Virus record (IMG/VR): IMGVR_UViG_3300048694_000663
Coordinates: 6,222-70,221 of that record
DNA from: a virus
Reading direction: 5' to 3' (one strand)
DNA: 64,000 nucleotides
This document shows positions 1 through 64,000 of the stretch, in pieces (position 1 is the stretch's first letter; every line of letters begins with the position of its first letter). Both the position numbers and the translations under genes were made by a program. The notes under the pieces were generated by a model. That model worked only from the letters and a program-made list of their open reading frames with translations. It made no database searches and had not been told where the DNA came from.

Positions 1-437
1 TGAAGTGACTTATAGAAGCGTGGAGTTGCCAAAATAATTTGGCGTTGTGGTCCACCTTCTGCTGAGAAGTTAACAACACTGAAAGCACGCTTTTCTTCAG
101 CCTTGTTCTTCAGTACGGAGCAAAGTGGGCAATCATTCCCACCCTTGCTGTTGAGGCAAACATAAGACTTCTTACCTGGCTTACCATTTAAGAAATGTTG
201 CTTGAAGTTTGCAAATGGACCATCTTGGTCAAGGAACTTCACAATCTGTGGTTGTTCCGTGTGCTTGAATTCGGTTGGGAATCCTTCTGATTGTTCTGAC
301 TGCAAAGCTTCTGCTGCAGCCCAACCTGAGGTTACTACTGTATCTTCGCTGATTCCCTGCGGACGGTCATCAACATCGATGGTTTCTTCTGCTACTACGT
401 AATCGGTAGCGTTTGCTGTTAGGTCGTTATTTGACAT
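1..437 (-). CDS. gp32-like single-stranded DNA-binding protein (runs off the window edge)
   Basis: Not in ORF track; hand translation MSNNDLTANATDY...IVKFLDQDGPFANFKQHFL...SYVCLNSKGGNDCPLC; AAGGA SD; lies in the replication module. Confidence 0.65.
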   Translation of the reverse strand, partial: MSNNDLTANATDYVVAEETIDVDDRPQGISEDTVVTSGWAAAEALQSEQSEGFPTEFKHTEQPQIVKFLDQDGPFANFKQHFLNGKPGKKSYVCLNSKGGNDCPLCSVLKNKAEEKRAFSVVNFSAEGGPQRQIILATPRFYKSL

Positions 438-460
438 TATTTTCCTTATTTCTAGTGTGA

Positions 461-919
461 TTATGCTTTAAGTAGCGTTTGCCACTTCTCGTTTAGTTTT
501 TCAGTGACTAAACGGTTGCGCGACCAGTCTATATACGGTTGGTCAATAAGTCCAGCCTCCGTAAATATTGTGATTGCAGCCTCTATCATATCGCGTGTAT
601 AAAGTCTGCGACCCTTATGGTCTTCTCCGTTTTTGTCTTTCTTTGTTGGCAATCTGTAAGGACTAGGAGGAAGAATCCCCTCTTTCATCCACATACGGAT
701 TGTCGGTATCGGCCTGCCAAGTGCATCAGCTAGTGCGCCGATAGTAAACATCTCTATATCTTCACCGTTAGGTAGTGTTTTTTTATAGGGATGTCTATCC
801 CAAGTCTTCTCCTGTACTTGGGAAACTTTAACTACAGAACCCTCACGACGTTTGCGTTTACTGCCTGGATAAAACTCATCCAAACCAGAAAACATATTGT
901 CGATTAAGTCGTTGTCCAT
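461..919 (-). CDS. MerR-like HTH DNA-binding protein
   Basis: FTIGALADALGRPIPTIRMWMKEGILP...GRRLYT is a MerR-type wHTH pattern. Confidence 0.75.
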   Translation of the reverse strand: MDNDLIDNMFSGLDEFYPGSKRKRREGSVVKVSQVQEKTWDRHPYKKTLPNGEDIEMFTIGALADALGRPIPTIRMWMKEGILPPSPYRLPTKKDKNGEDHKGRRLYTRDMIEAAITIFTEAGLIDQPYIDWSRNRLVTEKLNEKWQTLLKA

Positions 920-1423
920 CTAAGCCTTTTGTGGGAAGAAAGCGTAAGTAACTTTGCGAGGGTACATTTCTGAGATGTCGTCTTCAGTAAGCAAACCATC
1001 AAAGCTTGCTTTCATAACCTCATCCTCTTGGACTACAGGAACCATTTTGATGCACTGTGCCCACAAAGGTTGGTTGTTAGCGTCACGTTTAGTTTTAAGA
1101 ATGCGCTCAATCGCTTCCATATTCTCTTGAGGAGTTGAGCGACGCTGCAATTGCAAACCTGCAATGCCGACGGATTCGTCGCCCACCTCAAGATTGATGT
1201 GACCACGTCCATCGGTCTCACCAAAATTTTCTACGGCTGCTGTTAAATAGCTCTTAACTTCTGACATTCGCTTTGCAAGTAAATCAGATTGTTCTTTAAG
1301 AGTTGCAAATTGACGAATTTGAGACTTAAGTTCTTCAACATTAAGTCCTGATTTAATTTCTTGATTAGATTCCATTAAGTCTTTTAACTCGTCTGGATGT
1401 GTAGTAATAATGTCTTCTGACAT
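920..1423 (-). CDS. Hypothetical phage protein with N-terminal coiled coil
   Basis: 167-aa ORF, strong GGAGG SD, upstream promoter. Confidence 0.7.
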   Translation of the reverse strand: MSEDIITTHPDELKDLMESNQEIKSGLNVEELKSQIRQFATLKEQSDLLAKRMSEVKSYLTAAVENFGETDGRGHINLEVGDESVGIAGLQLQRRSTPQENMEAIERILKTKRDANNQPLWAQCIKMVPVVQEDEVMKASFDGLLTEDDISEMYPRKVTYAFFPQKA

Positions 1424-1452
1424 TTCCCTTTCCTCCTTCGGTAGGTGTAACT

Positions 1453-1482
1453 ACCTTAAAGCAATAAATATTCCGTTGTCAA
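1453..1482 (-). promoter_or_regulatory. SigA/sigma70-like promoter
   Basis: TTGACA-N18-TAAGGT on the minus strand upstream of the gene starting at 1423. Confidence 0.65.
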
Positions 1483-1640
1483 CCTTTTCCAACAATGCGT
1501 TTTGCCTCGGCGGATGTATAACTACGGAACCCTGTCTTACGTGGATTCATTGAGCCTGGCTTCTTATAGCCTGAGCCTTTAGGCATGTTCTCCTGACGCC
1601 ATTTGAGCGCAGCAGCAACTTTGTCGCGGTGCTTTCCCAT
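1479..1640 (-). CDS. Small basic protein (53 aa)
   Basis: Hand translation MGKHRDKVAAALKWRQENMPKGSGYKKPGSMNPRKTG...; TAATG overlap with the upstream gene. Confidence 0.6.
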   Translation of the reverse strand: MGKHRDKVAAALKWRQENMPKGSGYKKPGSMNPRKTGFRSYTSAEAKRIVGKG

Positions 1641-1783
1641 TACTCTTTTACGTACTTCTCAAGCGCCTTGATGATGATGCTTGTTACGGTTACTTTGTCT
1701 TTAGCTGCTTGCTTTTGTGCAGCTTTCCAGAGCTCATCAGATACACGGATGGTTCTGGTCGGTGTCTTAGGTGCATTTGGCAT
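1640..1783 (-). CDS. Ribbon-helix-helix (Arc/CopG-like) DNA-binding protein (47 aa)
   Basis: Hand translation MPNAPKTPTRTIRVSDELWKAAQKQAAKDKVTVTSIIIKALEKYVKE; TATACT 6 nt before the ATG suggests a leaderless transcript. Confidence 0.75.
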   Translation of the reverse strand: MPNAPKTPTRTIRVSDELWKAAQKQAAKDKVTVTSIIIKALEKYVKE

Positions 1784-1799
1784 GGTGTCAGTATACCTT

Positions 1800-2363
1800 T
1801 CAAGCGGTAGTTACGGGCGCGTATACAGTTGGATGATAAAGACCAAGTTGGTTAACTAGATAACTATCCGTGGACTGTGAGTAGGTAAAGTAATCGGACG
1901 GGGTTGCTTGGCTAGCTGGTATTGCCCTGTCCATAGCCTCTTCAATTTGAATAGCCCCCAAGATGCTTATGTGCTGGGGGTTATCGTCGTGAACGAAGGC
2001 GAGAACGGCCACTTTACTCTTTTCATCGTCCCCCCGAATCGAGAGGTAGCCGTTCTCACTATTAATGCGTCGCACTTCAAAGTTAGGCTCAACATCTGGA
2101 GCCTTGGTGTGCAACTTATGCTCTGATAAATCCCATGGAACATCATTCCATTTAGTGCCATAGTACTTTGCCACAGCACACTCCGCAACTGTACCTAGCA
2201 TCTCCCCGATGATGTCAGGAAGCTTGCGCCCTGTGCGGTAGGTAGTTCCTTTGCGTTCGCCATTTTCATAGCGATGTTTAAAAGCTCTATCTAGTGCCAC
2301 GTTCATTGCGTGGCGTAGTTCCTCTCTTGTAAGGAATACTTCTGCTTCATGTTTAGTAGACAC
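1800..2363 (-). CDS. Hypothetical protein, possible PD-(D/E)XK-like fold
   Basis: AECAVAKY...PDV...FEVR pattern; overlaps the helicase stop. Confidence 0.5.
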   Translation of the reverse strand: MSTKHEAEVFLTREELRHAMNVALDRAFKHRYENGERKGTTYRTGRKLPDIIGEMLGTVAECAVAKYYGTKWNDVPWDLSEHKLHTKAPDVEPNFEVRRINSENGYLSIRGDDEKSKVAVLAFVHDDNPQHISILGAIQIEEAMDRAIPASQATPSDYFTYSQSTDSYLVNQLGLYHPTVYAPVTTA

Positions 2364-3936
2364 TGTGTGTCTGCAAGAAGTTATTTAAACTTGCTAAGGT
2401 CATTTCGACCCCACCTTTCTCATTGATGCCTTTGCCGTCAATGACCGCGCTCGCCACGGCGTTTTTTTGTTGGAGTGATAAATGCTGACGGAACTCCAAA
2501 GAGGAGTCGATGATTGCGTCCAAGATAACGACTCGTTTAAAGGAAGAGCTGGCACGTACAATCCTGCCGTTTCTTTGGTTTGCTGTTCCTGATGACCAAG
2601 GGAGGTCGTAGTTGATGAGGAGGTTGCCCGCTGGCAAATCAACTCCGTAGCCACCAGCATCGCTAGAGACAAGAACGCGAGTCCTAGGATTAGTATTAAA
2701 CTCAATCTTGTTATCCTCCTTTTGTTTTGCGGTCAGTAGTCCTGTGTATGTCACACACTCTACAGTATCAAGAGCCTCTACAATTAAATCTACCATGCGA
2801 ACATGGGTAGCAAAAATAACTACCTTATTGTTCTCGTCTAAGTCTAAGAAATCTTTGACGTAGGTTATAACCGCATCAAGCTTAGGATGACGTACCCCAT
2901 CGAGCAAGCCACTATCAACAAGTTCAGCGCAGTAAGCACTTCCCTCTCCCTCCTGTCTATGAAACTTTGCAGCACTATCCGCAATTAACTGTGGGTGGGA
3001 ACAGAGCATTTTCATAGCGCCAATTTTGCTCATTAATTTCCCACGCATCTCATCCGCTGGCCCGCCCCATTGTTGCTCTAACCCATAGTGCGCCATGATG
3101 TTAAAGCTGGAGCCAAATAGTTCTTGTGCATCAGCTAAATCATTAAGCAAATCCTTCTTAATCTTCTCGTAAAGCTTGGCGCCTTTACTATCTATCTTGA
3201 CAGCCATTGGTTCTAAATGGATTGCTTCAGGCAAATAAGGAGCCACGTCTGCATCGGTTTGAGCTTTGCGTACCGAAGCTTGCTTCATGCGTTGATGGAG
3301 GGTAGGTAAATTACGATAGCGGTCTACGCCACCCCACTTATTACGGACAATAAATGCGGCATCAAAGATGTCGTACTTTCCTAAGACCTGCTTGTCAACA
3401 AACTGCATGATGGAAAACAGCTCTTCAGGTTTTCCATTCTCAATAGGAGTTCCTGTTAAAGCAAATCTATATTCTGAGTTAAGTCCTTTAACGTGCTTTG
3501 AACGCTTTGACCTAAATGATTTGATTGCCGTGGCTTCATCAAGAACGATAAATCCTCGCGGTAATTTGCTAACGTATTTCCAGTCGTTGACCACCTGCTC
3601 ATAATTAAGAATGATGTAGTCAGGAGCAGTTCCGTCGGTTTGGATACACCTAAGGTATTGGGCTTCCCTTTGTTTTGGGCTCCCATCAATGACCATAGGG
3701 TTTGCAGTGTCATCAGTAAACTTTCTTATCTGGTTGTACCACTGATACTTCAATGGTGATAGGCAGATAATAAGTCCTGGAGCTGTAACTTTCTGCTCTT
3801 CTTTAAGCCTTTCTATTGCGGCAATTGTAAGGACAGTCTTACCCAACCCGAGGTCGTAGGCGACCAGCATGCTTTTTCTTTCGCACATGCGGTCAACCGC
3901 TTCGGGTTGATACGGTAAAAGAGTCCCTTTAAACAA
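2353..3936 (-). CDS. SNF2-family helicase
   Basis: Motifs DLGLGKT, LDEA, LTGTPIEN, GGYGVDL and QRNGRIVR. Confidence 0.92.
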   Translation of the reverse strand: MFKGTLLPYQPEAVDRMCERKSMLVAYDLGLGKTVLTIAAIERLKEEQKVTAPGLIICLSPLKYQWYNQIRKFTDDTANPMVIDGSPKQREAQYLRCIQTDGTAPDYIILNYEQVVNDWKYVSKLPRGFIVLDEATAIKSFRSKRSKHVKGLNSEYRFALTGTPIENGKPEELFSIMQFVDKQVLGKYDIFDAAFIVRNKWGGVDRYRNLPTLHQRMKQASVRKAQTDADVAPYLPEAIHLEPMAVKIDSKGAKLYEKIKKDLLNDLADAQELFGSSFNIMAHYGLEQQWGGPADEMRGKLMSKIGAMKMLCSHPQLIADSAAKFHRQEGEGSAYCAELVDSGLLDGVRHPKLDAVITYVKDFLDLDENNKVVIFATHVRMVDLIVEALDTVECVTYTGLLTAKQKEDNKIEFNTNPRTRVLVSSDAGGYGVDLPAGNLLINYDLPWSSGTANQRNGRIVRASSSFKRVVILDAIIDSSLEFRQHLSLQQKNAVASAVIDGKGINEKGGVEMTLASLNNFLQTHSVY

Positions 3937-4465
3937 ACTGCAACATCCTTGTCTTAACAGCCATTTCTAATGATTCAACTGAACCATCATTGATAAATTT
4001 ACAGTCCCACCTATCCCAGTTGTCAAGAGCAGTCTCAGAAATATGAGCGTTAATTGGCCCAACCCCAGGTCGTTCTACTTTCCACAACTGAGAATAGTCC
4101 CTATCCTTAATAACTTTGGCTTCGTTTGGAAACCTAACGTCGGTGATAACTACGTTACTTGTATAAGCGACGTCCTTAAGAGCTATATTTACCCAAAAAT
4201 CTTCGCCAAAATTCTTTCGAGCAGCAACTCCCACATCCTGCAACATCTTGCGAATCTCTGGTTTGCTTTTAGCCTCATCCCATCCAAGCGCCTCAACAAC
4301 CTCTTTAATGGTGTTTCCTTCTCGATTGTAGGTGGGGTTTAAATCATAAAGGTAGTTGCGAATAGCGTCGGCAAAAGCAACTCTTCTATAACCAAATTGT
4401 GTACATAAATATTCAGCTATGGTGTCTTTGCCTGAACGTGCGTACCCTGAAATTCCAATAATCAT
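3929..4465 (-). CDS. Deoxynucleoside monophosphate kinase
   Basis: IIGISGYARSGKDT P-loop, AFAD and ITDVRFPNE motifs. Confidence 0.88.
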   Translation of the reverse strand: MIIGISGYARSGKDTIAEYLCTQFGYRRVAFADAIRNYLYDLNPTYNREGNTIKEVVEALGWDEAKSKPEIRKMLQDVGVAARKNFGEDFWVNIALKDVAYTSNVVITDVRFPNEAKVIKDRDYSQLWKVERPGVGPINAHISETALDNWDRWDCKFINDGSVESLEMAVKTRMLQFV

Positions 4466-4473
4466 TTATCTCC

Positions 4474-5403
4474 CTATATTGACATCATGGCTGAAAACTT
4501 TGCGTTCTCAATACCTGTTTGTATCTCTACCTTACTCATGCCCCCAACATCCTTTTGGTCTGTCTCAGCATAGTTAAATACCCAAACGCCTTTGTTAATT
4601 CCTCTAGCCCATTTGAGTAAATCTAAAGTGCAACTTCTGCCAGCATCATCATTATCAAATGCCAACATTAAATGTTCAACAGAAGCGAGTTCTTGTTTTT
4701 GTTCTTTTGTTAGCCCAGCTCCATAAGCAGCTATAGCATTTGGATAGCCGACTGAATAAAGTCGAGCAACATCTAGGGGAGATTCAACAATGATTCTTGT
4801 TTTAGCATGGCCCCAATTATTAAAATTAAAAAGAGTATGCCCCTTTTTAACTCCTTTTGGATAGTTATTAAAATAACGACCTACATAAGACTTCTCTTGC
4901 CACCCGTACAGTTTGTTTGTTCGCGGTTCACGGATAGGAAGAATCCACAGTTCTCGTCGCGGGTCCCAAAGGATTTCACATTCACGACATGACTCAGCAG
5001 TTATGCCTCGAGACTTAAGAGCATTCAATGGGGGATATGTAAACAAAGCCATGGAAGACTCTTGAAGTGTTTCTATAACTTCTGTCTCTGGTTCTTTTAA
5101 TAATGATTCAAATGCTTTGGTTAATCCAGTTGCGCTTTGGCTAATCCAAGCCTCTCCGTTTTTAACATCCTCTACAGATACGCCAGTGACGTATGCAATG
5201 AGAAAAGGAAAGCTTCCTTTAAAATTACATGACCAGCATCTATGTGCACCAGTGCTTGCATTGATTGACCAAGATGGGTTTCTATCTTCATGGCCAGTGC
5301 GTGCTAGGTGTCCTGGACACTTAGCCCATACCTCCTGCCCAACGGTTTTTGTTGGGTGTATCTCTAAAGTCTCTAAGTAATCTTCTAGTTGTGAAGTTTC
5401 CAT
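4474..5403 (-). CDS. DNA primase (zinc finger + TOPRIM)
   Basis: CPGH..HEDRNPS..CWSC zinc finger; IVESPLD and FDNDDAG TOPRIM motifs. Confidence 0.9.
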   Translation of the reverse strand: METSQLEDYLETLEIHPTKTVGQEVWAKCPGHLARTGHEDRNPSWSINASTGAHRCWSCNFKGSFPFLIAYVTGVSVEDVKNGEAWISQSATGLTKAFESLLKEPETEVIETLQESSMALFTYPPLNALKSRGITAESCRECEILWDPRRELWILPIREPRTNKLYGWQEKSYVGRYFNNYPKGVKKGHTLFNFNNWGHAKTRIIVESPLDVARLYSVGYPNAIAAYGAGLTKEQKQELASVEHLMLAFDNDDAGRSCTLDLLKWARGINKGVWVFNYAETDQKDVGGMSKVEIQTGIENAKFSAMMSI

Positions 5404-6632
5404 TAGAAGTCATCCTCTTCAAACTCACGGAACGTAGCTGTATCCCACTCCCATGAAAGCTTTACCTCAGCACCGCCTGAGTTACGGCTAGCCATAATCT
5501 TTAACAAACGAACAGAGTCATCATCATCAATACGCTCAAGGCCCATAACAATGTCAGCATCTTGAGCAAAGGAAGATGCATAACCAATAGAGTCAAGAGT
5601 TGCTCTACCGCCCTTCATCTTATGACCTAGATATTGAGTATTAATAACAATAGGGATGTTTACATTAAGCGCTAGATTCTTTAAAGAACGCGTAATGTTA
5701 GTAAGAGCAGCTGGGGTATTCATTTCTTTTGTCTGCTCATCTTGCATCAAGTACACGCCGTCAATTACCACTAATGAAGGTTGAAGGATTTGAATGTTAT
5801 TAGCGATAGAGGTAACGGTTCTACCCTCTGCTCCTGGAACAAGGTGGAATCCAGCTTTGAAGTTTGCTAATGATTTAAGGCCACTAAGGAATCTAGTTTC
5901 TTCTTCCTGCTCCAAAGTACCTGTCATCAAACGGTGGTGGGAAAGTCGAGAACGCATAGAGTCGTAGCGACGTGCTTGCTCATCGTTTGTCATTTCAAAA
6001 GACTTAAACATTACGGGGTTACCAGACTCATGAACTGATAAAGCCATTTGTAAACAAAGTGTTGACTTACCAGTTTTAGGAAGAGCAGCTACAACAATGA
6101 GCTGTCCGTTTTGGATACCACTGATGCTTTTATCAATCGTTGGAAATCCTGTCCTGTAACCAAGAATTCCATCTGGAGTATTTTTTCGTGTGAGGTACTC
6201 TTCATACCGTTGTTCAGGATTGTTCGTGAGGTCGACAGTAGCTGCACCTTTAAAAGATGAAGCTTCAATCCCGACGAGCCCTCCTTGTAAAGCAAGCAGT
6301 GCTGCTTCATGGTCTTTCTCCTTATCAATAAGTTTGATTGCTTCGCCAAGCATTGCAATGGTTGCTTTTTTACGGCGCTCAGCAACAACAGCATCAAGGA
6401 GATAGTCAATAGGGTCACTAACTTCAACTAAATCAAAAGCTGGAAAGTTATCTTTTACTGCATCAATGCTTGGAGACTCTCCGTAGTTAACAAAGAATTG
6501 GCGCATGAATAAGAAAAGACGTCGGTCTTCATCTATATCAAACCAAGTTTCATCAACAGCTTTTGTAAGAATTGGTGCAAGGTCTTGTAAAGATATTGCT
6601 TTATGTAGCAATCTCGTTTCGTTTAACATCAA
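5403..6632 (-). CDS. DnaB-like replicative helicase
   Basis: GYRTGFPTID, Walker A ALPKTGKS, SFEM, VIDGVYLM and QDADIV. Confidence 0.92.
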   Translation of the reverse strand: MMLNETRLLHKAISLQDLAPILTKAVDETWFDIDEDRRLFLFMRQFFVNYGESPSIDAVKDNFPAFDLVEVSDPIDYLLDAVVAERRKKATIAMLGEAIKLIDKEKDHEAALLALQGGLVGIEASSFKGAATVDLTNNPEQRYEEYLTRKNTPDGILGYRTGFPTIDKSISGIQNGQLIVVAALPKTGKSTLCLQMALSVHESGNPVMFKSFEMTNDEQARRYDSMRSRLSHHRLMTGTLEQEEETRFLSGLKSLANFKAGFHLVPGAEGRTVTSIANNIQILQPSLVVIDGVYLMQDEQTKEMNTPAALTNITRSLKNLALNVNIPIVINTQYLGHKMKGGRATLDSIGYASSFAQDADIVMGLERIDDDDSVRLLKIMASRNSGGAEVKLSWEWDTATFREFEEDDF

Positions 6633-7048
6633 CGACCTCCGAACAAATCTCTAAACGAGTAACCCCAGTGGCCGTACATTAGCAAGCGTTCGGGCAAGTC
6701 CACTACCCCCATTACTTCAGGATGATATGGGAGTGTCGTGACAAGAGAAGCTACATCATCATAAGCAGAGTGATAGCGGAAGGGATTAGTTCCTGCAGCA
6801 TCTAACTTCTCCACAACATTATCTAACTCTTCTTGTGTATGAGAAGTGCTCACCAACTCTAGGGTGACGCCAACTTGAACTGTATAAATATAGAAACGAC
6901 TTAAAGCAACGGAGTCTAGTTGTATATCTGTCTGTGTTTTCTTTAAAACTTTATATTTTGTTACGGTAGTTTTTGTGCTTTTAGAAATTACATCGATGTG
7001 AACTAAAAAACGCTTTGGCATATCATTGCTGATATCACCATTACGCAT
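6629..7048 (-). CDS. Hypothetical protein, possibly a degenerate HAD-like fold
   Basis: 139-aa ORF translationally coupled to its neighbours. Confidence 0.55.
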   Translation of the reverse strand: MRNGDISNDMPKRFLVHIDVISKSTKTTVTKYKVLKKTQTDIQLDSVALSRFYIYTVQVGVTLELVSTSHTQEELDNVVEKLDAAGTNPFRYHSAYDDVASLVTTLPYHPEVMGVVDLPERLLMYGHWGYSFRDLFGGR

Positions 7049-7344
7049 TAGAACACCTCTATTCTCCCGTATTTTATAATGAACTCACGAAACTCTTCGT
7101 CAGAGCCTTGTGCTAGTGCTGCTTCTTCTTGACTTGCTTTTTGTGAAATTTCTAATGGATACGTTCCGTTGTTGGTATCCATTTTGCTTCTAACAAATTT
7201 AAGATGTTTACAATCATATGTGGTCTGCCATCCAGGGCAGGTGCAGTAAAGCCTATCTGCATCATCCACACTGACCTCAAAGATGCCAGGGTTAAATGAA
7301 GACTTCGTACTAAGGAATACTTGGATTAGTCTTTTGGTCACCAC
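7048..7344 (-). CDS. SWIM zinc-finger protein
   Basis: CTCPGW...CKH motif. Confidence 0.75.
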   Translation of the reverse strand: MVTKRLIQVFLSTKSSFNPGIFEVSVDDADRLYCTCPGWQTTYDCKHLKFVRSKMDTNNGTYPLEISQKASQEEAALAQGSDEEFREFIIKYGRIEVF

Positions 7345-8038
7345 CCCTCAATCTTAAATCACCTTCGTTCGTTGCGAGGCGTATTTGATAAAAAGCTTCG
7401 TTTAAAAAGCTGCGTGTCGCAGGGCTATACTGGTCGCCCCAGTCCTTAGGGTTGGTGTTGCTGGTGATGATTGTAGGCAAACCCTCTTCATACCTAGTTC
7501 GTATTACCTCGTGTAGCAAGCTCTTTTGCCATGCAGAACCATAGTTATGTTCATTACCCACATCGTCGATAACAAGTACTCTGATATTAAATGCGTCATC
7601 TTTGCAGTTACCTAAAATGCCATGCCATATTTTGTATTCACGCTCTTCATAATCTCCGCTAATTATTTGACCGCGCAAGGCAATTAACCCTGTGTATGAA
7701 GTAAAGTAAACAGGACGTGACAGGGCTTTACTTTCAGTATCAAAAGACTTTAATGGGTATGTGGTAATCATCTCTTGAAGCAAGGCAGCTCCTACAGTTG
7801 ACTTACCTAATCCAGGAGAACCTGCGAAAAGTAAACCGCGACCACACATCTTTCCACCATAAGCTCGGATGACAAAACCAGTCTTAACTTTATTGACCCA
7901 GCCTTGTAATTCTTTATGGGCATCTTCTGAAAGGTCTACACAATCTTCCAAACGCCAGCCAACAAACTTTGCTGGAATGTTTGCAAGCTTCAACCAAGAC
8001 TTACGACCAAGCGTTAACTTATCAATCGAGTAGGTCAT
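7310..8038 (-). CDS. DnaC/IstB-like AAA+ helicase loader
   Basis: GSPGLGKS Walker A, LVIDDVG Walker B, RY..GLPTIITSN. Confidence 0.88.
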   Translation of the reverse strand: MTYSIDKLTLGRKSWLKLANIPAKFVGWRLEDCVDLSEDAHKELQGWVNKVKTGFVIRAYGGKMCGRGLLFAGSPGLGKSTVGAALLQEMITTYPLKSFDTESKALSRPVYFTSYTGLIALRGQIISGDYEEREYKIWHGILGNCKDDAFNIRVLVIDDVGNEHNYGSAWQKSLLHEVIRTRYEEGLPTIITSNTNPKDWGDQYSPATRSFLNEAFYQIRLATNEGDLRLRGGDQKTNPSIP

Positions 8039-8954
8039 TGTTTGCCCCCTTCAATCCCTCATAGTACTCATCCCATTGCTCTTTTGAAACATGTTGGTAC
8101 TTAGCTCTTTCAAGAAGGGAACCGTAGTTCTTTACAAAGAGCATTGCAATAGCTGTGGGGTTCTTCATACCGCGCACAAGAGGCTCAGCAAGATGTAGGT
8201 CCATCATCTTCAACTCTAATTCAGGGTTTGAATCATGTTTTTTCTCAGCCAAACCAAGCGCATAAACAAATCGGGTTTCAGACATCTCCCAAGGCGGTAG
8301 GTCAAAGCGATTATGTAAACGGTTAGCAAACTCTCGCGCAACATCTAAGGTATCCCAATCGGAGACGGGACGCTCACTTCGCGCCTTCTTGCGCTTCTTG
8401 TTAAGTACAGCCTTCTCGTCTTTGTAGTCTTGATTTTTTTGAGCCTTGCCTTTGACTTTGTCTCGAGCCTTTTCTTGCTCGTACTCTAAATCATCAGCTG
8501 AAAACTCGAAGCTCACGGTGCTACCTCCGATATTAATTATGTTTTTATTTTTTTCTTTTCCGAAATTCATTTTCGGGTATGCATAGGAATTAAGAGTATT
8601 AGCTATACTGCTAGATATAGTTGTAGTAGCTATATTGGTTATATTAGCTTTACTGCTATAGAAGCTGTATAAGCTTACTAGCAGTGTGTAAATCCCATTA
8701 GATGGGTCTTGGTGCAGAACACCATCTAGTAGCCATCGGTCGGGTAAAGAGAACCCTTGAATGGTTGCCCAACGACCGCTGGCTTGAGGTTGTCTCTTGC
8801 TCCAGATTAAATTCATAGCCTTGAGTTCACGCAAGGCCGTGCGAGTAGCGTGCTTGCCATATTTGAGTTCTCCTAGCTCAACTATCTTTTCAGCAGCTAG
8901 GACTTCACCCTTGGTGAGCATGTAGATGTAAATGGCTAGGGCAGCAGGGCTCAT
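8022..8954 (-). CDS. Putative replication initiator (N-terminal wHTH)
   Basis: ALAIYIYML...TALRELKAMNLI wHTH-like segment; directly upstream of the DnaC-like loader; low-complexity linker encoded by repeat DNA. Confidence 0.65.
   Translation of the reverse strand: MSPAALAIYIYMLTKGEVLAAEKIVELGELKYGKHATRTALRELKAMNLIWSKRQPQASGRWATIQGFSLPDRWLLDGVLHQDPSNGIYTLLVSLYSFYSSKANITNIATTTISSSIANTLNSYAYPKMNFGKEKNKNIINIGGSTVSFEFSADDLEYEQEKARDKVKGKAQKNQDYKDEKAVLNKKRKKARSERPVSDWDTLDVAREFANRLHNRFDLPPWEMSETRFVYALGLAEKKHDSNPELELKMMDLHLAEPLVRGMKNPTAIAMLFVKNYGSLLERAKYQHVSKEQWDEYYEGLKGANNDLLD
8541..8690. other. Candidate replication origin inside the initiator gene
   Basis: Direct repeats TATTAGCTWTACTGCTA at 8597-8613 and 8642-8658, inverted repeat CCGAAA-N5-TTTCGG and an adjacent T-rich tract. 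Confidence 0.5.
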
Positions 8955-9583
8955 TTGTCCCTCATGGCTCTACGAACAGCTACCTTTGCAATCTCATAAA
9001 TGGCGTCATAGACCGCCTCCATAAGAGCCTCTTCCTCAGCAGAGTAGTCCTCAGAATCCTCTGAGACGTCCGCAGAGGCTTCCTCCTGCTCTTCGGTTAG
9101 TCTCTCCTGTTCAGGAGCCTCAGCGCGTCTTGTAGGGGGCTTCAAGCCCGCTACAGGGGTAATATCTGTCAGACCGTTGGTAAGGTCATAGCAGCCAATA
9201 CCCTTAGAGCTAAAGGTGGCTAGGGCATCGGCAGAGTCTTGGTCTTCGTCATCCCACAAGAGGAAGCCATAGACCTTAGACATTGCGCCTTTGTAAAGTT
9301 TGCAGGCTTCTTTGAGTGGGTCTTTTGATTCAGTAAAATCTGCAGCAGGGAACGCCGATAGTCGAGATGCATCTGGTGTATACACAACACAATCGATGCC
9401 TTTTTCACGAGCAAACTTTGCAGCAATAACCTGACCCTCCGATGCTCGGTTAAGCACTATCGGAACAATGACAGGTTTGATGTTCTGTTGTTTTAAAGGA
9501 ACGATGTAATCATTTAACAACGCTTCGATATTGTTTTTACTGGTCTGTCCATTACCAGCAACAAAGAGAAATGCTGAGTCCAT
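8951..9583 (-). CDS. Hypothetical protein, possible SLOG/YspA-like Rossmann fold with acidic tail
   Basis: FLFVAGNG...SEGQVIAAKFAREKGI; ATG at 9583 follows an AAAGGA SD and is preferred over the TTG at 9598. Confidence 0.5.
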   Translation of the reverse strand: MDSAFLFVAGNGQTSKNNIEALLNDYIVPLKQQNIKPVIVPIVLNRASEGQVIAAKFAREKGIDCVVYTPDASRLSAFPAADFTESKDPLKEACKLYKGAMSKVYGFLLWDDEDQDSADALATFSSKGIGCYDLTNGLTDITPVAGLKPPTRRAEAPEQERLTEEQEEASADVSEDSEDYSAEEEALMEAVYDAIYEIAKVAVRRAMRDK

Positions 9584-9609
9584 AGGTTTCCTTTCCAAGG
9601 GGAAACCTA

Positions 9610-9639
9610 AGTGTAATACACCTAGCGCTTAGGAGGCAA
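9610..9639 (-). promoter_or_regulatory. SigA-like promoter for the replication operon
   Basis: TTGCCT-N18-TACACT on the minus strand. Confidence 0.5.
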
Positions 9640-9882
9640 TACCGTCGGGAAAAGCGGAGTGGCAAGCCTATCTGCAACAAGTAACAAAAGTAATGAAAGG
9701 AACGAAGTAGCACAAACTAGGACAGTCCTATGAGCAATAGTCACGTCCCTCGTTACTACGGCAATAGCACAGGTAGATAACCCTACGGCAATAGGTGCTT
9801 TCCACCATCTGAGTCTTACAACTTCATTGAAGATGGCTAGGAAAAAAGAAGACGCCAAAGCACAGATGATTATTGTTTCCAT
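9622..9882 (-). CDS. Small membrane protein
   Basis: Three hydrophobic segments; TAGTAT 6 nt before the ATG suggests a leaderless transcript. Confidence 0.7.
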   Translation of the reverse strand: METIIICALASSFFLAIFNEVVRLRWWKAPIAVGLSTCAIAVVTRDVTIAHRTVLVCATSFLSLLLLLVADRLATPLFPTVLPPKR

Positions 9883-9891
9883 GAGTGGATA

Positions 9892-12714
9892 CTACAACGC
9901 TCCGTAGTAAATTGCATAGTTCGTGCCAGTTAATAAGTAGTCGGTAAGAGTTGTTTTTATACGCCCGTAGGTAGCGTTGCGATTACGATAGTAGTGACTT
10001 CGACTTGCGCCTGGTGTTCCTTGCCAAAGCAAATCGTTTTGGTCTGCATAACCATAACTTCCATCAAAGTAATCAAGAACAAAGGAGCTCTTCTCAAAAA
10101 GCATTTGGTCAAACACAAGGCCAATACCTGCAGCAGTTGGAGCTACCCAAGTAACTCGAGCAATGGCATAGGCTGCTTCTTCAGGGGCTGTAGCGGTAAC
10201 AAATGGACGAGCAAATGTGAGGGTTGAATTTAAAGGAACAACCCAAGTAGAGCTAGATGATGTTCCCAGAAGAACTTTGCTGGAGTCATACCAATCAATT
10301 TTTACAACAATGTTTTGGTTTACCGTAGGGTTATTGTCAGAAGACATGATGAAATAACCACTAAAGGTATATGCGTTACCTGCGAGTACTGAAATGTAAT
10401 TAGCAGTGTCCGCTACCGAACAGCTTCGTAGCTCAACATCAGCGGTTCCTGTGGCATAAATTTCTCCTGCGTTTGCGCTGGTTGCAATATTAGTTGATGT
10501 GGTTCCCACTACCTCACCAACAGAAACCGCAAGAGTTGCACCAGTCACAGACCAAGGACTTGTAGTTCCGTAGTCAAAGTCTGGATTTTTAAACTCATTT
10601 ACTCTATCTGCGTGGACATAGATTTGAAGTTGTCTTGCATCTTGGTAGTAAGTAGCTGATGACCCAGCCTCAAACTGAACAGCATCAATGTAATGCACCT
10701 CATCCAAGGCAGCGCTTGCTATAGCTACTCTTCCAATTCCAAAGTATGCTGAAGGGTTAGATAACCCACTTACCGATGCTGTTGTCCAATTAACACTACT
10801 GCTAGTAACTGGAGTTCCTGTTACTGTGCTTAATAGGTTTCCTCTAAAGTCATACCAGTCGATGTATAAAGTAAAGGACCTTGTGGTAGACGCAGATAAC
10901 ATTTTTATACTAAAGGTGTAGTTTGTGCTTGCTGATACTGGGATGCCAGTAAGAAGAGGAGAGGCAGAGTCAGCGCATCTAGCTGTGACTGTTCCAGCGT
11001 TGGTGCATTTAATAACTCCAACACCTAACTGGGCGTTGTTAATTTGATTTGGATTACTACCTTCTAGATAAGGTAAGAACGTATAGGGGTATACATGTCC
11101 GCCAGAGCCTGTGTTGGCAGCAACTGCAGACGGCATAGTGATTGTCGTGTTAGTAATTCCATATAAAGCATTAGTTGTTGATGATGAGGTTACTCCAGAA
11201 CTATAAATATTATCTAACCCGCTAGACCCTTGAATGCGTACAGCGTTTCCATTAGTAAAAGCATAAGGAGAAGTTGATGGATAAGTTAAGTTTAAGGTAA
11301 GAGAAGTTCCTGTTGTTGTCCAGCTATTAATATAAGCCCCAACACCTGCGGTGATAGTTCCATTAGTTACTTTCCAATTACCAATTCCTAGTTCAAAGGA
11401 GCTGGTGTCATTATCAAGCATCAAGTTTTTGCCTTGAACAATTGTTGACTCAAGACCAGTAAATGATTTTATGTAATCCTTGGTTCCAACAAGACTACCC
11501 TTTGATTGATAGATGTGAGTAGCGTTGGCAAGCAAAGAACGCATTCTCTTAAATCCAAGTTCTGGCTCATAAATAAATTTAAATTCTTGAAGAGCAGCGG
11601 GTAGTAGTTGACCAGCTACGTGTTTCATGTCGTATCTGGTTGAGGCTAGGGTCGCATAAGTTTTAAGTAAATCATAGTAAAAACCAAATAAAGCTAAGAA
11701 GCTACGTAGCGTAGGGTTCTCTTGGTTTTCAATACTTTGTGTTGTGTCAACTACTTTATAAATATCTGGAAGATAGTTATACATAAGTGCTTGAGTTCCG
11801 TAGTCTTTAACGGATAGTCCTACCGCATTACCTGCTCTAACCCATTGGGTATTAAGGCCAGCGACAGAGGTAGCTGAAACCGTTGCAGCTCCAGTTGCTC
11901 CCGATACAACTGTAAACGTATTAGTAGTTCTTGCAGTAACTTGATACCCAGAAATATTGTATGTAGTTGGGAACATACCATTAACGCCAACAAGGTCTCC
12001 TACTAAAAATGTATGCGCTCCAGAAGTGGTATATGTAACTGTCCCGTCACCATTAGATATTGCACTACTTACATAAACTGGATTTGAAAGAGTTTTAACA
12101 AAAATAGAATAATAATAAAAATGTTCTTGCTCTAGTTGGTTGATAAGTAGGTACCCGCCCTGACCACTAATGTTTGCTCCGCTGTATAGGGCCTCAATAG
12201 TGTAGGTTTGAGGGAATATGACTGGGCGTGATTGAGTTGGCTGTGTAAGAGCTACATTGTTTACGGTGTATGTCCCGTCTACAGAGGTGCCTCCAAAAAT
12301 GGAAACAGAAGTTCCAGCCACAACATAAGAAGCATCAACTATTTCTATTGTTAAGATACCGCTTGTAGCAGACCAGTTAATGATTTCTCTCTTTTTATTG
12401 TGAACCTCGTTATCAGTTCTAGGAGCAATTGATTGCCCTATACCTACTGGGTCATAAAAACTTACAGGAGTTGCTGCTGCTGTGTTTCCTCGAACTTGGT
12501 CCACAAGGACTGTTCCATCATCTGCGGTTTGCGGAAAACCATAACTATTACGAAGTAGACGAATACCTGTCCAGTTACCCGCAGGAGTTGCCCATTCAAC
12601 TAAGATTTTTCCATAGTCAATTGCGGTCGCATTAAACGGAGCAGCATCATAGTCAGCAAGGGCTATGTTTCCGTAATAAGCGCGACCGTAGTAGTCAACT
12701 CCATAACGTGCCAT
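9892..12714 (-). CDS. Baseplate wedge/tail protein (gpI-like core with carbohydrate-binding-like domains)
   Basis: LYNYLP-like YLPDIY...LRSFLALFG...IYQSKGS core; repeated YIDWYD / DAVQFE CBM-like modules; follows baseplate J. Confidence 0.72.
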   Translation of the reverse strand: MARYGVDYYGRAYYGNIALADYDAAPFNATAIDYGKILVEWATPAGNWTGIRLLRNSYGFPQTADDGTVLVDQVRGNTAAATPVSFYDPVGIGQSIAPRTDNEVHNKKREIINWSATSGILTIEIVDASYVVAGTSVSIFGGTSVDGTYTVNNVALTQPTQSRPVIFPQTYTIEALYSGANISGQGGYLLINQLEQEHFYYYSIFVKTLSNPVYVSSAISNGDGTVTYTTSGAHTFLVGDLVGVNGMFPTTYNISGYQVTARTTNTFTVVSGATGAATVSATSVAGLNTQWVRAGNAVGLSVKDYGTQALMYNYLPDIYKVVDTTQSIENQENPTLRSFLALFGFYYDLLKTYATLASTRYDMKHVAGQLLPAALQEFKFIYEPELGFKRMRSLLANATHIYQSKGSLVGTKDYIKSFTGLESTIVQGKNLMLDNDTSSFELGIGNWKVTNGTITAGVGAYINSWTTTGTSLTLNLTYPSTSPYAFTNGNAVRIQGSSGLDNIYSSGVTSSSTTNALYGITNTTITMPSAVAANTGSGGHVYPYTFLPYLEGSNPNQINNAQLGVGVIKCTNAGTVTARCADSASPLLTGIPVSASTNYTFSIKMLSASTTRSFTLYIDWYDFRGNLLSTVTGTPVTSSSVNWTTASVSGLSNPSAYFGIGRVAIASAALDEVHYIDAVQFEAGSSATYYQDARQLQIYVHADRVNEFKNPDFDYGTTSPWSVTGATLAVSVGEVVGTTSTNIATSANAGEIYATGTADVELRSCSVADTANYISVLAGNAYTFSGYFIMSSDNNPTVNQNIVVKIDWYDSSKVLLGTSSSSTWVVPLNSTLTFARPFVTATAPEEAAYAIARVTWVAPTAAGIGLVFDQMLFEKSSFVLDYFDGSYGYADQNDLLWQGTPGASRSHYYRNRNATYGRIKTTLTDYLLTGTNYAIYYGAL

Positions 12715-12717
12715 TTA

Positions 12718-13128
12718 TTAGTATCCGCCCATTACCGCAATCGCTTGGTTGTTTTGAATTTGCGTAGTATTGGTTCCTACAGTTGTTGTTAATGCGGGGA
12801 TTGTGCTTGCTTGGCTTAAAGCATAATTAGCTAGGCCCTCCACATTGGTAATGCGGTCAGAGACTGTACTGAAAGTTGACAATCCCGCATAAATATAGTT
12901 TGTAATGTCTGGGGTGCTTGAGCCTGCTGTAGTTAGAGTAAGAAAGTTATTTAAAGCATTCTTTCCAAACTTACCTGAAATATTTGGGGTAATACCTAAA
13001 GTGGTTTCTACAGCAAGTACTTCAGCTTGGATAGAGTTAGGGTCAGAAGCATCAATTAGGTCTACGTTGTTCTGTTTTGTAGTAAACGTAGTAACGATAC
13101 TTGCAGGGTATGAGGCGTACGTTGGCAT
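12718..13128 (-). CDS. Minor tail/baseplate-associated protein
   Basis: Position in the baseplate module; NSIQAEVLAVETTLG helix; C-terminal IAVMGGY. Confidence 0.55.
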   Translation of the reverse strand: MPTYASYPASIVTTFTTKQNNVDLIDASDPNSIQAEVLAVETTLGITPNISGKFGKNALNNFLTLTTAGSSTPDITNYIYAGLSTFSTVSDRITNVEGLANYALSQASTIPALTTTVGTNTTQIQNNQAIAVMGGY

Positions 13129-13140
13129 TTCTTCTCCTTA

Positions 13141-14622
13141 TTAAATAATTCCGCCAGTAGGGGTTACCGTAATGGTTCCTTGTGATGGAATCTCGTAGTA
13201 AGCAAATGTTAAGTCTGAAACTCCTGAGCTACCTGTTCTATTAAACAAAGTGATGTTATAAGTGTCAACGCCGTCCACCGTTGATATGGCGTTTCTTATA
13301 TCATCTGCTTTAATAGTTTGGCCAAAGCTTGTATTAACAAAATATAACAAACTTGCTATTGCGGTATTTACAGCAGTTTGGGTTGTTGATTGACGTCGTT
13401 TTGCATTAATGGTGACGCTTACAGTCACGTCTACTGCTACATAAACTGGAGGTAAAACAGTGACAGTTGCCGTTGGGGGAGTTACGTCTGTTAATGAGTA
13501 TGCAACTTTTGTTTTAAGATTTGAAAAGGCATCTGTAAATGAACCGCCAGAAGTTCCTGGGTCTCCTTGTTGAGCACAGTATAAAACAACGCTATTGTAA
13601 GAAGTTGCTACGGCATTTGCCTTGTCAACACCACTGACGTTTGCAGTTACATAGTTAGCGTAATCTTGTAGTGTAACAATACGATTTAAAGTTGCAATCT
13701 TTTTTGGAGCATTAACTCTAATAGAGTCGGTTAGTTCTTGGTCAGCTCCGCCGTAGGCAGCGGTAGTCTGTGAGACGTTTAACCCCGCAGTAGTTAAATT
13801 AATAATTTTATTGAGGGAACCAGCAGCTACATTTCCAGAAGCCCCGCTACCAACACGGTAGACAAAAGTTATTTCCGCATTAATTGGTGGGATTCGGCCC
13901 GCAGTGTTGTCACCAAAAAGAACGTAAGTATTGCCATACTCGTCTGTTGTTGTGGAAAAAACTGGGTCATTTGCTGCAGCATCAATAATGTTAGTTATAT
14001 ATGTATAAGGAATTCCGTCAATAGCGACTGAGATGCTTCCATCAATAACGGGCTCTTGTAGTAGCTGATACGTTTGGTTTGCAAGCCCATCTGAAATTTG
14101 AGCAGGGTCGGTTGTTACGGTCTGACCTTCAGTTGCCGTTGTATTTACTGTTCCAACAGTTAATGGGTTCAGGCTTATTGCTGCTGGAACATAAACATCA
14201 AAATCTGTTTCAAATACAATTTGTTGACTAGATGAGTTGAGTACGGTTGTAGTAGATACTTGGGTGCCAGCAGGAACTAAAATTTGGCTTGCCGTGCTGT
14301 TACTAAAAGTTAAAGTTACTTTTGCAGCCCGAGCTCCCGCAGGTTGGTAGTTAAGTAGATTAGCAATTTCCAATACGCTTTTACGCTGGCTAGCAGTAGT
14401 TAAAAAAGCTTCATTTGCTGAGCGGTCAATATAAAAAGACATGATGTCGCCCATATAGGCAAACAGCTCAAGGATAGTTATTCCAAAATCAGCTGTATCT
14501 CTAGTGGTCCATGCAGGCAAGTAGTATTGAATAAGATTCTTTAACTCGTCACTAATAGACGCGTAGTCACGCACCGTATAGTCCACTTGGGGGACATAGT
14601 TATTATAGTTAGCTGTAGCCAT
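13141..14622 (-). CDS. Baseplate wedge protein (gpJ / T4 gp6-like)
   Basis: DYTVRDY, ELFAYMGD, ANEAFLTTA, FGDNTAGRIP, GGADQE and RIVTLQDY. Confidence 0.92.
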   Translation of the reverse strand: MATANYNNYVPQVDYTVRDYASISDELKNLIQYYLPAWTTRDTADFGITILELFAYMGDIMSFYIDRSANEAFLTTASQRKSVLEIANLLNYQPAGARAAKVTLTFSNSTASQILVPAGTQVSTTTVLNSSSQQIVFETDFDVYVPAAISLNPLTVGTVNTTATEGQTVTTDPAQISDGLANQTYQLLQEPVIDGSISVAIDGIPYTYITNIIDAAANDPVFSTTTDEYGNTYVLFGDNTAGRIPPINAEITFVYRVGSGASGNVAAGSLNKIINLTTAGLNVSQTTAAYGGADQELTDSIRVNAPKKIATLNRIVTLQDYANYVTANVSGVDKANAVATSYNSVVLYCAQQGDPGTSGGSFTDAFSNLKTKVAYSLTDVTPPTATVTVLPPVYVAVDVTVSVTINAKRRQSTTQTAVNTAIASLLYFVNTSFGQTIKADDIRNAISTVDGVDTYNITLFNRTGSSGVSDLTFAYYEIPSQGTITVTPTGGII

Positions 14623-14623
14623 T

Positions 14624-15031
14624 TTATCCTCCCTGGACTATTTCCCCGTAACGGTTTAAGGTAACGGTTTTTAATGTAAGAGTCTCGGTATACCCAACTG
14701 GAGTTGTGTAGATTACCTGAACAATTATGGTATTTGTAGCTTCATTTGGGTATGCCATTACTGAGTTAAGTGTTAATGACGGTAACCATATAGCAAAAGC
14801 AAAAGAAACAATTTTTTCAGCCAAAGAAGCTATTGAGGACTCATTCTCAAATGTCAAAGCTGCAAGCCTGCTTCCAAAATCTGGACGCATAACTCTTTCC
14901 GTTAAATTTGTCATTAATACACAGCGTACTCTGTCTTCCCAAATAACGTTGTCATCTTCATCATACGCAATATAACCACTAGCATTTATAGAAAATGGAA
15001 ACGCTATTGCTCTACCTTCAATACCAGCCAT
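14624..15031 (-). CDS. gp25/GPW-like baseplate protein
   Basis: AFPF...LMTNLTERVMRPDFGS. Confidence 0.9.
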   Translation of the reverse strand: MAGIEGRAIAFPFSINASGYIAYDEDDNVIWEDRVRCVLMTNLTERVMRPDFGSRLAALTFENESSIASLAEKIVSFAFAIWLPSLTLNSVMAYPNEATNTIIVQVIYTTPVGYTETLTLKTVTLNRYGEIVQGG

Positions 15032-15570
15032 TAGCTATACACTCCCATCCATACTGGAAAATTAGGGTCGCCCTTTTCAAACATAATCCAAACAACTTGG
15101 TTCAGATTTGGAATCGTCCTATGATAAGTATGCTGTGGGCTAGCGTCCTGCGTATCGTATAAGTCCTTCTTATTTCCTGAAGGCAAGTTGGTATTGGTGC
15201 TGCTATCCACATGCTGATGGTCTAAGTAGTTAGATGTGTCAGGGGTTTTACCTGAATGATTATTGTCATGGGCTACAGTAAAAGAAAAAGAATGAGTGTG
15301 AGAAGGAGAGCCCCCACTCCCTGTGTTTCCACTAAAGGTGTGGTCGGTATGCGCCTTGAGTAGGGCAGCTACTTCTGAAGCTAAATGCTTTTTGTGGTCT
15401 GGGTGGTCAGCATTACTGACTACAGGCATGCACCCAGGAATCCAATCTGTAATAAAATCATTTCCGTATAAATCTGGAATGGCTACCTTTATGCGGTCAT
15501 GATTAGTAGGGTCCTGGTTATCTTTGCAGATGCCTCTGTATAAACCATAATAATGATTATCTAACACCAC
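15031..15570 (-). CDS. Baseplate spike (gp5/gpV OB-fold) with His-rich insertion
   Basis: YGLYRG..DNQDP..RIKVAIP and IP..NQVVWIMFEKGDPNFPVWMG. Confidence 0.85.
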   Translation of the reverse strand: MVLDNHYYGLYRGICKDNQDPTNHDRIKVAIPDLYGNDFITDWIPGCMPVVSNADHPDHKKHLASEVAALLKAHTDHTFSGNTGSGGSPSHTHSFSFTVAHDNNHSGKTPDTSNYLDHQHVDSSTNTNLPSGNKKDLYDTQDASPQHTYHRTIPNLNQVVWIMFEKGDPNFPVWMGVYS

Positions 15571-16879
15571 GGCTCCTCAATGACGCCACAGCAGCAGCTG
15601 TTGCATTGCTCTTTGTTGGTTGCTGCCTTAAGTTACCAGATGTCCCCACCCATTGACCTGGAGCACTTTTAGTAGAGCGAGTCACCGCTGGCTGTTGTCT
15701 ATTTTTAATTTTACTACCAGCGCCTGTAGTAGTAATAGATTTATTTTTAGGTGTTGTATTTTTAGAAAATTTTGATGTTGGATATTTAGATTTTGCTGGG
15801 GTTAGTGGAGATACTACTCTTACTGGTATTTTATTTGGGGCTTGAACAGCAGCTCCCTTAGTAGGGCCCAAAGAGTCTGTGCCAACAACAATTTCTGTAG
15901 TGAATTTCATAGCCTCAATATGATGGGTAGTCTCTAACACTGTCCACAAACCAGAATAGTCGTCACCGATTCCATTCAAGAACACAGGCATATCTGGTTT
16001 TAAACGAGCATCACCAATAACAACTGCTGTGCCGCGATATGGATATCTAGCTCTTTCATCAGCCGCTATTGCCTCATGAATAGCGACAGTGGCATCAGGT
16101 ACTACGGCCTTTGTGTGAAACCTGTCATACGATTCAGTTCTAGAGGTTCCTCTAGTTGTGTTTGGTCTATTTGGGTTAGTCACTACTAATGGGTTTGATG
16201 AGCCTAAGTCAACGCCACCCACAGCTGTTGCCGCTTTCATAGCCCCATCAAAAACTAAAGCTTCTCCAATGGTTGGATAAAAACTATACAAGCTTGACCC
16301 GTTAGGATGGTTTGCCTCTCGCATAACAAACTCAGGGGCCGATGCTTTAAAGTCGTTAAAGTCTTTATAAAACGGGTCAAAATACAAAGCCGTACCTTCT
16401 GCCCTTAAAGTGTGCCCGCTCTTATAGGCCAGCTTACAAATAAATTCCCAATCTGTTTCACCAGTTTGTGCAAGATGGTCATAGACGCGAGGATGTGGAG
16501 TAGAGTGATAAGAAAAATTATGTTTCTTTGCAATTTCAGTAACTACTTGGTCAGCCGTAACTTTAGTCCAAACTTTTTGGGATGCTTGCTTCATAACAAC
16601 AGAAGCTCCAAAAGCAACTACTTCAACAAAGTTTTTTGTAGGGGACAGCTCTGGAGTAACAGTGTGAACATAACCAGTAAATTCTTTTCTTCCTAATGGG
16701 GATTGAACAATAGCTTTAACTGGCGCATGCACTTCTATTTGTTTGTAGTCAACCCCCCAATTCTCTAGGTACATTGTCAAGGTTTCGTGCCCATATCTAG
16801 ACATAGTTAGTGTTGTCATATATGAAAACACCCTGCCTATTTGAGATTCAGGAAATTGAATATCTAAAAAATTATACAT
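15557..16879 (-). CDS. Baseplate hub (gpD/gp27/VgrG-like)
   Basis: QTGETDWEFICKLA motif, GDARLKP..V.L.GIG..YSGLW; located between the LysM and spike genes. Confidence 0.85.
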   Translation of the reverse strand: MYNFLDIQFPESQIGRVFSYMTTLTMSRYGHETLTMYLENWGVDYKQIEVHAPVKAIVQSPLGRKEFTGYVHTVTPELSPTKNFVEVVAFGASVVMKQASQKVWTKVTADQVVTEIAKKHNFSYHSTPHPRVYDHLAQTGETDWEFICKLAYKSGHTLRAEGTALYFDPFYKDFNDFKASAPEFVMREANHPNGSSLYSFYPTIGEALVFDGAMKAATAVGGVDLGSSNPLVVTNPNRPNTTRGTSRTESYDRFHTKAVVPDATVAIHEAIAADERARYPYRGTAVVIGDARLKPDMPVFLNGIGDDYSGLWTVLETTHHIEAMKFTTEIVVGTDSLGPTKGAAVQAPNKIPVRVVSPLTPAKSKYPTSKFSKNTTPKNKSITTTGAGSKIKNRQQPAVTRSTKSAPGQWVGTSGNLRQQPTKSNATAAAVASLRSRGVR

Positions 16880-17159
16880 TTGGAATTACCAATGCTGTTC
16901 CAGGTTTAATATTAGATATGTCTAAAATTGAAGGGTTATACAAAGCAATTATCCACCATAGGGAAGGTCTGCTGTAGTATTTATATGCTATTTGGTCTAG
17001 GCGCTCACCCTGTGTGTATATATGAGTTACAGGGTTGATTGTTCCTAAATTCCCAAATTCGTAAAAAACAATAGGATGTTGGTCCCCATGCTCTTCTAAT
17101 TGAATATAATCAATAGGAGAGATGTAATAGCGAGACCCTGCTTTAATTCCTGTAGCCAC
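16872..17159 (-). CDS. LysM-like baseplate protein (gpX/gp53-like)
   Basis: GERLDQIAYKYY..PSLWWIIALYNP...PGTALVIP. Confidence 0.85.
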   Translation of the reverse strand: MATGIKAGSRYYISPIDYIQLEEHGDQHPIVFYEFGNLGTINPVTHIYTQGERLDQIAYKYYSRPSLWWIIALYNPSILDISNIKPGTALVIPNV

Positions 17160-17168
17160 AATAACTCC

Positions 17169-18911
17169 TTATTTTGTCTTAATCTCTTGTGCAACTTTTG
17201 CGGATGACATCAATACAAAAGATAAACGAACTATTGAATGGGTGGGGACCATGTTAGGCGTAAACATTTCGTGGTTAATATTTAAACTATTTAAATATCC
17301 AAGGTATCTATTTGGACCTATTTCAATCTCTACAAGGTTCATCATTAAGAAACCAATATCAGAAGTGACCTGGCCTAGGCGCGTCCAGCCATCGCCGTTA
17401 ACCGTTCGGTATATATATTCAATGTCAGCAAGCGTTCCTCTTTGGTAGAGGTCTTTAATTTTTTCAGCCCATCTATCGCCCGCATATGTATAGTTTTGTT
17501 TAATCTCTGCGTCATTAGCTACGCTCGTTAATAGGTCTGATAAATTATCTTTTGCAGAAGTAAAATCGGCTTGAGCCTCAGCTATAGCTCCAGTCTGCCG
17601 TCCTATACGACCTAAATCTTTAGCCGCAACCAAGTCTTCATATGTGTAATTTATGGCGGATTGTTGTTTATTAGAGACTAAATCTCCAAAAGAAGCAAAA
17701 TCATTTATTCTACTGATTACCACCTCAACATCTAATTGTTGACCGCTTGGAAACACAGGCAAAGAAGTCTGCCAGTATTGCGTGCTGCTTGGGGTCATCC
17801 CATCGTTTAGTTGAACGGTGGTACTAAAAGATTGAGGGTTCCATAAGAATTGAAAACCATATTTTGTTTTTGCACCATTAGATGCTGTTCTACCTTTATC
17901 GGTTTTTGTGCTGCTAGACTGAGTGAAAGTAGCTTGAGAGTCTGCATAAAACCAAAAACGACCACGGCGTAAATTGTCGTCTGCTCTTACGCCTTCACGC
18001 CCCATCACTAAGTCTGCTTGGATTGGTAGACTAGCTCGATGCGGTGGAAGGTTCCACTCTACGTCCGCTGGCAATGTATACATAGGCGGTATAAAGTCAG
18101 CATATGAAACAACTCGAGGCAGTACCCCGCTTGTAGCAGTTGTACTGCTAGTACTAGAGCCGCCGCCGCTTCCTTTTCTGATAATCTTAATAAGAGCATT
18201 TTGATATGTAGTTTCCGCTGTATCTATTGCTTTTTTAGATGTAGTTATATGAGCTAGAAAAGTATTGTATTTTTTAATGACAGCATCTTTTTGTGCCTTA
18301 AGGCTTGCATATCCATTAATGGCTTCTAATTTAGTTGCTTCCGAAGCATTTGATGCCCCAACAGCTTTTATAAATTTATCTAAATAAGTCCAAGTATCAT
18401 TGCTTGTTAAAAACTGATGTGCCCAAGATAAATAAATAGTGTGGTTAATGTCAATGCCTAAAGTACTCATATTTGGAGCAGGCCAATTATTATTTGTTTT
18501 ATAGGCGCTAAATCTTTCATACCAGTACCTGTCCAGGATGACCCCGTTTAAGGTTGGGAACCACGAGGGAAATGAAACAGGATTAAAAATCTTTGGGATT
18601 GTTATTTTAGTTCCATTAACCGATGGTTTACTTCCTGAGGCTGTAGAGATACCTACAATATTTAAAGTTACAACTGCCTTATTTCCAACAGTTACATTTG
18701 TAACAGGCTTAGCATCAGTAGCTACTTTATCCCCACCAGCTAAACCATTTAATTCATTATAAGCAGTATTAATAGCTCCCCAAGAAGCTTTAATACTCGA
18801 TTCACGTTTTGATTTTGCGTCCGAGTAGGCTTTAAGTTCAGTTGCGTATTTAGAAGACTGAGAGGTAGCAGTCTTTAACCAGGCATCAATTTCTTTTTGT
18901 GTTATTGACAT
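17169..18911 (-). CDS. Tail tube initiator-like protein with long N-terminal extension
   Basis: YGFQFLWNPQSF and YLGYLNSLNINHEMFTPNMVP motifs; located between the tape measure and LysM genes. Confidence 0.6.
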   Translation of the reverse strand: MSITQKEIDAWLKTATSQSSKYATELKAYSDAKSKRESSIKASWGAINTAYNELNGLAGGDKVATDAKPVTNVTVGNKAVVTLNIVGISTASGSKPSVNGTKITIPKIFNPVSFPSWFPTLNGVILDRYWYERFSAYKTNNNWPAPNMSTLGIDINHTIYLSWAHQFLTSNDTWTYLDKFIKAVGASNASEATKLEAINGYASLKAQKDAVIKKYNTFLAHITTSKKAIDTAETTYQNALIKIIRKGSGGGSSTSSTTATSGVLPRVVSYADFIPPMYTLPADVEWNLPPHRASLPIQADLVMGREGVRADDNLRRGRFWFYADSQATFTQSSSTKTDKGRTASNGAKTKYGFQFLWNPQSFSTTVQLNDGMTPSSTQYWQTSLPVFPSGQQLDVEVVISRINDFASFGDLVSNKQQSAINYTYEDLVAAKDLGRIGRQTGAIAEAQADFTSAKDNLSDLLTSVANDAEIKQNYTYAGDRWAEKIKDLYQRGTLADIEYIYRTVNGDGWTRLGQVTSDIGFLMMNLVEIEIGPNRYLGYLNSLNINHEMFTPNMVPTHSIVRLSFVLMSSAKVAQEIKTK

Positions 18912-21175
18912 TAGTTTTTCCTAGATGCGCTTGTATGTTTTGTTTTATTTACAGCATCAACAACCGCTTTAGTAGTTGCTTTTACATGCTTAGGGTCAGT
19001 AGATGGCGGGACTGTTACATTAATAGTAATATTACCAGCAGAACTTCCTCCAACAATTTGAGACCCGCCCGCTGAACCTCCAGCTGTTGAGGCGTCCCCT
19101 CCACCAGACTCAAGCTTTGTGCCCCAACCGCCTGTAGATGTAGTTGTTCCAAATGCTCCAGTAACACCGCCATTTGCCATAGACATTGATGCGTCGTTAT
19201 ATCCTGGGACAGAACTCATTCCATTAGCGCTAAGAGAAGAGTTATTTCCAATTACCGTTGACCAGTTGATAGCGTTGCCGTTACCAGCACCAAGGACTCT
19301 TCGCGCTGCCGATACTCCTCTAAGGTCAACTGAAGCAACCTCTACTTCTCCGCCAGTGTGCGGTGCTTGAATTATTTTTCCATTACCTGCGTAAATAGCT
19401 ACGTGATGAGGGGCGTTAGGTGAGCCCCAGAACAAAAGGTCGCCAGGTCTAGCTGACATTGGGTCAATGCCCTGACCAGCTTTTATCTGATAATACGTTG
19501 TACGTGGAAGATTAATACCTTGTTTAGCAAAGACGTATTGAACAAAAGAAGAACAGTCAAAACCAACAGTTCCAGCTCCTTGAGCAAATCCTTTAGTTGG
19601 TCCCCCAATACCACCACCGCCCCATGCATATGGAGTTCCAATTTGAGAGGCGGCAGTTGCTAATGCATATGCGGCCATGGGTGTTGCGCCCTGTACCGAA
19701 AGTGAAGTATTAGAAACCCCATAACCACCACCGCTGCTGTGTGAGCCAAAGGCGTAACCACCACCATAAACAGCCCCGCCACCAACAGCGCCCACTAATG
19801 CGCCCCACGGCCCGCCCATCATGGCGCCAGAGGCAGCTCCACCCGCTACGGATGTGAGGAAACTTCCCCAATTCCAATTATGTTTTTTACCATCATTGTA
19901 CCCAGCTTTACCGCCCATAACCGCGGTTGCAATTGCACCAAGGCCACCGCCTAATACTCTAAGTGCCCCGCCTATGCTTCCCATGCTGGTAGATATTGAC
20001 TTTCCAATATTGCTAAACATAGGACTAAGGGCTCTACCAAGAACTGGTCCAATAATATTTCCAATCAATGAGGATACGAGAGTTCCCATCGCACCATTCA
20101 TTCCGCCCATAAAAGTATTGGCGTACCCATATCCATACAACAAAGCGTGTTGCTTAGAAATCATGTCAGCAAAAGTATTTGTTGCTTTAGTTAAAGTATT
20201 TAATGCTGCAGCTGTTCCTCTATTAATATCAGACTGTGTCATCTGAGTTAAGTTAAGCTGTGATGTATTGTAGCTTGACTGCGCCCCAGTTACCTTTGTG
20301 TATAGCCCTGCTTCAGTAAGTTGGTCTTTGCTTGGGGTTCCTGGTAATCCTTTTGCCTTAGCAAACAACTTGTCAATAATAATTTGACGCATGTTAGAGT
20401 CTTGAATGTAGGTATTTAAAATTGCATAAAGTTGATTACCTGGTTGAAGCGAACCAATAAGATAAGCAAAAGCATCTCTAGCGTTACCGCGAAGAGGAGG
20501 GGTGGATTGATAAATCTTATCTACAAAGTCATTTGCAATTTGATTAGGGTCGCGAAACATTCCGTTAGTGCCGCGAACTTGAACGCCAATAGCATTCATA
20601 AGATTAACGCTGCGCCCCTGGTTCATGGATGCTGCAGCCTGTGCGGTTCCCGCTAAGCCTAGGCCAGGCTCATAGTTAGATAATGCTGCAATGCCCCTAC
20701 CAATTTGCCCTGTGTTATAAATACCAGCGCCTTGCAAAGCTGTGATTGCTTGAACAGCATCCATTGAATTGATGGCTGTGCCCCCACGAGACATTGACGC
20801 CTGTTGAGAAGCAGCATTGCCAAATCCCATGCCACTAAAAAATCCTTGACGGGCCGTTGCTAGTTGGTAAGAAGCAGCAAGTTGTGGGCTAGGTAGCGCT
20901 TGGGCAACAATGCCAGGAAGTGAAAGAGCAAAGTTACCTAGACCACTGAGGAATTGACCTCCAACACTTCCGCCACTGCCCGATAGCGGAGTAAAAGAAG
21001 GCATGGCAACAGAGCCATTAGCGCCTGCGCCTGGGTTTGCACCGCCTCCACCTTTAGAGGCGTTAGCCATATTTGTAGCGAAGCCCGCAGATGATTTCTC
21101 TGCATCGCCCATTCGCTTAGCAAGTTTATCTACCCAGCCAAAAGCAGCAGCAATGTTGTCATTAAACTTTGCCAC
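18911..21175 (-). CDS. Tape measure protein with NlpC/P60 peptidoglycan endopeptidase domain
   Basis: Ala/Gly-rich helical body; IGTPYAWGG...FDCSSFVQY...HHVAIY..NGKIIQAP. Confidence 0.88.
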   Translation of the reverse strand: MAKFNDNIAAAFGWVDKLAKRMGDAEKSSAGFATNMANASKGGGGANPGAGANGSVAMPSFTPLSGSGGSVGGQFLSGLGNFALSLPGIVAQALPSPQLAASYQLATARQGFFSGMGFGNAASQQASMSRGGTAINSMDAVQAITALQGAGIYNTGQIGRGIAALSNYEPGLGLAGTAQAAASMNQGRSVNLMNAIGVQVRGTNGMFRDPNQIANDFVDKIYQSTPPLRGNARDAFAYLIGSLQPGNQLYAILNTYIQDSNMRQIIIDKLFAKAKGLPGTPSKDQLTEAGLYTKVTGAQSSYNTSQLNLTQMTQSDINRGTAAALNTLTKATNTFADMISKQHALLYGYGYANTFMGGMNGAMGTLVSSLIGNIIGPVLGRALSPMFSNIGKSISTSMGSIGGALRVLGGGLGAIATAVMGGKAGYNDGKKHNWNWGSFLTSVAGGAASGAMMGGPWGALVGAVGGGAVYGGGYAFGSHSSGGGYGVSNTSLSVQGATPMAAYALATAASQIGTPYAWGGGGIGGPTKGFAQGAGTVGFDCSSFVQYVFAKQGINLPRTTYYQIKAGQGIDPMSARPGDLLFWGSPNAPHHVAIYAGNGKIIQAPHTGGEVEVASVDLRGVSAARRVLGAGNGNAINWSTVIGNNSSLSANGMSSVPGYNDASMSMANGGVTGAFGTTTSTGGWGTKLESGGGDASTAGGSAGGSQIVGGSSAGNITINVTVPPSTDPKHVKATTKAVVDAVNKTKHTSASRKN

Positions 21176-21291
21176 TACTGCCTACCTCTCTTAGAACGTT
21201 CTAGCCAATTCTTACGCTCTCTAAATGACAACCCTCTGATATCAGAAAGAGTCCAACCAAAGGAACGAGCAATAAGCTCGTATTGGTCCAT
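21175..21291 (-). CDS. Short tail-assembly chaperone C-terminal partner ORF (38 aa), possibly expressed by frameshift
   Basis: Hand translation MDQYELIARSFGWTLSDIRGLSFRERKNWLERSKRGRQ; lies between chaperone and tape measure. Confidence 0.7.
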   Translation of the reverse strand: MDQYELIARSFGWTLSDIRGLSFRERKNWLERSKRGRQ

Positions 21292-21313
21292 TAAAAGCTC
21301 GTAATCAGTTTCC

Positions 21314-22105
21314 TTATAGTCGAAACAAAGCGGCGAGACTTAGTGGTAAATCAACTTCATTACCACATGCCTGGCAAGCCTTGCTCACCTCCCCAAGGCG
21401 TGGGCCTGGGTTTTTCTCGATAATCTCTTGTATAAGAGTTTCGCGGTCTGCTATACCAAGTTCTAGAACGGTAGACGGTGTTATGGACGAATCATTAATG
21501 CCGACTAAACAACCATTTAAGATTATTGTATTGAGTTCCGCCACAGTTTTGTTAGCGTTCTCCATAACCTTTTTCTGTGTTAGTCCGTTTGGTAAAGTTA
21601 AAGTGGCGTAGCCAGATTTAATCTTTACCCTCCAAGTACGTTCAGTAATTGGATTTTCCAACTCTTTAACCTCAACGTCTTCCGTGAGGTCAACTTCAAA
21701 TTCACGTGGTTCCTCACATTGGTTACAAAAACCAACGTGTTCAGATTTATTACCAAAGGTAACTTTTCTGATTCCTAAAAGAATTGCATCTCTATCTCCA
21801 GAGAGCAATATGCTTAAGTCTTCTCTTGTCGCTGGCTTATCGCCAATTGCTACAAGACCACGTTCTAGTACCGTGATAAGTGCCTTAGCGGTACTACCCG
21901 CCTTGGCAATAGCTTCTTCGTCTAGACCATTAAGTTCTCTGACTTCAGCTGTTCTTACCACAGTACGTTCTGGCGTTATATATCCACCAGGTAGTTGCAC
22001 AGTAGTTGATGCAGGAGCCTCGGTAGCAATTACCTGAGGCCCTGCAGTCAACCCCTCTGCAAGCCTATTAATTTGTGCTGCGTCTGTTGTCGTTGTTTGT
22101 GACAC
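21314..22105 (-). CDS. Tail assembly chaperone / T4 gp26-like hub assembly protein
   Basis: VRELNGLDEE, GDRDAILLGIR, two CxxC motifs; between tube and tape measure. Confidence 0.75.
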   Translation of the reverse strand: MSQTTTTDAAQINRLAEGLTAGPQVIATEAPASTTVQLPGGYITPERTVVRTAEVRELNGLDEEAIAKAGSTAKALITVLERGLVAIGDKPATREDLSILLSGDRDAILLGIRKVTFGNKSEHVGFCNQCEEPREFEVDLTEDVEVKELENPITERTWRVKIKSGYATLTLPNGLTQKKVMENANKTVAELNTIILNGCLVGINDSSITPSTVLELGIADRETLIQEIIEKNPGPRLGEVSKACQACGNEVDLPLSLAALFRL

Positions 22106-22130
22106 GATTTATTCTCCTTGTGTTTAGTTA

Positions 22131-22760
22131 TTAGATAATCTTGATATCTGAATAGCCGCCATTGTCTTGAGCCTTACCGTCTGGTGCGGTAAAAGTTACA
22201 GAAAGGCCTTCATGTACCAAAGTCATTTGCTCAAACAAAACGTTGTTATCTGTTCCGTTTAAGTCAGTGTATGCCAGCGAAGAAATCCAAGCGTTATGTA
22301 CTGTGAACATGACGCGAGCATCTGTTCCGTTGATGCCAGTATTGCTTTCAGGTGTAGCTGGATGGTCATTAACGTAAATCTTTACGTTTAGACGGAAGTC
22401 TTTTCCTTTTACAGCAAGACCATTAGAACCAGAAGCATCAAACAAACCGCGCATCCATAGGATTGCTTGGTCCTGTCCATATACCATTCCTCGGTTAAGT
22501 ACCAAAGGCTGGAAGCTTGTCTGTCCAGGAAGTTGATGAACTGTAGTATTGAATCCACCTTCACGATAAGCAATTGCTTGGGTGTTGATGGTTAACCCTT
22601 GAACTTGGGTAAAGCCTCCAGTAAAGCCTTTAACCTTGTCATTAAAATGAGTAATGCCGTTAGATGCTGCTTCAAACTCTACAAAGAATTTAAAGTTACG
22701 AAGAGGGTCGTGTTGTCGAGCACCCCACCGTCTTGCTTCGGTTAGATTGTTGTCAGCCAT
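22131..22760 (-). CDS. Tail tube protein (T4 gp19-like)
   Basis: DPLRNFKFFVE, YREGG, LPGQTSF, LNRG, NAW and EQMTLVHEG. Confidence 0.93.
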   Translation of the reverse strand: MADNNLTEARRWGARQHDPLRNFKFFVEFEAASNGITHFNDKVKGFTGGFTQVQGLTINTQAIAYREGGFNTTVHQLPGQTSFQPLVLNRGMVYGQDQAILWMRGLFDASGSNGLAVKGKDFRLNVKIYVNDHPATPESNTGINGTDARVMFTVHNAWISSLAYTDLNGTDNNVLFEQMTLVHEGLSVTFTAPDGKAQDNGGYSDIKII

Positions 22761-22772
22761 TGATTATCTCCT

Positions 22773-24278
22773 TTAGGCGGTGGTGACTGTTACTCCGCCG
22801 TCATATTGTGAAATATTAATGACGACGAATTCTGCTGGACGTTGTAGTGAAACACCTACTGAAATATTGACCTGCCCTGCATCAACAGTCTGGAGGGTGT
22901 TATTTGTTCCATCACAAATGACATAGTACGCAGCCTTTGCTGTGTTGCCACGAAGACCGCCCTTACGCCAGAAGGAGTTAAGGAAGTTCTCGCATACAGC
23001 AGTAAGCTGACGATACAGTCTGCCATCGTTAGGCTCAAAGATTGCAAAACGAGTTAAGTCCTGAAGAGTCTTCTCTAGATAGATAAGAGTACGACGAACA
23101 GGGACATACTTGTCTACATAACCTTGCTTTAATGTGCGAGCACCCATAATGACAATGCCAGAACCATTGACATAACGGATAGCATTGACAGGAGCCGCTG
23201 CTGTGTTCATAGAGTCAAGGTTTGCATTTGTCAATGGAGCTACAGATACTGCGCCACCAATACGAGTTAAAAGACCCGCAGGAGCCTTGAACACGTCACG
23301 TGTGCGGTCTGTATATATGTATTGACCAATAACCGCTGCGCCATTGTTAATGGTACGAACTACTCCAGGAGCAGTAGTTGTTGGGTCACTGATAATAATA
23401 TTTGGATAGTAACAAGCAGCACGTGAGCTAGCTGTGTAGCTTGCTGCAAGTGTTAATTGGTCGGCAACTGTCTGAGCACCGCCATCAATTACAATAAAGC
23501 AATCTGTGCGAGCCTCGGCATAAGCAATAAGTGTATTAACACTAGATGCGTCTGTAACACCAGGAGCATTGATAATAAGGCTTTCCTGTACTGTGTCAAA
23601 AGTTACGACGCTTGATGCAACAGCTGAGCTTGTTTGTCCGCCAGATGCATTAGTTCCACCAGCAAGTTGAGCTCCTAATACAGATGCAGGAACATCTGCT
23701 GAGCCAGTAGCTGGGTCAGACATGTCAACAAGGTAAATAAACTGAGATTGTCCATTTACAACTTTTGGTGCATAACGGTTGTCTGTTGAAACCATAGACA
23801 AGTCAGTGAAACGCTCTACAGCATCTCCGTAATAAACGTTAACGGCAAATGTTGTTGCTGTAGCTGTTGGCTTAACAATATCGATATAGATATCGTTACC
23901 CCATGCTCCAGGGTTAGCTGCGTTTACTTGAAGGGTAGCTGTAGCACCAGCAGACCCTCCAGCTCCTGAGCTGTCGTAGAAAGAGCGAGAGGCAACAGCC
24001 CATCCGCTTCCTGGTACTCGAGCTATGTAACATTCTCCACCCGCGTTATCCACCAAGAAAGAGTGAACAGCGTGACGAAGTAAATCAGTTGTGTCATTCT
24101 GCCATGTACCGTAGATGCGAGTGAACTGAGACCAAGAAGTAATAAGGTTTGGTCCTAGAGGTCCTTGATTAGATGGACCAAGAAACGCGGCTCGTGTAAG
24201 GGTAGCGACGCCAGCTGATGGTGGTGTTGGGTTAAGTGTTTCATTAACATAAACACCAGGGCGTTGATATACAGCCAT
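22773..24278 (-). CDS. Tail sheath protein
   Basis: RPGVYVNE, KAPAG, GARTL, YVPVRR, FEPND and PAEFV. Confidence 0.96.
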   Translation of the reverse strand: MAVYQRPGVYVNETLNPTPPSAGVATLTRAAFLGPSNQGPLGPNLITSWSQFTRIYGTWQNDTTDLLRHAVHSFLVDNAGGECYIARVPGSGWAVASRSFYDSSGAGGSAGATATLQVNAANPGAWGNDIYIDIVKPTATATTFAVNVYYGDAVERFTDLSMVSTDNRYAPKVVNGQSQFIYLVDMSDPATGSADVPASVLGAQLAGGTNASGGQTSSAVASSVVTFDTVQESLIINAPGVTDASSVNTLIAYAEARTDCFIVIDGGAQTVADQLTLAASYTASSRAACYYPNIIISDPTTTAPGVVRTINNGAAVIGQYIYTDRTRDVFKAPAGLLTRIGGAVSVAPLTNANLDSMNTAAAPVNAIRYVNGSGIVIMGARTLKQGYVDKYVPVRRTLIYLEKTLQDLTRFAIFEPNDGRLYRQLTAVCENFLNSFWRKGGLRGNTAKAAYYVICDGTNNTLQTVDAGQVNISVGVSLQRPAEFVVINISQYDGGVTVTTA

Positions 24279-24296
24279 TGATTATCTCCTTTAGAT

Positions 24297-24944
24297 TTAT
24301 TCTGTTGTGATGATTCGTGTAAGCGGGAAGTAGTCCGTAGGGATACCAGTAGTAGTCGGATTGATTTGGACTTCCTGCACGATTGCAAGAGCGTCTTGAG
24401 CCGTTTCCTCAGTCATTTCACTTAGGATACGAACAGTTATTGTATTTCTATATAGACGTCGGTCGTCGGTTATAGTGTCGCGTTTTGCAAATCCCTCGAC
24501 AAACATGTGCCTATATTCATAAACAGACTCATCGATATTAGGAACAGGTAGGTATCCCCATTTACCAGGAGTCTTGTACTTTAACATCTGCCGAATAATC
24601 TCACGGTCATGGCGTGGATGACGGGCATACGTTGTGATTTGATAATAAAGGTCATAGAGAACAGGCTGAGGGTATGAGTAAACATCCCCACCATCTGGCA
24701 CAGCGCCGTTGAGGTCATGGTCATAAATCATGCCTCCACCCACTTGACGCTCACGGGACTGTTGGATATCAACAAGGTCAATAAGGGCATAGGGATAAGT
24801 GATAGCTTGAAGTTCAACATCAGGTTGATTGAACCAGACCTTCATAGGGCGAGCAGCGCTCTTACCATCTTTAACAGTGATGCCAGCAATAAGGTCTTTG
24901 AGGGCGTACTCTTCTCGAAGTAAGAACTGATTAGAGGTTGTCAT
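24297..24944 (-). CDS. Tail terminator/completion protein
   Basis: Directly upstream of the sheath; YPY..IDL and LYYQITTYAR beta pattern. Confidence 0.65.
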   Translation of the reverse strand: MTTSNQFLLREEYALKDLIAGITVKDGKSAARPMKVWFNQPDVELQAITYPYALIDLVDIQQSRERQVGGGMIYDHDLNGAVPDGGDVYSYPQPVLYDLYYQITTYARHPRHDREIIRQMLKYKTPGKWGYLPVPNIDESVYEYRHMFVEGFAKRDTITDDRRLYRNTITVRILSEMTEETAQDALAIVQEVQINPTTTGIPTDYFPLTRIITTE

Positions 24945-25265
24945 TTATTTAAACGCCTCCGAATTCATGAAGGACTCTTCAATAGCCTTAGCTACATACT
25001 TCTCTACCAAATCCTGAGAGTTGTTCTGAGAAACTCTAAGGGCAGGCATGAGGGTGTTGTTGGCTGAGCCATACTCAAAGTCATCTACCTGTGAGGCTAT
25101 GCTCTCTGGGAACTCTTCGTCTATACCGTTTTCATCCCAAGAGACGGAGACTTTATCAATCACGTCTTTTGACCAGCCCATAGTTGCAGCGGTTTCACGT
25201 GTGAGGTTTGTTAGCTCTTCAGTAAGAGCATCAAGATTTTTTTCTAAAAATTTATTTGCGACCAC
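24945..25265 (-). CDS. Hypothetical protein, possible tail/neck component
   Basis: 106 aa with EYG...PALR motif; position before the tail terminator. Confidence 0.55.
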   Translation of the reverse strand: MVANKFLEKNLDALTEELTNLTRETAATMGWSKDVIDKVSVSWDENGIDEEFPESIASQVDDFEYGSANNTLMPALRVSQNNSQDLVEKYVAKAIEESFMNSEAFK

Positions 25266-25404
25266 GCTTGCCCACAGCCTTACCCAGCAAAACAGCTGCT
25301 GTCACCATTAGCCAGTTATTACGAACGTCCCTTGCGTCAGGCAGATTCTGAAAGATTGTGTTTTCAAAGTCGTCCTTATCAGGACGTGAAATCTTGTCAG
25401 CCAT
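25252..25404 (-). CDS. Small hypothetical protein (50 aa)
   Basis: Hand translation MADKISRPDKDDFENTIFQNLPDARDVRNNWLMVTAAVLLGKAVGKRGRK; AGGAG SD. Confidence 0.65.
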   Translation of the reverse strand: MADKISRPDKDDFENTIFQNLPDARDVRNNWLMVTAAVLLGKAVGKRGRK

Positions 25405-25485
25405 CGTAAAAACTCCTAAGGAGAGCAGTGTCTTTCGCAGGGGTACAGCCGTAGGTCCGCACGGAACTACTCTTTAAGGATAAAG

Positions 25486-25510
25486 CAAAAAGCCCCTCAG
25501 CGAGGGGCTT
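25486..25510 (-). terminator. Rho-independent terminator
   Basis: AAGCCCCTC-GCT-GAGGGGCTT followed by TTTG. Confidence 0.75.
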
Positions 25511-25515
25511 AATAC

Positions 25516-25728
25516 TTACTTCTTTCGTTTCTTCTTTATGTCTTTAATTATCTTCTTGTCAATTGGCAGGTCTTCTTGGAGGGTTTTAGGCTTTTTCTTT
25601 TTGCCGTGGGCTTTGTCCTTTTTCTCGAACTCGTCCTTTTCTTTTTTGCTTAAACCTTTAGTTAAGTACTTGTCCATCTTTTCGTCAGATTCTTTAGTGT
25701 ACTTACCTTTTAATGGAGGCTTCTTCAC
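25516..25728 (-). CDS. Small Lys-rich protein
   Basis: 70 aa, very basic; coupled to the upstream stop. Confidence 0.7.
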   Translation of the reverse strand: MKKPPLKGKYTKESDEKMDKYLTKGLSKKEKDEFEKKDKAHGKKKKPKTLQEDLPIDKKIIKDIKKKRKK

Positions 25729-25874
25729 TACATACCCTTCTTACGAACCATGCTCTTTTTCTTCATTGCAGGAGCAGCCTTCTTTACAGCAGGCCCCTTG
25801 GCTACCGACTTCTTGCCCTTGCCAAATCCTGGGGCTTTTGGGTTCTTCATTCCGCAACCACATGTCGCGCACAT
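25728..25874 (-). CDS. Small basic protein with MCATCGC N-terminus (48 aa)
   Basis: Hand translation MCATCGCGMKNPKAPGFGKGKKSVAKGPAVKKAAPAMKKKSMVRKKGM; TAATG coupling. Confidence 0.7.
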   Translation of the reverse strand: MCATCGCGMKNPKAPGFGKGKKSVAKGPAVKKAAPAMKKKSMVRKKGM

Positions 25875-26044
25875 TATTTCTTACCCTTCTTTGCACGGAG
25901 AGCTGCAAAGTCAGAGCCTTCTAGCTTGCCGTTTTTATCTGTGTCGAGCTTCTTTTGCTTAGGTGAAAGTTTCTTTGCAGCCGACTTCTTTGCAGGAGCC
26001 TTCTTAGCTGACTTCTTTGCTTTGCATCCACATGTTGCACACAT
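25874..26044 (-). CDS. Small basic protein with MCATCGC N-terminus and EF-hand-like loop (56 aa)
   Basis: Hand translation MCATCGCKAKKSAKKAPAKKSAAKKLSPKQKKLDTDKNGKLEGSDFAALRAKKGKK; TAATG coupling. Confidence 0.7.
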   Translation of the reverse strand: MCATCGCKAKKSAKKAPAKKSAAKKLSPKQKKLDTDKNGKLEGSDFAALRAKKGKK

Positions 26045-26178
26045 TATTTTTTACCTGCTTTCTTTTTGACTTTCTTAGGGAGCTTCTTACCTTTAGGGGT
26101 TTTCTCTTCCCATTCCTTAGCCATCTCTGGGTGTTTAGCGTACATGAACTTACGCTGTTGTTGGGATTTAAAAGGCAT
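26044..26178 (-). CDS. Small basic protein (44 aa)
   Basis: MPFKSQQQRKFMYAKHPEMAKEWEEKTPKGKKLPKKVKKK; ATG at 26178 avoids overlap with the upstream gene. Confidence 0.7.
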   Translation of the reverse strand: MPFKSQQQRKFMYAKHPEMAKEWEEKTPKGKKLPKKVKKKAGKK

Positions 26179-26186
26179 TAGGCGAC

Positions 26187-26474
26187 CTAGAATGGGCTGG
26201 AGTATAGGACGCTTACCGCGTTGGTGGCCGTACCCGCAACGGAGATTGCATATAAGGAGTCCCCAGCATTTAACCAAATCTGGGTAGTAGTAGTTGACTT
26301 ATTAATCTTTACCCCAAGGTTTGCCCCACTGGTTGATACGGTTGAGTCTCCAACAAATATTGCGGAGTTGTCGTCATTAAATAACAAGACAGCAGTATTT
26401 GGGCTCTTAGCTGGGATAGTTGCTAAAAGAGTTGGGCTAGTTCCTACAGTAATTGCTGCGTGATGTAGTGCCAT
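26187..26474 (-). CDS. Small beta-rich virion-type protein
   Basis: ITVGTSPTLL...IFVGDSTVST..G...LNAGDSLYAI. Confidence 0.65.
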   Translation of the reverse strand: MALHHAAITVGTSPTLLATIPAKSPNTAVLLFNDDNSAIFVGDSTVSTSGANLGVKINKSTTTTQIWLNAGDSLYAISVAGTATNAVSVLYSSPF

Positions 26475-26483
26475 AAGTATCCT

Positions 26484-27017
26484 TTACAAGTTCATTATGT
26501 CTGGGACCCCAGACGCGTATTGGGCAAACTGAGGGTCATTAACAATTTCTTCAGGCATCATCTGTACGCACTCAACAATAACAAGGGTGAAACGTTCGGA
26601 GACAATACCTGCTTGTTGTACGAACCAAGAACGGTATAACTGACCCTTCCATTCAATACGCCCACGGTTTTGAATGTCAGGATTATTAAGTACATTAGGA
26701 GCAATACGCTCAATCTCTTCTGCGTCAAGAAGTAAATGCAACTTATCCGCGCCGTAGAAACCAGAATCTGATTGTGGAATACCGCCTTGAGTAATTCGTG
26801 CCTTGATGACTGGAAGGTCATAAGGACCTTTCCAGCGACGCCCGACATCGACGGTACCAACGTTATACAAATCGTCCATCTGGCTTGCTACAGGGTCAAA
26901 GACCCACCATTTAGCAAAAGTTCCGACGGGGCGTTGTAAGTCTGTTGCAATACCAGCAAGGATTTCGTTGGTCTCAAAATCTGCATCAAACCTACCGCCA
27001 GGCGAGTAGGCTCTCAT
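26484..27017 (-). CDS. Putative head-tail connector/stopper protein
   Basis: Position in the structural module; DDLY...GRRW.GP, beta-barrel-like pattern. Confidence 0.5.
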   Translation of the reverse strand: MRAYSPGGRFDADFETNEILAGIATDLQRPVGTFAKWWVFDPVASQMDDLYNVGTVDVGRRWKGPYDLPVIKARITQGGIPQSDSGFYGADKLHLLLDAEEIERIAPNVLNNPDIQNRGRIEWKGQLYRSWFVQQAGIVSERFTLVIVECVQMMPEEIVNDPQFAQYASGVPDIMNL

Positions 27018-27026
27018 GCTTAATCC

Positions 27027-27152
27027 TTAAGCGTGGATTTTTTGGCAGGCGTGGCAAAGATATGTTGCGTCAGCGTCAGCATCCTTTGTAAGGATTTCTG
27101 CAACGACGATGTTGTTAGCGCATTGAGCGCACTGGGTCTTCAAATCAGCCAT
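27027..27152 (-). CDS. Small zinc-ribbon protein (41 aa)
   Basis: Hand translation MADLKTQCAQCANNIVVAEILTKDADADATYLCHACQKIHA; AAAGGA SD. Confidence 0.65.
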   Translation of the reverse strand: MADLKTQCAQCANNIVVAEILTKDADADATYLCHACQKIHA

Positions 27153-27198
27153 TATATTTCCTTTCAAAGAAACATTGTGTTTGTTAGTATGTCATATC

Positions 27199-27759
27199 CT
27201 ACGGCAGAATATTGCTCAAATTGGATTCTACAGAGGCCTTGTATCGAGGCTCTAGTTCCATTTGGTCTAGTTCTTTAAAGAGGTTACGGGATTCTTCTTG
27301 GCGCCCAATCCACCAAGCCGATACCGCCTTCTCAAAGGTCAACACATAAGGCCCGTAGTACTCAACATCTGCAGGCAGGGGCGATGTATTTTCAGCCCAG
27401 ACAAGTCCAACGCAAGCCATGGTGTAGCACTCCTGCCAAGCTGCCAGTCCTTCATAGTAACGAGCTAAAAAGAAATATGCCTCGGGACGATTAGGGACAA
27501 GCGCCATAGCTTGAAGGATGTTATTAAGCACAGTCTTGTTTCTATCTCGCTGGTCGTTAAAGCAGATAGACATCTTTAGCAAGGATGTGTAAGCAATCAA
27601 AGGGTGGGTAGTAACCCCATACTCGGCTGCCCGAAGGTAAAACGAAACCGCCGAAGCTGTTTGATTCAGCTCATTATATTTTTCTGCAATCTCAAAGTTT
27701 AATACAGGATTAAACATGTCATGAGAAGCGCTCTCAATTAGCTCTTCAATGGACTTCAT
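27199..27759 (-). CDS. TPR-repeat protein
   Basis: AVSFYLRAAE, LVPNRPEAYFFLARYY and EKAVSAWWIGR helical repeats. Confidence 0.75.
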   Translation of the reverse strand: MKSIEELIESASHDMFNPVLNFEIAEKYNELNQTASAVSFYLRAAEYGVTTHPLIAYTSLLKMSICFNDQRDRNKTVLNNILQAMALVPNRPEAYFFLARYYEGLAAWQECYTMACVGLVWAENTSPLPADVEYYGPYVLTFEKAVSAWWIGRQEESRNLFKELDQMELEPRYKASVESNLSNILP

Positions 27760-28750
27760 TAGTCAAAGCCTCCTCAATCATCTCTTCTACCACCGCTCCT
27801 GGAACGCGAAGTACAAATGCTGCGTTATCTTGAAACCCAAAACTTATTAGTAAGTCATCCCCTAGCTTCGCTGCCCCAGCACAAAACTCAATCCTGGCGT
27901 CCAGGAAGGTCCATTTCTCTGGAGATATCCCTAACAAGTTAAACTCTTTATCCCAGACATAAAGGCGGTGATGGTAGAACCCGTCTTTTTGCTGTAGATA
28001 GTTTTTAAACAATTGAACCTCATGACCAATGGAGATATAATAATCCCCCCAGGTAAGGACCTGCGAACCACCGCGTTGGTCGTTAGGTACAGGAAAAGAT
28101 TCTTTAACAAATACTTGGTTAGTGCTTTCGGCATATGGCTCTGAGTAGACAACCTCGGTAGGGTTTGTCCATTTAACAAAGTGATAAGGCTCGTCAACTA
28201 CTGGATACCAGTTCTTTTCGCAATAGGATGTATTAGGCGGTGGGGCAGGGATTCTTTTTCTATGAATCTCTTTAGCCGTCCACGCCTCTTTGTCTATAGT
28301 TAATTCACTATATTCCATACGACCTTGACCATTAGTCGTAGTGTCTCGCCTGACGCCAATAAGAAAGTAAGCGTTGTGCCATTGCACTAGGCGGGCATCT
28401 TCTAGCCCTACAAATTCCCAGATAGGTTGATGCAACTCAAGCATCTCTACCTTAGTGTGGTTAATTACCTTCAGGTTTTTATCAAGACGCATCAAGTAAT
28501 TTTCAGTCACTAGACGCATGTCTTTCTCTGGATGTAAGTAAGACAGAGGGCCCCAATGGGAAGGAAACTGTTGAGTGTTCTCAGAGTGATAAAGCGTGTA
28601 GTTGACGTGGCGTAGATTGACAAGAATGTCGCCATCGCTGTCCACAAAGATAGAAGGGTTCATAAGGCCAGTGCCGTTGGTTAGCCCTTTGGATATTACT
28701 AAGGGAGCTAACTTGCCTCCGCTTGCTACTGAGCGTTGTACTAGATTCAT
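27746..28750 (-). CDS. Beta-propeller glycoside hydrolase/phosphorylase-like protein (GH130/GH43-like)
   Basis: MNPSI, GLEDARL, EKNW.P, RGG, IEFCAG and ISFGFQD; ATG at 28750 preferred (TATACT 9 nt upstream). Confidence 0.75.
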   Translation of the reverse strand: MNLVQRSVASGGKLAPLVISKGLTNGTGLMNPSIFVDSDGDILVNLRHVNYTLYHSENTQQFPSHWGPLSYLHPEKDMRLVTENYLMRLDKNLKVINHTKVEMLELHQPIWEFVGLEDARLVQWHNAYFLIGVRRDTTTNGQGRMEYSELTIDKEAWTAKEIHRKRIPAPPPNTSYCEKNWYPVVDEPYHFVKWTNPTEVVYSEPYAESTNQVFVKESFPVPNDQRGGSQVLTWGDYYISIGHEVQLFKNYLQQKDGFYHHRLYVWDKEFNLLGISPEKWTFLDARIEFCAGAAKLGDDLLISFGFQDNAAFVLRVPGAVVEEMIEEALTNEVH

Positions 28751-28804
28751 GGTGAAAAAAGTATACCCCGCCATTTCTGACGGGGCATACTTCGGAAGCG
28801 TTTT

Positions 28805-31800
28805 CTATGCTTGAGCTTCAGACCATGATAGACGAGCCTGAACTGTCTGAGCAGTTGTACCAACGTTAGATACAACGATTGTCAAGACGTCTGGACCATC
28901 TGGGTATGGAGCGGTGTTACCATAAGGCATACCACCACCAAGGATTGAGTTACCAAGGTCACGAACCTGTGAAAGGTCAACCTGACCAGTTGAGTTGGTA
29001 AAGAATCCACCAGTTGCTTCTCCACCTTGGATTGTGTAGTTACCACCAGCGTAGTCCACAATCTGTGCAAGTGAGGAGTTTGGAATCAAGGTTGCGTTGT
29101 TTACAGCGTTCTTCCAAAGTGCGTTGACGTTTGCTGTTGGGTTAAAGACTTTACCGTTTAGGTAAGCAAGCACAAGTACGTTACCTGTGGTTGTTCCTGT
29201 AAGGGTAAGGTCGAGAGCCTTAAGCATCAACTGCATGCGGTTAACAATTTCCTTAGTACCGAAGTTACCTGTCACACCTGAGTCAACAGCTGGTGCTACG
29301 CGGATTGACATGAGAGCCTTTGTAGAAGCACCCCAGAAGGTCAATGTAGCTGATGTGATAGTAACTGCGTTACTTAGAGTAATTGATGTTGAGCTGTTAA
29401 CTGCTGTTACGTAAGTATTACGTGGGACAGCTGTACCAGCAAAGTCAGCAACATACATACCAGGAACGATGTTGGTGTTTGCTGCACCAAGGGTTACTGT
29501 TGCAGAGGCTGATGCTGTACCAGTTGCGGTAAATGATGTAGCAGGAGCAAGCTGTGTACCCACTGTCTGGCCGTATGTGAAGAGAAGTGACTTATCATCA
29601 TCAAAACGACCATCCATCATTACTGATGAACCCCAGTGAGCAATAGTTGGAGCATCTGTAGGCATAGCCTGGAAGACTTCAACTGGAGCTGTTGCTGAGT
29701 AGGTAAAGGCCTGACCAGATGTCGCACCACCAGCTACAGCAACGATTGTTGGGTTTGCTGTCATTGGTGAGTTAGAGAATACAACTGTTGTTCCTTGAAT
29801 GTAGCTGATGAAGGTACCTTCTGGAACTGTTGGGTGAATAATACGCTGACCAACCTGTAGACCAGTAGCAGAACCAACAACTGCAGTGTTAGAACCAACA
29901 GCCCATGTGGTTGTTACTGATGTAGAACCAGCCTGAGCACGTGTAACACCTGTAAGTGTGTTAGAGGTCTTACCTGTGTAGTTGATAAGTTCTTGCTTTG
30001 TACCGTCCTTGATAACAGCAAGACCTGGCTGGCTGTAGAAGGTGATAGCACCTGAAACAGCACCAGCATTGTTCGCTGAAAGAGTTACGGTTGTACCTGA
30101 GATTGAAACAATCTGAGTACCAGCAGTAATGTTAGTTGCGTTAGCCCAAAGACCATTTGTAAGACCTACAGCGCTACCTACAACAATTGTGTTAGCTCCT
30201 GAGTTACCAGTTGCTGTTGTAACAATTGCCTTAGGTGACATGAATGATGAAGTATCTTCAACGTTAATGGTTGTATCACCTGAACCAACAGACGCAGTAA
30301 TCTTTGTTGTTGGAGCATATGTTGAAGCCTCATAACGAGCAGGTAGGTTACCTGAACGCATGTAAGCCATTGGGTTTTGGTTGTTATTAGCAAGCTTGTG
30401 TGCGTAGATGATTTCGCCCTTAGGACCACGGAAGCCCCAACGAACGAATCCAGCGCCATACCAGGTGTAGTCGATGTAGAACATCTGCATCTTGGTAAGG
30501 TCAAGTGTGTAACCTGAAGGGCCAGTTCCATCGCACTTATCAATATTCCAGTTTGAACGTGGAATACGAAGGTCTTGTGTCTTTGAGACAGTTACGTTAG
30601 AAGCATCTGGTCCACGGTACGCTTGTGTAAGAGTAAGTGATGTGTCAGATGCGATTGTATCAACGCGGTAAGATTGACCACGAATAACAATCCAGTCACC
30701 AGGGTTCAACTGCTTGTTGAAGCTGGTTGGGAAGTTTGTTGAGCCTGTTACAGTTGCTGAACCGCCTGTTACAGATACGCGACCCGCAATCTGGAAGATT
30801 GAAGAACGACGAACTGCATAAAGGTTCTGACCATCGTATTCGAAGAAGTTACCGTTCTGGTTATCAAATAGACCAAGACGGTTTTGAGCACCATCCCAGT
30901 TAGTAATTGATAGGTAGTACTGTCCAGATGCTGTTGCAATAGTTGGGGCAGTAGCAGGGATGTATGTGAAGGTGTTCTGGTCAATAACGTTTACAGCAGA
31001 GAAGCTTCCATTGTATCCAGTTTCGTTAGCACCAAAGATGGTGATAGCAAAACCTGGCTGTAGACCATGACGTTCCTTTGTTGTAACAGTCACAGATGGT
31101 GAGCTGTAGGTCATCTTGTCAATTGTGTATGTTGGCTGCAAGATTGTTCCTGTAGACAACTGCATACCCTTACCTGATTGGTAACGGAAGTAACGGCGTG
31201 TTTGACGAACAAGTGAGATGTTGTTAGATGAACCGTTAGATGAGAACATAACGCCACCGTCAAATGCACGGTGAACTGACTGAGCCTGTGAACGAGCAAA
31301 GACTGAAGCAGTTACGGTACAAGCTGTAGATGACATTGTTGCAAGAAGGTTCTGTGACAATGAAACGATATTACCAACTACACCTGTGATGTAAGTATCT
31401 GCAGGAATGAAGTTAGCTGAGATAAGTGAAGCACCAACAACAGCACCCGTTGCGTTAGCAAGAGTAACCATGTTAGTTCCAACAGTACCTGAACCAGTTG
31501 TGGCAGTCTGAGGTCCAAGCAAGGTACCTGAGATTGTTCCACCGCGGTTATCGTAAATGTTAAATACAGTAGGTGATTGAACACGAGATACGATGAAGTT
31601 ACCGTTTGGAGGAGTACCGCCTGAGGTAGAACCTACGATTGCAACTTCGTTACCTACCTGAAGACCGTGGTTTGTACCAGTTGTAACTGTTACATCCTGA
31701 CCTGTGTAGGAAAGAGTTGTTGCTGTGTTGTTACCGACAACAGCATCGCGGTAGTAATCACCAGTAAGAATAAGAGTCTTAGATGGGTCAAAGATTGACT

Positions 31801-32929
31801 GTGAAGCCCAAGCTGTTGGTGTTGGGGCCTTTGAAGTAAAGGTGAATGAAGTTTCACCAGGACGTGTTTCAATAACATAGTTACCAGCAACGCCTGGGAA
31901 ATAAGCATCTTGTACAGATACTGGGCTTCCAACTGGAGGAGCAACGTTAGTAGTTACTGTACCAGCAACTGATGACTGACCAGTTGTAGCGTTCATTAGG
32001 CGGAATGAAGTTGCATTTGGAACTTCAAGGACCTGTAGAGGAATACCTGAGTTAGTGTTGTAACCTGATGGAGTAACACCAGTAATGGTTACATACTGAC
32101 CGACAGTTAAACCGTGTGCAGTTGCTGTGTTATAAATAGCAGTCGTACCATTGCCTTGAACACCTGTAGCAAGAAGAGTTACAGTGGTGTTTGTCAAAGT
32201 CGCTGTAATAGTACGAGTACCAGCCGCACCAGTTGTAAGACCAGACAAAGTCAAAGCGTTGAATAGAAGCTGTGATGCAAATGGACGACCATTTGTAAAG
32301 GTCTGTGTTTCCCACTTGGTGTCTTGCTTAGCGTATTCAAAGTCTGTATCCATCATTGACTGTGGAGTAGAGACGCGTAGCTTGTTTACTGGGTCTGAGT
32401 ATGTCTCATCTGGCTTAATACGCTCAGAGAACTCATCAACAGTAATCTGAAGTGCGTCAGTTGAAAGCATACCTGCTGTAGCAGGGTTGTAATTAAGAGT
32501 GATAACAGTTGACTCACCAGCAGAAGCCAAACCACCAGAAGAGTATGTACCTGTAACAGTTGAAGCAACAGTAAATGTATTAGCTGTTGTTGCTGTAATT
32601 GTTACACCAGCAAGATTAAATGACGCTGGAGTGATACCTGTAATGTTTACAAGTTGACCTGGGGTAAAGCTGTGGTTAGCAGTTGTTGTGAAAGTTACCG
32701 CAGTACCGTTACCAGTAGCAGTAAGGATTGCTGCCGTTAGCTGGTTATCACCGTAGGTTGCATAACCTGTTGCTAAAAGAGATGTATCTGAGAAGTTATA
32801 AATAACTTTATTTTGCGTTACGTTTGTGATAAGAACAAGGCGTTCCTTTGGAACGATGCGTCGTAGAACTACTTGCTTTGTTGATGGGTTAAACGCATAA
32901 CCACCATCTAATAGAATCTTTCTTGCCAT
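28805..32929 (-). CDS. Large virion structural/fibre-associated protein (1374 aa)
   Basis: Thr/Gly/Ser-rich beta repeats (HGL.vG..V.I.G); KLRVSTPQSMMDTDFEY and RQTRRYFRYQSGKG core. Confidence 0.72.
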   Translation of the reverse strand: MARKILLDGGYAFNPSTKQVVLRRIVPKERLVLITNVTQNKVIYNFSDTSLLATGYATYGDNQLTAAILTATGNGTAVTFTTTANHSFTPGQLVNITGITPASFNLAGVTITATTANTFTVASTVTGTYSSGGLASAGESTVITLNYNPATAGMLSTDALQITVDEFSERIKPDETYSDPVNKLRVSTPQSMMDTDFEYAKQDTKWETQTFTNGRPFASQLLFNALTLSGLTTGAAGTRTITATLTNTTVTLLATGVQGNGTTAIYNTATAHGLTVGQYVTITGVTPSGYNTNSGIPLQVLEVPNATSFRLMNATTGQSSVAGTVTTNVAPPVGSPVSVQDAYFPGVAGNYVIETRPGETSFTFTSKAPTPTAWASQSIFDPSKTLILTGDYYRDAVVGNNTATTLSYTGQDVTVTTGTNHGLQVGNEVAIVGSTSGGTPPNGNFIVSRVQSPTVFNIYDNRGGTISGTLLGPQTATTGSGTVGTNMVTLANATGAVVGASLISANFIPADTYITGVVGNIVSLSQNLLATMSSTACTVTASVFARSQAQSVHRAFDGGVMFSSNGSSNNISLVRQTRRYFRYQSGKGMQLSTGTILQPTYTIDKMTYSSPSVTVTTKERHGLQPGFAITIFGANETGYNGSFSAVNVIDQNTFTYIPATAPTIATASGQYYLSITNWDGAQNRLGLFDNQNGNFFEYDGQNLYAVRRSSIFQIAGRVSVTGGSATVTGSTNFPTSFNKQLNPGDWIVIRGQSYRVDTIASDTSLTLTQAYRGPDASNVTVSKTQDLRIPRSNWNIDKCDGTGPSGYTLDLTKMQMFYIDYTWYGAGFVRWGFRGPKGEIIYAHKLANNNQNPMAYMRSGNLPARYEASTYAPTTKITASVGSGDTTINVEDTSSFMSPKAIVTTATGNSGANTIVVGSAVGLTNGLWANATNITAGTQIVSISGTTVTLSANNAGAVSGAITFYSQPGLAVIKDGTKQELINYTGKTSNTLTGVTRAQAGSTSVTTTWAVGSNTAVVGSATGLQVGQRIIHPTVPEGTFISYIQGTTVVFSNSPMTANPTIVAVAGGATSGQAFTYSATAPVEVFQAMPTDAPTIAHWGSSVMMDGRFDDDKSLLFTYGQTVGTQLAPATSFTATGTASASATVTLGAANTNIVPGMYVADFAGTAVPRNTYVTAVNSSTSITLSNAVTITSATLTFWGASTKALMSIRVAPAVDSGVTGNFGTKEIVNRMQLMLKALDLTLTGTTTGNVLVLAYLNGKVFNPTANVNALWKNAVNNATLIPNSSLAQIVDYAGGNYTIQGGEATGGFFTNSTGQVDLSQVRDLGNSILGGGMPYGNTAPYPDGPDVLTIVVSNVGTTAQTVQARLSWSEAQA

Positions 32930-32932
32930 GGA

Positions 32933-33448
32933 TTAAAACGCTCCTATTAATAAATCCGCTGCTGGAAACGGATAAGTTGTTGTTAGTGCTGTTGAGTCTG
33001 GTCCTCCCACGACTCGACCATCAAAAGTAGTTCCTGCTGCTACAGGTTGTGAAAACACAATGTAGCCATCATTATCTACTCGTAACCAATTGTATCTTGC
33101 CACATCATTCTCTGGAACAGAAAAGGCTATGTAAGAATTGCTTACTCTTTGAACTATACCATTCAGTGCGACTAGGAGTCTTTGTGAATTGGTGATGTTC
33201 ACCTTCACGCCTTGGTAGGTCGGAAGGAATCTATATGTTACGCCATCAAACTTTGGCGATAAATCGTCCAAAAGAACGATATCGGTGTTGAAACCAGAAG
33301 GTCCCTGCACACCTTGGAGTCCTTGAATACCTTGTGGACCAGTTGTGGTTGTTGTTGCTTGCCACGCATATCCCGTCCAAGTCCAAGTACGTGAGCCATA
33401 TGTATAGACCTGCCCATTCGTGGGCGTGCCTGGAAAATCAATTGGCAT
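32933..33448 (-). CDS. Fibre-associated protein with short collagen segment
   Basis: MPIDFPGTPTNGQVYTY N-terminus, [22 protein letters not shown] domain. Confidence 0.65.
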   Translation of the reverse strand: MPIDFPGTPTNGQVYTYGSRTWTWTGYAWQATTTTTGPQGIQGLQGVQGPSGFNTDIVLLDDLSPKFDGVTYRFLPTYQGVKVNITNSQRLLVALNGIVQRVSNSYIAFSVPENDVARYNWLRVDNDGYIVFSQPVAAGTTFDGRVVGGPDSTALTTTYPFPAADLLIGAF

Positions 33449-33526
33449 ATTTTTTCTCTCTCTGAGACGTCTTGGTTAAAAGTATACGAGGCTTCTGCCC
33501 TTCTGTGGGGTATATAGTCAAAAGGT

Positions 33527-34240
33527 TCAAAGGTTGTTCTTAATCAGGTTGTAGTTTGAGAGTACCTCGGCGTCTCCGAGGACCCTATTGTAAATATGGA
33601 CATGCCTCATTTGGGCAGGGATTGTATACGCTGGAAATAATCCAATAGGAGCGTTGCCCGCTGTTTTGGGGTTGGCAAGCCCTGTTCTATCTCCAAGTTT
33701 GTTTCCATTTACATAAACGGAAGTTGTTGCGCCATTTTTGGAGACGCCAATGTAGTACCAGGTATTCACAGTAAACTCTGTTCCAGGAGCTGGATAAGGC
33801 CCAGTCGCTGTTGATGTAAAGTCTGAGTCAGTATTCCCTGGGTCAAACCGCCAATGGACTGTGTTATTTGAGGGGTAGCGCCAAATTCCAGGGCTGCGGT
33901 CAGTTCCTGAGGGTTCGTAGCCAAAAATTTTATCCCAAGTACCGCTGAAGCCAGAAAGCCGAATTGAAAGAAAAATACTGTGAACATCTGTATTAAGAAT
34001 TGAAGTAGAGGCTGTTGTGTATGGAGTGTTGTATTGCAAAGCGCTTCCTGAAAGCGGAGAATTTCCAGTAGCATTTAATACTGATGGACTTAAGTCGTAC
34101 CAAGTATTCCCACTTCCAGGATATGAAGATGGATTTGTTGCGTCCAAGTGAAGTACCAACCCATTAAGCACAATTGATTGAACAGCTCCAATTTTAGTCC
34201 CTTTAGTGCTGGCGACTCCTAGCGAGCTTACTAACGGCAT
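33527..34240 (-). CDS. LamG/ConA-like fibre tip protein
   Basis: GLVLHLDA.NP.SYPGSGNTWYDLS, WYYI, YVNG and IYNRVL..AEV..NY. Confidence 0.85.
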   Translation of the reverse strand: MPLVSSLGVASTKGTKIGAVQSIVLNGLVLHLDATNPSSYPGSGNTWYDLSPSVLNATGNSPLSGSALQYNTPYTTASTSILNTDVHSIFLSIRLSGFSGTWDKIFGYEPSGTDRSPGIWRYPSNNTVHWRFDPGNTDSDFTSTATGPYPAPGTEFTVNTWYYIGVSKNGATTSVYVNGNKLGDRTGLANPKTAGNAPIGLFPAYTIPAQMRHVHIYNRVLGDAEVLSNYNLIKNNL

Positions 34241-37200
34241 TATGCATACCTAGTTCTGTTAGCAAGTACTGTCCATGTTGAGGCTGCTGTTTTAATAATA
34301 GAGTATGTATAAGCATCAATTGCATTAGTATTACCGCTTGTAGGAGCTCCATTAAACCACTTAGGGGTAACAGCAACGCCATCAATTTGAAACGCTGTTT
34401 GATAATAAGCAGTAGCTCCTTGGGTAGTTAGCATGGTCACAGTAATAGATTGCCCAACTGCTAGATAATTATCAAGAGTTTGGGCACCATCAGCCGTGAC
34501 ATTAAACGTAAAGTTTCCTGTTGCATTAGGTACAAACAACGTCACTGCAGTAAACGCTTTGATGTAGTAATTAAGAACACCATTAAGAGCAGATTGATTA
34601 ATGGACGCTGACTCGATTAATTGAGCAACAGTGGTTGTTCCAGTAAAGGTTGTGTTAGAGAAAGTTACGCCTGTGGTTGTTGGGTATGTTCCTTGAGTTC
34701 CTTGAATACCCTGTGCACCAGTGTTACCTTGTAATCCAACAGGACCAAAACCACCTTGAATACCAGTGGTGCCTTGCGCACCGCCTTCGCCAGGGAATCC
34801 TTGAATACCCTGAATTCCAATACCAGTAGTGCCTTGAATACCTTGAGAGCCATAACCAGTTAATCCTTGTGGACCTAGCGCTCCGTCATGTCCTTGAATA
34901 CCTTGAGAGCCAGTTAATCCTTGAAGACCAGTGGTACCTTGCGTACCTATTGCACTTGGCCCTTGGATACCTTGGATACCCTGTACACCAGCAAAACCAG
35001 AAGCTGAAAGCTCTACCCATGCATATGTGTTTCCATCATATACATATGTATAGCCAACACCAGTCTCTGCATCTGTCCATCTATCTCCAAGTAATGGAGA
35101 AGACGGAGGAGTAGAACTAAATGCAATTGCAGCGTTCGGACCTTGTACGCCTTGGTTTCCTTGAACGCCTTGTAGCCCTTGAACACCTTGGTCGCCAGTT
35201 AATCCCTGCGTTCCTTGTGTTCCGTTATTACCAGTTAAACCTTGTAGCCCTTGAGCGCCAATAAAACCTTGTACACCAGATGCGCCTTGAAGACCAATAG
35301 TTCCCTGAGCACCTTGTGCTCCTTGACCAGTTGCTCCCTGAATACCTTGAGCACCAGATGCCCCTGCAAATCCACTAGCACTTACTTCTACCCATGCATA
35401 ATTATTTCCATCATAGATATATGTATATTCAACGCCGCTATTGCTGTCGACCCATCTATCACCAAGCAATGGAGATACTGGAGGAGTTGCATCAAATATT
35501 AAAGCAGCGTTAGGTCCTTGGATACCTTGCACACCTTGTGCGCCACTACCTGTAGCTCCTTGAATGCTTGCACCCTGAATACCCTGAGTACCTTGTACGC
35601 CATCATTTCCAGTAAAGCCTTGAAGTCCTTGAGCTCCTATGAAACCTTGAGCACCTGAGGTTCCTTGAGCACCATTAGCGCCTTGAGTTCCCGCGCCCGC
35701 AGCTCCTTGCAAACCTTGCGTTCCTTGAGCACCTGCAATACCTGCATAACCTGAAGCTGATACTTCAACCCATGCGTTGTTATTACCATCATTAATCCAC
35801 GTATATTCAACACCACTATTTGAATCAACCCAGCGGTCACCCAACAATGGAAATGCTGGAGGAGTGGTTCCAAAACTAATTGCAGCATTAGGACCTTGGA
35901 TACCTTGAGAGCCTTGAACTCCTTGTGCACCGATAAAGCCTTGAACACCTTGTGTTCCTTGAGCACCATCTACACCGATTGTGCCAGTAAATCCTTGGAC
36001 ACCTTGAGTACCAACAAATCCTTGTAAGCCTTGAGCACCAGCAAATCCTTGAGCCGCTGCAGCTCCAGCTATACCTTGCGCACCAGCAGTACCTGTCGCA
36101 CCTTGAATTCCGTAACCAGCAAAACCAGATGCTGAAAGTTCAATCCATGCATAACTGTTGCCATCATAAGTCCAGGTATATTCAGAACCAGAGTTCGCGT
36201 CTACCCAACGGTCACCAAGAGTTGGAGAGACAGGTGGAGTAACTGAGAAAGTAATTCCAACAGTAGGTCCTTGAACACCTTGGTTTCCTTGGATACCTTG
36301 GGTTCCTTGAATACCAGTTCCTGTTAAACCTTGCGAACCAGTAGTTCCTTGAGCGCCATCATTTCCTTGTAAGCCTTGAGCGCCGATAAATCCTTGAAGA
36401 CCTTGAGCTCCTGCAAAACCTTGAGCTGCTGCTGCACCTGCAATACCTTGTGCACCTGGCGCACCAGCAGGTCCTTGAATACCAATACCAGCAAAACCAG
36501 AAGCACTTACTTCAACCCAGGCGTAATTGTTACCGTCATAAATCCACGTGTACTCAGAGCCTGAGTTTGCATCAACCCATCTATCACCAAGTAATGGAGA
36601 TGCTGGAGGAGTAACATCAAAAGTGATTGCAGCATTTGGTCCCTGTAAACCTTGAATACCTTGAGTACCAGCACCAGTCAAACCTTGGGCACCAAGTAAA
36701 CCTTGGATACCTTGAACACCATCAAAACCTTGAGCGCCAATTAATCCCTGGGTTCCAATAAAACCTTGAAGACCTTGCGAACCAGTAAAGCCTTGAGCTG
36801 CAGCAGCTCCCGCTAAACCTTGTGCACCAGCAGCACCAGCAGGACCAGCAGGTCCTTGCACACCACTAAATCCAGATGCAGAAACTTCAACCCATGTTGA
36901 ATTATTTCCATCGTTAATCCATGTGTATTCGATACCGCTGTTGCTATCTACCCAACGGTCGCCAATAGAAGGGGATAGTGGAGGAACTGAATCGAATGTG
37001 ATTCCAGCATTAGTTCCTTGTACACCCTGGATACTTGCACCCTGGATACCTTGCGCACCAGCAACGCCTTGCGCTCCAGCTAAACCTTGAAGACCAGTCG
37101 CGCCTTGTACGCCATCAACACCAATAGTTCCAGCAGTACCTTGTGAACCAATAAAACCTTGTAGACCTTGTGTACCACCAACAATAAGTTGAACCCATTG

Positions 37201-37413
37201 ATTGGTGTCACCATCTGCAATGTATGTGTACTCAACACCATTGACGGTATCCCACCAACGGTCACCAACAACAGGGCTAAGTGGAGGAGTTGGTCCAGAA
37301 GTGAACCCACCGCCAGAACCACCGCCACCTGCGGGACCTTGAATACCCTGAGCACCAACAACAACTGGAAGCCATTGACCAGAGGCCGCGTCATAATATT
37401 TAAGCAAACTCAT
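34240..37413 (-). CDS. Collagen-like fibre protein with 7 GDRW knob repeats and C-terminal adaptor domain
   Basis: Gly-X-Gln triplet tracts alternating with PP..P..GDRWVD...EYTW..DG...WVE modules. Confidence 0.85.
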   Translation of the reverse strand: MSLLKYYDAASGQWLPVVVGAQGIQGPAGGGGSGGGFTSGPTPPLSPVVGDRWWDTVNGVEYTYIADGDTNQWVQLIVGGTQGLQGFIGSQGTAGTIGVDGVQGATGLQGLAGAQGVAGAQGIQGASIQGVQGTNAGITFDSVPPLSPSIGDRWVDSNSGIEYTWINDGNNSTWVEVSASGFSGVQGPAGPAGAAGAQGLAGAAAAQGFTGSQGLQGFIGTQGLIGAQGFDGVQGIQGLLGAQGLTGAGTQGIQGLQGPNAAITFDVTPPASPLLGDRWVDANSGSEYTWIYDGNNYAWVEVSASGFAGIGIQGPAGAPGAQGIAGAAAAQGFAGAQGLQGFIGAQGLQGNDGAQGTTGSQGLTGTGIQGTQGIQGNQGVQGPTVGITFSVTPPVSPTLGDRWVDANSGSEYTWTYDGNSYAWIELSASGFAGYGIQGATGTAGAQGIAGAAAAQGFAGAQGLQGFVGTQGVQGFTGTIGVDGAQGTQGVQGFIGAQGVQGSQGIQGPNAAISFGTTPPAFPLLGDRWVDSNSGVEYTWINDGNNNAWVEVSASGYAGIAGAQGTQGLQGAAGAGTQGANGAQGTSGAQGFIGAQGLQGFTGNDGVQGTQGIQGASIQGATGSGAQGVQGIQGPNAALIFDATPPVSPLLGDRWVDSNSGVEYTYIYDGNNYAWVEVSASGFAGASGAQGIQGATGQGAQGAQGTIGLQGASGVQGFIGAQGLQGLTGNNGTQGTQGLTGDQGVQGLQGVQGNQGVQGPNAAIAFSSTPPSSPLLGDRWTDAETGVGYTYVYDGNTYAWVELSASGFAGVQGIQGIQGPSAIGTQGTTGLQGLTGSQGIQGHDGALGPQGLTGYGSQGIQGTTGIGIQGIQGFPGEGGAQGTTGIQGGFGPVGLQGNTGAQGIQGTQGTYPTTTGVTFSNTTFTGTTTVAQLIESASINQSALNGVLNYYIKAFTAVTLFVPNATGNFTFNVTADGAQTLDNYLAVGQSITVTMLTTQGATAYYQTAFQIDGVAVTPKWFNGAPTSGNTNAIDAYTYSIIKTAASTWTVLANRTRYA

Positions 37414-40400
37414 TATGCAGCCTCATAACTTCCACTAATAACAATGTAATCTCCATTAGCAAACGTAAACGGTGTGCTAGCACCGACACCATTCCATGTA
37501 GTAAGTGATGCATTTGGGTTTGGCACTATGCAACAAAATTCAGTTGTTGAACTTATATAGTTACCGTTACCAGTAGCCCCATACCAAGCAATACCGTTAT
37601 CAAGTATAGACGCTGGAAAATTATAATTAACATTTTGTGCTGTTACAGGTAAACTAAATTTCCATTCATTAGTTCCGCCTGTTGTGGTTGTTCCATAAGT
37701 AAGTTTTAATTGGAAGAAACAAGTTTTGCCAATTAACTTATAGCTACCTGTAATTGTTCCATTACCTAAAGATGGAGCAGTTCCACCATTAGACGCCCAA
37801 GTAGGAGTGTAAGAAGTCCACGCATTTAAATCAGAAGCAGAGGTTCCTTGGTTACCTTGAAGGCCTTGAGTTCCTTGCAAGCCTTGAAGTCCTTGAGTTC
37901 CCTGTAAACCTTGGGCTCCAGTAAATCCAGTAAAGCCTTGTGCACCTGTTGTTCCTTGACTTGCGCTCCCAGCAACAGACGTGTCTAACCACAAAGTTCC
38001 TTGTGTAGCTGGAGGAGTTGGGCTAGCGATAATTCCTTGAATACCTGTTGTTCCTTGCGCACCAGTTACGCCTTGAGTTCCAACTGCTCCTTGCGCTCCA
38101 GCGCCTGTGGCTCCCTGTATACCTTGAGTTCCAGCAAAACCAGAAGCAGATAGTTCTACCCACTGATAAGTGTTTCCATCAAACACCCATGTATATTCAA
38201 CACCAGAGGTACTGTCTACCCAACGGTCATTTACGCTTGGTGATAGAGGAGGTGTTGAACTAAAAGTAACTGGGATGGAAGGGCCTTGTGTGCCTTGTGT
38301 ACCTTGTGCTCCAGTTCCAGTTAAACCTTGAATACCTTGCGTACCCTGTATGCCATCTGCTCCTATGTAACCAGCAGTACCTTGAATACCTTGGGTACCT
38401 AAGAAGCCTTGAACACCTTGTAAACCTTGTGCGGCAACTTCACCTGCAATACCTTGCACACCTTGAGAACCAGGAGCGCCTGCAATACCTTGTGCGCCGA
38501 CAGCGCCAGAATAACCAGAAGCAGATAGTTCAACCCAGGCATAGTTGTTGCCATCGTAAATCCACGTATATTCAGAACCACTTGTTGAATCAACCCAGCG
38601 GTCATTAAGACTTGGATTACTTGGAGGCGTTGCAGAGAATGTAACAGGTATAGAAGGGCCTTGAATACCCTGCGTACCTTGAAGGCCAATTAAACCTTGT
38701 GAACCATCAACACCTTGTGCGCCTGTTGTTCCTTGCGCACCAACGCCTGTAAGACCTTGTGTACCTTGCGTTCCAATAAAACCTTGAACACCTTGGAATC
38801 CTTGCGCAGCAGCAGCTCCTGCAATACCTTGTAAACCTTGAGAGCCAGAACTTCCTGCAGGACCAGCGGGACCTTGTACGCCTGAGTAGCCTGATGCAGA
38901 TAATTCAACCCATTGGTAAGTATTACCGTCATATACCCATGTGTATTCAGAACCTGAATTAGAATCAATCCATCGGTCGCCTGTTGCAGGATTTAATGGA
39001 GGTGTTGCTCCATAAGTAACAAATGCCTGCCCACCCTGAATACCTTGACCGCCAGAGATACCTTGAATACCCTGAATACCAAAGAAACCTTGTAGGCCTG
39101 TTGCACCTTGTACGCCTTGAGGACCAGAAGGTCCAGGCATACCTTGAACACCAATTGGACCTGATGGTCCTTGAATACCTTGTTCTCCAAAACCAATAGG
39201 TCCTTGAATACCTTGTAAACCAGCGGCACCACTAAAACCTGATGCAGATACTTCTACCCAGAAATCGTTGTCGCCATCATTTAACCATGTGTATTCAGAG
39301 CCTGAAGTTGAGTCAACCCAGCGGTCACCGTATAAAGGATTAAGTGGAGGCTGCGGCCCAAATGCGATAGCAGCATTTGGTCCCTGCAAACCTTGGATAC
39401 CTTGAACACCATAACCAAGAGCACCTTGCAGACCCTGGAAACCTAAAAGACCTTGAGTACCTTGATTGCCTTGTAAACCTTGTAGGCCCTGTACTCCTTG
39501 GTCACCTTGTAATCCTTGAAGTCCTTGCGTTCCTTGAACACCCTGTAAACCTAAAGTTCCTTGTACACCTTGTATACCTTGAGTTCCTTGCGCACCAGTA
39601 GTTCCTTGTAAGCCAGTAGCGCCTTGCGAACCAGTGGTTCCTTGTACAGAACCTGCCATACCTTGGATACCCTGAATAGAAATACCTTGAGTACCTTGTA
39701 AACCTTGGTCACCTTGAAGACCTTGTAATCCTTGTAAACCTTGTGTGCCTTGCGTACCAGTAAAGCCTTGAAGCCCTTGTAACCCTTGTGTTCCCTGAGC
39801 ACCCTGTATACCAGTTGTACCTTGAATACCTTGTAAACCAATAGGACCTTGTGGACCAACACCATCAGTAAGAACAAATCGAATTAAATCTGTACCAATA
39901 ATGATTGCATCATTAGTGCCTGAACCATCTCGGTTTTGCAACCAAGCTGAGCCAGAAAGAGTTCCGTGGGTAACGTAAACATAATCACCATTACGAATTT
40001 CAGCATAGACACTGTTGTCGTAATCTGCTGCGCGAGTTAATCTCCATGGAGTAATAGATGAACCAGTATTAGTTACAACATAAATACCATTTTGTAATTC
40101 ATCAACTTGATTTTTTACAAGAACACGTGCGTTAACATGTGGGGATACGCCATCAACAACTAAAGTTCCATTAAGTGATGCTTCAAGTTGAGCGCCAACA
40201 CCCATACCACCATCAGCACCAGATGTTCCTGCAGTATAGAAAGGTGCATTAGGTAGTGGGTTTATTGTTGCTGCATAAACTGAATCTTTAGCGTTGTATG
40301 AACCAGTCTCACCTTTAAGACCTTGGATACCCTGTAAACCTATTACACCTTGAGTTCCCTGGGCACCCGCGAATCCTTGTAGCCCAGTAGCGCCTTGTGA

Positions 40401-40930
40401 ACCAGTTGTTCCTTGAGTACCTTGGTTACCAATTGGTCCAGCCCAGCCTTGAATACCATCATTACCTTGCAGACCGAGTAAACCTTGCAGGCCCTGTACT
40501 CCTTGCGCACCAATAGGTCCAAAGAAACCTTGTAAACCTTGGAATCCTTGAAGACCAAGAGTTCCTTGCACACCTTGGATACCAATTGAACCATCAGAGC
40601 CTTGAAGACCTTGCGCACCTTGGTCACCTTGAATACCGCGAGTACCTTGTGCACCAGCACCTTGAATACCTTGGAAACCTTGAGTTCCAAGCGCTCCTTG
40701 CAAACCGCTAGGACCTTGCGCACCAAGTTCACCCTTTTGTCCTTGCGCACCAACCGCACCTTGAAAACCAAGTAGACCTTGAACACCTTGTCCAGTTAAT
40801 CCTTGAGTTCCTTGTACGCCTTGTACACCCTGTGTACCAATTAAACCCTGCCCACCAGAAGGGCCTTGAAGCCCTTGACCTGGAAATCCTTGAGTACCTT
40901 GTGCTCCTTGAATACCAGTAGTTCCCTGCA
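34680..40930. repeat. Coding 9-bp collagen repeats (CCTTG-rich on +) and about 135-bp knob repeats
   Basis: Many nCCTTGnnn units in register across both fibre genes. Confidence 0.9.
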
Positions 40931-41078
40931 CGCCAGGGCTGACTGTTAATTTATTTGGAGTTTGTGTAGAAGGTGTTGGGACATTAACGTTAACAACAAT
41001 AGGCGCACGAGGAATAACATTAATTCCTTGTGCTGTACAGTTGCAGTTAGGCTGCCCGCAGATATTGCAATTAGTCAC
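37413..41078 (-). CDS. Collagen-like fibre protein with 4 knob repeats
   Basis: Long G-X-Q tracts; RVLVKNQ...NGIY fibre domain; C-terminal WTSYTPTW...GSYKLIGK domain. Confidence 0.85.
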
Positions 41079-42135
41079 TTGTCACCTGCTGTGTGGTGAA
41101 CACCTGACCTTTAATAAAAGTCACTTGATAATCAGGGTCAGACGCAGCAGTAGCCTGTAAATCCCAAAACGCTCTAACAGGCATATATTTAGTCGCACTA
41201 CTTGTAAGCGATAGCTTAATCTTACTGAGATTAGCTGAAGTAGAAACAGTAGTTATCGTAAATGATGCATAGAGCGATGGAGCATTAGGGTATGTGCGGA
41301 CCTGTGCTTTAAATGTAAGTGCTGATGTATCGAATGGAAAATCAAATTCTACTTCGTAAGAGTCTCCTTGATACAACGCTATGTCATAGTTTTGTGCTGT
41401 GGTTGGCATTGGCGTACGTCCAAGAAGATTATTTTCAATGTAAACGCGCTCTGGACGGCGAGCGTCATCAATCTCTTGAGCTAAATAAACTGGAACAAGT
41501 TTGTTTGTAAGACGACTAACTCGGCGTAGAGTTCCCATCTCAATACGCCATAGACCAATATTTAACGCAGAGCAAAGCTGACGATACTGCTCCATGCGTT
41601 GTTGAATAATCGTAGTCAACTGTTGAAAGCGTTGGGCGCGAGGAATCATGACGCCATCAGGGGCTGTGATGTTAATATCAAAAGAAGAGTCTGTTGCTAA
41701 TATCCAAAGAGCTTCAATCGTAGCCAAAATTGCAATTGGGTATTCTTCTACAGGCTGGATGGAAGCAATCGTAACTTGTGAGCCCATAGCATCCGAACGA
41801 TTATGGGAGTGCTGAGTGACTGCGGTATTAACAAACGTGCAAATATCGTCATCTAGAAAATAACGATAGCCCTCGCCTTCGACGCGAACAACAGCACCTG
41901 CTACTGGGGTGGCTGTAAAGGTAATTTGACCGTGGGTAGCATCAAGGGAGTAATTTGTTGGATAGGCCTTTGGCACACCATTTACAGTTACATACAAAGT
42001 ACTTATTTCTATGTACTTAGCATTTAGGTCAAACATGGTGTTCGTACCGTCAGCTATAGTGCTGTACGTAAATTGTGATGGCTGGTCGCCAAGCTCCAGA
42101 CGAACTCTAGAGATTAAATCAGATAACTGAGCCAC
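41071..42135 (-). CDS. Neck/head-tail adaptor with C-terminal fibre-attachment-like domain
   Basis: [12 protein letters not shown]-terminus; C-terminal YQGDS...FKAQVR...WDLQ...GQV; downstream of the capsid genes. Confidence 0.65.
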
Positions 42136-42189
42136 CCAAATCTCCTTTTGCTACCACTCCATGGTGCCAGCATTTTCCTCTATAGTCCT

Positions 42190-42226
42190 TATAAAACGAA
42201 TGGCGCCTCGAAGAGACGCCACCCGT
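42190..42226 (-). terminator. Rho-independent terminator
   Basis: ACGGGTGGCGTC-TCTTCGA-GGCGCCATTCGT followed by TTTAT. Confidence 0.7.
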
Positions 42227-42239
42227 TGAAAGCTTAAGT

Positions 42240-42605
42240 TTAAAAAACTCCAGCTAGGTAGCCCTTTTCTTCAAGGTGCTTTGCGACATCTCGAGATACT
42301 TTGTATTTCTGACCTGCTTTGAAGTTGTAATTATTTCCAACTCCAAGTGTCATATTTTCAATATCTTGAACTACGCGGATAGTTACAGTATCTTCGTCAG
42401 TAGAGAGCTCTACTGGATTGTCCACAATAACTGTTGCAACATTTGGTTTAGTTGCATCTACTACTTCATCTAGCTGAGCTTGTTTCTGAAAAGAAACCAT
42501 GGCCATTTCATTAGCACGGTCTGCTTGTTCTGTCTCAAACTGAGCCTGAGCTTCAGCTCGCATGCGACCTGTTACGTCGGTCGGCTTTACGTTTTTTCCT
42601 GCCAT
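42240..42605 (-). CDS. Capsid-adjacent hypothetical protein
   Basis: 121 aa directly after the capsid gene; AGGAG SD. Confidence 0.7.
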   Translation of the reverse strand: MAGKNVKPTDVTGRMRAEAQAQFETEQADRANEMAMVSFQKQAQLDEVVDATKPNVATVIVDNPVELSTDEDTVTIRVVQDIENMTLGVGNNYNFKAGQKYKVSRDVAKHLEEKGYLAGVF

Positions 42606-42668
42606 TGGTTCTCCTAATTAATAGCTGTTAGAGTGGGTCAGTTTAACGACATGACCCAGGTCGCACTG

Positions 42669-43739
42669 CTAGTTGGTTTCTGCAATAACTACAGCCTGGT
42701 CAGTAATTAGACCAAGACCGAAGATTGAGTACCAAGCGATTGCGTGCTCACGACCGAAGTCCAAGATACCGCCATCGCGTAGTTCAACTGGAAGTGAAAT
42801 TGCGTGACCGAATGCGTTATCTCCAAGGAAGATAGCTGCGTAGCGGTCTGCTGCACCGTTACCTGTGTAGGTAGCTGGTGTTGTGTAACCTCCGCCAGGA
42901 GATACTGTTGGGTTAGCAACTGCTGTGTCTGCTGAGTAGCCAGAACCAGCACCGCCTGCAACCTTAAGTACCTGTGTGGTCTCGATGAATACTACGTCAT
43001 ATAGACGTCCGATTTCACCAAGCATGAAGTTACCTGGAGCTGCGTACTTAGTTACTTCGATGAATTCAGGCATGTCGCGTAGACGACGTGACTGGTGTGG
43101 GTGCACGAAGCAAACATAAGTCTCGCCAAGACGAGGGATGTTCTTTGTAGCTAGTGTTTCAGCTGCGTCCTTGATTGTGTGTGGTGTCAAGTAGAATGAA
43201 CCAGTCAATGAAGCACGGTTAGAACCAGTTGTGCCATAGGCATACCAGTTGTTAACTGCTGAAAGAGCTGAGCGGTCTTCACCATAAATGGTTGAAGAAG
43301 CTGCATAGAGTGTGTCGCGTGACAATTGGTCGATGTAAATCGCCATGTTGCGGCCAAGAAGACGTGATGCAGAAGCCATCACATCGTCGAATGAAGCGTT
43401 AAGCAAAAGCTCTGAAATCGCAAGAGCATAACCATGCTCTGTAACTGTGATTGAGAACTGTTGTGCTGTCAACGCGTTGGTCTGCATACGAACACCTTCA
43501 ACAAGTGCTGATGCAAATCCAAGGTTGTTATAACGCATGAAGTTGATTTGAAGACCAGGAGCAACACCGAGTTCAGTTTTCTTAACTGCAAACTGTTCGA
43601 AGCGAAGGATAGGCATAGCCTGGAAAAGGATTTCCTTTGACCAGATTGTCTGAATCGCTTGAGTCAGCTGGGTGTTGGTACCTGAGTACGCTGTAGGTGC
43701 AGCGGCTAGATTGCCACTACCTGTAATACTTGATGCCAT
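42669..43739 (-). CDS. Major capsid protein (N4-gp56-like)
   Basis: PILRFEQFAVKKTELGVAPG, EHGYA, HPHQ, GEIGRLYDVVFIET and DFGREH.IAWY. Confidence 0.93.
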   Translation of the reverse strand: MASSITGSGNLAAAPTAYSGTNTQLTQAIQTIWSKEILFQAMPILRFEQFAVKKTELGVAPGLQINFMRYNNLGFASALVEGVRMQTNALTAQQFSITVTEHGYALAISELLLNASFDDVMASASRLLGRNMAIYIDQLSRDTLYAASSTIYGEDRSALSAVNNWYAYGTTGSNRASLTGSFYLTPHTIKDAAETLATKNIPRLGETYVCFVHPHQSRRLRDMPEFIEVTKYAAPGNFMLGEIGRLYDVVFIETTQVLKVAGGAGSGYSADTAVANPTVSPGGGYTTPATYTGNGAADRYAAIFLGDNAFGHAISLPVELRDGGILDFGREHAIAWYSIFGLGLITDQAVVIAETN

Positions 43740-43778
43740 TGAGCTTTGACTCCTATTTAGTCGTTAACGGTTTAAGGT

Positions 43779-44570
43779 TTAACTGAACATACCCTGTGTA
43801 CGACCTCGAGCTTGTTCGCTCAAGATGCGGTTACGATATTTTGCGTATTCGCCCATATCCATCTGCGCAATTTCTTGTGCAGTAAGTTGGCGAGTTGATT
43901 CCGAATTAGTTTCCAGTGGTCCAGTCGGAGGCAAAGTTGACTTTGTCCCCTGCATTTCGCGTCGTGCTGTATCGCGTTGAGCACGAGCATTTTCGAGAAT
44001 TGAGTTTGAGCGAGTCACCAAATCGGCAAGGCTTGCGTCTACTTCTTCTCTTGTATTGCCCACAACCAAGTCTGACAATTCAGGAATGATGTTATCTTGT
44101 TCCTGAGCCAAACGAGCGTTACGGTATTGCTGTAAATCAGCTAATGCACGTTCCTTTTCCAGAAGTGAGAAGGCGAGTTCGCGCTCTTGGCGCTCACGCT
44201 CCAACTGCTCCTTCCATTCTCTTTCCTTTAACTTAAGAAGGTCTTTTGCGGAAAGTTCGTTTTCAATTGCTTCTCTTTCTTTTTCAGCAATCTTATTTAA
44301 TTCTTCCTGCTCTTTGTCAGCTGCCTTAGCAGCCTTACGAGCTTCGCGTTCTGCCTTCTCTCGGTTAAGAGTTTCTACCTGAGATTTAAGAGCTTCAATC
44401 TCTGGATAGAGTTTGTTCTTCTCTTGAGTTCTTGCCTTAGCAATATCCTCTTCTGAGTAGAACTTTTGGTTAGTAGAACCAGCAGACGCGTCAACGCCCT
44501 GAGTTACTACTGGAACTGTGCCTGCCTCGGCTGCGAAGCCGTCGACAATGACTGGTGCAATTTCTGACAT
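43779..44570 (-). CDS. Capsid scaffolding protein
   Basis: Charged coiled coil between portal and capsid; C-terminal IAQMDMGEYAKYR. Confidence 0.8.
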   Translation of the reverse strand: MSEIAPVIVDGFAAEAGTVPVVTQGVDASAGSTNQKFYSEEDIAKARTQEKNKLYPEIEALKSQVETLNREKAEREARKAAKAADKEQEELNKIAEKEREAIENELSAKDLLKLKEREWKEQLERERQERELAFSLLEKERALADLQQYRNARLAQEQDNIIPELSDLVVGNTREEVDASLADLVTRSNSILENARAQRDTARREMQGTKSTLPPTGPLETNSESTRQLTAQEIAQMDMGEYAKYRNRILSEQARGRTQGMFS

Positions 44571-44681
44571 GTTACTTCCTTTTCTTTAGGTCGTTTTCCA
44601 ATATGAGAGCACTAATGACCGCACGATGTTTTTACGTATTTAATTTTCCCCTTTTAATACGAGTTGCGAGGGCTAAACCCA

Positions 44682-46403
44682 TTACTTCTCGTATTCTTGT
44701 GGTACTCGCCTCATTGGGAGTTGAGTGCCATAAGCTTCAGTTACTAGGCGGGTACGCATCTGCTGCTCGCCTACTTCTAGCGCTGCCTTTGCCTCATCAA
44801 TGATTGGCGTCATGGCGCTAGGGTTACCGCCTTGCGGTGTCTTACCTTCAGGTCCACCCATGATTGGCTGAGCAGGGGTGCCGTCAATACCAGGAATCTG
44901 ACCCGTAAGTTCTTGAATTTCTTGTTGAATCTCTGTCTGTAGAAGCTGCAGGGCGCCATCTGCTTTGGCGTCATCCATAAGCTCTTGACGAATCTCAGTG
45001 AGCTTCTCCGCTGGGAACTCCTCACCTAGTAGGCGTAGGGCGCCTTCCTTAGACTCAAGACCAAGCGACATCTTCTGTGAAATTTCATTAAGAACAACGA
45101 GCTTGTCTAGAGGCAGTGGAGGTGGGAAGTGAACAACAGAGCGATATGTAATTGGGTCTTGTGGGTTGAGTACTGGAATCTGACCAGGCTTAAGAGGGGT
45201 TGTAGAAGTCATTGGATTCCAAGCAAGAACTTCTGGCTCCTTAACAACTAAGTTAAGAAGAATTAATTCATTTACTTTTTCTAATCCACGAGCATATTGA
45301 ATAATTTTTTGGTGATAACGATTCATTAAAGGCTGGAAAAGAATTGAAAGCGCAACACCAGAAGTATTAGAAACAGGCATAGCTTGTCCGAGAGCGGTTT
45401 CTGGCACGCCAGTAAGTTCGTGCATAGCCTTCTTTAAACGGTCAAGGAACTCCATTGCTCCTTTAAGGCCCTCAGAGCCGCCAGAAAGATTCTCTACCTT
45501 TGCGTCTTTTGGTAATCCACCCCAGACTTTATTAGCGCCTTTCTCAAGCTGATTAGCCTTAGCACCGATGATGACCGTGACTGGCGCTGCGTGGTAATTA
45601 ACAATGTCCGCGATGTCAGTGTTGACTTCGTTATACGTACGGTTGATAGAAGTAATTTGGTCACAGTCAGCAAGGCCCCAAGGGGAACCAGAAATACGAA
45701 TATTAGGAATATGAACAACAGGTATAGTCCCGAGAGGATTTGGACGAGAATCAATAAGCTCGTCGTTAAGATACTCTTCAATAGTATCGTCGGTAAGAAT
45801 TTCAGTGTAGGTAAATACTTGGCGAGTACCTTCGAGGCTTGTTCCCCAAAAACGATATTTGAGCTTAAAACGCATAAGACGCTCGCGGTCGTGAGGATGG
45901 AACTCTGGAAATGCGAAAGATGAATTAAGCGGAAGAACGCGTACGCGACCAGGGTGAGAACGACCAGCTGGGTCAATATAAGGCTCTTCATATGCCACTT
46001 TGATAAAGCAATCTCCTGATACCGCACCTTGTTGTCCAATCTCCCAAAGGACTGTTGCCTTGTTGTTATCGACTTCCCATACACGCTCTAACAAGTCAGG
46101 AACAATTGCTTCTGTTTCTTTAGGGCTGCGGAACTGAACACCTTTACCAAAGGTAAAGTTAATAATAAAATCTGAAAAAGCTCTCCAATAATTAAGCGCC
46201 ATTTGCGCTTCGCCTGCTTGACGGCGGTATGAATAGTGATGACCAAGATACATGGCCCAATTCATTGAGTAACGATTTAGGCGAGGGCCGTGAACTTCAA
46301 ACTCTTCATCAGCGAGTTCAACTAAGCCTAAAGGTGAGATAGAGATTGTGAGGTCAGATGATGCCGCCCTGTAACTAGGGGGAGAAAAATCAATTGAACT
46401 CAC
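44682..46403 (-). CDS. Portal protein
   Basis: 573 aa between terminase and scaffold; NPLGTIPVVHIPN, SGVAL..LFQPL. Confidence 0.9.
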   Translation of the reverse strand: MSSIDFSPPSYRAASSDLTISISPLGLVELADEEFEVHGPRLNRYSMNWAMYLGHHYSYRRQAGEAQMALNYWRAFSDFIINFTFGKGVQFRSPKETEAIVPDLLERVWEVDNNKATVLWEIGQQGAVSGDCFIKVAYEEPYIDPAGRSHPGRVRVLPLNSSFAFPEFHPHDRERLMRFKLKYRFWGTSLEGTRQVFTYTEILTDDTIEEYLNDELIDSRPNPLGTIPVVHIPNIRISGSPWGLADCDQITSINRTYNEVNTDIADIVNYHAAPVTVIIGAKANQLEKGANKVWGGLPKDAKVENLSGGSEGLKGAMEFLDRLKKAMHELTGVPETALGQAMPVSNTSGVALSILFQPLMNRYHQKIIQYARGLEKVNELILLNLVVKEPEVLAWNPMTSTTPLKPGQIPVLNPQDPITYRSVVHFPPPLPLDKLVVLNEISQKMSLGLESKEGALRLLGEEFPAEKLTEIRQELMDDAKADGALQLLQTEIQQEIQELTGQIPGIDGTPAQPIMGGPEGKTPQGGNPSAMTPIIDEAKAALEVGEQQMRTRLVTEAYGTQLPMRRVPQEYEK

Positions 46404-46466
46404 GTGTTATCCTTCTCAGTTATATAAGCATACGGTAGCAAAAATATCGACAAATCGATTACCGAC

Positions 46467-46778
46467 TCACGGTATTTGGTTAAGTCTTTTTTTAACTACT
46501 TTTTTCACAGGTTTTTTAACCTGTTGCTTCTTTAATGATTCTTGCTTATCAAGGATTCTTTGACGATTGTCAATCATGCGTGGGTCTTTTTGTTGCTCAT
46601 GGTCTACCATCTGACCGCCAAGAGATGTGTACTTAGCACGCACCCAGTGAGCTGCAGCTGGAGATGGGTATTTGTTAAAGCGAGACTTTGCTTGCATGAC
46701 AACCATATTCCAAAGCTTTTCATTTTTAGGGAGTTGCTTTGGACCCTCTTTAACTTCTTTACCACGTACAAGTGCCAT
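46467..46778 (-). CDS. Hypothetical basic protein
   Basis: KYPSPAAAHWVRAKY..LGG motif, Lys-rich tail. Confidence 0.65.
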   Translation of the reverse strand: MALVRGKEVKEGPKQLPKNEKLWNMVVMQAKSRFNKYPSPAAAHWVRAKYTSLGGQMVDHEQQKDPRMIDNRQRILDKQESLKKQQVKKPVKKVVKKRLNQIP

Positions 46779-46793
46779 CGTCTAAATCCTTTA

Positions 46794-46831
46794 GAAAAGC
46801 CCCCGCAATCCCTGAGGATGCGGGGGAGCTA
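46794..46831 (-). terminator. Rho-independent terminator
   Basis: CCCCCGCA-TCCTCAGGGAT-TGCGGGGG followed by CTTTTCT. Confidence 0.7.
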
Positions 46832-46838
46832 CTTCTTA

Positions 46839-47237
46839 TTAGTCGTTTACGACTGCTGGGTTTGAACGCTGTTGATGCGCACCGCTGCGGAATACTTCTT
46901 CAAAAGAAGCTTCAGAAGCGCGATTAAAAGCACCGTGTGAGAATTCAGAAACTGAATCCTGTGCTTCTACCCATGCAGCAGAACCTACGTGAGCACGCTC
47001 ACGCATTGTCTCGTCAGCTGTCTTTGTGTGAACAGCTGCATTACGGTTAGGACGACCACCTGCTGTAGTGAACCCTTGTCCTGCGCCCTTGCTGAATTCT
47101 GTTGGAACATCAGTATCGGTTGCAATACCTTCTTCGAAACGAAGTGGGCCACGCTGACCTGGTGTAGCTGGTGAAACCTTGCGGTCATACACAGTGCCAG
47201 GACGTTCTGGGAACTTTGGTGTTGGGGCAATTGCCAT
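46839..47237 (-). CDS. Hypothetical phage protein between terminase and portal
   Basis: GPLRFEEGIATDTDVP and ERAHVGSAAWVEA; AGGAG SD, own promoter motif and terminator. Confidence 0.75.
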   Translation of the reverse strand: MAIAPTPKFPERPGTVYDRKVSPATPGQRGPLRFEEGIATDTDVPTEFSKGAGQGFTTAGGRPNRNAAVHTKTADETMRERAHVGSAAWVEAQDSVSEFSHGAFNRASEASFEEVFRSGAHQQRSNPAVVND

Positions 47238-47309
47238 TTATATACTCCTAAATTAGGTTGAGGACCTCGCTTAAATCATCCCGCCTAAAGGGGTTTTCTA
47301 CAGGCTAAA

Positions 47310-48905
47310 CTAACGTTGGAAAAATAAATTGTGGCTTACTTCCACCTCAGGCATAGTGACATCAACAGTCATAGAAACGGCAATTGCCAATGAGTCCGCA
47401 TAGTCATCATGGGCGTGGGCTTCATCAGGAGCATGAGCTAAGAAGTTAGGCCCTTGGAACTTAGTCTCTAGGTCAGTCATCTGTTGGTAAAAGCGCTTCC
47501 ATCTATGAAGGCGTCTTGTCTTAGCATGGGCGGGGTACCCGATAAGACGGCGGTCAATAAGTGCTTTTAGATGCTTCCAACGCTTTGATTGCTCAGGTTG
47601 GCTAGAACCTACCGCAACAACATTTGCTTTAGGTAAAAGAATCTTTAGACGTTGAGCAACAGCGTCACCGACACCGTTTGCATCTACACCAACTGCAAGT
47701 ACATCGTAGTTAGATAAAAAGTTAACAATTTGAAAGTACTGGTCTTCCCAGTCATCTCCTTGAATTTCTAGCCAGTCAAGAACTCGGTGGTCAAAATATC
47801 CAAACTCATCTGGCCTATCCCAACCTACCCACACAACAGTAACAACAGTTGAGTCCATCTTTCGGGCTGGGTCAATTCCAACCACAACAGGGGTGCGGTG
47901 CCAAGCTCGCGTTACTTCCGCAGACTTATCGCCAAGCTCTTCCATAACCGTTGAAGTAACGAACATACCTCGCTCGAGCAACCACTTGCAGCAATAAGAC
48001 ATTTGGAACTCATCTGATTCTTCACCAATGCGAAGTTTCTCGCGCTTAATGAACTTCTCATAGTTTTTATTAACTTTTGCTACTTCAGTCCAGTCCCATT
48101 CAAAATGGTTTTTGCGAGCAGCTCTTCCCGTTTGACGGCGCTTATTTAATTGAATAGCTCTATAGAAATTATTTTTATGAGTTGTAGGTGTTCCTGTTTT
48201 AACCATTGTTCCTGCGTAGTACGCAAGCATAGGAGAAATAGATTTAGAGACAACAAAATCGTCAGCTTCTTGACACTCATCAATAATGACAAGGTGAAAA
48301 GACTTAGATTCAATTTTAGCTCTAGGGTTAGCTGTCATCATTGTTGCTATAGAGCCAGATTTCTTTAGCTTTATATTTGTCGGTCCATCAGACTCTTTAC
48401 CAAGGGAGTCGTCAATTTCATCATCTTGTAAAATTTCTAAAGCACGTGGACTTGATAGACGATTGACTGTACGACCAAATACTGTTTGAGCCTGGTCAGA
48501 TACGGGAGCGAACATTCCTACCTTAATGCCGTCTCTAAACTTACCTAGTAAATCTGGAAACATCTTTGCCAGGCGCGGTAGAAGAATCATAAGCGTAGCT
48601 ATTGTGTTAGCAATTGTTTCTGTTTTACCTGACTGACGAGCAGCAAGGGCGGTAACTTCTTCTCCATCTCCAATGATGACAGACTCCATAATTCGCCTAG
48701 CTAAAGGGCGTTGGTATGGGTGGAGGGCATGAGGCTGTCCCTCATGAGGTACAAGTGCATCCATAAACTGGAAGCACTGCTCGATGAGTTTATTGACGAA
48801 CTCTTTAGAAAGTTCGTCCATCTCCTCTTCAGGCTCTTCGTCAATGAGTTCCTCTTCAGGCAACTCCTCGTCAAAGAGCTCTTCTTCTTCAATAAATTCG
48901 TTCAT
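47310..48905 (-). CDS. terL: Terminase large subunit
   Basis: AARQSGKT Walker A, IIDECQ Walker B, GIDPA and DDYADS nuclease motifs; ATG at 48905 preferred. Confidence 0.94.
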   Translation of the reverse strand: MNEFIEEEELFDEELPEEELIDEEPEEEMDELSKEFVNKLIEQCFQFMDALVPHEGQPHALHPYQRPLARRIMESVIIGDGEEVTALAARQSGKTETIANTIATLMILLPRLAKMFPDLLGKFRDGIKVGMFAPVSDQAQTVFGRTVNRLSSPRALEILQDDEIDDSLGKESDGPTNIKLKKSGSIATMMTANPRAKIESKSFHLVIIDECQEADDFVVSKSISPMLAYYAGTMVKTGTPTTHKNNFYRAIQLNKRRQTGRAARKNHFEWDWTEVAKVNKNYEKFIKREKLRIGEESDEFQMSYCCKWLLERGMFVTSTVMEELGDKSAEVTRAWHRTPVVVGIDPARKMDSTVVTVVWVGWDRPDEFGYFDHRVLDWLEIQGDDWEDQYFQIVNFLSNYDVLAVGVDANGVGDAVAQRLKILLPKANVVAVGSSQPEQSKRWKHLKALIDRRLIGYPAHAKTRRLHRWKRFYQQMTDLETKFQGPNFLAHAPDEAHAHDDYADSLAIAVSMTVDVTMPEVEVSHNLFFQR

Positions 48906-48919
48906 ACCTACCCCATTGT

Positions 48920-48995
48920 AAAAAGCCAAAGAGCTCAGGTCTTTGCAAACCTGAGCCCCTCAGATACCACGACACGGAGAAGAGAAACACGCGGT
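48920..48995 (-). ncRNA. Candidate small RNA with CU-rich loop and terminator
   Basis: TACAAT -10 at 49002-49007; hairpin ACCGCG/CGUGGU with loop containing UUUCUCUUCUCC; 14-bp GCAA-tetraloop stem plus U-tract. Confidence 0.5.
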
Positions 48996-49040
48996 GAGAT
49001 AATTGTATAACTATATGTCGACAAAGTGACACACGTCACA

Positions 49041-49292
49041 TCAGCGTGTCGTAGCTCGATAAGCCAATTCTGAATACAGAGCATTGATTGCTTCAACGCC
49101 TTTTGCTAAATCTTCTAAATCTTCAAAAGCTTTGGTTTTATCGTAGGCATAAAGAACTCTGCCTGTCTCACTTAGGGCTTGGTCAAACCAGGTAGTTAGT
49201 TCAGGAGAAGAGAGTCCAGAGACCCTCTTAATCATTTTGTCAGAATAGGCTTTCCCTGATTTTTCTTTCTTCTTCGAAATCCCAAACACCAT
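49041..49292 (-). CDS. Hypothetical helical protein
   Basis: 83-aa ORF overlapping the upstream gene. Confidence 0.6.
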   Translation of the reverse strand: MVFGISKKKEKSGKAYSDKMIKRVSGLSSPELTTWFDQALSETGRVLYAYDKTKAFEDLEDLAKGVEAINALYSELAYRATTR

Positions 49293-49557
49293 CTTTTACG
49301 CCTCCTTTTCTGGAAACGTTCATAGCATCAAGCAACACTTCTGAAACCGCCTCATGGTCCTCTTCATCAATCCGAGGATTGTGGGTCCAGATACCTAACT
49401 TAACTCCATAACGTAGTCCAGGTAATTTAACTATCAAGCAGCGACCTTTGCGATAGGGCGCTTCAATTTCACGAGTTTTACCCGTCTCAAATATAACTCC
49501 AGGCTTTAACAAGTCTTTAGTTGGGTACTTGTGCAGCCCGCTATAAAATAACTTCAT
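49240..49557 (-). CDS. Hypothetical protein
   Basis: 105 aa, ATGA coupling; TREIEAPYRKG motif. Confidence 0.65.
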   Translation of the reverse strand: MKLFYSGLHKYPTKDLLKPGVIFETGKTREIEAPYRKGRCLIVKLPGLRYGVKLGIWTHNPRIDEEDHEAVSEVLLDAMNVSRKGGVKDGVWDFEEERKIRESLF

Positions 49558-50003
49558 GGTGCGTTGAATTGTACTCTATTTTCTCGGGTCATCTCTGATG
49601 GGTCAAAGTCCCCCATGTCGTGCCATTTATTTAAGCCATTTTCATGAAGCCAGCCCCCAGTAGATGGGCTGGTCTTTAGGTCATTCCACATGTTATCGTC
49701 AATGCCGTTGTAGTACCACCAAGTACCATCATAGAACCTAACTACTAACTGCTCTTTGCCTCGACTGTAAGCAATCTTGGTGCAGCGTGGGTTGCGCCTG
49801 TTTCCAGGCGAAAGGGTAGGGGCTTGTTGTAAAACATAAGGGGCTGGAACTTCACGAGGGTCCGTCACCTCATAGTCATTCTCAGTAAGAAACTCTTTTA
49901 TTAGTTGTTCTCTAGGCGAGATTTGATTGCGCTTTTTTGTTTCTTCTAAAAGCTGACTAGCCTCGTCTAGGCGCTCAATATACTTTTTTGTACGTTTTGC
50001 CAT
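49554..50003 (-). CDS. KTSC-domain protein
   Basis: IAYS...QLVVRFYDGTWWYYNGI...WNDLKTSPSTGGW. Confidence 0.75.
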   Translation of the reverse strand: MAKRTKKYIERLDEASQLLEETKKRNQISPREQLIKEFLTENDYEVTDPREVPAPYVLQQAPTLSPGNRRNPRCTKIAYSRGKEQLVVRFYDGTWWYYNGIDDNMWNDLKTSPSTGGWLHENGLNKWHDMGDFDPSEMTRENRVQFNAP

Positions 50004-50380
50004 TATTCCTCACAAACATGTTTAGAAGTTAGGTCTTCTCTAACCCGTTCATAGCAGGTACTGCAGTAGAGGTAGCGCAAAGGTTTAAAGTTATTTTGCG
50101 CGGTTGCTCCCAGTGCATAATCACTGCCATCATCATTTTCCGCAGCTGGATATTCTCGGACTAGCTTAGGCTCAGCCAAGATATGAGCTTGATTTCCATA
50201 CTCAGGTTCATATCCCTGTTGTTCAGGGGGAAAGGGTCCTCTAGGTCTAATAGCATGTTTTGGAAAAGGATGTACTTGGATTGCATCTATTTTTTCAACT
50301 GAAAGTGTATAAACAGGATTATTAAATGCCGACCCCGCTGTTGAGCTGTTGTCGGGAACGTCCCTAAGCCAGTTGCTCAT
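50003..50380 (-). CDS. Hypothetical protein with C-terminal CxxC...HxC zinc finger
   Basis: CSTC...HVC at the C-terminus. Confidence 0.65.
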   Translation of the reverse strand: MSNWLRDVPDNSSTAGSAFNNPVYTLSVEKIDAIQVHPFPKHAIRPRGPFPPEQQGYEPEYGNQAHILAEPKLVREYPAAENDDGSDYALGATAQNNFKPLRYLYCSTCYERVREDLTSKHVCEE

Positions 50381-50531
50381 TGTCTTCTACCAAACTGCGA
50401 AGAGGGTACTTACCAGCCATAGCTAAGCTGTATAACCGTTCTGGTAAATGTGTGCCGCAATAATCAATTGGATTGGCTCCAGGATTGTCTACTGTAAAAA
50501 TGGCTGCCCTCTCGCAGTTGGCGCACTTCAT
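50364..50531 (-). CDS. Small zinc-binding protein
   Basis: MKCANC...YCGTHLP; ATG at 50531 lies 1 nt past the upstream stop. Confidence 0.6.
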   Translation of the reverse strand: MKCANCERAAIFTVDNPGANPIDYCGTHLPERLYSLAMAGKYPLRSLVEDNEQLA

Positions 50532-50532
50532 A

Positions 50533-50724
50533 TTACTTAGATGCTCCGAGTCCAAACGCGCCGTCATTTTTATTGAGAGCGCGAAGTAGAGGACCTGCCA
50601 CAGCAGCTAGTGCTGCGCTTCCTAGTGCTTTAGCATCAGTGTTTCCTGATAAATACATTGCTAGTACAGCTGAGATAACTGTGCGTGCGTAAGATGCTAG
50701 AGCTGCTTGAATTTGTTTATTCAT
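50533..50724 (-). CDS. Holin-like two-TM membrane protein
   Basis: MNKQIQAALASYARTVISAVLAMY...AVAGPLLRALN..D.AFG; AAGGAG SD before ATG 50724. Confidence 0.6.
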   Translation of the reverse strand: MNKQIQAALASYARTVISAVLAMYLSGNTDAKALGSAALAAVAGPLLRALNKNDGAFGLGASK

Positions 50725-50760
50725 ATAAGTCTCCTTCTGTGGGCTATCCACAGAGTAATG

Positions 50761-51075
50761 CTACGCCTGGTGCTCTTCTACGTGTTGCTCGAAACGCCCC
50801 TCTAGGCGGTCAACTTTTTCTTTTATGAGAATTTGATTATCTCTAAGCTCAAGAACTGTCGGAAGAATTTGAAGCTTTACAACATCTAGTAATGAAGACC
50901 CACCATTATGGCGTAGTTCGCTGATTGGGTCATCCATCTCTGCTTTCATCTGTTCTTTATTTGCAACCAACGCGCTCTTTACTGCAGCCTTAAATAAGCG
51001 TGCAACAATACCAGCAAGAACAACAGCGACTCCAGTGTACGCTGCAATAATGGTTGCGATATCTGTTGGAGTCAT
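50761..51075 (-). CDS. Membrane protein with N-terminal TM helix and coiled coil
   Basis: TM helix followed by ELRHNGGSSL.D. Confidence 0.7.
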   Translation of the reverse strand: MTPTDIATIIAAYTGVAVVLAGIVARLFKAAVKSALVANKEQMKAEMDDPISELRHNGGSSLLDVVKLQILPTVLELRDNQILIKEKVDRLEGRFEQHVEEHQA

Positions 51076-51156
51076 GTATTACCCTTTCGGAAATCGCTGT
51101 ATTTGATAATTTTTTCAGAAAAAAGTGTTTTTTATCACCTAAATGTACAACTCCGC

Positions 51157-51187
51157 TTGACATCAAACTGTGTCTCTATGCTACTTT
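51157..51187 (+). promoter_or_regulatory. SigA-like promoter for the SLT-whiB pair
   Basis: TTGACA at 51157 and extended -10 TGcTACTTT; spacer is long at 19 nt. Confidence 0.45.
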
Positions 51188-51242
51188 AGAGTAGTAACAG
51201 CCACCCTACAAGGTGGCTTTTGCATTCTAGAGAGGAGCAGAA

Positions 51243-51788
51243 ATGCTTAATATCAGAATCAATGTAACGATAAACGTTAAGAAAGTCTTAGCGACCATGG
51301 GAGTTTACTTGGTAGCGCTGTCACACCTGATGGCCCCAGCCCATGCTGAAACAGTTCAATTCAAAGCACAGTTTGTTCCAGAGAAATCTGTGACTGTACA
51401 TCTTGCTGCTTTAAATGTAACGACAACACGGACATCTGCTATAAACGCAATTAATAGTGATTATGCCAAATATTTTAATGCGGAAGCTCTTGCCTTCTTG
51501 ACAGTCTATGCCAAGGGGCATACTCTCCGCGAATGGTCATGTCTTCAAAATCTTTGGAACAAAGAAAGCCATTTCAACCCAAAAGCAAAGAATATGCACT
51601 CAGGCGCATATGGAATTGCGCAATTCCTTCCCTCTACATGGGGCAACTACAAAGTAGCAAAGACCCCTGAAGCCAAGCTCCAAATCAAATACGGCCTTCG
51701 ATATATAGAGAAACGGTATGGAGATGCAAAAAACCCAAGTGGAGTCTGTAACGCGTGGAACTTCTGGCAAAAAAATAACTGGTATTGA
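51243..51788 (+). CDS. Secreted lytic transglycosylase (SLT/Rpf-like)
   Basis: Signal peptide ending PAHA; CLQNLWNKESHFNPKAKN..SGAYGIAQ, QIKYGLRYIEKRYG, C.AW.FW..NNWY. Confidence 0.88.
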   Translation: MLNIRINVTINVKKVLATMGVYLVALSHLMAPAHAETVQFKAQFVPEKSVTVHLAALNVTTTRTSAINAINSDYAKYFNAEALAFLTVYAKGHTLREWSCLQNLWNKESHFNPKAKNMHSGAYGIAQFLPSTWGNYKVAKTPEAKLQIKYGLRYIEKRYGDAKNPSGVCNAWNFWQKNNWY

Positions 51789-52011
51789 GTTTGATGGAAC
51801 TCAACCTTGTAGGCAAACTGACCCTGAAATTTTTTTCCCTGAAAAAGGGGGAAATGCTTTTGAGACTAAGGTTGCCGTCAATATCTGTAGAACATGTAGA
51901 TTTATAAACCCTTGTCTTGAGTTTGCTATAGAAACGCATGCTCTTGGCATTTGGGGAGGCACAACAGAACGACAACGAAGAACATTAAGAAAGCAAAAAG
52001 GCCAGCCGTAA
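51718..52011 (+). CDS. whiB: WhiB-family Fe-S transcription factor
   Basis: Four Cys (C...CxxC-x5-C), DPEIFFP and GIWGGTTERQR; start uncertain. Confidence 0.92.
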   Translation: MEMQKTQVESVTRGTSGKKITGIEFDGTQPCRQTDPEIFFPEKGGNAFETKVAVNICRTCRFINPCLEFAIETHALGIWGGTTERQRRTLRKQKGQP

Positions 52012-52025
52012 GGCTGGCCTTTTTG
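51995..52025. terminator. Bidirectional terminator
   Basis: AAAAAGGCCAGCC-GTAA-GGCTGGCCTTTTT between convergent genes. Confidence 0.88.
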
Positions 52026-52037
52026 TTTGTCGGGTAA

Positions 52038-53117
52038 TTAAGCCCAAGGTGTAACTGTGATTGTTGCAGAAAGGGCAACTGAGCCAGTTCCTGCTGCTGT
52101 GCTCTGAGACTTAACTGTTCCAGATGCACCAGTAAGAGCTGTACCAGGTGTGATAGCGCCTGTATCAGCAACTGTCCATCCTGAACCTGCAATAACAAGA
52201 GAAGTTCCGTTACCGCCAGTTACAGTCCAAGTACCAACGAGTGCTGCTGGGATTCCTGTACCTGATGCGATAGTTACCTTGTTACCTACAGCCCATGTTG
52301 ATGTTCCACCGCTGATGTATACGGTAGCTGCAGTTGTTGCAGTTACGTTAATACGTGTAGGTTGTGTAGCTGTGTTAGTTGCTGCTGAAGCTGTTGTGAT
52401 ATTAGCTGCTGCATATCCAGCATCCTTAAGGGCATCCACACCAAGAGCGGTTGTGAGGCCAAGAATGTTTGGAACGTCAATATAAGCAACACCAGCAATG
52501 TATGCGCCGTCAGAGCCTGTAAGAGCTGTTGTAGGCTGTACTTTTCCGTTAGCGCCAGTTACTGAACCAGCAGCTGAGTTAGTGACTGTGAAGCCTAAGC
52601 GGTTTGCTGTAGCAACAGTTGCGCTTGAAAGGTTGAGTGCTGAAACTGAAAGACCTGTGATGTTTACAACATCTCCTGGTTGTAGCCAGTTAAGAGAAGT
52701 GTAGGTGACGGTTGTTCCATCTCCCGAAGCTGCTGTAATCATGTAGTTAGCTGCAGCAGGAGTATATGCTGGGTATCCAGCGTATCCTGTCTCATCAAGT
52801 TCGTGATTAGCGCTTGCAACAGTTACGTTAGATAGCACGCCAGAACCTGAGTAAGCAGATGTACCTGCAAAATCAAGACGTGAGCCCGCTACCTTTGTAG
52901 TAGCTGACCATGCAATATCTGCACCTTCGCCAGGTACTGAGCGCATTTCGTAATTAGCGTTAAGAGTTACTGGGTCACTGCCGTTAGTTCCGCCATAGTT
53001 TCCCGCAGATGTCTCTGTGCGGACGTCATTTGGTTGTAGTGGGAAGTTGCCCCACGCAAAATCGACCGCAGGCTGACCTGCAGAGTCGAGGGAATGGGCG
53101 TTGTTATTTGTCGCCAT
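52038..53117 (-). CDS. Virion protein with PASTA-like domain
   Basis: VPNILGLTT..GVDALKDAGY and GTVKSQS..AG...ITVT; Thr/Ala/Gly-rich beta modules. Confidence 0.65.
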   Translation of the reverse strand: MATNNNAHSLDSAGQPAVDFAWGNFPLQPNDVRTETSAGNYGGTNGSDPVTLNANYEMRSVPGEGADIAWSATTKVAGSRLDFAGTSAYSGSGVLSNVTVASANHELDETGYAGYPAYTPAAANYMITAASGDGTTVTYTSLNWLQPGDVVNITGLSVSALNLSSATVATANRLGFTVTNSAAGSVTGANGKVQPTTALTGSDGAYIAGVAYIDVPNILGLTTALGVDALKDAGYAAANITTASAATNTATQPTRINVTATTAATVYISGGTSTWAVGNKVTIASGTGIPAALVGTWTVTGGNGTSLVIAGSGWTVADTGAITPGTALTGASGTVKSQSTAAGTGSVALSATITVTPWA

Positions 53118-53187
53118 TATTTTCCTATCTCTAGAGATACCCCGTGCACTGGGGTTTCCTCAAGTATCTAGGAGAATCTGGGCTTTG

Positions 53188-53460
53188 TCAGGCTTTACGA
53201 GGCAATCCGTCGTTATGAATAACGCCAGGCTCAGTGATAGAGAAGGAAATTTGGCCCCACTTATGAATAGGGCACTCAGAGTTAACCAATGTTGTTTTTG
53301 CAGGCATAATGCACTTACAAATACCGCACATTTTTGCCACCTTTATATACTCTGGGCAGGCCTCACATAAGGCCATTCGAGCCTCAGCTATGTGAGGGGG
53401 CACAGCCCTTAGTTGGCTATTAAATACATCCCAAGGACGCGCTGGTCTGTCTTTGCTCAC
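53188..53460 (-). CDS. Small Cys-rich protein (DUF6171-like pattern)
   Basis: R...CEACP...CGICKC.M.AKT.L...CPIHKW. Confidence 0.7.
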   Translation of the reverse strand: MSKDRPARPWDVFNSQLRAVPPHIAEARMALCEACPEYIKVAKMCGICKCIMPAKTTLVNSECPIHKWGQISFSITEPGVIHNDGLPRKA

Positions 53461-53756
53461 AACAACTCCTCATTTTGCTTTCTAGCAGCAATAATATCGG
53501 CTTTGGTGCCGTCCCATCTGACTCTACCCTTACATCCAACGTTGTATTTTGTAACGCCATTTTCATCAGAAAGCACATCATAGACATACCCTTGAATCTC
53601 AAATCCACTTGCTAAGTGCGCCACCCCATTGATAAATACCCGCCAAACCAAAGGGCTTCCTGGTTCGGCTTTTGTATTAAATCGTAATTCAATCTCATCG
53701 TATGGTCGAAGCCAGCGGTCTTTTACAATTTTCCAAATAAAAGCTACTTTACTCAT
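53457..53756 (-). CDS. Hypothetical protein
   Basis: LRFNTK...WRVFING; coupled to its neighbours. Confidence 0.65.
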   Translation of the reverse strand: MSKVAFIWKIVKDRWLRPYDEIELRFNTKAEPGSPLVWRVFINGVAHLASGFEIQGYVYDVLSDENGVTKYNVGCKGRVRWDGTKADIIAARKQNEELL

Positions 53757-53946
53757 TTTTGCCCTGTCGGTTATGGGTTCTATTTAATATCCAACTAAGC
53801 ATTTTAGATGCCGTTGTCTGAAAGGTAAATGGCAAAATGGAATGGATAAAGCAAAGAACCGCGGCACATACGAGAGTTGCCGAAATAAGCCATGCCTCTA
53901 ACATATGCTTAAAATAATTTTCTTTTACTAAATGCAAATGTTTCAA
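53749..53946 (-). CDS. Small hydrophobic protein (DUF6356-like pattern)
   Basis: KHL..VKENYFKHM..A...CFIHSILPF.F.TTAS. Confidence 0.65.
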   Translation of the reverse strand: MKHLHLVKENYFKHMLEAWLISATLVCAAVLCFIHSILPFTFQTTASKMLSWILNRTHNRQGKNE

Positions 53947-54698
53947 ATTCCCATTTCCTTACGCTTTTGTGTGGCGCTAATTGCGTGGATATCAGCCCCT
54001 AAGTCTACCTGTTCAATTTTATATCCGACATCTCGCCCGTACACAATATTGGTAATGTTCGGCATTTTTACGACCATAGCGTTTGCCATGTGAGGGTCTA
54101 GACCAATATAGTGCTTTACCTCATCAAACGATAGCGGGTCTTTTGGGCTCGTTCCTTGAGTGTCACGAACTCCTAACATTACTTGCGTAGTCCGCTTCTT
54201 CGCCTCATCATAAAGGGCGTGGTGGCCTTCATGCCATGGTTGGTAGCGTCCAAGCATAAGAGTAGTGGGCGCCTTCCAGTCTGGAAGTCCTAATTCTTCT
54301 AAAGCCGTTTCGACAGATTCCTCAGGAGTAGAGGCTTCGCCAAAAGATAAAAACCAACCCGTAGGAGCCTCCCAAATTTTATCTGTGTCGGGAAAGCGAC
54401 TGCTAGTAATCGTATCCATCCAGATACGCTTGTCGTAGCGTCCAAAGGCATCTCTTGTCGCTTTAGTGGGGGCAATCCAGTCAACCACAACAATATGTCC
54501 CTGCTCGTCTAAAAGGCGAGCTACAGCCCCTAGGCGCCTTGCCTGCTCTACACGGTCTTCTGCTGTAAATCCAAGGTCACTAGATAAATCTGCTCTCACC
54601 TTATCCGCATTAATGTGAATGGCGTTAATACGTGCAGAAAGATTAGTAGCTAGTGTGGTCTTGCCTGAACCTGGCAAACCAATGATTTGAATAATCAT
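53943..54698 (-). CDS. Adenylylsulfate (APS) kinase-like domain fused to an HxGH nucleotidyltransferase domain
   Basis: GLPGSGKTTLA, AD.VR..L..DLGF..EDR..QARR; C-terminal GRYQPWHEGH and ISAT. Confidence 0.82.
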   Translation of the reverse strand: MIIQIIGLPGSGKTTLATNLSARINAIHINADKVRADLSSDLGFTAEDRVEQARRLGAVARLLDEQGHIVVVDWIAPTKATRDAFGRYDKRIWMDTITSSRFPDTDKIWEAPTGWFLSFGEASTPEESVETALEELGLPDWKAPTTLMLGRYQPWHEGHHALYDEAKKRTTQVMLGVRDTQGTSPKDPLSFDEVKHYIGLDPHMANAMVVKMPNITNIVYGRDVGYKIEQVDLGADIHAISATQKRKEMGI

Positions 54699-55549
54699 TT
54701 TCCCCCCCTCCAGAAGAGAGAATCCGTAAAGTAAAGCTCTGAGTCAAGTTTATTGCGTTCATAAAGACTGTCAACTTCTGATTGAGATAGTTGGTCATAA
54801 AGCTTTTTTGACTTATCTGTAACATTATGAAATTTATAGCCGACCATAGGATGCGGTCTCATTGAATCTTTAATGCCAAAACTATCAAATATTTCTTTTC
54901 TAACCCTGAGCATATTGTCGTCGTTTAGTTGAGAGTCGCGTAGTTGTATATCTATGCTTTTAGCTCTATCCCACACCTTTTGATTATCTATTTCCATATT
55001 TAAAAACTCAGGTTCTTTAAAAAAGAAAATATTATTAGGAACCATTAGCCCTGGATATGGCGCACTAAACAGAAGATTTTTAGCCTGATAGTTATCTATG
55101 TAATTAGGGAAGTAGTCTAACCAAGCCATAAGCTCTTTTGCTGTTGGGTTATTTATATCTTCAACTACAACACCCTCTTGTTTGTAGTCCATTTGAAGCA
55201 TAAATACAAAATGGCTTACTGTTCTTTGCGCAGGGTCTCTAAGGGTGTTAAGAATAAAAGTAAACTCATCAATATAAGGTGTCCACCCCAAATGGCCAAC
55301 AACAAATGCGATGTCATTATCTTTAAAAGACTCTTCTAAAGCATAGGTAAGCTCACTGCGAATGTAGTTACCAGCAGTTTTTGGGATGTGTAAGTGATAA
55401 AACTTACTTTTATTGTTTTTAAAGTTGGATGCGTTTGCAGTTCTTTCAAGCCATCGTTGAGAAAGAAAAATATTCTGTTCATTTGGAAAACTTTTCTCAA
55501 TAGTGGAGTATTCAATTTCACGCCCATCTGGGTCTGTCATTGGAGCCAT
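54695..55549 (-). CDS. Sulfotransferase family protein
   Basis: HLHIPKTAG (5'-PSB) and LRDPAQRTVSHF (3'-PB) motifs; N.LD.ELY. Confidence 0.85.
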   Translation of the reverse strand: MAPMTDPDGREIEYSTIEKSFPNEQNIFLSQRWLERTANASNFKNNKSKFYHLHIPKTAGNYIRSELTYALEESFKDNDIAFVVGHLGWTPYIDEFTFILNTLRDPAQRTVSHFVFMLQMDYKQEGVVVEDINNPTAKELMAWLDYFPNYIDNYQAKNLLFSAPYPGLMVPNNIFFFKEPEFLNMEIDNQKVWDRAKSIDIQLRDSQLNDDNMLRVRKEIFDSFGIKDSMRPHPMVGYKFHNVTDKSKKLYDQLSQSEVDSLYERNKLDSELYFTDSLFWRGGK

Positions 55550-56559
55550 TCAGGGTTTTCCAATGTCCACTTAATAGTTTTTTCCAAAGAAGTGTCAAAA
55601 GACACGGGAGAAACCCAACCCCATTCTTCAAGGGTTTTTCGTTCTAACCCGTACCTAAGGTCGTGTCCTGGGCGAGTAGCTCCCACGTCTTCTCTAGAAA
55701 CCCAATCTCCCTCAAGACCCATATGATGGGCGATAAGGTTTGCCATATCTGCGTTAGAGACTTCGCGTTCCCCGCCTACATGGAATCTATGAGGACGCTC
55801 TAACCCATGTGAAAACCTAATTGGATGGTTTTTGTGGCTCATAATTACATAAGTTAAAGCATCTGCTTGATTTCGAGCATGAAGATAAAAGCGTGAACCT
55901 GACTTCCAGTACCCATCAACAAGAGAGCCATGTACAGGCATCAACTCTTTATTTTTAAATTGTCTAATAGTTTTAGGGATGAATTTCTCTACATCTTGTC
56001 GTTCACCAAACATATTCATAGTGTTTGAAAGCACTACAGGGAGGTCATAGGAACGCCAATATGAAATAGCAATAGCCTCTTGCGCAGCTTTACTTCCTGA
56101 GTAAGGATTAGACGGTAAAATTGGGTCATACTCTGGGTGGTCGCCATGTTTAGCGGGTCCATAGACCTCGTCAGTACTAATTTGAATAAATAAAGAGTGT
56201 TCAATAGTTCTTGCGTACTCAAGCATATTTAAAACAATTAGTACATTATTTTCGATAAAGTGACGAGGTTCAACAAGGCTTCTGTCCACATGAGATTCAG
56301 AAGCCATGTTAATGATTACATCTATCGGGCCAATTTCACTTTTAGTTACGTGGTCAATAGGAGCGGTAAGGTCATGCGTAATTACCTTGACCCTACCTAT
56401 GTGTTCTGGGTTTGCCTCAAATACAGCTCTGAGGCGAGAGCTCATTCCTTTATGACGAAAGCTTTCTAGGCATACAACTTCCCAGTCAGTAGTCTTAAGG
56501 ATGTGCTCTAGGGTATGGTGCCCTACAAATCCACCAGCTCCAGTTAAAAGAATTCTCAT
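55537..56559 (-). CDS. dTDP-glucose 4,6-dehydratase-like (RmlB-like) SDR
   Basis: GAGGFVG, ASESHVDRS, STDEVYG, YSGSK and RPGHDLRY. Confidence 0.9.
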   Translation of the reverse strand: MRILLTGAGGFVGHHTLEHILKTTDWEVVCLESFRHKGMSSRLRAVFEANPEHIGRVKVITHDLTAPIDHVTKSEIGPIDVIINMASESHVDRSLVEPRHFIENNVLIVLNMLEYARTIEHSLFIQISTDEVYGPAKHGDHPEYDPILPSNPYSGSKAAQEAIAISYWRSYDLPVVLSNTMNMFGERQDVEKFIPKTIRQFKNKELMPVHGSLVDGYWKSGSRFYLHARNQADALTYVIMSHKNHPIRFSHGLERPHRFHVGGEREVSNADMANLIAHHMGLEGDWVSREDVGATRPGHDLRYGLERKTLEEWGWVSPVSFDTSLEKTIKWTLENPEWLQ

Positions 56560-57347
56560 TGGTTCTTCTTATTCTTTGCCCACCAAGAGACTCGTTTAGA
56601 TGGAAGCTCATGAACGTGTTGGTGTGGGTGGTCGTGAGCAGCAGCACTGTTGAAGTCAGTGCGTACAGATAAGAAGCTGTCGTCTGAAAGCGCCATAACC
56701 TTTAAGTGAGTAGATGTTGCTCTAGGTTCAAATGTAACATTTGTACCAGGGAGTAATTTATGCAATTGAATAAAGAAGTAAACATCATCAGAAATCCACA
56801 TATCTACCTCAGATGCATAAAAATCTCTAAACCACGGGAGCACATTTGTTTTGTCTTCCCGCGCCTCAAATACCGCTTCAAAAACACTACGATGATAAAG
56901 GCCATAACCAAAGCCAACTGAGTGTAAACCTTCAATAGGTTGATTACTATTAGTAGCTTCTACAGGAAGCCAATTACCGTAAGGCTGTCCTGCTGGCCCA
57001 AACTGTTGGGCAGAAGCCTGCATGCTGGTTCCATTTAAAAACGGCAAGTAATACTTACCTCCCACAATTGGACGCTTTTGGGAATCTGCTGTTTCACAAA
57101 GTTGGTCAAAGTCTTTTAAAGTAATTTTTAGGTCAGTGTCTACTGCAAATAACCATTCGGCTTTTGTTTTTAAAAAAAGTTCAACCATTTTATTTCTATT
57201 GTAGGATAGGTATGGCCCACTACCTACAACTATGTCAGAAATTCTTTCGTTTCTGTTTAAAATTAAATGAGATAGGTGCGCAGCAAACCCTGAGTAAATT
57301 TGCCCGCCATCAATCCAACCTACAGCTATTTTTTCATTAGAGTTCAT
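56556..57347 (-). CDS. GT-A fold glycosyltransferase-like protein
   Basis: NRN..V..FL...AEWLFAVDTD (DxD), VGFG..L.HR.VFE, PWF, SDDVYF and H.K. Confidence 0.78.
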   Translation of the reverse strand: MNSNEKIAVGWIDGGQIYSGFAAHLSHLILNRNERISDIVVGSGPYLSYNRNKMVELFLKTKAEWLFAVDTDLKITLKDFDQLCETADSQKRPIVGGKYYLPFLNGTSMQASAQQFGPAGQPYGNWLPVEATNSNQPIEGLHSVGFGYGLYHRSVFEAVFEAREDKTNVLPWFRDFYASEVDMWISDDVYFFIQLHKLLPGTNVTFEPRATSTHLKVMALSDDSFLSVRTDFNSAAAHDHPHQHVHELPSKRVSWWAKNKKNQ

Positions 57348-58062
57348 CTTTTCCTCCCATTAACTTATACACTTTCTTTACCCAATAGTTATCTCTGTAA
57401 TACCCGCGATTAGCTGCACGAAGTTTCTCACCTACGGTAGGGATTATGTCTACCATTGAGGGGTCATATACCGCCATCCATTCCTCTCTTTTAATCGGAA
57501 TGATTTGAGCAAACGGGGTTCCCTTTGGGATAACTCCTTCAAAGCCCTCTTTAAGAAAGAAAGGAACGTTACCAGAGCCATGAAATTTATCACTATCTAT
57601 AATTCCTGAAGATGTTGTGAAAGGTAAATCAAAACGATTTAAAGGGTGGACAATTAACGAACTAAACCCTTTAGGAGACTTAAATCCCCATTTAGGTGTC
57701 CACACTAAGTGGTTTGGCAAATGACCTGCGGGTCTAGGCATGTGGTATCCAACAGTTTTTGTTCGCTCAGCAATGATTGGGCTTGTTACGTCATCTCCAA
57801 AATCAATGTGAATTTTACCTTCATCTTCAATTTTTATGTGAACATCTGTCCAAGTAGTTAAGCAGTATCCACTTAAAAGAGCGTCTAAAAAAGGCACACA
57901 TGTTTTTAACCCATTATGCTCATGGGTATGGTCTCCATGGTCTTCTGTGTAAGTAATCTCTGACTTTTTATACCACTCGGGGATGTGCTCCCTCATTAAT
58001 GTTGGGTTAGGGACGCGGTCATCCCACGCTTCGTCGCTTGGTATAAATTTGTAAACTTTCAC
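57337..58062 (-). CDS. Conserved phage protein, possible dUTPase-like beta fold
   Basis: IPEWYK, LKTCVPFLDAL..GY, HPLNR.DLPF...SGIIDSD and IPKGTPFAQIIP.KRE.W. Confidence 0.6.
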   Translation of the reverse strand: MKVYKFIPSDEAWDDRVPNPTLMREHIPEWYKKSEITYTEDHGDHTHEHNGLKTCVPFLDALLSGYCLTTWTDVHIKIEDEGKIHIDFGDDVTSPIIAERTKTVGYHMPRPAGHLPNHLVWTPKWGFKSPKGFSSLIVHPLNRFDLPFTTSSGIIDSDKFHGSGNVPFFLKEGFEGVIPKGTPFAQIIPIKREEWMAVYDPSMVDIIPTVGEKLRAANRGYYRDNYWVKKVYKLMGGKDEL

Positions 58063-58594
58063 GTTTGGTAGCCCTTCTATCGGCGAATAGAGTCATATAG
58101 TAACGCACTCCGCTGATAACTGGGTTAATCCCGTGAAGGTATTCTTCGCGTGCCGAATGAATGACAGCACTATTTTTTACGGGCTTATAAGTAATATTTT
58201 TATTGGGATAAAAGATTTCCCCGCCATCGTAGTTATCGTTTAAGTATATAACTATGCCGTATTCGCAACTATTATCCACTTGAGCGTCATAGTGAGCTGG
58301 GCGCTCATCTCCAGGTATAAGTTTTCTTACAACCTTTGTCTCAATGAAATCGTATCTCCACTTTAAAATGGAGTTAACTTCATTTGAAATGAGGTTTTGA
58401 GGCAAGACAAACTCTAAACATCTGCCTTTCCACAAGTCTCCTATTGGATACTTATTCCAGTCTTCCTCTGTAGCGGCATCGGCAATAGAGGTAATCGATG
58501 CCACTATATCTTGTGGAAGAAAGTCGTAAATAACACAACAGTCTTCTGCTAGGAACTCCGCCCTAGGGTCAGTAACGAAGTCCTTGAGTGACAT
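58019..58594 (-). CDS. 2OG-Fe(II) oxygenase, prolyl 4-hydroxylase-like
   Basis: HYD...IYLNDNYDGGE...HGINPVISGVRY: HxD...H triad and 2OG-binding Arg. Confidence 0.9.
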   Translation of the reverse strand: MSLKDFVTDPRAEFLAEDCCVIYDFLPQDIVASITSIADAATEEDWNKYPIGDLWKGRCLEFVLPQNLISNEVNSILKWRYDFIETKVVRKLIPGDERPAHYDAQVDNSCEYGIVIYLNDNYDGGEIFYPNKNITYKPVKNSAVIHSAREEYLHGINPVISGVRYYMTLFADRRATKRESLQIYTKRRSVG

Positions 58595-58875
58595 TATGCT
58601 GGCTTAGAAAACTCACCTGTTGAGTCGTTGTAGGTCCACCCTGAGTCAGGACCGTTGTCAAGAGGCGCGTTGCATTGAACAACCAATGGATTGCTCATGA
58701 GAATCGCAGCCATTCTCTCCTCAACGTGAAATACTGTTTGAACAACACCATCGATAACGTACGCAATGTGGTACGGAAGGGCTGATTGCTGTTCAGCAAT
58801 TGATGGGGCTTCCTTCTTTGCCTTAAGTTCCTCAGCATCAATTGTGCCAAGTGAGCGTGGGGGTGTAAGTGACAT
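58594..58875 (-). CDS. Small hypothetical protein, possible tip-protein partner/chaperone
   Basis: IAYVIDGVV...AAILMSNP..V...GWTY...GEF; GAGGAG SD. Confidence 0.65.
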   Translation of the reverse strand: MSLTPPRSLGTIDAEELKAKKEAPSIAEQQSALPYHIAYVIDGVVQTVFHVEERMAAILMSNPLVVQCNAPLDNGPDSGWTYNDSTGEFSKPA

Positions 58876-58899
58876 GGGGTCTCCTCTATTTCTTGATTT

Positions 58900-60213
58900 T
58901 TATTGTACAGTGTTAGCTGAGAAATTATCTACGGTAGTTCCTTGGTAGTACCCGCCAGGAGCCAAAATAATGCCGTGGACGGTGGACTTTACTGGGCTTG
59001 CATCTGTATATGTGATGTCAGAACCAATTTGGCTTGTTTGACCCGCGCCAGAGTAGGCTCTTGCAACAACCTGGTTTCCGTTGAAGAATACCTGTATTGA
59101 AGCAGGTAATTGGGCAATGACCTGGTCAACAACAGTAGTAACAACGTTAGCGGCAGACTTAATAATTCTTAAGCTAGTTGTTCCTGCGCTTGTGGCGCTT
59201 GATTGAGTATAGGACGCGCAAGCAGAGGCGTAGTTTGGCCCTACTGTATTGCTACAGCTAGAGCCATAGTTAGGACCAAGAACTGTTCCCGAACAACTAT
59301 AACTTGTTCCTTGCGCATAGCTGCCTCCGCAAGAATAGAACGGACCTGTTTGACTATAAGTGCCTCCGCAATAATAACTCGGTCCGCTTGACGCGTAAGT
59401 AGTGCAGGTATAGTTAGGTCCAGAAGAGGTCCAAGCAGAGCAGCTCCAAGTTGGTGCAGACGAATACCAGCTTGTACATGAGTAATAAGGACCTACTGCA
59501 AAATATCCGCCCGTACATTTTGCATACCAATATCCTCTAAAACCGTCATAAGCGGTAGACCATCCAGCACAGCCAGAGCCATAAGTTGGACCTACTGAGG
59601 TACCACAAATGGATGTGTAAGTAGGTCCAGAAGATGAAGTACAAGAAATACTCCACGTAGGAGCGCTTTGAACTGAGCAATAGGGGGAGTAGTTGGGACC
59701 TACAGGGTTAACGCAACTAGAGCCATAGCTTGCGCCACTTGGGTTGGTGCAATATTGGTAATAGCTAGTGTTAATACTTCCACTACAAGAATAAAAAGGT
59801 CCTGTTTGACTGTAGGTGCCCCCACAGTAGTAGGTAGGCCCAGTCTGTGAGTATGTCGCACAAGTTTGAGAATAAGATGTATTTGTATTTGTTTGCCCAA
59901 ATACTCCATACCAATTTTGAATATCAGTTACCCAAAAAGCTAGACCCGCACCACCCAAAGTATCAACGTCAGCTTTTAGGTACGGAGTCATAAGACCCGC
60001 TTGAACAGAGGCCAAAGGATAAGAGGCGGGACTGCTGCTATTTGCTTTGTTATTATTAATAAACCAAGTACCGCGTAAGTTAGTCCACGGTTGACCAGTA
60101 TCGGCAGAACCTAGACTACTAGCTGTGTTAGCGCGGTTAAATAAGTCTTTTACGGCGCCAAGAATCCACTTGCGCCATTGACCGCCGAGAGATTGACCAG
60201 AAAATAGAGGCAT
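58900..60213 (-). CDS. Virion tip-like beta-sandwich protein with inserted 18-Cys repeat hairpin
   Basis: DLFNRAN...LG.ADTGQPW....GTW.I N-terminal domain; all 18 Cys lie in about 12-aa repeats within 59218-59862. Confidence 0.75.
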   Translation of the reverse strand: MPLFSGQSLGGQWRKWILGAVKDLFNRANTASSLGSADTGQPWTNLRGTWFINNNKANSSSPASYPLASVQAGLMTPYLKADVDTLGGAGLAFWVTDIQNWYGVFGQTNTNTSYSQTCATYSQTGPTYYCGGTYSQTGPFYSCSGSINTSYYQYCTNPSGASYGSSCVNPVGPNYSPYCSVQSAPTWSISCTSSSGPTYTSICGTSVGPTYGSGCAGWSTAYDGFRGYWYAKCTGGYFAVGPYYSCTSWYSSAPTWSCSAWTSSGPNYTCTTYASSGPSYYCGGTYSQTGPFYSCGGSYAQGTSYSCSGTVLGPNYGSSCSNTVGPNYASACASYTQSSATSAGTTSLRIIKSAANVVTTVVDQVIAQLPASIQVFFNGNQVVARAYSGAGQTSQIGSDITYTDASPVKSTVHGIILAPGGYYQGTTVDNFSANTVQ

Positions 60214-60668
60214 TATGCAAACTTACTCGCTCCCGATGCCAGGACTGTGAAAGTGTTTGTCGCAGTCTTAATCACCGTGAGAGAGTAAGCGTCGATACCA
60301 CTGGCATTACCAGAGGCTGGTACAACCGCATTTAACCATTTAGGCGTAACGGTTGTTCCATCAATAGATATCGAGCTTGGATAGTAAGGCGTAGCTCCCT
60401 GAGTGACTAAAATTACTAAACTAATTGATTGACCATTTGCAATAAGGGAATTAAAAGTGGAGGCTGAGTTACCTCTTAAGTTAAGCACAAAGTTTGCGGT
60501 AGCAGCAGTAGTGAAGTACCAAAAGGTTGATGTTGTTACATCAATATTGAGCGTGCCTGTAGGAGTTGTTGCAGAAATCTGCATGTTCTCAATAGGACCA
60601 GCAACAGGCAAGTTAGAAAGGGTTGTCTGCTCCTGATTTACGATAGGTCCGTAAGTCTGATATTTCAT
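60213..60668 (-). CDS. Fibre adaptor domain protein, paralog of the C-terminus of 34240..37413
   Basis: GQSI..L.TQGAT.YY...IDG..VTPKW...P.SGN...IDAY...IKTA...TVLA is shared by both. Confidence 0.8.
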   Translation of the reverse strand: MKYQTYGPIVNQEQTTLSNLPVAGPIENMQISATTPTGTLNIDVTTSTFWYFTTAATANFVLNLRGNSASTFNSLIANGQSISLVILVTQGATPYYPSSISIDGTTVTPKWLNAVVPASGNASGIDAYSLTVIKTATNTFTVLASGASKFA

Positions 60669-61006
60669 TATACGTACTCAACACCAGACGCCGTCATTGT
60701 GATAGTTGTACCTGCTGAAGCTGAAGCTTGCAATTTATCGCTGTTATTTAACACCTGAGATAGCGGGATAGTTATAAAAGTATTTCCAGCCAAAGTGATT
60801 CCTGGAACAATAACTGTGCTATTTCCCGCTGAACCACCAGAAGGCACTAAAAACACAGATGCAGTAGCGGCGTTGGCAGTAGGGTTTGCAAGGACAATCT
60901 CTTTAATTACCGCTGTTACTCCAGTTGATGGGGAGTATAAAGTTGCTGAAGATGAAGTCGTTAGTTGGAGTGGGTCTACCAAACGCTTAGGAGTTACCGT
61001 TGCCAC
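60668..61006 (-). CDS. Small beta-sandwich virion protein
   Basis: TPKRL...TLY....TAVIKEIVLAN...QVL...DKLQA.AS....ITMTASGVE. Confidence 0.7.
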   Translation of the reverse strand: MATVTPKRLVDPLQLTTSSSATLYSPSTGVTAVIKEIVLANPTANAATASVFLVPSGGSAGNSTVIVPGITLAGNTFITIPLSQVLNNSDKLQASASAGTTITMTASGVEYV

Positions 61007-61075
61007 GATTGTCCTTTCAAAAAGCTATAGGTATTAACGTTAAAGCAATTGTACGGAAATATCCGCCTAAAAGTC

Positions 61076-61237
61076 TTATTGAGCGCGGGTATGTTGGTCG
61101 CGTCCTGGTAATTCAGGCACATGAATCAATGGGCGCTCTAATTCGCTAAGAAAGAAGTCTCTACGACCAAATCGCGTGTCATTGACTGTAACCTTCTTAA
61201 ACTTAGGCTTTTCTTTAGCCCGTTTACTAGGCTTCAT
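61076..61237 (-). CDS. Small basic protein (53 aa)
   Basis: Hand translation MKPSKRAKEKPKFKKVTVNDTRFGRRDFFLSELERPLIHVPELPGRDQHTRAQ. Confidence 0.5.
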   Translation of the reverse strand: MKPSKRAKEKPKFKKVTVNDTRFGRRDFFLSELERPLIHVPELPGRDQHTRAQ

Positions 61238-61377
61238 GGAGACCATCGATTCCACTGCATTGCGTTTGTATGGATAGCGTCTTGAACAGGAGCTTTAACT
61301 CTTGTCAGTGCGTCCCAGAACTCAGAAACCCTCGAGATTGACGGCTGGGGCTTCGGTGCTTTTTGATTTTCTTCCAC
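61234..61377 (-). CDS. Small hypothetical protein (47 aa)
   Basis: GTG start after GGAG; (M)EENQKAPKPQPSISRVSEFWDALTRVKAPVQDAIHTNAMQWNRWSP; ATGA overlap with the next gene. Confidence 0.45.
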   Translation of the reverse strand: MEENQKAPKPQPSISRVSEFWDALTRVKAPVQDAIHTNAMQWNRWSP

Positions 61378-61924
61378 CCTTTGCTCCTCCCGTTGTTTTC
61401 TTTCCAGGAACCTTTACGGCTCCTGCGGTTTGTGGGTTTGTTCGTGATGGAACATCATTACCTGCGTTACCATCATTAACATTAACAATATTTGTAGGTT
61501 TTGGTGGTTTAGGTGCATTAAAGCCAACGTCATAGTTAGTTGTTTTCATACGACTTGGAGCACCAGCTCCTGTTGCTCCGTGGAATCTAATTGCTTCGCT
61601 AGTCCCGTGAGTAGTGTCTGCTCGACCTTCTCTTGCTTGCTTGCCAATAGTACGGCGTTCTTGTCCACCCTTTTCTTTAAGGGTTAAACGGTCTTCAGAC
61701 CCTTTAGTACCAAGAGTTAAACGGTCTTGCTCACCCTTAGTTCCCATTTCGGACTTTTTCAAATCACTTTGATAGCCATACATCTTTGCTTGGTTCTCAA
61801 GGCGAACAATGTAGTCTTGATTTTTCTTATTGGCTTTAGAGCCTTTTTTAAACCCACCCTTTAAAGTATTCATTACTTGCTGGATAGGGTTATCGCCACC
61901 TGGCATATTTCCAAACATAGACAT
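61322..61924 (-). CDS. Basic low-complexity protein with 11-aa repeats
   Basis: GTKGEQDRLTL / GTKGSEDRLTL / KEKGGQERRTI; AATAAT 6 nt before the ATG. Confidence 0.65.
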   Translation of the reverse strand: MSMFGNMPGGDNPIQQVMNTLKGGFKKGSKANKKNQDYIVRLENQAKMYGYQSDLKKSEMGTKGEQDRLTLGTKGSEDRLTLKEKGGQERRTIGKQAREGRADTTHGTSEAIRFHGATGAGAPSRMKTTNYDVGFNAPKPPKPTNIVNVNDGNAGNDVPSRTNPQTAGAVKVPGKKTTGGAKGGRKSKSTEAPAVNLEGF

Positions 61925-61931
61925 GGCTCAA

Positions 61932-62030
61932 TTATTCCTTTTCTCTATGCTTTTGTTCGCATGAACGCGCTAGGGAGGGTACGACATATTTCTTGCCGCA
62001 CCCTCCGCAAACAAAAGGGTCTTTAGACAA
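61932..62030 (-). CDS. Mini zinc-finger peptide (32 aa)
   Basis: TTG start directly after the endolysin stop; (M)SKDPFVCGGCGKKYVVPSLARSCEQKHREKE. Confidence 0.45.
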   Translation of the reverse strand: MSKDPFVCGGCGKKYVVPSLARSCEQKHREKE

Positions 62031-62777
62031 CTACAAGCGGTCCATTAAAGCGTCCCAGGTCTTAGGACCTACAACGCCATTGGAATCCAAGCCAACGTGG
62101 TTGTCTTGAAAAGCAATAACAGCCTTCTTGGTAGCTGGGCCGTAATCGCCGTCTTCTACGAGGTCAAGGGCATTTTGAATCAGCTTAACTGCATCACCTT
62201 TAGCTCCTGGCTTAATTGCTCCAGGGAAAGCTGGTTTTGATGCAGGAACTGGCTCAGCATTGACTTCATTGCCTTTGTAGTTAGGACGACCAAATCCTTC
62301 AATAAAGATTGGTAGCCCTTTCTTGTTTTTCTTATAAGCACGGACTTTAACCACAGCCTCACCGCCATTTGCCTGTGAACCAGACTTCTTTTTGGTGCCT
62401 GCAGTATTGCCTTCAATTGTGGTCACTGTTCCATCGCCATTGTCTTTAACAACAATTCCAACGTGCTCGATTGGAGCGCCGCCTTCCATGAAATCAAAAT
62501 AAACGATATCGCCAGGAGCTGGGGTTGCTGCGTGTGCGTCTGTCCAAGTACCAAGCTTTTTAAAACCTGCTGCACCGTTCATTGTAGAAACAGTGTTTGG
62601 AATTTTAACTCCAGCTTGGTGAGCTACCCACATGCAGAAGCTGCCACACCACGGCAAGAAATTTGCCTTGGTAAATGCCCCATACTTAGTTTCGTTATCT
62701 TTTGGTCCTTCTACGTAGCCTTCTTCAGCGAGGGCTACTTCGACCATTCTTGCTGCTGTACCTTGTTCTGCTGCCAT
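62031..62777 (-). CDS. Endolysin: CHAP domain plus peptidoglycan-binding domain
   Basis: PWCGSF (Cys), PGDIVYF, HVGIV (His), TIEGNT; C-terminal G.KG.AVK.IQ..L...DG.YGPAT..AV.AFQ...GVVGPKTW. Confidence 0.92.
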   Translation of the reverse strand: MAAEQGTAARMVEVALAEEGYVEGPKDNETKYGAFTKANFLPWCGSFCMWVAHQAGVKIPNTVSTMNGAAGFKKLGTWTDAHAATPAPGDIVYFDFMEGGAPIEHVGIVVKDNGDGTVTTIEGNTAGTKKKSGSQANGGEAVVKVRAYKKNKKGLPIFIEGFGRPNYKGNEVNAEPVPASKPAFPGAIKPGAKGDAVKLIQNALDLVEDGDYGPATKKAVIAFQDNHVGLDSNGVVGPKTWDALMDRL

Positions 62778-62785
62778 GTTAACTC

Positions 62786-63214
62786 CTAGTTATAGTTTGG
62801 GTCGGTGTCTGCATGTGCTGGGATTGGAACTTCTCCTGTTGCAGCCACCGCCACATCAGCAGGAATACCGTTTACAGCAGGAGCAACATGTGCCGTACCG
62901 CCGTCAGCCTTAATAACGATGTCTTGGCCATTTTGCTTAGCTTCAACCTGTAGGTCAGCAGCAGTAGTTGCCTTTGTATCAACTGCAGAAAATGCAGCAT
63001 TAATTTCATCAATATCAAGTTTGCCGTCGTTCATAAAACCACGTGCAAGTTTTTCAATAACAGTTGCTACAGCTGTGATACCTGCAACCATCATTGCTTT
63101 GACTGTAGAAACACCAGCAACTGCGCCAGCACCAATAACTGAAAGTGCTTGAGCGGTAAAGACCGCCACAATACGCAGGATGATGTTTACAAGTCCTTTA
63201 AGACCGTTTTTCAT
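62786..63214 (-). CDS. Membrane protein, candidate holin
   Basis: Two hydrophobic helices then DGKLDIDEIN; directly upstream of the endolysin. Confidence 0.6.
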   Translation of the reverse strand: MKNGLKGLVNIILRIVAVFTAQALSVIGAGAVAGVSTVKAMMVAGITAVATVIEKLARGFMNDGKLDIDEINAAFSAVDTKATTAADLQVEAKQNGQDIVIKADGGTAHVAPAVNGIPADVAVAATGEVPIPAHADTDPNYN

Positions 63215-63396
63215 TCTTTCTCCTTAGGGTTACGTAGTCGTAGCGTGATAACCCAGACAATAAAAGATGCCAAGGTTATTTTGCCGATAACTACCTTTGC
63301 TGACCCTGTAAGGACCAACCAAGCAGAAAACAGACCAACAAACGTCCAGATTTCACTAAAGAAATCTGCTGAAATGTCTTTAAAAAACTGTTTCAT
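63211..63396 (-). CDS. Small two-TM membrane protein
   Basis: IWTFVGLFSAWLVLTGSAK and a second hydrophobic helix. Confidence 0.7.
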   Translation of the reverse strand: MKQFFKDISADFFSEIWTFVGLFSAWLVLTGSAKVVIGKITLASFIVWVITLRLRNPKEKE

Positions 63397-64000
63397 TAGT
63401 TACCGAATCTCCTCCGTATCGCGCCTACTACTAACGTAGCGACTAGAATTTTCTTTGCCTTCTTTCGAGTAAGTGGAGACATATCGTTTCCAATATTCGC
63501 AAGTGCGGCATAGGCAGCCCCTACAGCTTGAATTGCTTCTCCAGCTCCTGGAATAACATCTAAAGCAGCAGGCAAAAATGTGCACTGCTCGATTGGATGC
63601 TCGTCGCCGTTGACATCAACGTGAACCTCTGTGCCATCATTTTTTGTGATGGTTTTGCACACATAGGTGAGCTCTACTGGGACAGCTACGTCTGGTGAGT
63701 TAAATGATGTTCCGCCAGGTTGCCCGATAAATGTTTCAGTTAAGGTTATCGCATCAGGTGGGATTGGGAGCCCTGAACCAGGAGGAGGTGGGGGTGGGGT
63801 TAATTTTCCATCTTCACCAATGACTTGAGGCTGTGTTTTTGTACCAAAAAATTCAATACCACCGTTTTCTACACCTGGTTTATCCACCTGGACACGAGGT
63901 ACTAAGTCCGATGGGTCAGGTAGCTTAGGTGTAACATCAGGCAATGAAGATGGGTTATTTTCAATAAGCCCAGGAATTGGAGATGGTGATGGTTCTGGTA
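63396..64000 (-). CDS. Pro-rich protein with C-terminal membrane anchor (5' part outside the window)
   Basis: Frame stays open upstream of 63944 to the window edge; PPPPPP tract; IGNDMSP..RKKAKKILVATLVVGAIRRR. Confidence 0.65.
   Translation of the reverse strand, partial: PEPSPSPIPGLIENNPSSLPDVTPKLPDPSDLVPRVQVDKPGVENGGIEFFGTKTQPQVIGEDGKLTPPPPPPGSGLPIPPDAITLTETFIGQPGGTSFNSPDVAVPVELTYVCKTITKNDGTEVHVDVNGDEHPIEQCTFLPAALDVIPGAGEAIQAVGAAYAALANIGNDMSPLTRKKAKKILVATLVVGAIRRRFGN

Follow-up and report, generated by a model that had tools for sequence, protein, structure and literature searches.

What sort of phage protein confines all of its cysteines to a single low-complexity stretch, and what might such a stretch look like when folded? 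The question is raised by a 437-residue protein, P0001, encoded in the 64,000-nucleotide stretch of viral DNA analysed here (the window). At 4.1% its Cys content is the highest among the window's 58 ORFs, for which the mean is 0.54% (101 of 18876 residues). The first-pass annotation of this DNA had assigned all 18 cysteines to one 215-residue insert, as two sets of nine: this is borne out (aa 118-332), and the coordinates given for the insert, nt 59218-59862, match the span derived from the cysteines exactly (Table 1). The best explanation of the evidence set out below is a fibre-associated phage protein in which a CBM66-like sandwich bears an antiparallel cystine-ladder stalk. We place the probability of this reading at roughly 0.6.

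Table 1. Coordinates of P0001, its parts and neighbouring or related genes (window positions)
Feature	Position (nt)	Strand	Remarks
Gene for the 437-aa protein P0001	58900..60213	(-)	stop codon 58900-58902
Scaffold, N-terminal half, aa 1-117	59863..60213	(-)	without Cys; AF2 pLDDT 91-97 at aa 21-110
Ladder arm 1, aa 118-215	59569..59862	(-)	Cys 1-9; half-rungs A A B B B B B B
Tip loop, aa 216-232, AGWSTAYDGFRGYWYAK	59518..59568	(-)	without Cys; 17 residues
Ladder arm 2, aa 233-332	59218..59517	(-)	Cys 10-18; half-rungs A A A A A A B B
Scaffold, C-terminal half, aa 333-437	58903..59217	(-)	without Cys; AF2 pLDDT 93-96 at aa 341-430
93-aa gene directly downstream of P0001	58594..58875	(-)	
241-aa gene	57337..58062	(-)	phrog_7084; DUF6065-like by language-model features
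Upstream gene, 151 aa, stand-alone fibre C-terminal domain	60213..60668	(-)	phrog_5906
112-aa gene	60668..61006	(-)	first of three overlapping genes
Endolysin gene	62031-62777		
C-terminal domain (aa 929-1051) of the 1057-aa collagen-like tail fibre	34261..34629	(-)	

The cysteines lie at aa 118, 130, 143, 155, 167, 179, 191, 203 and 215 in arm 1 and at aa 233, 246, 258, 270, 282, 295, 307, 320 and 332 in arm 2, with successive spacings of 12,13,12,12,12,12,12,12 in the first arm, 18 across the tip and 13,12,12,12,13,12,13,12 in the second. The segments between them can be read as half-rungs of two types: a complete rung would pair an A half (x-x-Y-x-x-x-G-P-x-Y-x-C) with a B half (x-x-x-x-G-P-x-Y-x-x-x-C). 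This A/B reading, AABBBBBB for arm 1 versus AAAAAABB for arm 2, had been proposed earlier and was reproduced, with 8/8 mirror pairs complementary in P0001. Two finer points needed amendment. Segments 3 and 15 do lack the proline of the P-x-Y motif, as had been noted, but so does segment 4 (TNPSGASYGSSC); and the segments with one extra residue are four in number (2, 10, 14 and 16) rather than two, of which only 2 and 16 are mirror partners. The arms have a low-complexity S/T/G/Y composition, and charged residues in the insert are confined to the tip loop (D, R and K; 3/17 residues versus 0/198 in the arms). Across the ladder-type relatives discussed below, the share of charged residues is 1.2% in the arms and 10.4% in the tips. 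At the DNA level no recent tandem repeat array was found in the P0001 gene, and hence the ladder is not the product of fresh tandem duplication; a single 65-nt direct repeat of 74% identity is shared by the two arms. A scan for promoters and terminators gave counts no higher than the shuffle level.

In P0001 alone, A/B complementarity is reached by 1 of the C(8,2) = 28 possible arrangements of arm 2, and is weak evidence for symmetry; judged by sequence comparison, the pattern exceeds chance only when relatives are included. One search recovered 36 relatives of P0001 and another 535 cluster representatives at E<=1e-3, of which the best 150 were listed; the counts of cysteines, arms and tip gaps were drawn from 43 distinct ladder-type relatives with 3 to 18 rungs per arm. 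The Cys count is even in all of them (43/43), as the first-pass annotation had anticipated. Where a tip gap could be identified, the unique largest gap is exactly central, i.e. the arms are equal, in 31/33 relatives, the exceptions being P0041 (9 and 11 Cys per arm) and L043 (long gap off-centre). Matched in mirror order, rung lengths on the two arms covary (r = 0.88, 186 rung pairs): with mirror pairing the absolute length differences sum to 79, as against 177 with direct pairing and an average of 160 (minimum 127) with arm 2 shuffled, and 0/5000 shuffles reached the mirror score. The half-rung types behave likewise, yielding 110 complementary versus 7 same-type pairs in mirror order, against a shuffled mean of 65.8 complementary pairs and a maximum of 81 (2000 shuffles). 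As the relatives are kin, these shuffle tests overstate independence.

Individual proteins illustrate the same symmetry. P0018 has a near-perfect palindrome of spacings (7,12,7,9,9,11,9,9,9,11|18|11,9,9,9,11,9,9,7,12,7), and L076, with 18 Cys per arm, has spacings of 9-21 that are mirrored within 1. The point at which the half-rungs switch type varies, from AABBBBBB in P0001 to AAAAAABB in P0007 and ABBBBBBA in P0004. Aligned with P0002, P0001 shows two mirrored indel pairs: an outer one, with deletions of 13 at aa 120 and 12 at aa 320, and an inner one, with insertions of 12 at aa 199 and 13 at aa 264. Mirrored whole-rung indels are also seen against P0004 and P0005 and, in more fragmented form, against P0003, so that the symmetric gain and loss of repeats foreseen earlier is found in the four close relatives compared. 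The mirror-ordered covariation in rung length and half-rung type shows the insert to be a two-armed antiparallel ladder with arm 1 half-rung i opposite arm 2 half-rung n-i, which upholds the in-register antiparallel arms first proposed. Spacings of 7, 9 and 11 are common among the relatives, and such odd spacings misfit a regular β-ladder with equivalent disulfide sites; hence, 'β-hairpin' may be too simple a description.

Units that recur regularly every 12-13 residues, each with a single Cys, could also be accommodated by a β-solenoid of 12-residue coils with neighbouring cysteines bridged (C1-C2, C3-C4 and so on), and an even Cys number is required by such sequential pairing too. However, a solenoid leads one to expect translational symmetry, whereas mirror symmetry is found: direct pairing of lengths is worse than random, direct A/B pairing is mixed (46 same-type and 53 complementary), the indels are mirrored, and such a fold offers no role for equal arms around a central element fixed at 18 residues. 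The Tenebrio antifreeze protein is a disulfide-braced β-solenoid of 12-residue Cys repeats; unlike this type, P0001 has one Cys per unit and not two. We regard the solenoid, already disfavoured on these grounds, as highly improbable.

Profile searches did not place P0001 in a named family: it gave 0 Pfam families at E<=0.1, 0 matches in each of PHROGs and NCBIfam and nothing below E 0.14 in a PDB profile search, and PDB profile searches with the ladder family, the fibre-end domain and the 241-aa neighbour returned nothing meaningful. One relative, P0109, matches PF06439, and an ESM Atlas search pointed to an SO2946-like_C cluster at a score of 0.89; both are leads only, and at scores of 0.9 or above the Atlas returned unnamed viral clusters only. 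Against 50,697 phage records, which may omit the window's own genome, tblastn found no match to full P0001 at E<=1e-5 and none to its non-repetitive C-terminal 105 aa at E<=1. Species genomes yielded one relative, carried by a 12-kb contig from a metagenome bin; the family is thus far seen almost only in uncultured viral contigs. A search of published articles brought up no account of a cysteine-ladder stalk in a phage, just as the first-pass annotation had known of no described phage adhesin with this architecture.

The fold of the flanking regions was approached by AF2 prediction, using a ladder-family alignment of 33 sequences for P0001 and one of 26 sequences for its short relative P0038. 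In P0001 the scaffold is confidently predicted (pLDDT above 90), and long strands exit and re-enter the sandwich (E101-130 and E323-354). The pLDDT is about 80 at C118 and C332 and falls to 27-50 mid-stalk (aa 133-191 and 262-318); strands are also drawn around the tip. P0038, with 4 Cys per arm, has the same topology, with a confident scaffold and a pLDDT of 34-60 across the whole ladder. As AF2 is unsure of the ladder, the family makes a hard test case for structure predictors. Foldseek against the PDB gave no match to the P0001 model at E<=0.001, its best matches being SPRY and legume lectins at E 0.06-0.3; VIA-align was therefore needed to identify the scaffold. It returned 129 chains at Z>=8, mostly ConA-like, the best listed being CBM66 (4b1m_A; Z 17.4, rmsd 2.3 over 149), along with the receptor-binding domain of TM4 gp23 (9n6a_A; Z 15.4), Douge BppU (8zdo_a; Z 14.0) and the phage J-1 Dit CBM2 (5ly8_A; Z 12.9). 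These four matches cover 149-177 aligned residues at 8-13% sequence identity. In the predicted model, then, aa 1-117 and 333-437 form one ConA/CBM66-like β-sandwich, similar to actinophage glycan-binding domains; of these, the Douge BppU-CBM binds mycobacterial glycans (PMC13033339). P0001 shares its predicted scaffold fold with CBM66, TM4 gp23, the Douge BppU-CBM and J-1 Dit CBM2 and itself lacks Pfam, NCBIfam or PDB profile matches. The descriptions of these four at hand make no mention of a Cys-rich insert, which sets P0001 apart from them as far as those descriptions go.

Taken together with the mirror symmetry, the model suggests a protein whose 215-residue excursion would leave and re-enter the sandwich as a two-armed antiparallel ladder, each level being closed by a cross-arm disulfide (C1-C18 through C9-C10). 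Such nested disulfides would generate eight macrocycles of 24-26 residues and an 18-residue tip ring. In an antiparallel A/B rung the glycine pair would be directly opposite each other, the prolines diagonally offset and the aromatic residues clustered. The stalk would lengthen or shorten as both halves of a rung are gained or lost in concert, its sides would present a periodic Tyr/Trp/Ser/Thr surface, and it would project a conserved aromatic and charged tip (YDGFRGYWY). Glycans on the host surface could be contacted by the tip or by the sides of the stalk, in addition to the sandwich. The insert thus looks like an undescribed, length-adjustable stalk.

The same mirror covariation is equally expected if each chain runs up and back inside a trimer: three copies could contribute six arms to a closed β-prism needle, in which the Cys layers would be inter-chain disulfides or metal-binding sites. 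A needle of this kind is known from the tip of the T4 long tail fibre, where gp37 forms a trimer whose His-x-His motifs hold a column of His-bound iron ions. P0001 resembles it in having a chain that runs out to the tip and back with a periodic column of potential cross-linking residues, and differs in using single Cys instead of His-x-His. A trimer would also suit the upstream partner domain, which elsewhere ends a collagen-like, hence trimeric, fibre, and a ribbon of just two strands, each arm some 100 residues long, free of charge and rich in aromatics, would probably be unstable by itself. On the other hand, six thiolates around one ion would be an unusual metal site, and we know of no requirement for three-fold packing in the closest scaffold matches; Douge BppU is described as forming homodimers (PMC13033339). 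On balance, we consider a trimeric needle unlikely, with the single-chain cystine ladder remaining the preferred reading.

The first-pass annotation had further expected the tip loop to be hypervariable, an expectation contradicted by the relatives, in which it is conserved. The central Cys-to-Cys gap is 18, as in P0001, in 23/43 ladder-type relatives, and a [YL]DG[FLP]RG motif is present in 15/43. In close relatives identity is 53-88% for the tip, 44-78% for the arms and 81-95% for the scaffold. This conservation fits a structural turn as well as it would a binding site. A reading of the tip motif as a YD/Rhs repeat was rejected: the order of residues differs from the YD consensus, and there is no Pfam match.

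A tip of constant length, conserved within subfamilies, on arms that range from 3 to 18 rungs might equally befit a passive spacer or strut, where the ladder sets a distance (across a capsule or surface layer) or ties the tip to another part of the virion, and the CBM-like sandwich or another protein binds the host. The scaffold fold, being that of glycan-binding domains, and the arms, as the fastest-diverging and low-complexity S/T/G/Y part, are in keeping with such a division of labour. What speaks against it is the diversity of Cys-rich inserts at the scaffold site, more typical of diversifying selection than of a ruler, and the lack of a known partner for the tip. We think it improbable that the stalk is a spacer of this kind, host binding falling to the sandwich or another protein, and take a stalk involved in display as the better account.

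Gene order links P0001 to tail fibres. The TAA stop codon of the 151-aa gene shares 1 nt with the P0001 ATG (TAATG): the P0001 gene is translationally coupled to a gene for a fibre-end domain, whose product shares 45% identity with the domain at the C-terminus of the 1057-aa collagen-like fibre. We compared 80 related loci, 76 of them with more than 600 nt upstream. A fibre-end-like domain lies directly upstream of the scaffold gene in 13/80 loci, and in 9 of those 13 it forms the C-terminus of a 276-896-aa protein, collagen repeats being present in one of these long upstream proteins (L011) and an Mtd_N domain in another (L077). Relatives of the 112-aa protein are found upstream of the scaffold gene in 9/80 loci, and those of the 93-aa and 241-aa proteins downstream on the same strand in 48/80 and 35/80 loci, respectively. 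Judging from fold and gene order only, P0001 would be a virion protein attached to a fibre, probably riding on the phrog_5906 fibre-end domain encoded just upstream, and the family probably serves in host recognition as a module borne by collagen-like fibres. A complex prediction for three 151-aa copies and P0001, run with an alignment for each and without controls, gave scores of 0.16 and 0.29 where the mark is 0.32, a result that bears on binding in neither direction.

The P0001 gene lies outside the main tail module, between the endolysin gene and a sugar-modification cluster, a position that would also suit a protein that is no part of the virion: a lectin that is secreted or released on lysis, or an intracellular protein with its cysteines reduced or metal-bound. 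Phage proteins fold in a reducing cytoplasm, and no glutaredoxin or thioredoxin was found in the 70-kb record (estimated to be 73% complete), a further point for that alternative; an Erv1/Alr search had no match in the record, nor in any control genome. Against this stand the translational coupling to the fibre-end domain gene, the position directly after a long fibre-type gene in the 9 related loci, the occurrence of related domains at the ends of proteins of 981 to 1848 aa among the matches listed, and the want of an evident cytoplasmic role for 18 Cys in a charge-free, Cys-periodic stalk. These make a non-virion protein rather more doubtful than either the trimer or the spacer. For a fibre-borne stalk, oxidation could take place outside the cell: the thiols would oxidise upon the particle's arrival in oxic water, giving a charge-free, protease-poor stalk of adjustable length. 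Structural disulfides can occur in freshwater phage virions, as in Pam3 (PMC9942802).

Several known systems offer partial parallels. T-even gp38-type adhesins are encoded just after the fibre gene, are seated on the fibre tip and contain a polyglycine-II sandwich. P0001 is like them in being small, low-complexity and G/S/Y-rich, in being encoded immediately after a fibre-end domain and in having a variable part flanked by conserved parts; unlike gp38, it has a predicted ConA-like sandwich with a Cys ladder and no PHROG or Pfam match. The bovine ultralong CDR-H3 has a stalk without disulfide staples, topped by a knob rich in disulfides. As in P0001, a long two-stranded excursion from a β-sandwich carries the diversity, and the Cys number is even in both; P0001 differs in its putatively stapled stalk and its conserved tip, which is without Cys and without a knob. 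The analogy to this antibody loop made at the outset hence fits loosely, P0001 itself having no counterpart of the knob, while its relatives L055, L056 and L058 carry a Cys-dense cluster at the tip. For S16 gp38, glycine-rich motifs are described (PMC9942802). The cyclic cystine ladder of theta-defensins consists of nested parallel disulfides between two antiparallel strands (PMC6327110). P0001 shares with these and other disulfide-stapled β-hairpin antimicrobial peptides the two antiparallel segments and, by our reading, the cross-strand disulfides. Theta-defensins are, however, cyclic peptides of only 18 residues whose three rungs are spaced about two residues from one another, whereas P0001 has nine Cys levels 12-13 residues apart in an insert within a 437-aa protein, its rungs comprise two complementary G-P-x-aromatic half-units, and their number varies among its relatives.

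If the nested disulfides are real, this would be the longest natural cystine ladder known to us and the first with a length tuned rung by rung. The joint change of two distant segments is a clean natural case of structural covariation at the level of whole repeats, and the analysis marks out a large unannotated phage protein family. A charge-free, disulfide-stapled adjustable stalk with a defined tip would also serve as a display scaffold in protein engineering. More tentatively, and at somewhat less than even odds, the extendable cystine-ladder stalk could represent a new modular architecture, one form of a larger display of even-Cys hyperdiverse inserts at a single site of a CBM-like scaffold. 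If true, phages would here have an equivalent of the ultralong CDR3s of antibodies or of knottin libraries, used to recognise hosts in oxic waters. In the wider family, very diverse Cys-rich inserts occupy the insertion site of the scaffold; the forms that would fall under such a display are ladders whose Cys lie 4 to 21 residues apart, ladders with a Cys-dense cluster on top, and patterns resembling knots.

All 18 cysteines of P0001, the window's ladder protein, lie at aa 118-332, in an insert whose flanks are Cys-free, as the first-pass annotation had described. The Cys-Cys spacings read 12,13,12,12,12,12,12,12 along arm 1, 18 across the tip and 13,12,12,12,13,12,13,12 along arm 2. At 4.1%, the Cys content of the protein is the highest among 58 ORFs (window mean 0.54%). 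The insert is rich in S/Y/G/T; none of the 198 arm residues is charged, and the 17-residue tip, AGWSTAYDGFRGYWYAK, has three charged residues. The earlier typing of the segments between cysteines as A (P-x-Y/W-x-C) or B (P-x-Y/W-x-x-x-C) half-rungs is correct apart from two slips: the Pro is missing from segment 4 too, and four segments rather than two are longer by one residue. In P0001 alone, complementarity of A and B at 8 of 8 rungs would arise by chance in 1 of 28 cases, and therefore this single sequence is suggestive, not conclusive. A 65-nt direct repeat with 74% identity joins the two arms and encodes an identical A-type half-rung, GGTYSQTGPFYSC, in segment 2 of arm 1 and segment 14 of arm 2; these segments are not mirror partners, which suggests that half-rungs were copied from arm to arm.

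Coordinates of the ladder protein and other features in the window
Feature	Position (nt)	Strand	Remark
Fibre-end domain (phrog_5906), first occurrence	34261-34629		C-terminus of the 1057-aa fibre
Collagen-like fibre, 1057 aa	34240-37413	-
Collagen-like fibre, 1221 aa	37413-41078	-
Terminase	47310-48929	-
Sugar/oxygenase gene cluster	53943-58594
93-aa gene and 241-aa gene (phrog_7084)	within 57337-58875	-	follow the P0001 scaffold gene
P0001, 437 aa	58900-60213	-	ORF
18-Cys insert of P0001	59218-59862
65-nt direct repeat, two copies	59321-59385 and 59777-59841
Stand-alone fibre-end domain (phrog_5906), 151 aa	60213-60668	-	middle of three overlapping genes
Endolysin	62031-62777	-

A word-indexed protein search with P0001 recovered 36 relatives, an exhaustive HMMER search 535 cluster representatives at E<=1e-3, and a scan of viral contigs 80 loci. 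As ladder-type we counted those in which at least 6 Cys are present and neighbouring Cys are always spaced by 7 to 23, a selection that makes no use of symmetry and gives 43 distinct proteins. The Cys number is even in 43 of 43, as anticipated for homologues, with 3 to 18 Cys per arm. In 33 of the 43, one gap, of at least 17, is larger than all others, and in 31 of these it is exactly central; 23 of the 43 proteins have a central gap of 18. The two exceptions, P0041 (460 aa, with 9 and 11 Cys flanking its 18-residue gap) and L043 (a 280-aa ORF with the long gap off-centre), may be intermediates of rung gain on one arm or have a tip of a different kind.

The lengths of facing segments agree when arm 1 is read against the reversed arm 2: the summed absolute rung-length difference is 79 in this mirror pairing, as against 177 in direct pairing and a mean of 160 (minimum 127) with arm 2 shuffled, none of 5000 shuffles reaching 79, and the rung lengths correlate at r = 0.88 (186 rung pairs from 32 proteins). 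Half-rung types give 110 complementary and 7 same-type pairs in mirror order (mean 65.8 and maximum 81 complementary in 2000 shuffles) as against 53 and 46 in direct order, shuffle statistics which, here as for the lengths, overstate independence because the compared proteins are kin. That caveat notwithstanding, the mirror pattern is seen in many distinct architectures. The spacings of the relative P0018 are an exact 21-element palindrome made of four lengths; P0012 and P0013 read ...15,10|18|10,15... around the tip; and in the 36-Cys product of a 691-aa ORF at 5238-7313 of locus L076, the spacings range from 9 to 21 and differ between mirror partners by no more than one residue at each of the 17 levels. 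The point at which A switches to B varies between relatives, and the opposite arm compensates every time. Indels follow the same rule: P0002, whose scaffold is 88-95% identical to that of P0001, differs from it by four whole-rung indels, of which the one at aa 120 mirrors that at aa 320 and the one at aa 199 that at aa 264. P0004 and P0005 behave likewise; the comparison with P0003 gives more fragmented indels, yet again on both arms. Thus parity, equal arms, covariation of length and type, and mirrored indels, the tests that the first-pass annotation had called decisive, favour antiparallel in-register arms; on these sequence comparisons we put the probability that the P0001 insert is an antiparallel ladder at about 0.9.

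What the relatives reveal is the likely physical register of the arms and not their chemistry. Nested cross-arm disulfides would be the simplest explanation of the even Cys count, the equal arms and Cys facing Cys, and we consider them probable. AlphaFold2 models the P0001 scaffold with pLDDT >90 and draws two long strands (E101-130 and E323-354), with pLDDT ~80 around C118 and C332, and more strands around the tip; pLDDT drops to 27-50 in the mid-stalk. The model of a relative with 4 Cys per arm has the same topology, at pLDDT 34-60. Odd spacings (7, 9, 11) are frequent among relatives, and in P0004 11-residue rungs face 13-residue rungs such that the sum stays 24; hence, keeping ring size constant may be more important than keeping the beta register regular. 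With an A half read against a reversed B, the two Gly would face each other directly, the Pro would be diagonally offset and the aromatics would cluster, which could provide a structural reason for the A/B complementarity.

The tip had been proposed to be hypervariable, and this does not hold: it is the conserved part of the insert, with 53-88% identity in close relatives as against 44-78% for the arms (scaffold 81-95%). Charged residues make up 10.4% of tips vs 1.2% of arms, and YDGFRG-like motifs occur in 15 of the 43 ladder-type proteins. Such conservation could reflect the binding of a conserved ligand or, equally, a turn from which folding starts; we consider the binding-site role possible rather than probable.

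On structural alignment against 48,161 PDB representatives, the flanks of the P0001 model match ConA-like sandwiches: the CBM66 4b1m_A (Z 17.4, rmsd 2.3 over 149), the TM4 gp23 receptor-binding domain 9n6a_A (Z 15.4), the Douge BppU 8zdo_a (Z 14.0) and the phage J-1 Dit CBM2 5ly8_A (Z 12.9). This is a common fold of phage glycan-binding modules, and the Douge BppU-CBM is reported to bind mycobacterial glycans experimentally (PMC13033339). A [VI]K[VI]xGxW-type motif that P0001 keeps once (GGQWRKW) has one to three extra copies at the N-terminus of many relatives (P0006-P0013, P0018, P0042), and the N-termini of P0018 and P0042 are longer by a further ~60 residues. This region, without a Pfam match, may be the virion-attaching part. 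Most of the 172 relatives <700 aa examined keep the scaffold, but the Cys-rich inserts that they carry at this common site are very different, and 156 of the 172 have an even Cys count; therefore the P0001 ladder is one variant of a wider, hyperdiverse display site. In P0043, P0100, P0154 and P0059 the spacing is again mirror-symmetric, the gaps being short (4-7 residues). The 34 Cys of a larger relative, a 575-aa ORF (L055/L056/L058, at 6001-7728), comprise runs of 12-13-residue spacing in each arm, a basal clasp and a tip cluster dense in Cys (spacings 29,3,3,6,9). Very long proteins can contain the scaffold too, internally or at their end: P0092 (1848 aa; matches in six stretches, together with esterase-type domains), P0109 (1195 aa) and L048 (a 981-aa ORF at 4207-7152, whose fn3 match is weak and falls short of the Pfam cut-off).

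In topology the stalk resembles antibody stalk-and-knob loops and the T4 fibre-tip needle, in which the chain runs out and back. The proposed connectivity is shared with the cystine ladder described for theta-defensins (PMC6327110), and Pam3 offers a precedent for structural disulfides in freshwater phage particles (PMC9942802). P0001 matches no family in Pfam, PHROGs or NCBIfam, no PDB entry by sequence and none of 50,697 phage records; one contig with a relative was found in 185,579 species genomes. The feature for which we found no counterpart, in the main text of open-access papers and preprints, is an extended modular ladder whose half-rungs are complementary and whose rungs are gained and lost in concert. 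There is a real chance that P0001 combines the known ideas of cystine ladder and phage receptor-binding module in a new architecture.

The window encodes a contractile-tailed phage; it covers 64 kb of a 70,221-bp contig (estimated completeness 73%), and the minus strand carries nearly all long ORFs and every gene named. Portal, major capsid protein, sheath and baseplate wedge are also among the identified genes, the capsid protein being 70-72% identical to its counterpart in the Streptomyces phage BRock group. The two giant collagen-like fibre genes are adjacent (34240-41078) and their repeats match dozens of tail-fibre PHROGs; the 1057-aa fibre has zero Cys. The P0001 gene closes a run of three overlapping genes, its start overlapping the stop of the 151-aa gene (TAATG). 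The fibre-end domain occurs twice in this phage, the 151-aa protein sharing 45% identity over 124 aa with the C-terminal end of the 1057-aa fibre. In 13 of the 80 related loci a like domain is encoded immediately upstream, on the same strand, and in 9 of these it ends a protein of 276-896 aa; such proteins include a collagen-repeat protein (L011) and an Mtd_N-domain protein (L077). This gene order, a fibre and then its putative tip protein, supports a fibre-associated role, and we somewhat favour host recognition as the function of P0001 in that setting.

Downstream, the 93-aa gene is kept in 48 of the 80 loci and the 241-aa gene, on the same strand, in 35; both accompany scaffolds with very different Cys-rich inserts. 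No known family or PDB relative was identified for either, and the 241-aa gene is DUF6065-like by language-model features (0.97-0.98). Their products may be maturation or assembly factors. The sugar/oxygenase cluster comprises a 2OG-Fe(II) oxygenase (PF13640), a glycosyltransferase, a nucleotide-sugar epimerase and a kinase, and adjoins genes for collagen-like and G-P-x-Y-rich proteins; it is conceivable that it hydroxylates or glycosylates such virion proteins. The oxygenase, glycosyltransferase and epimerase, the three that were searched for, are kept downstream in 8-9 of the 80 loci.
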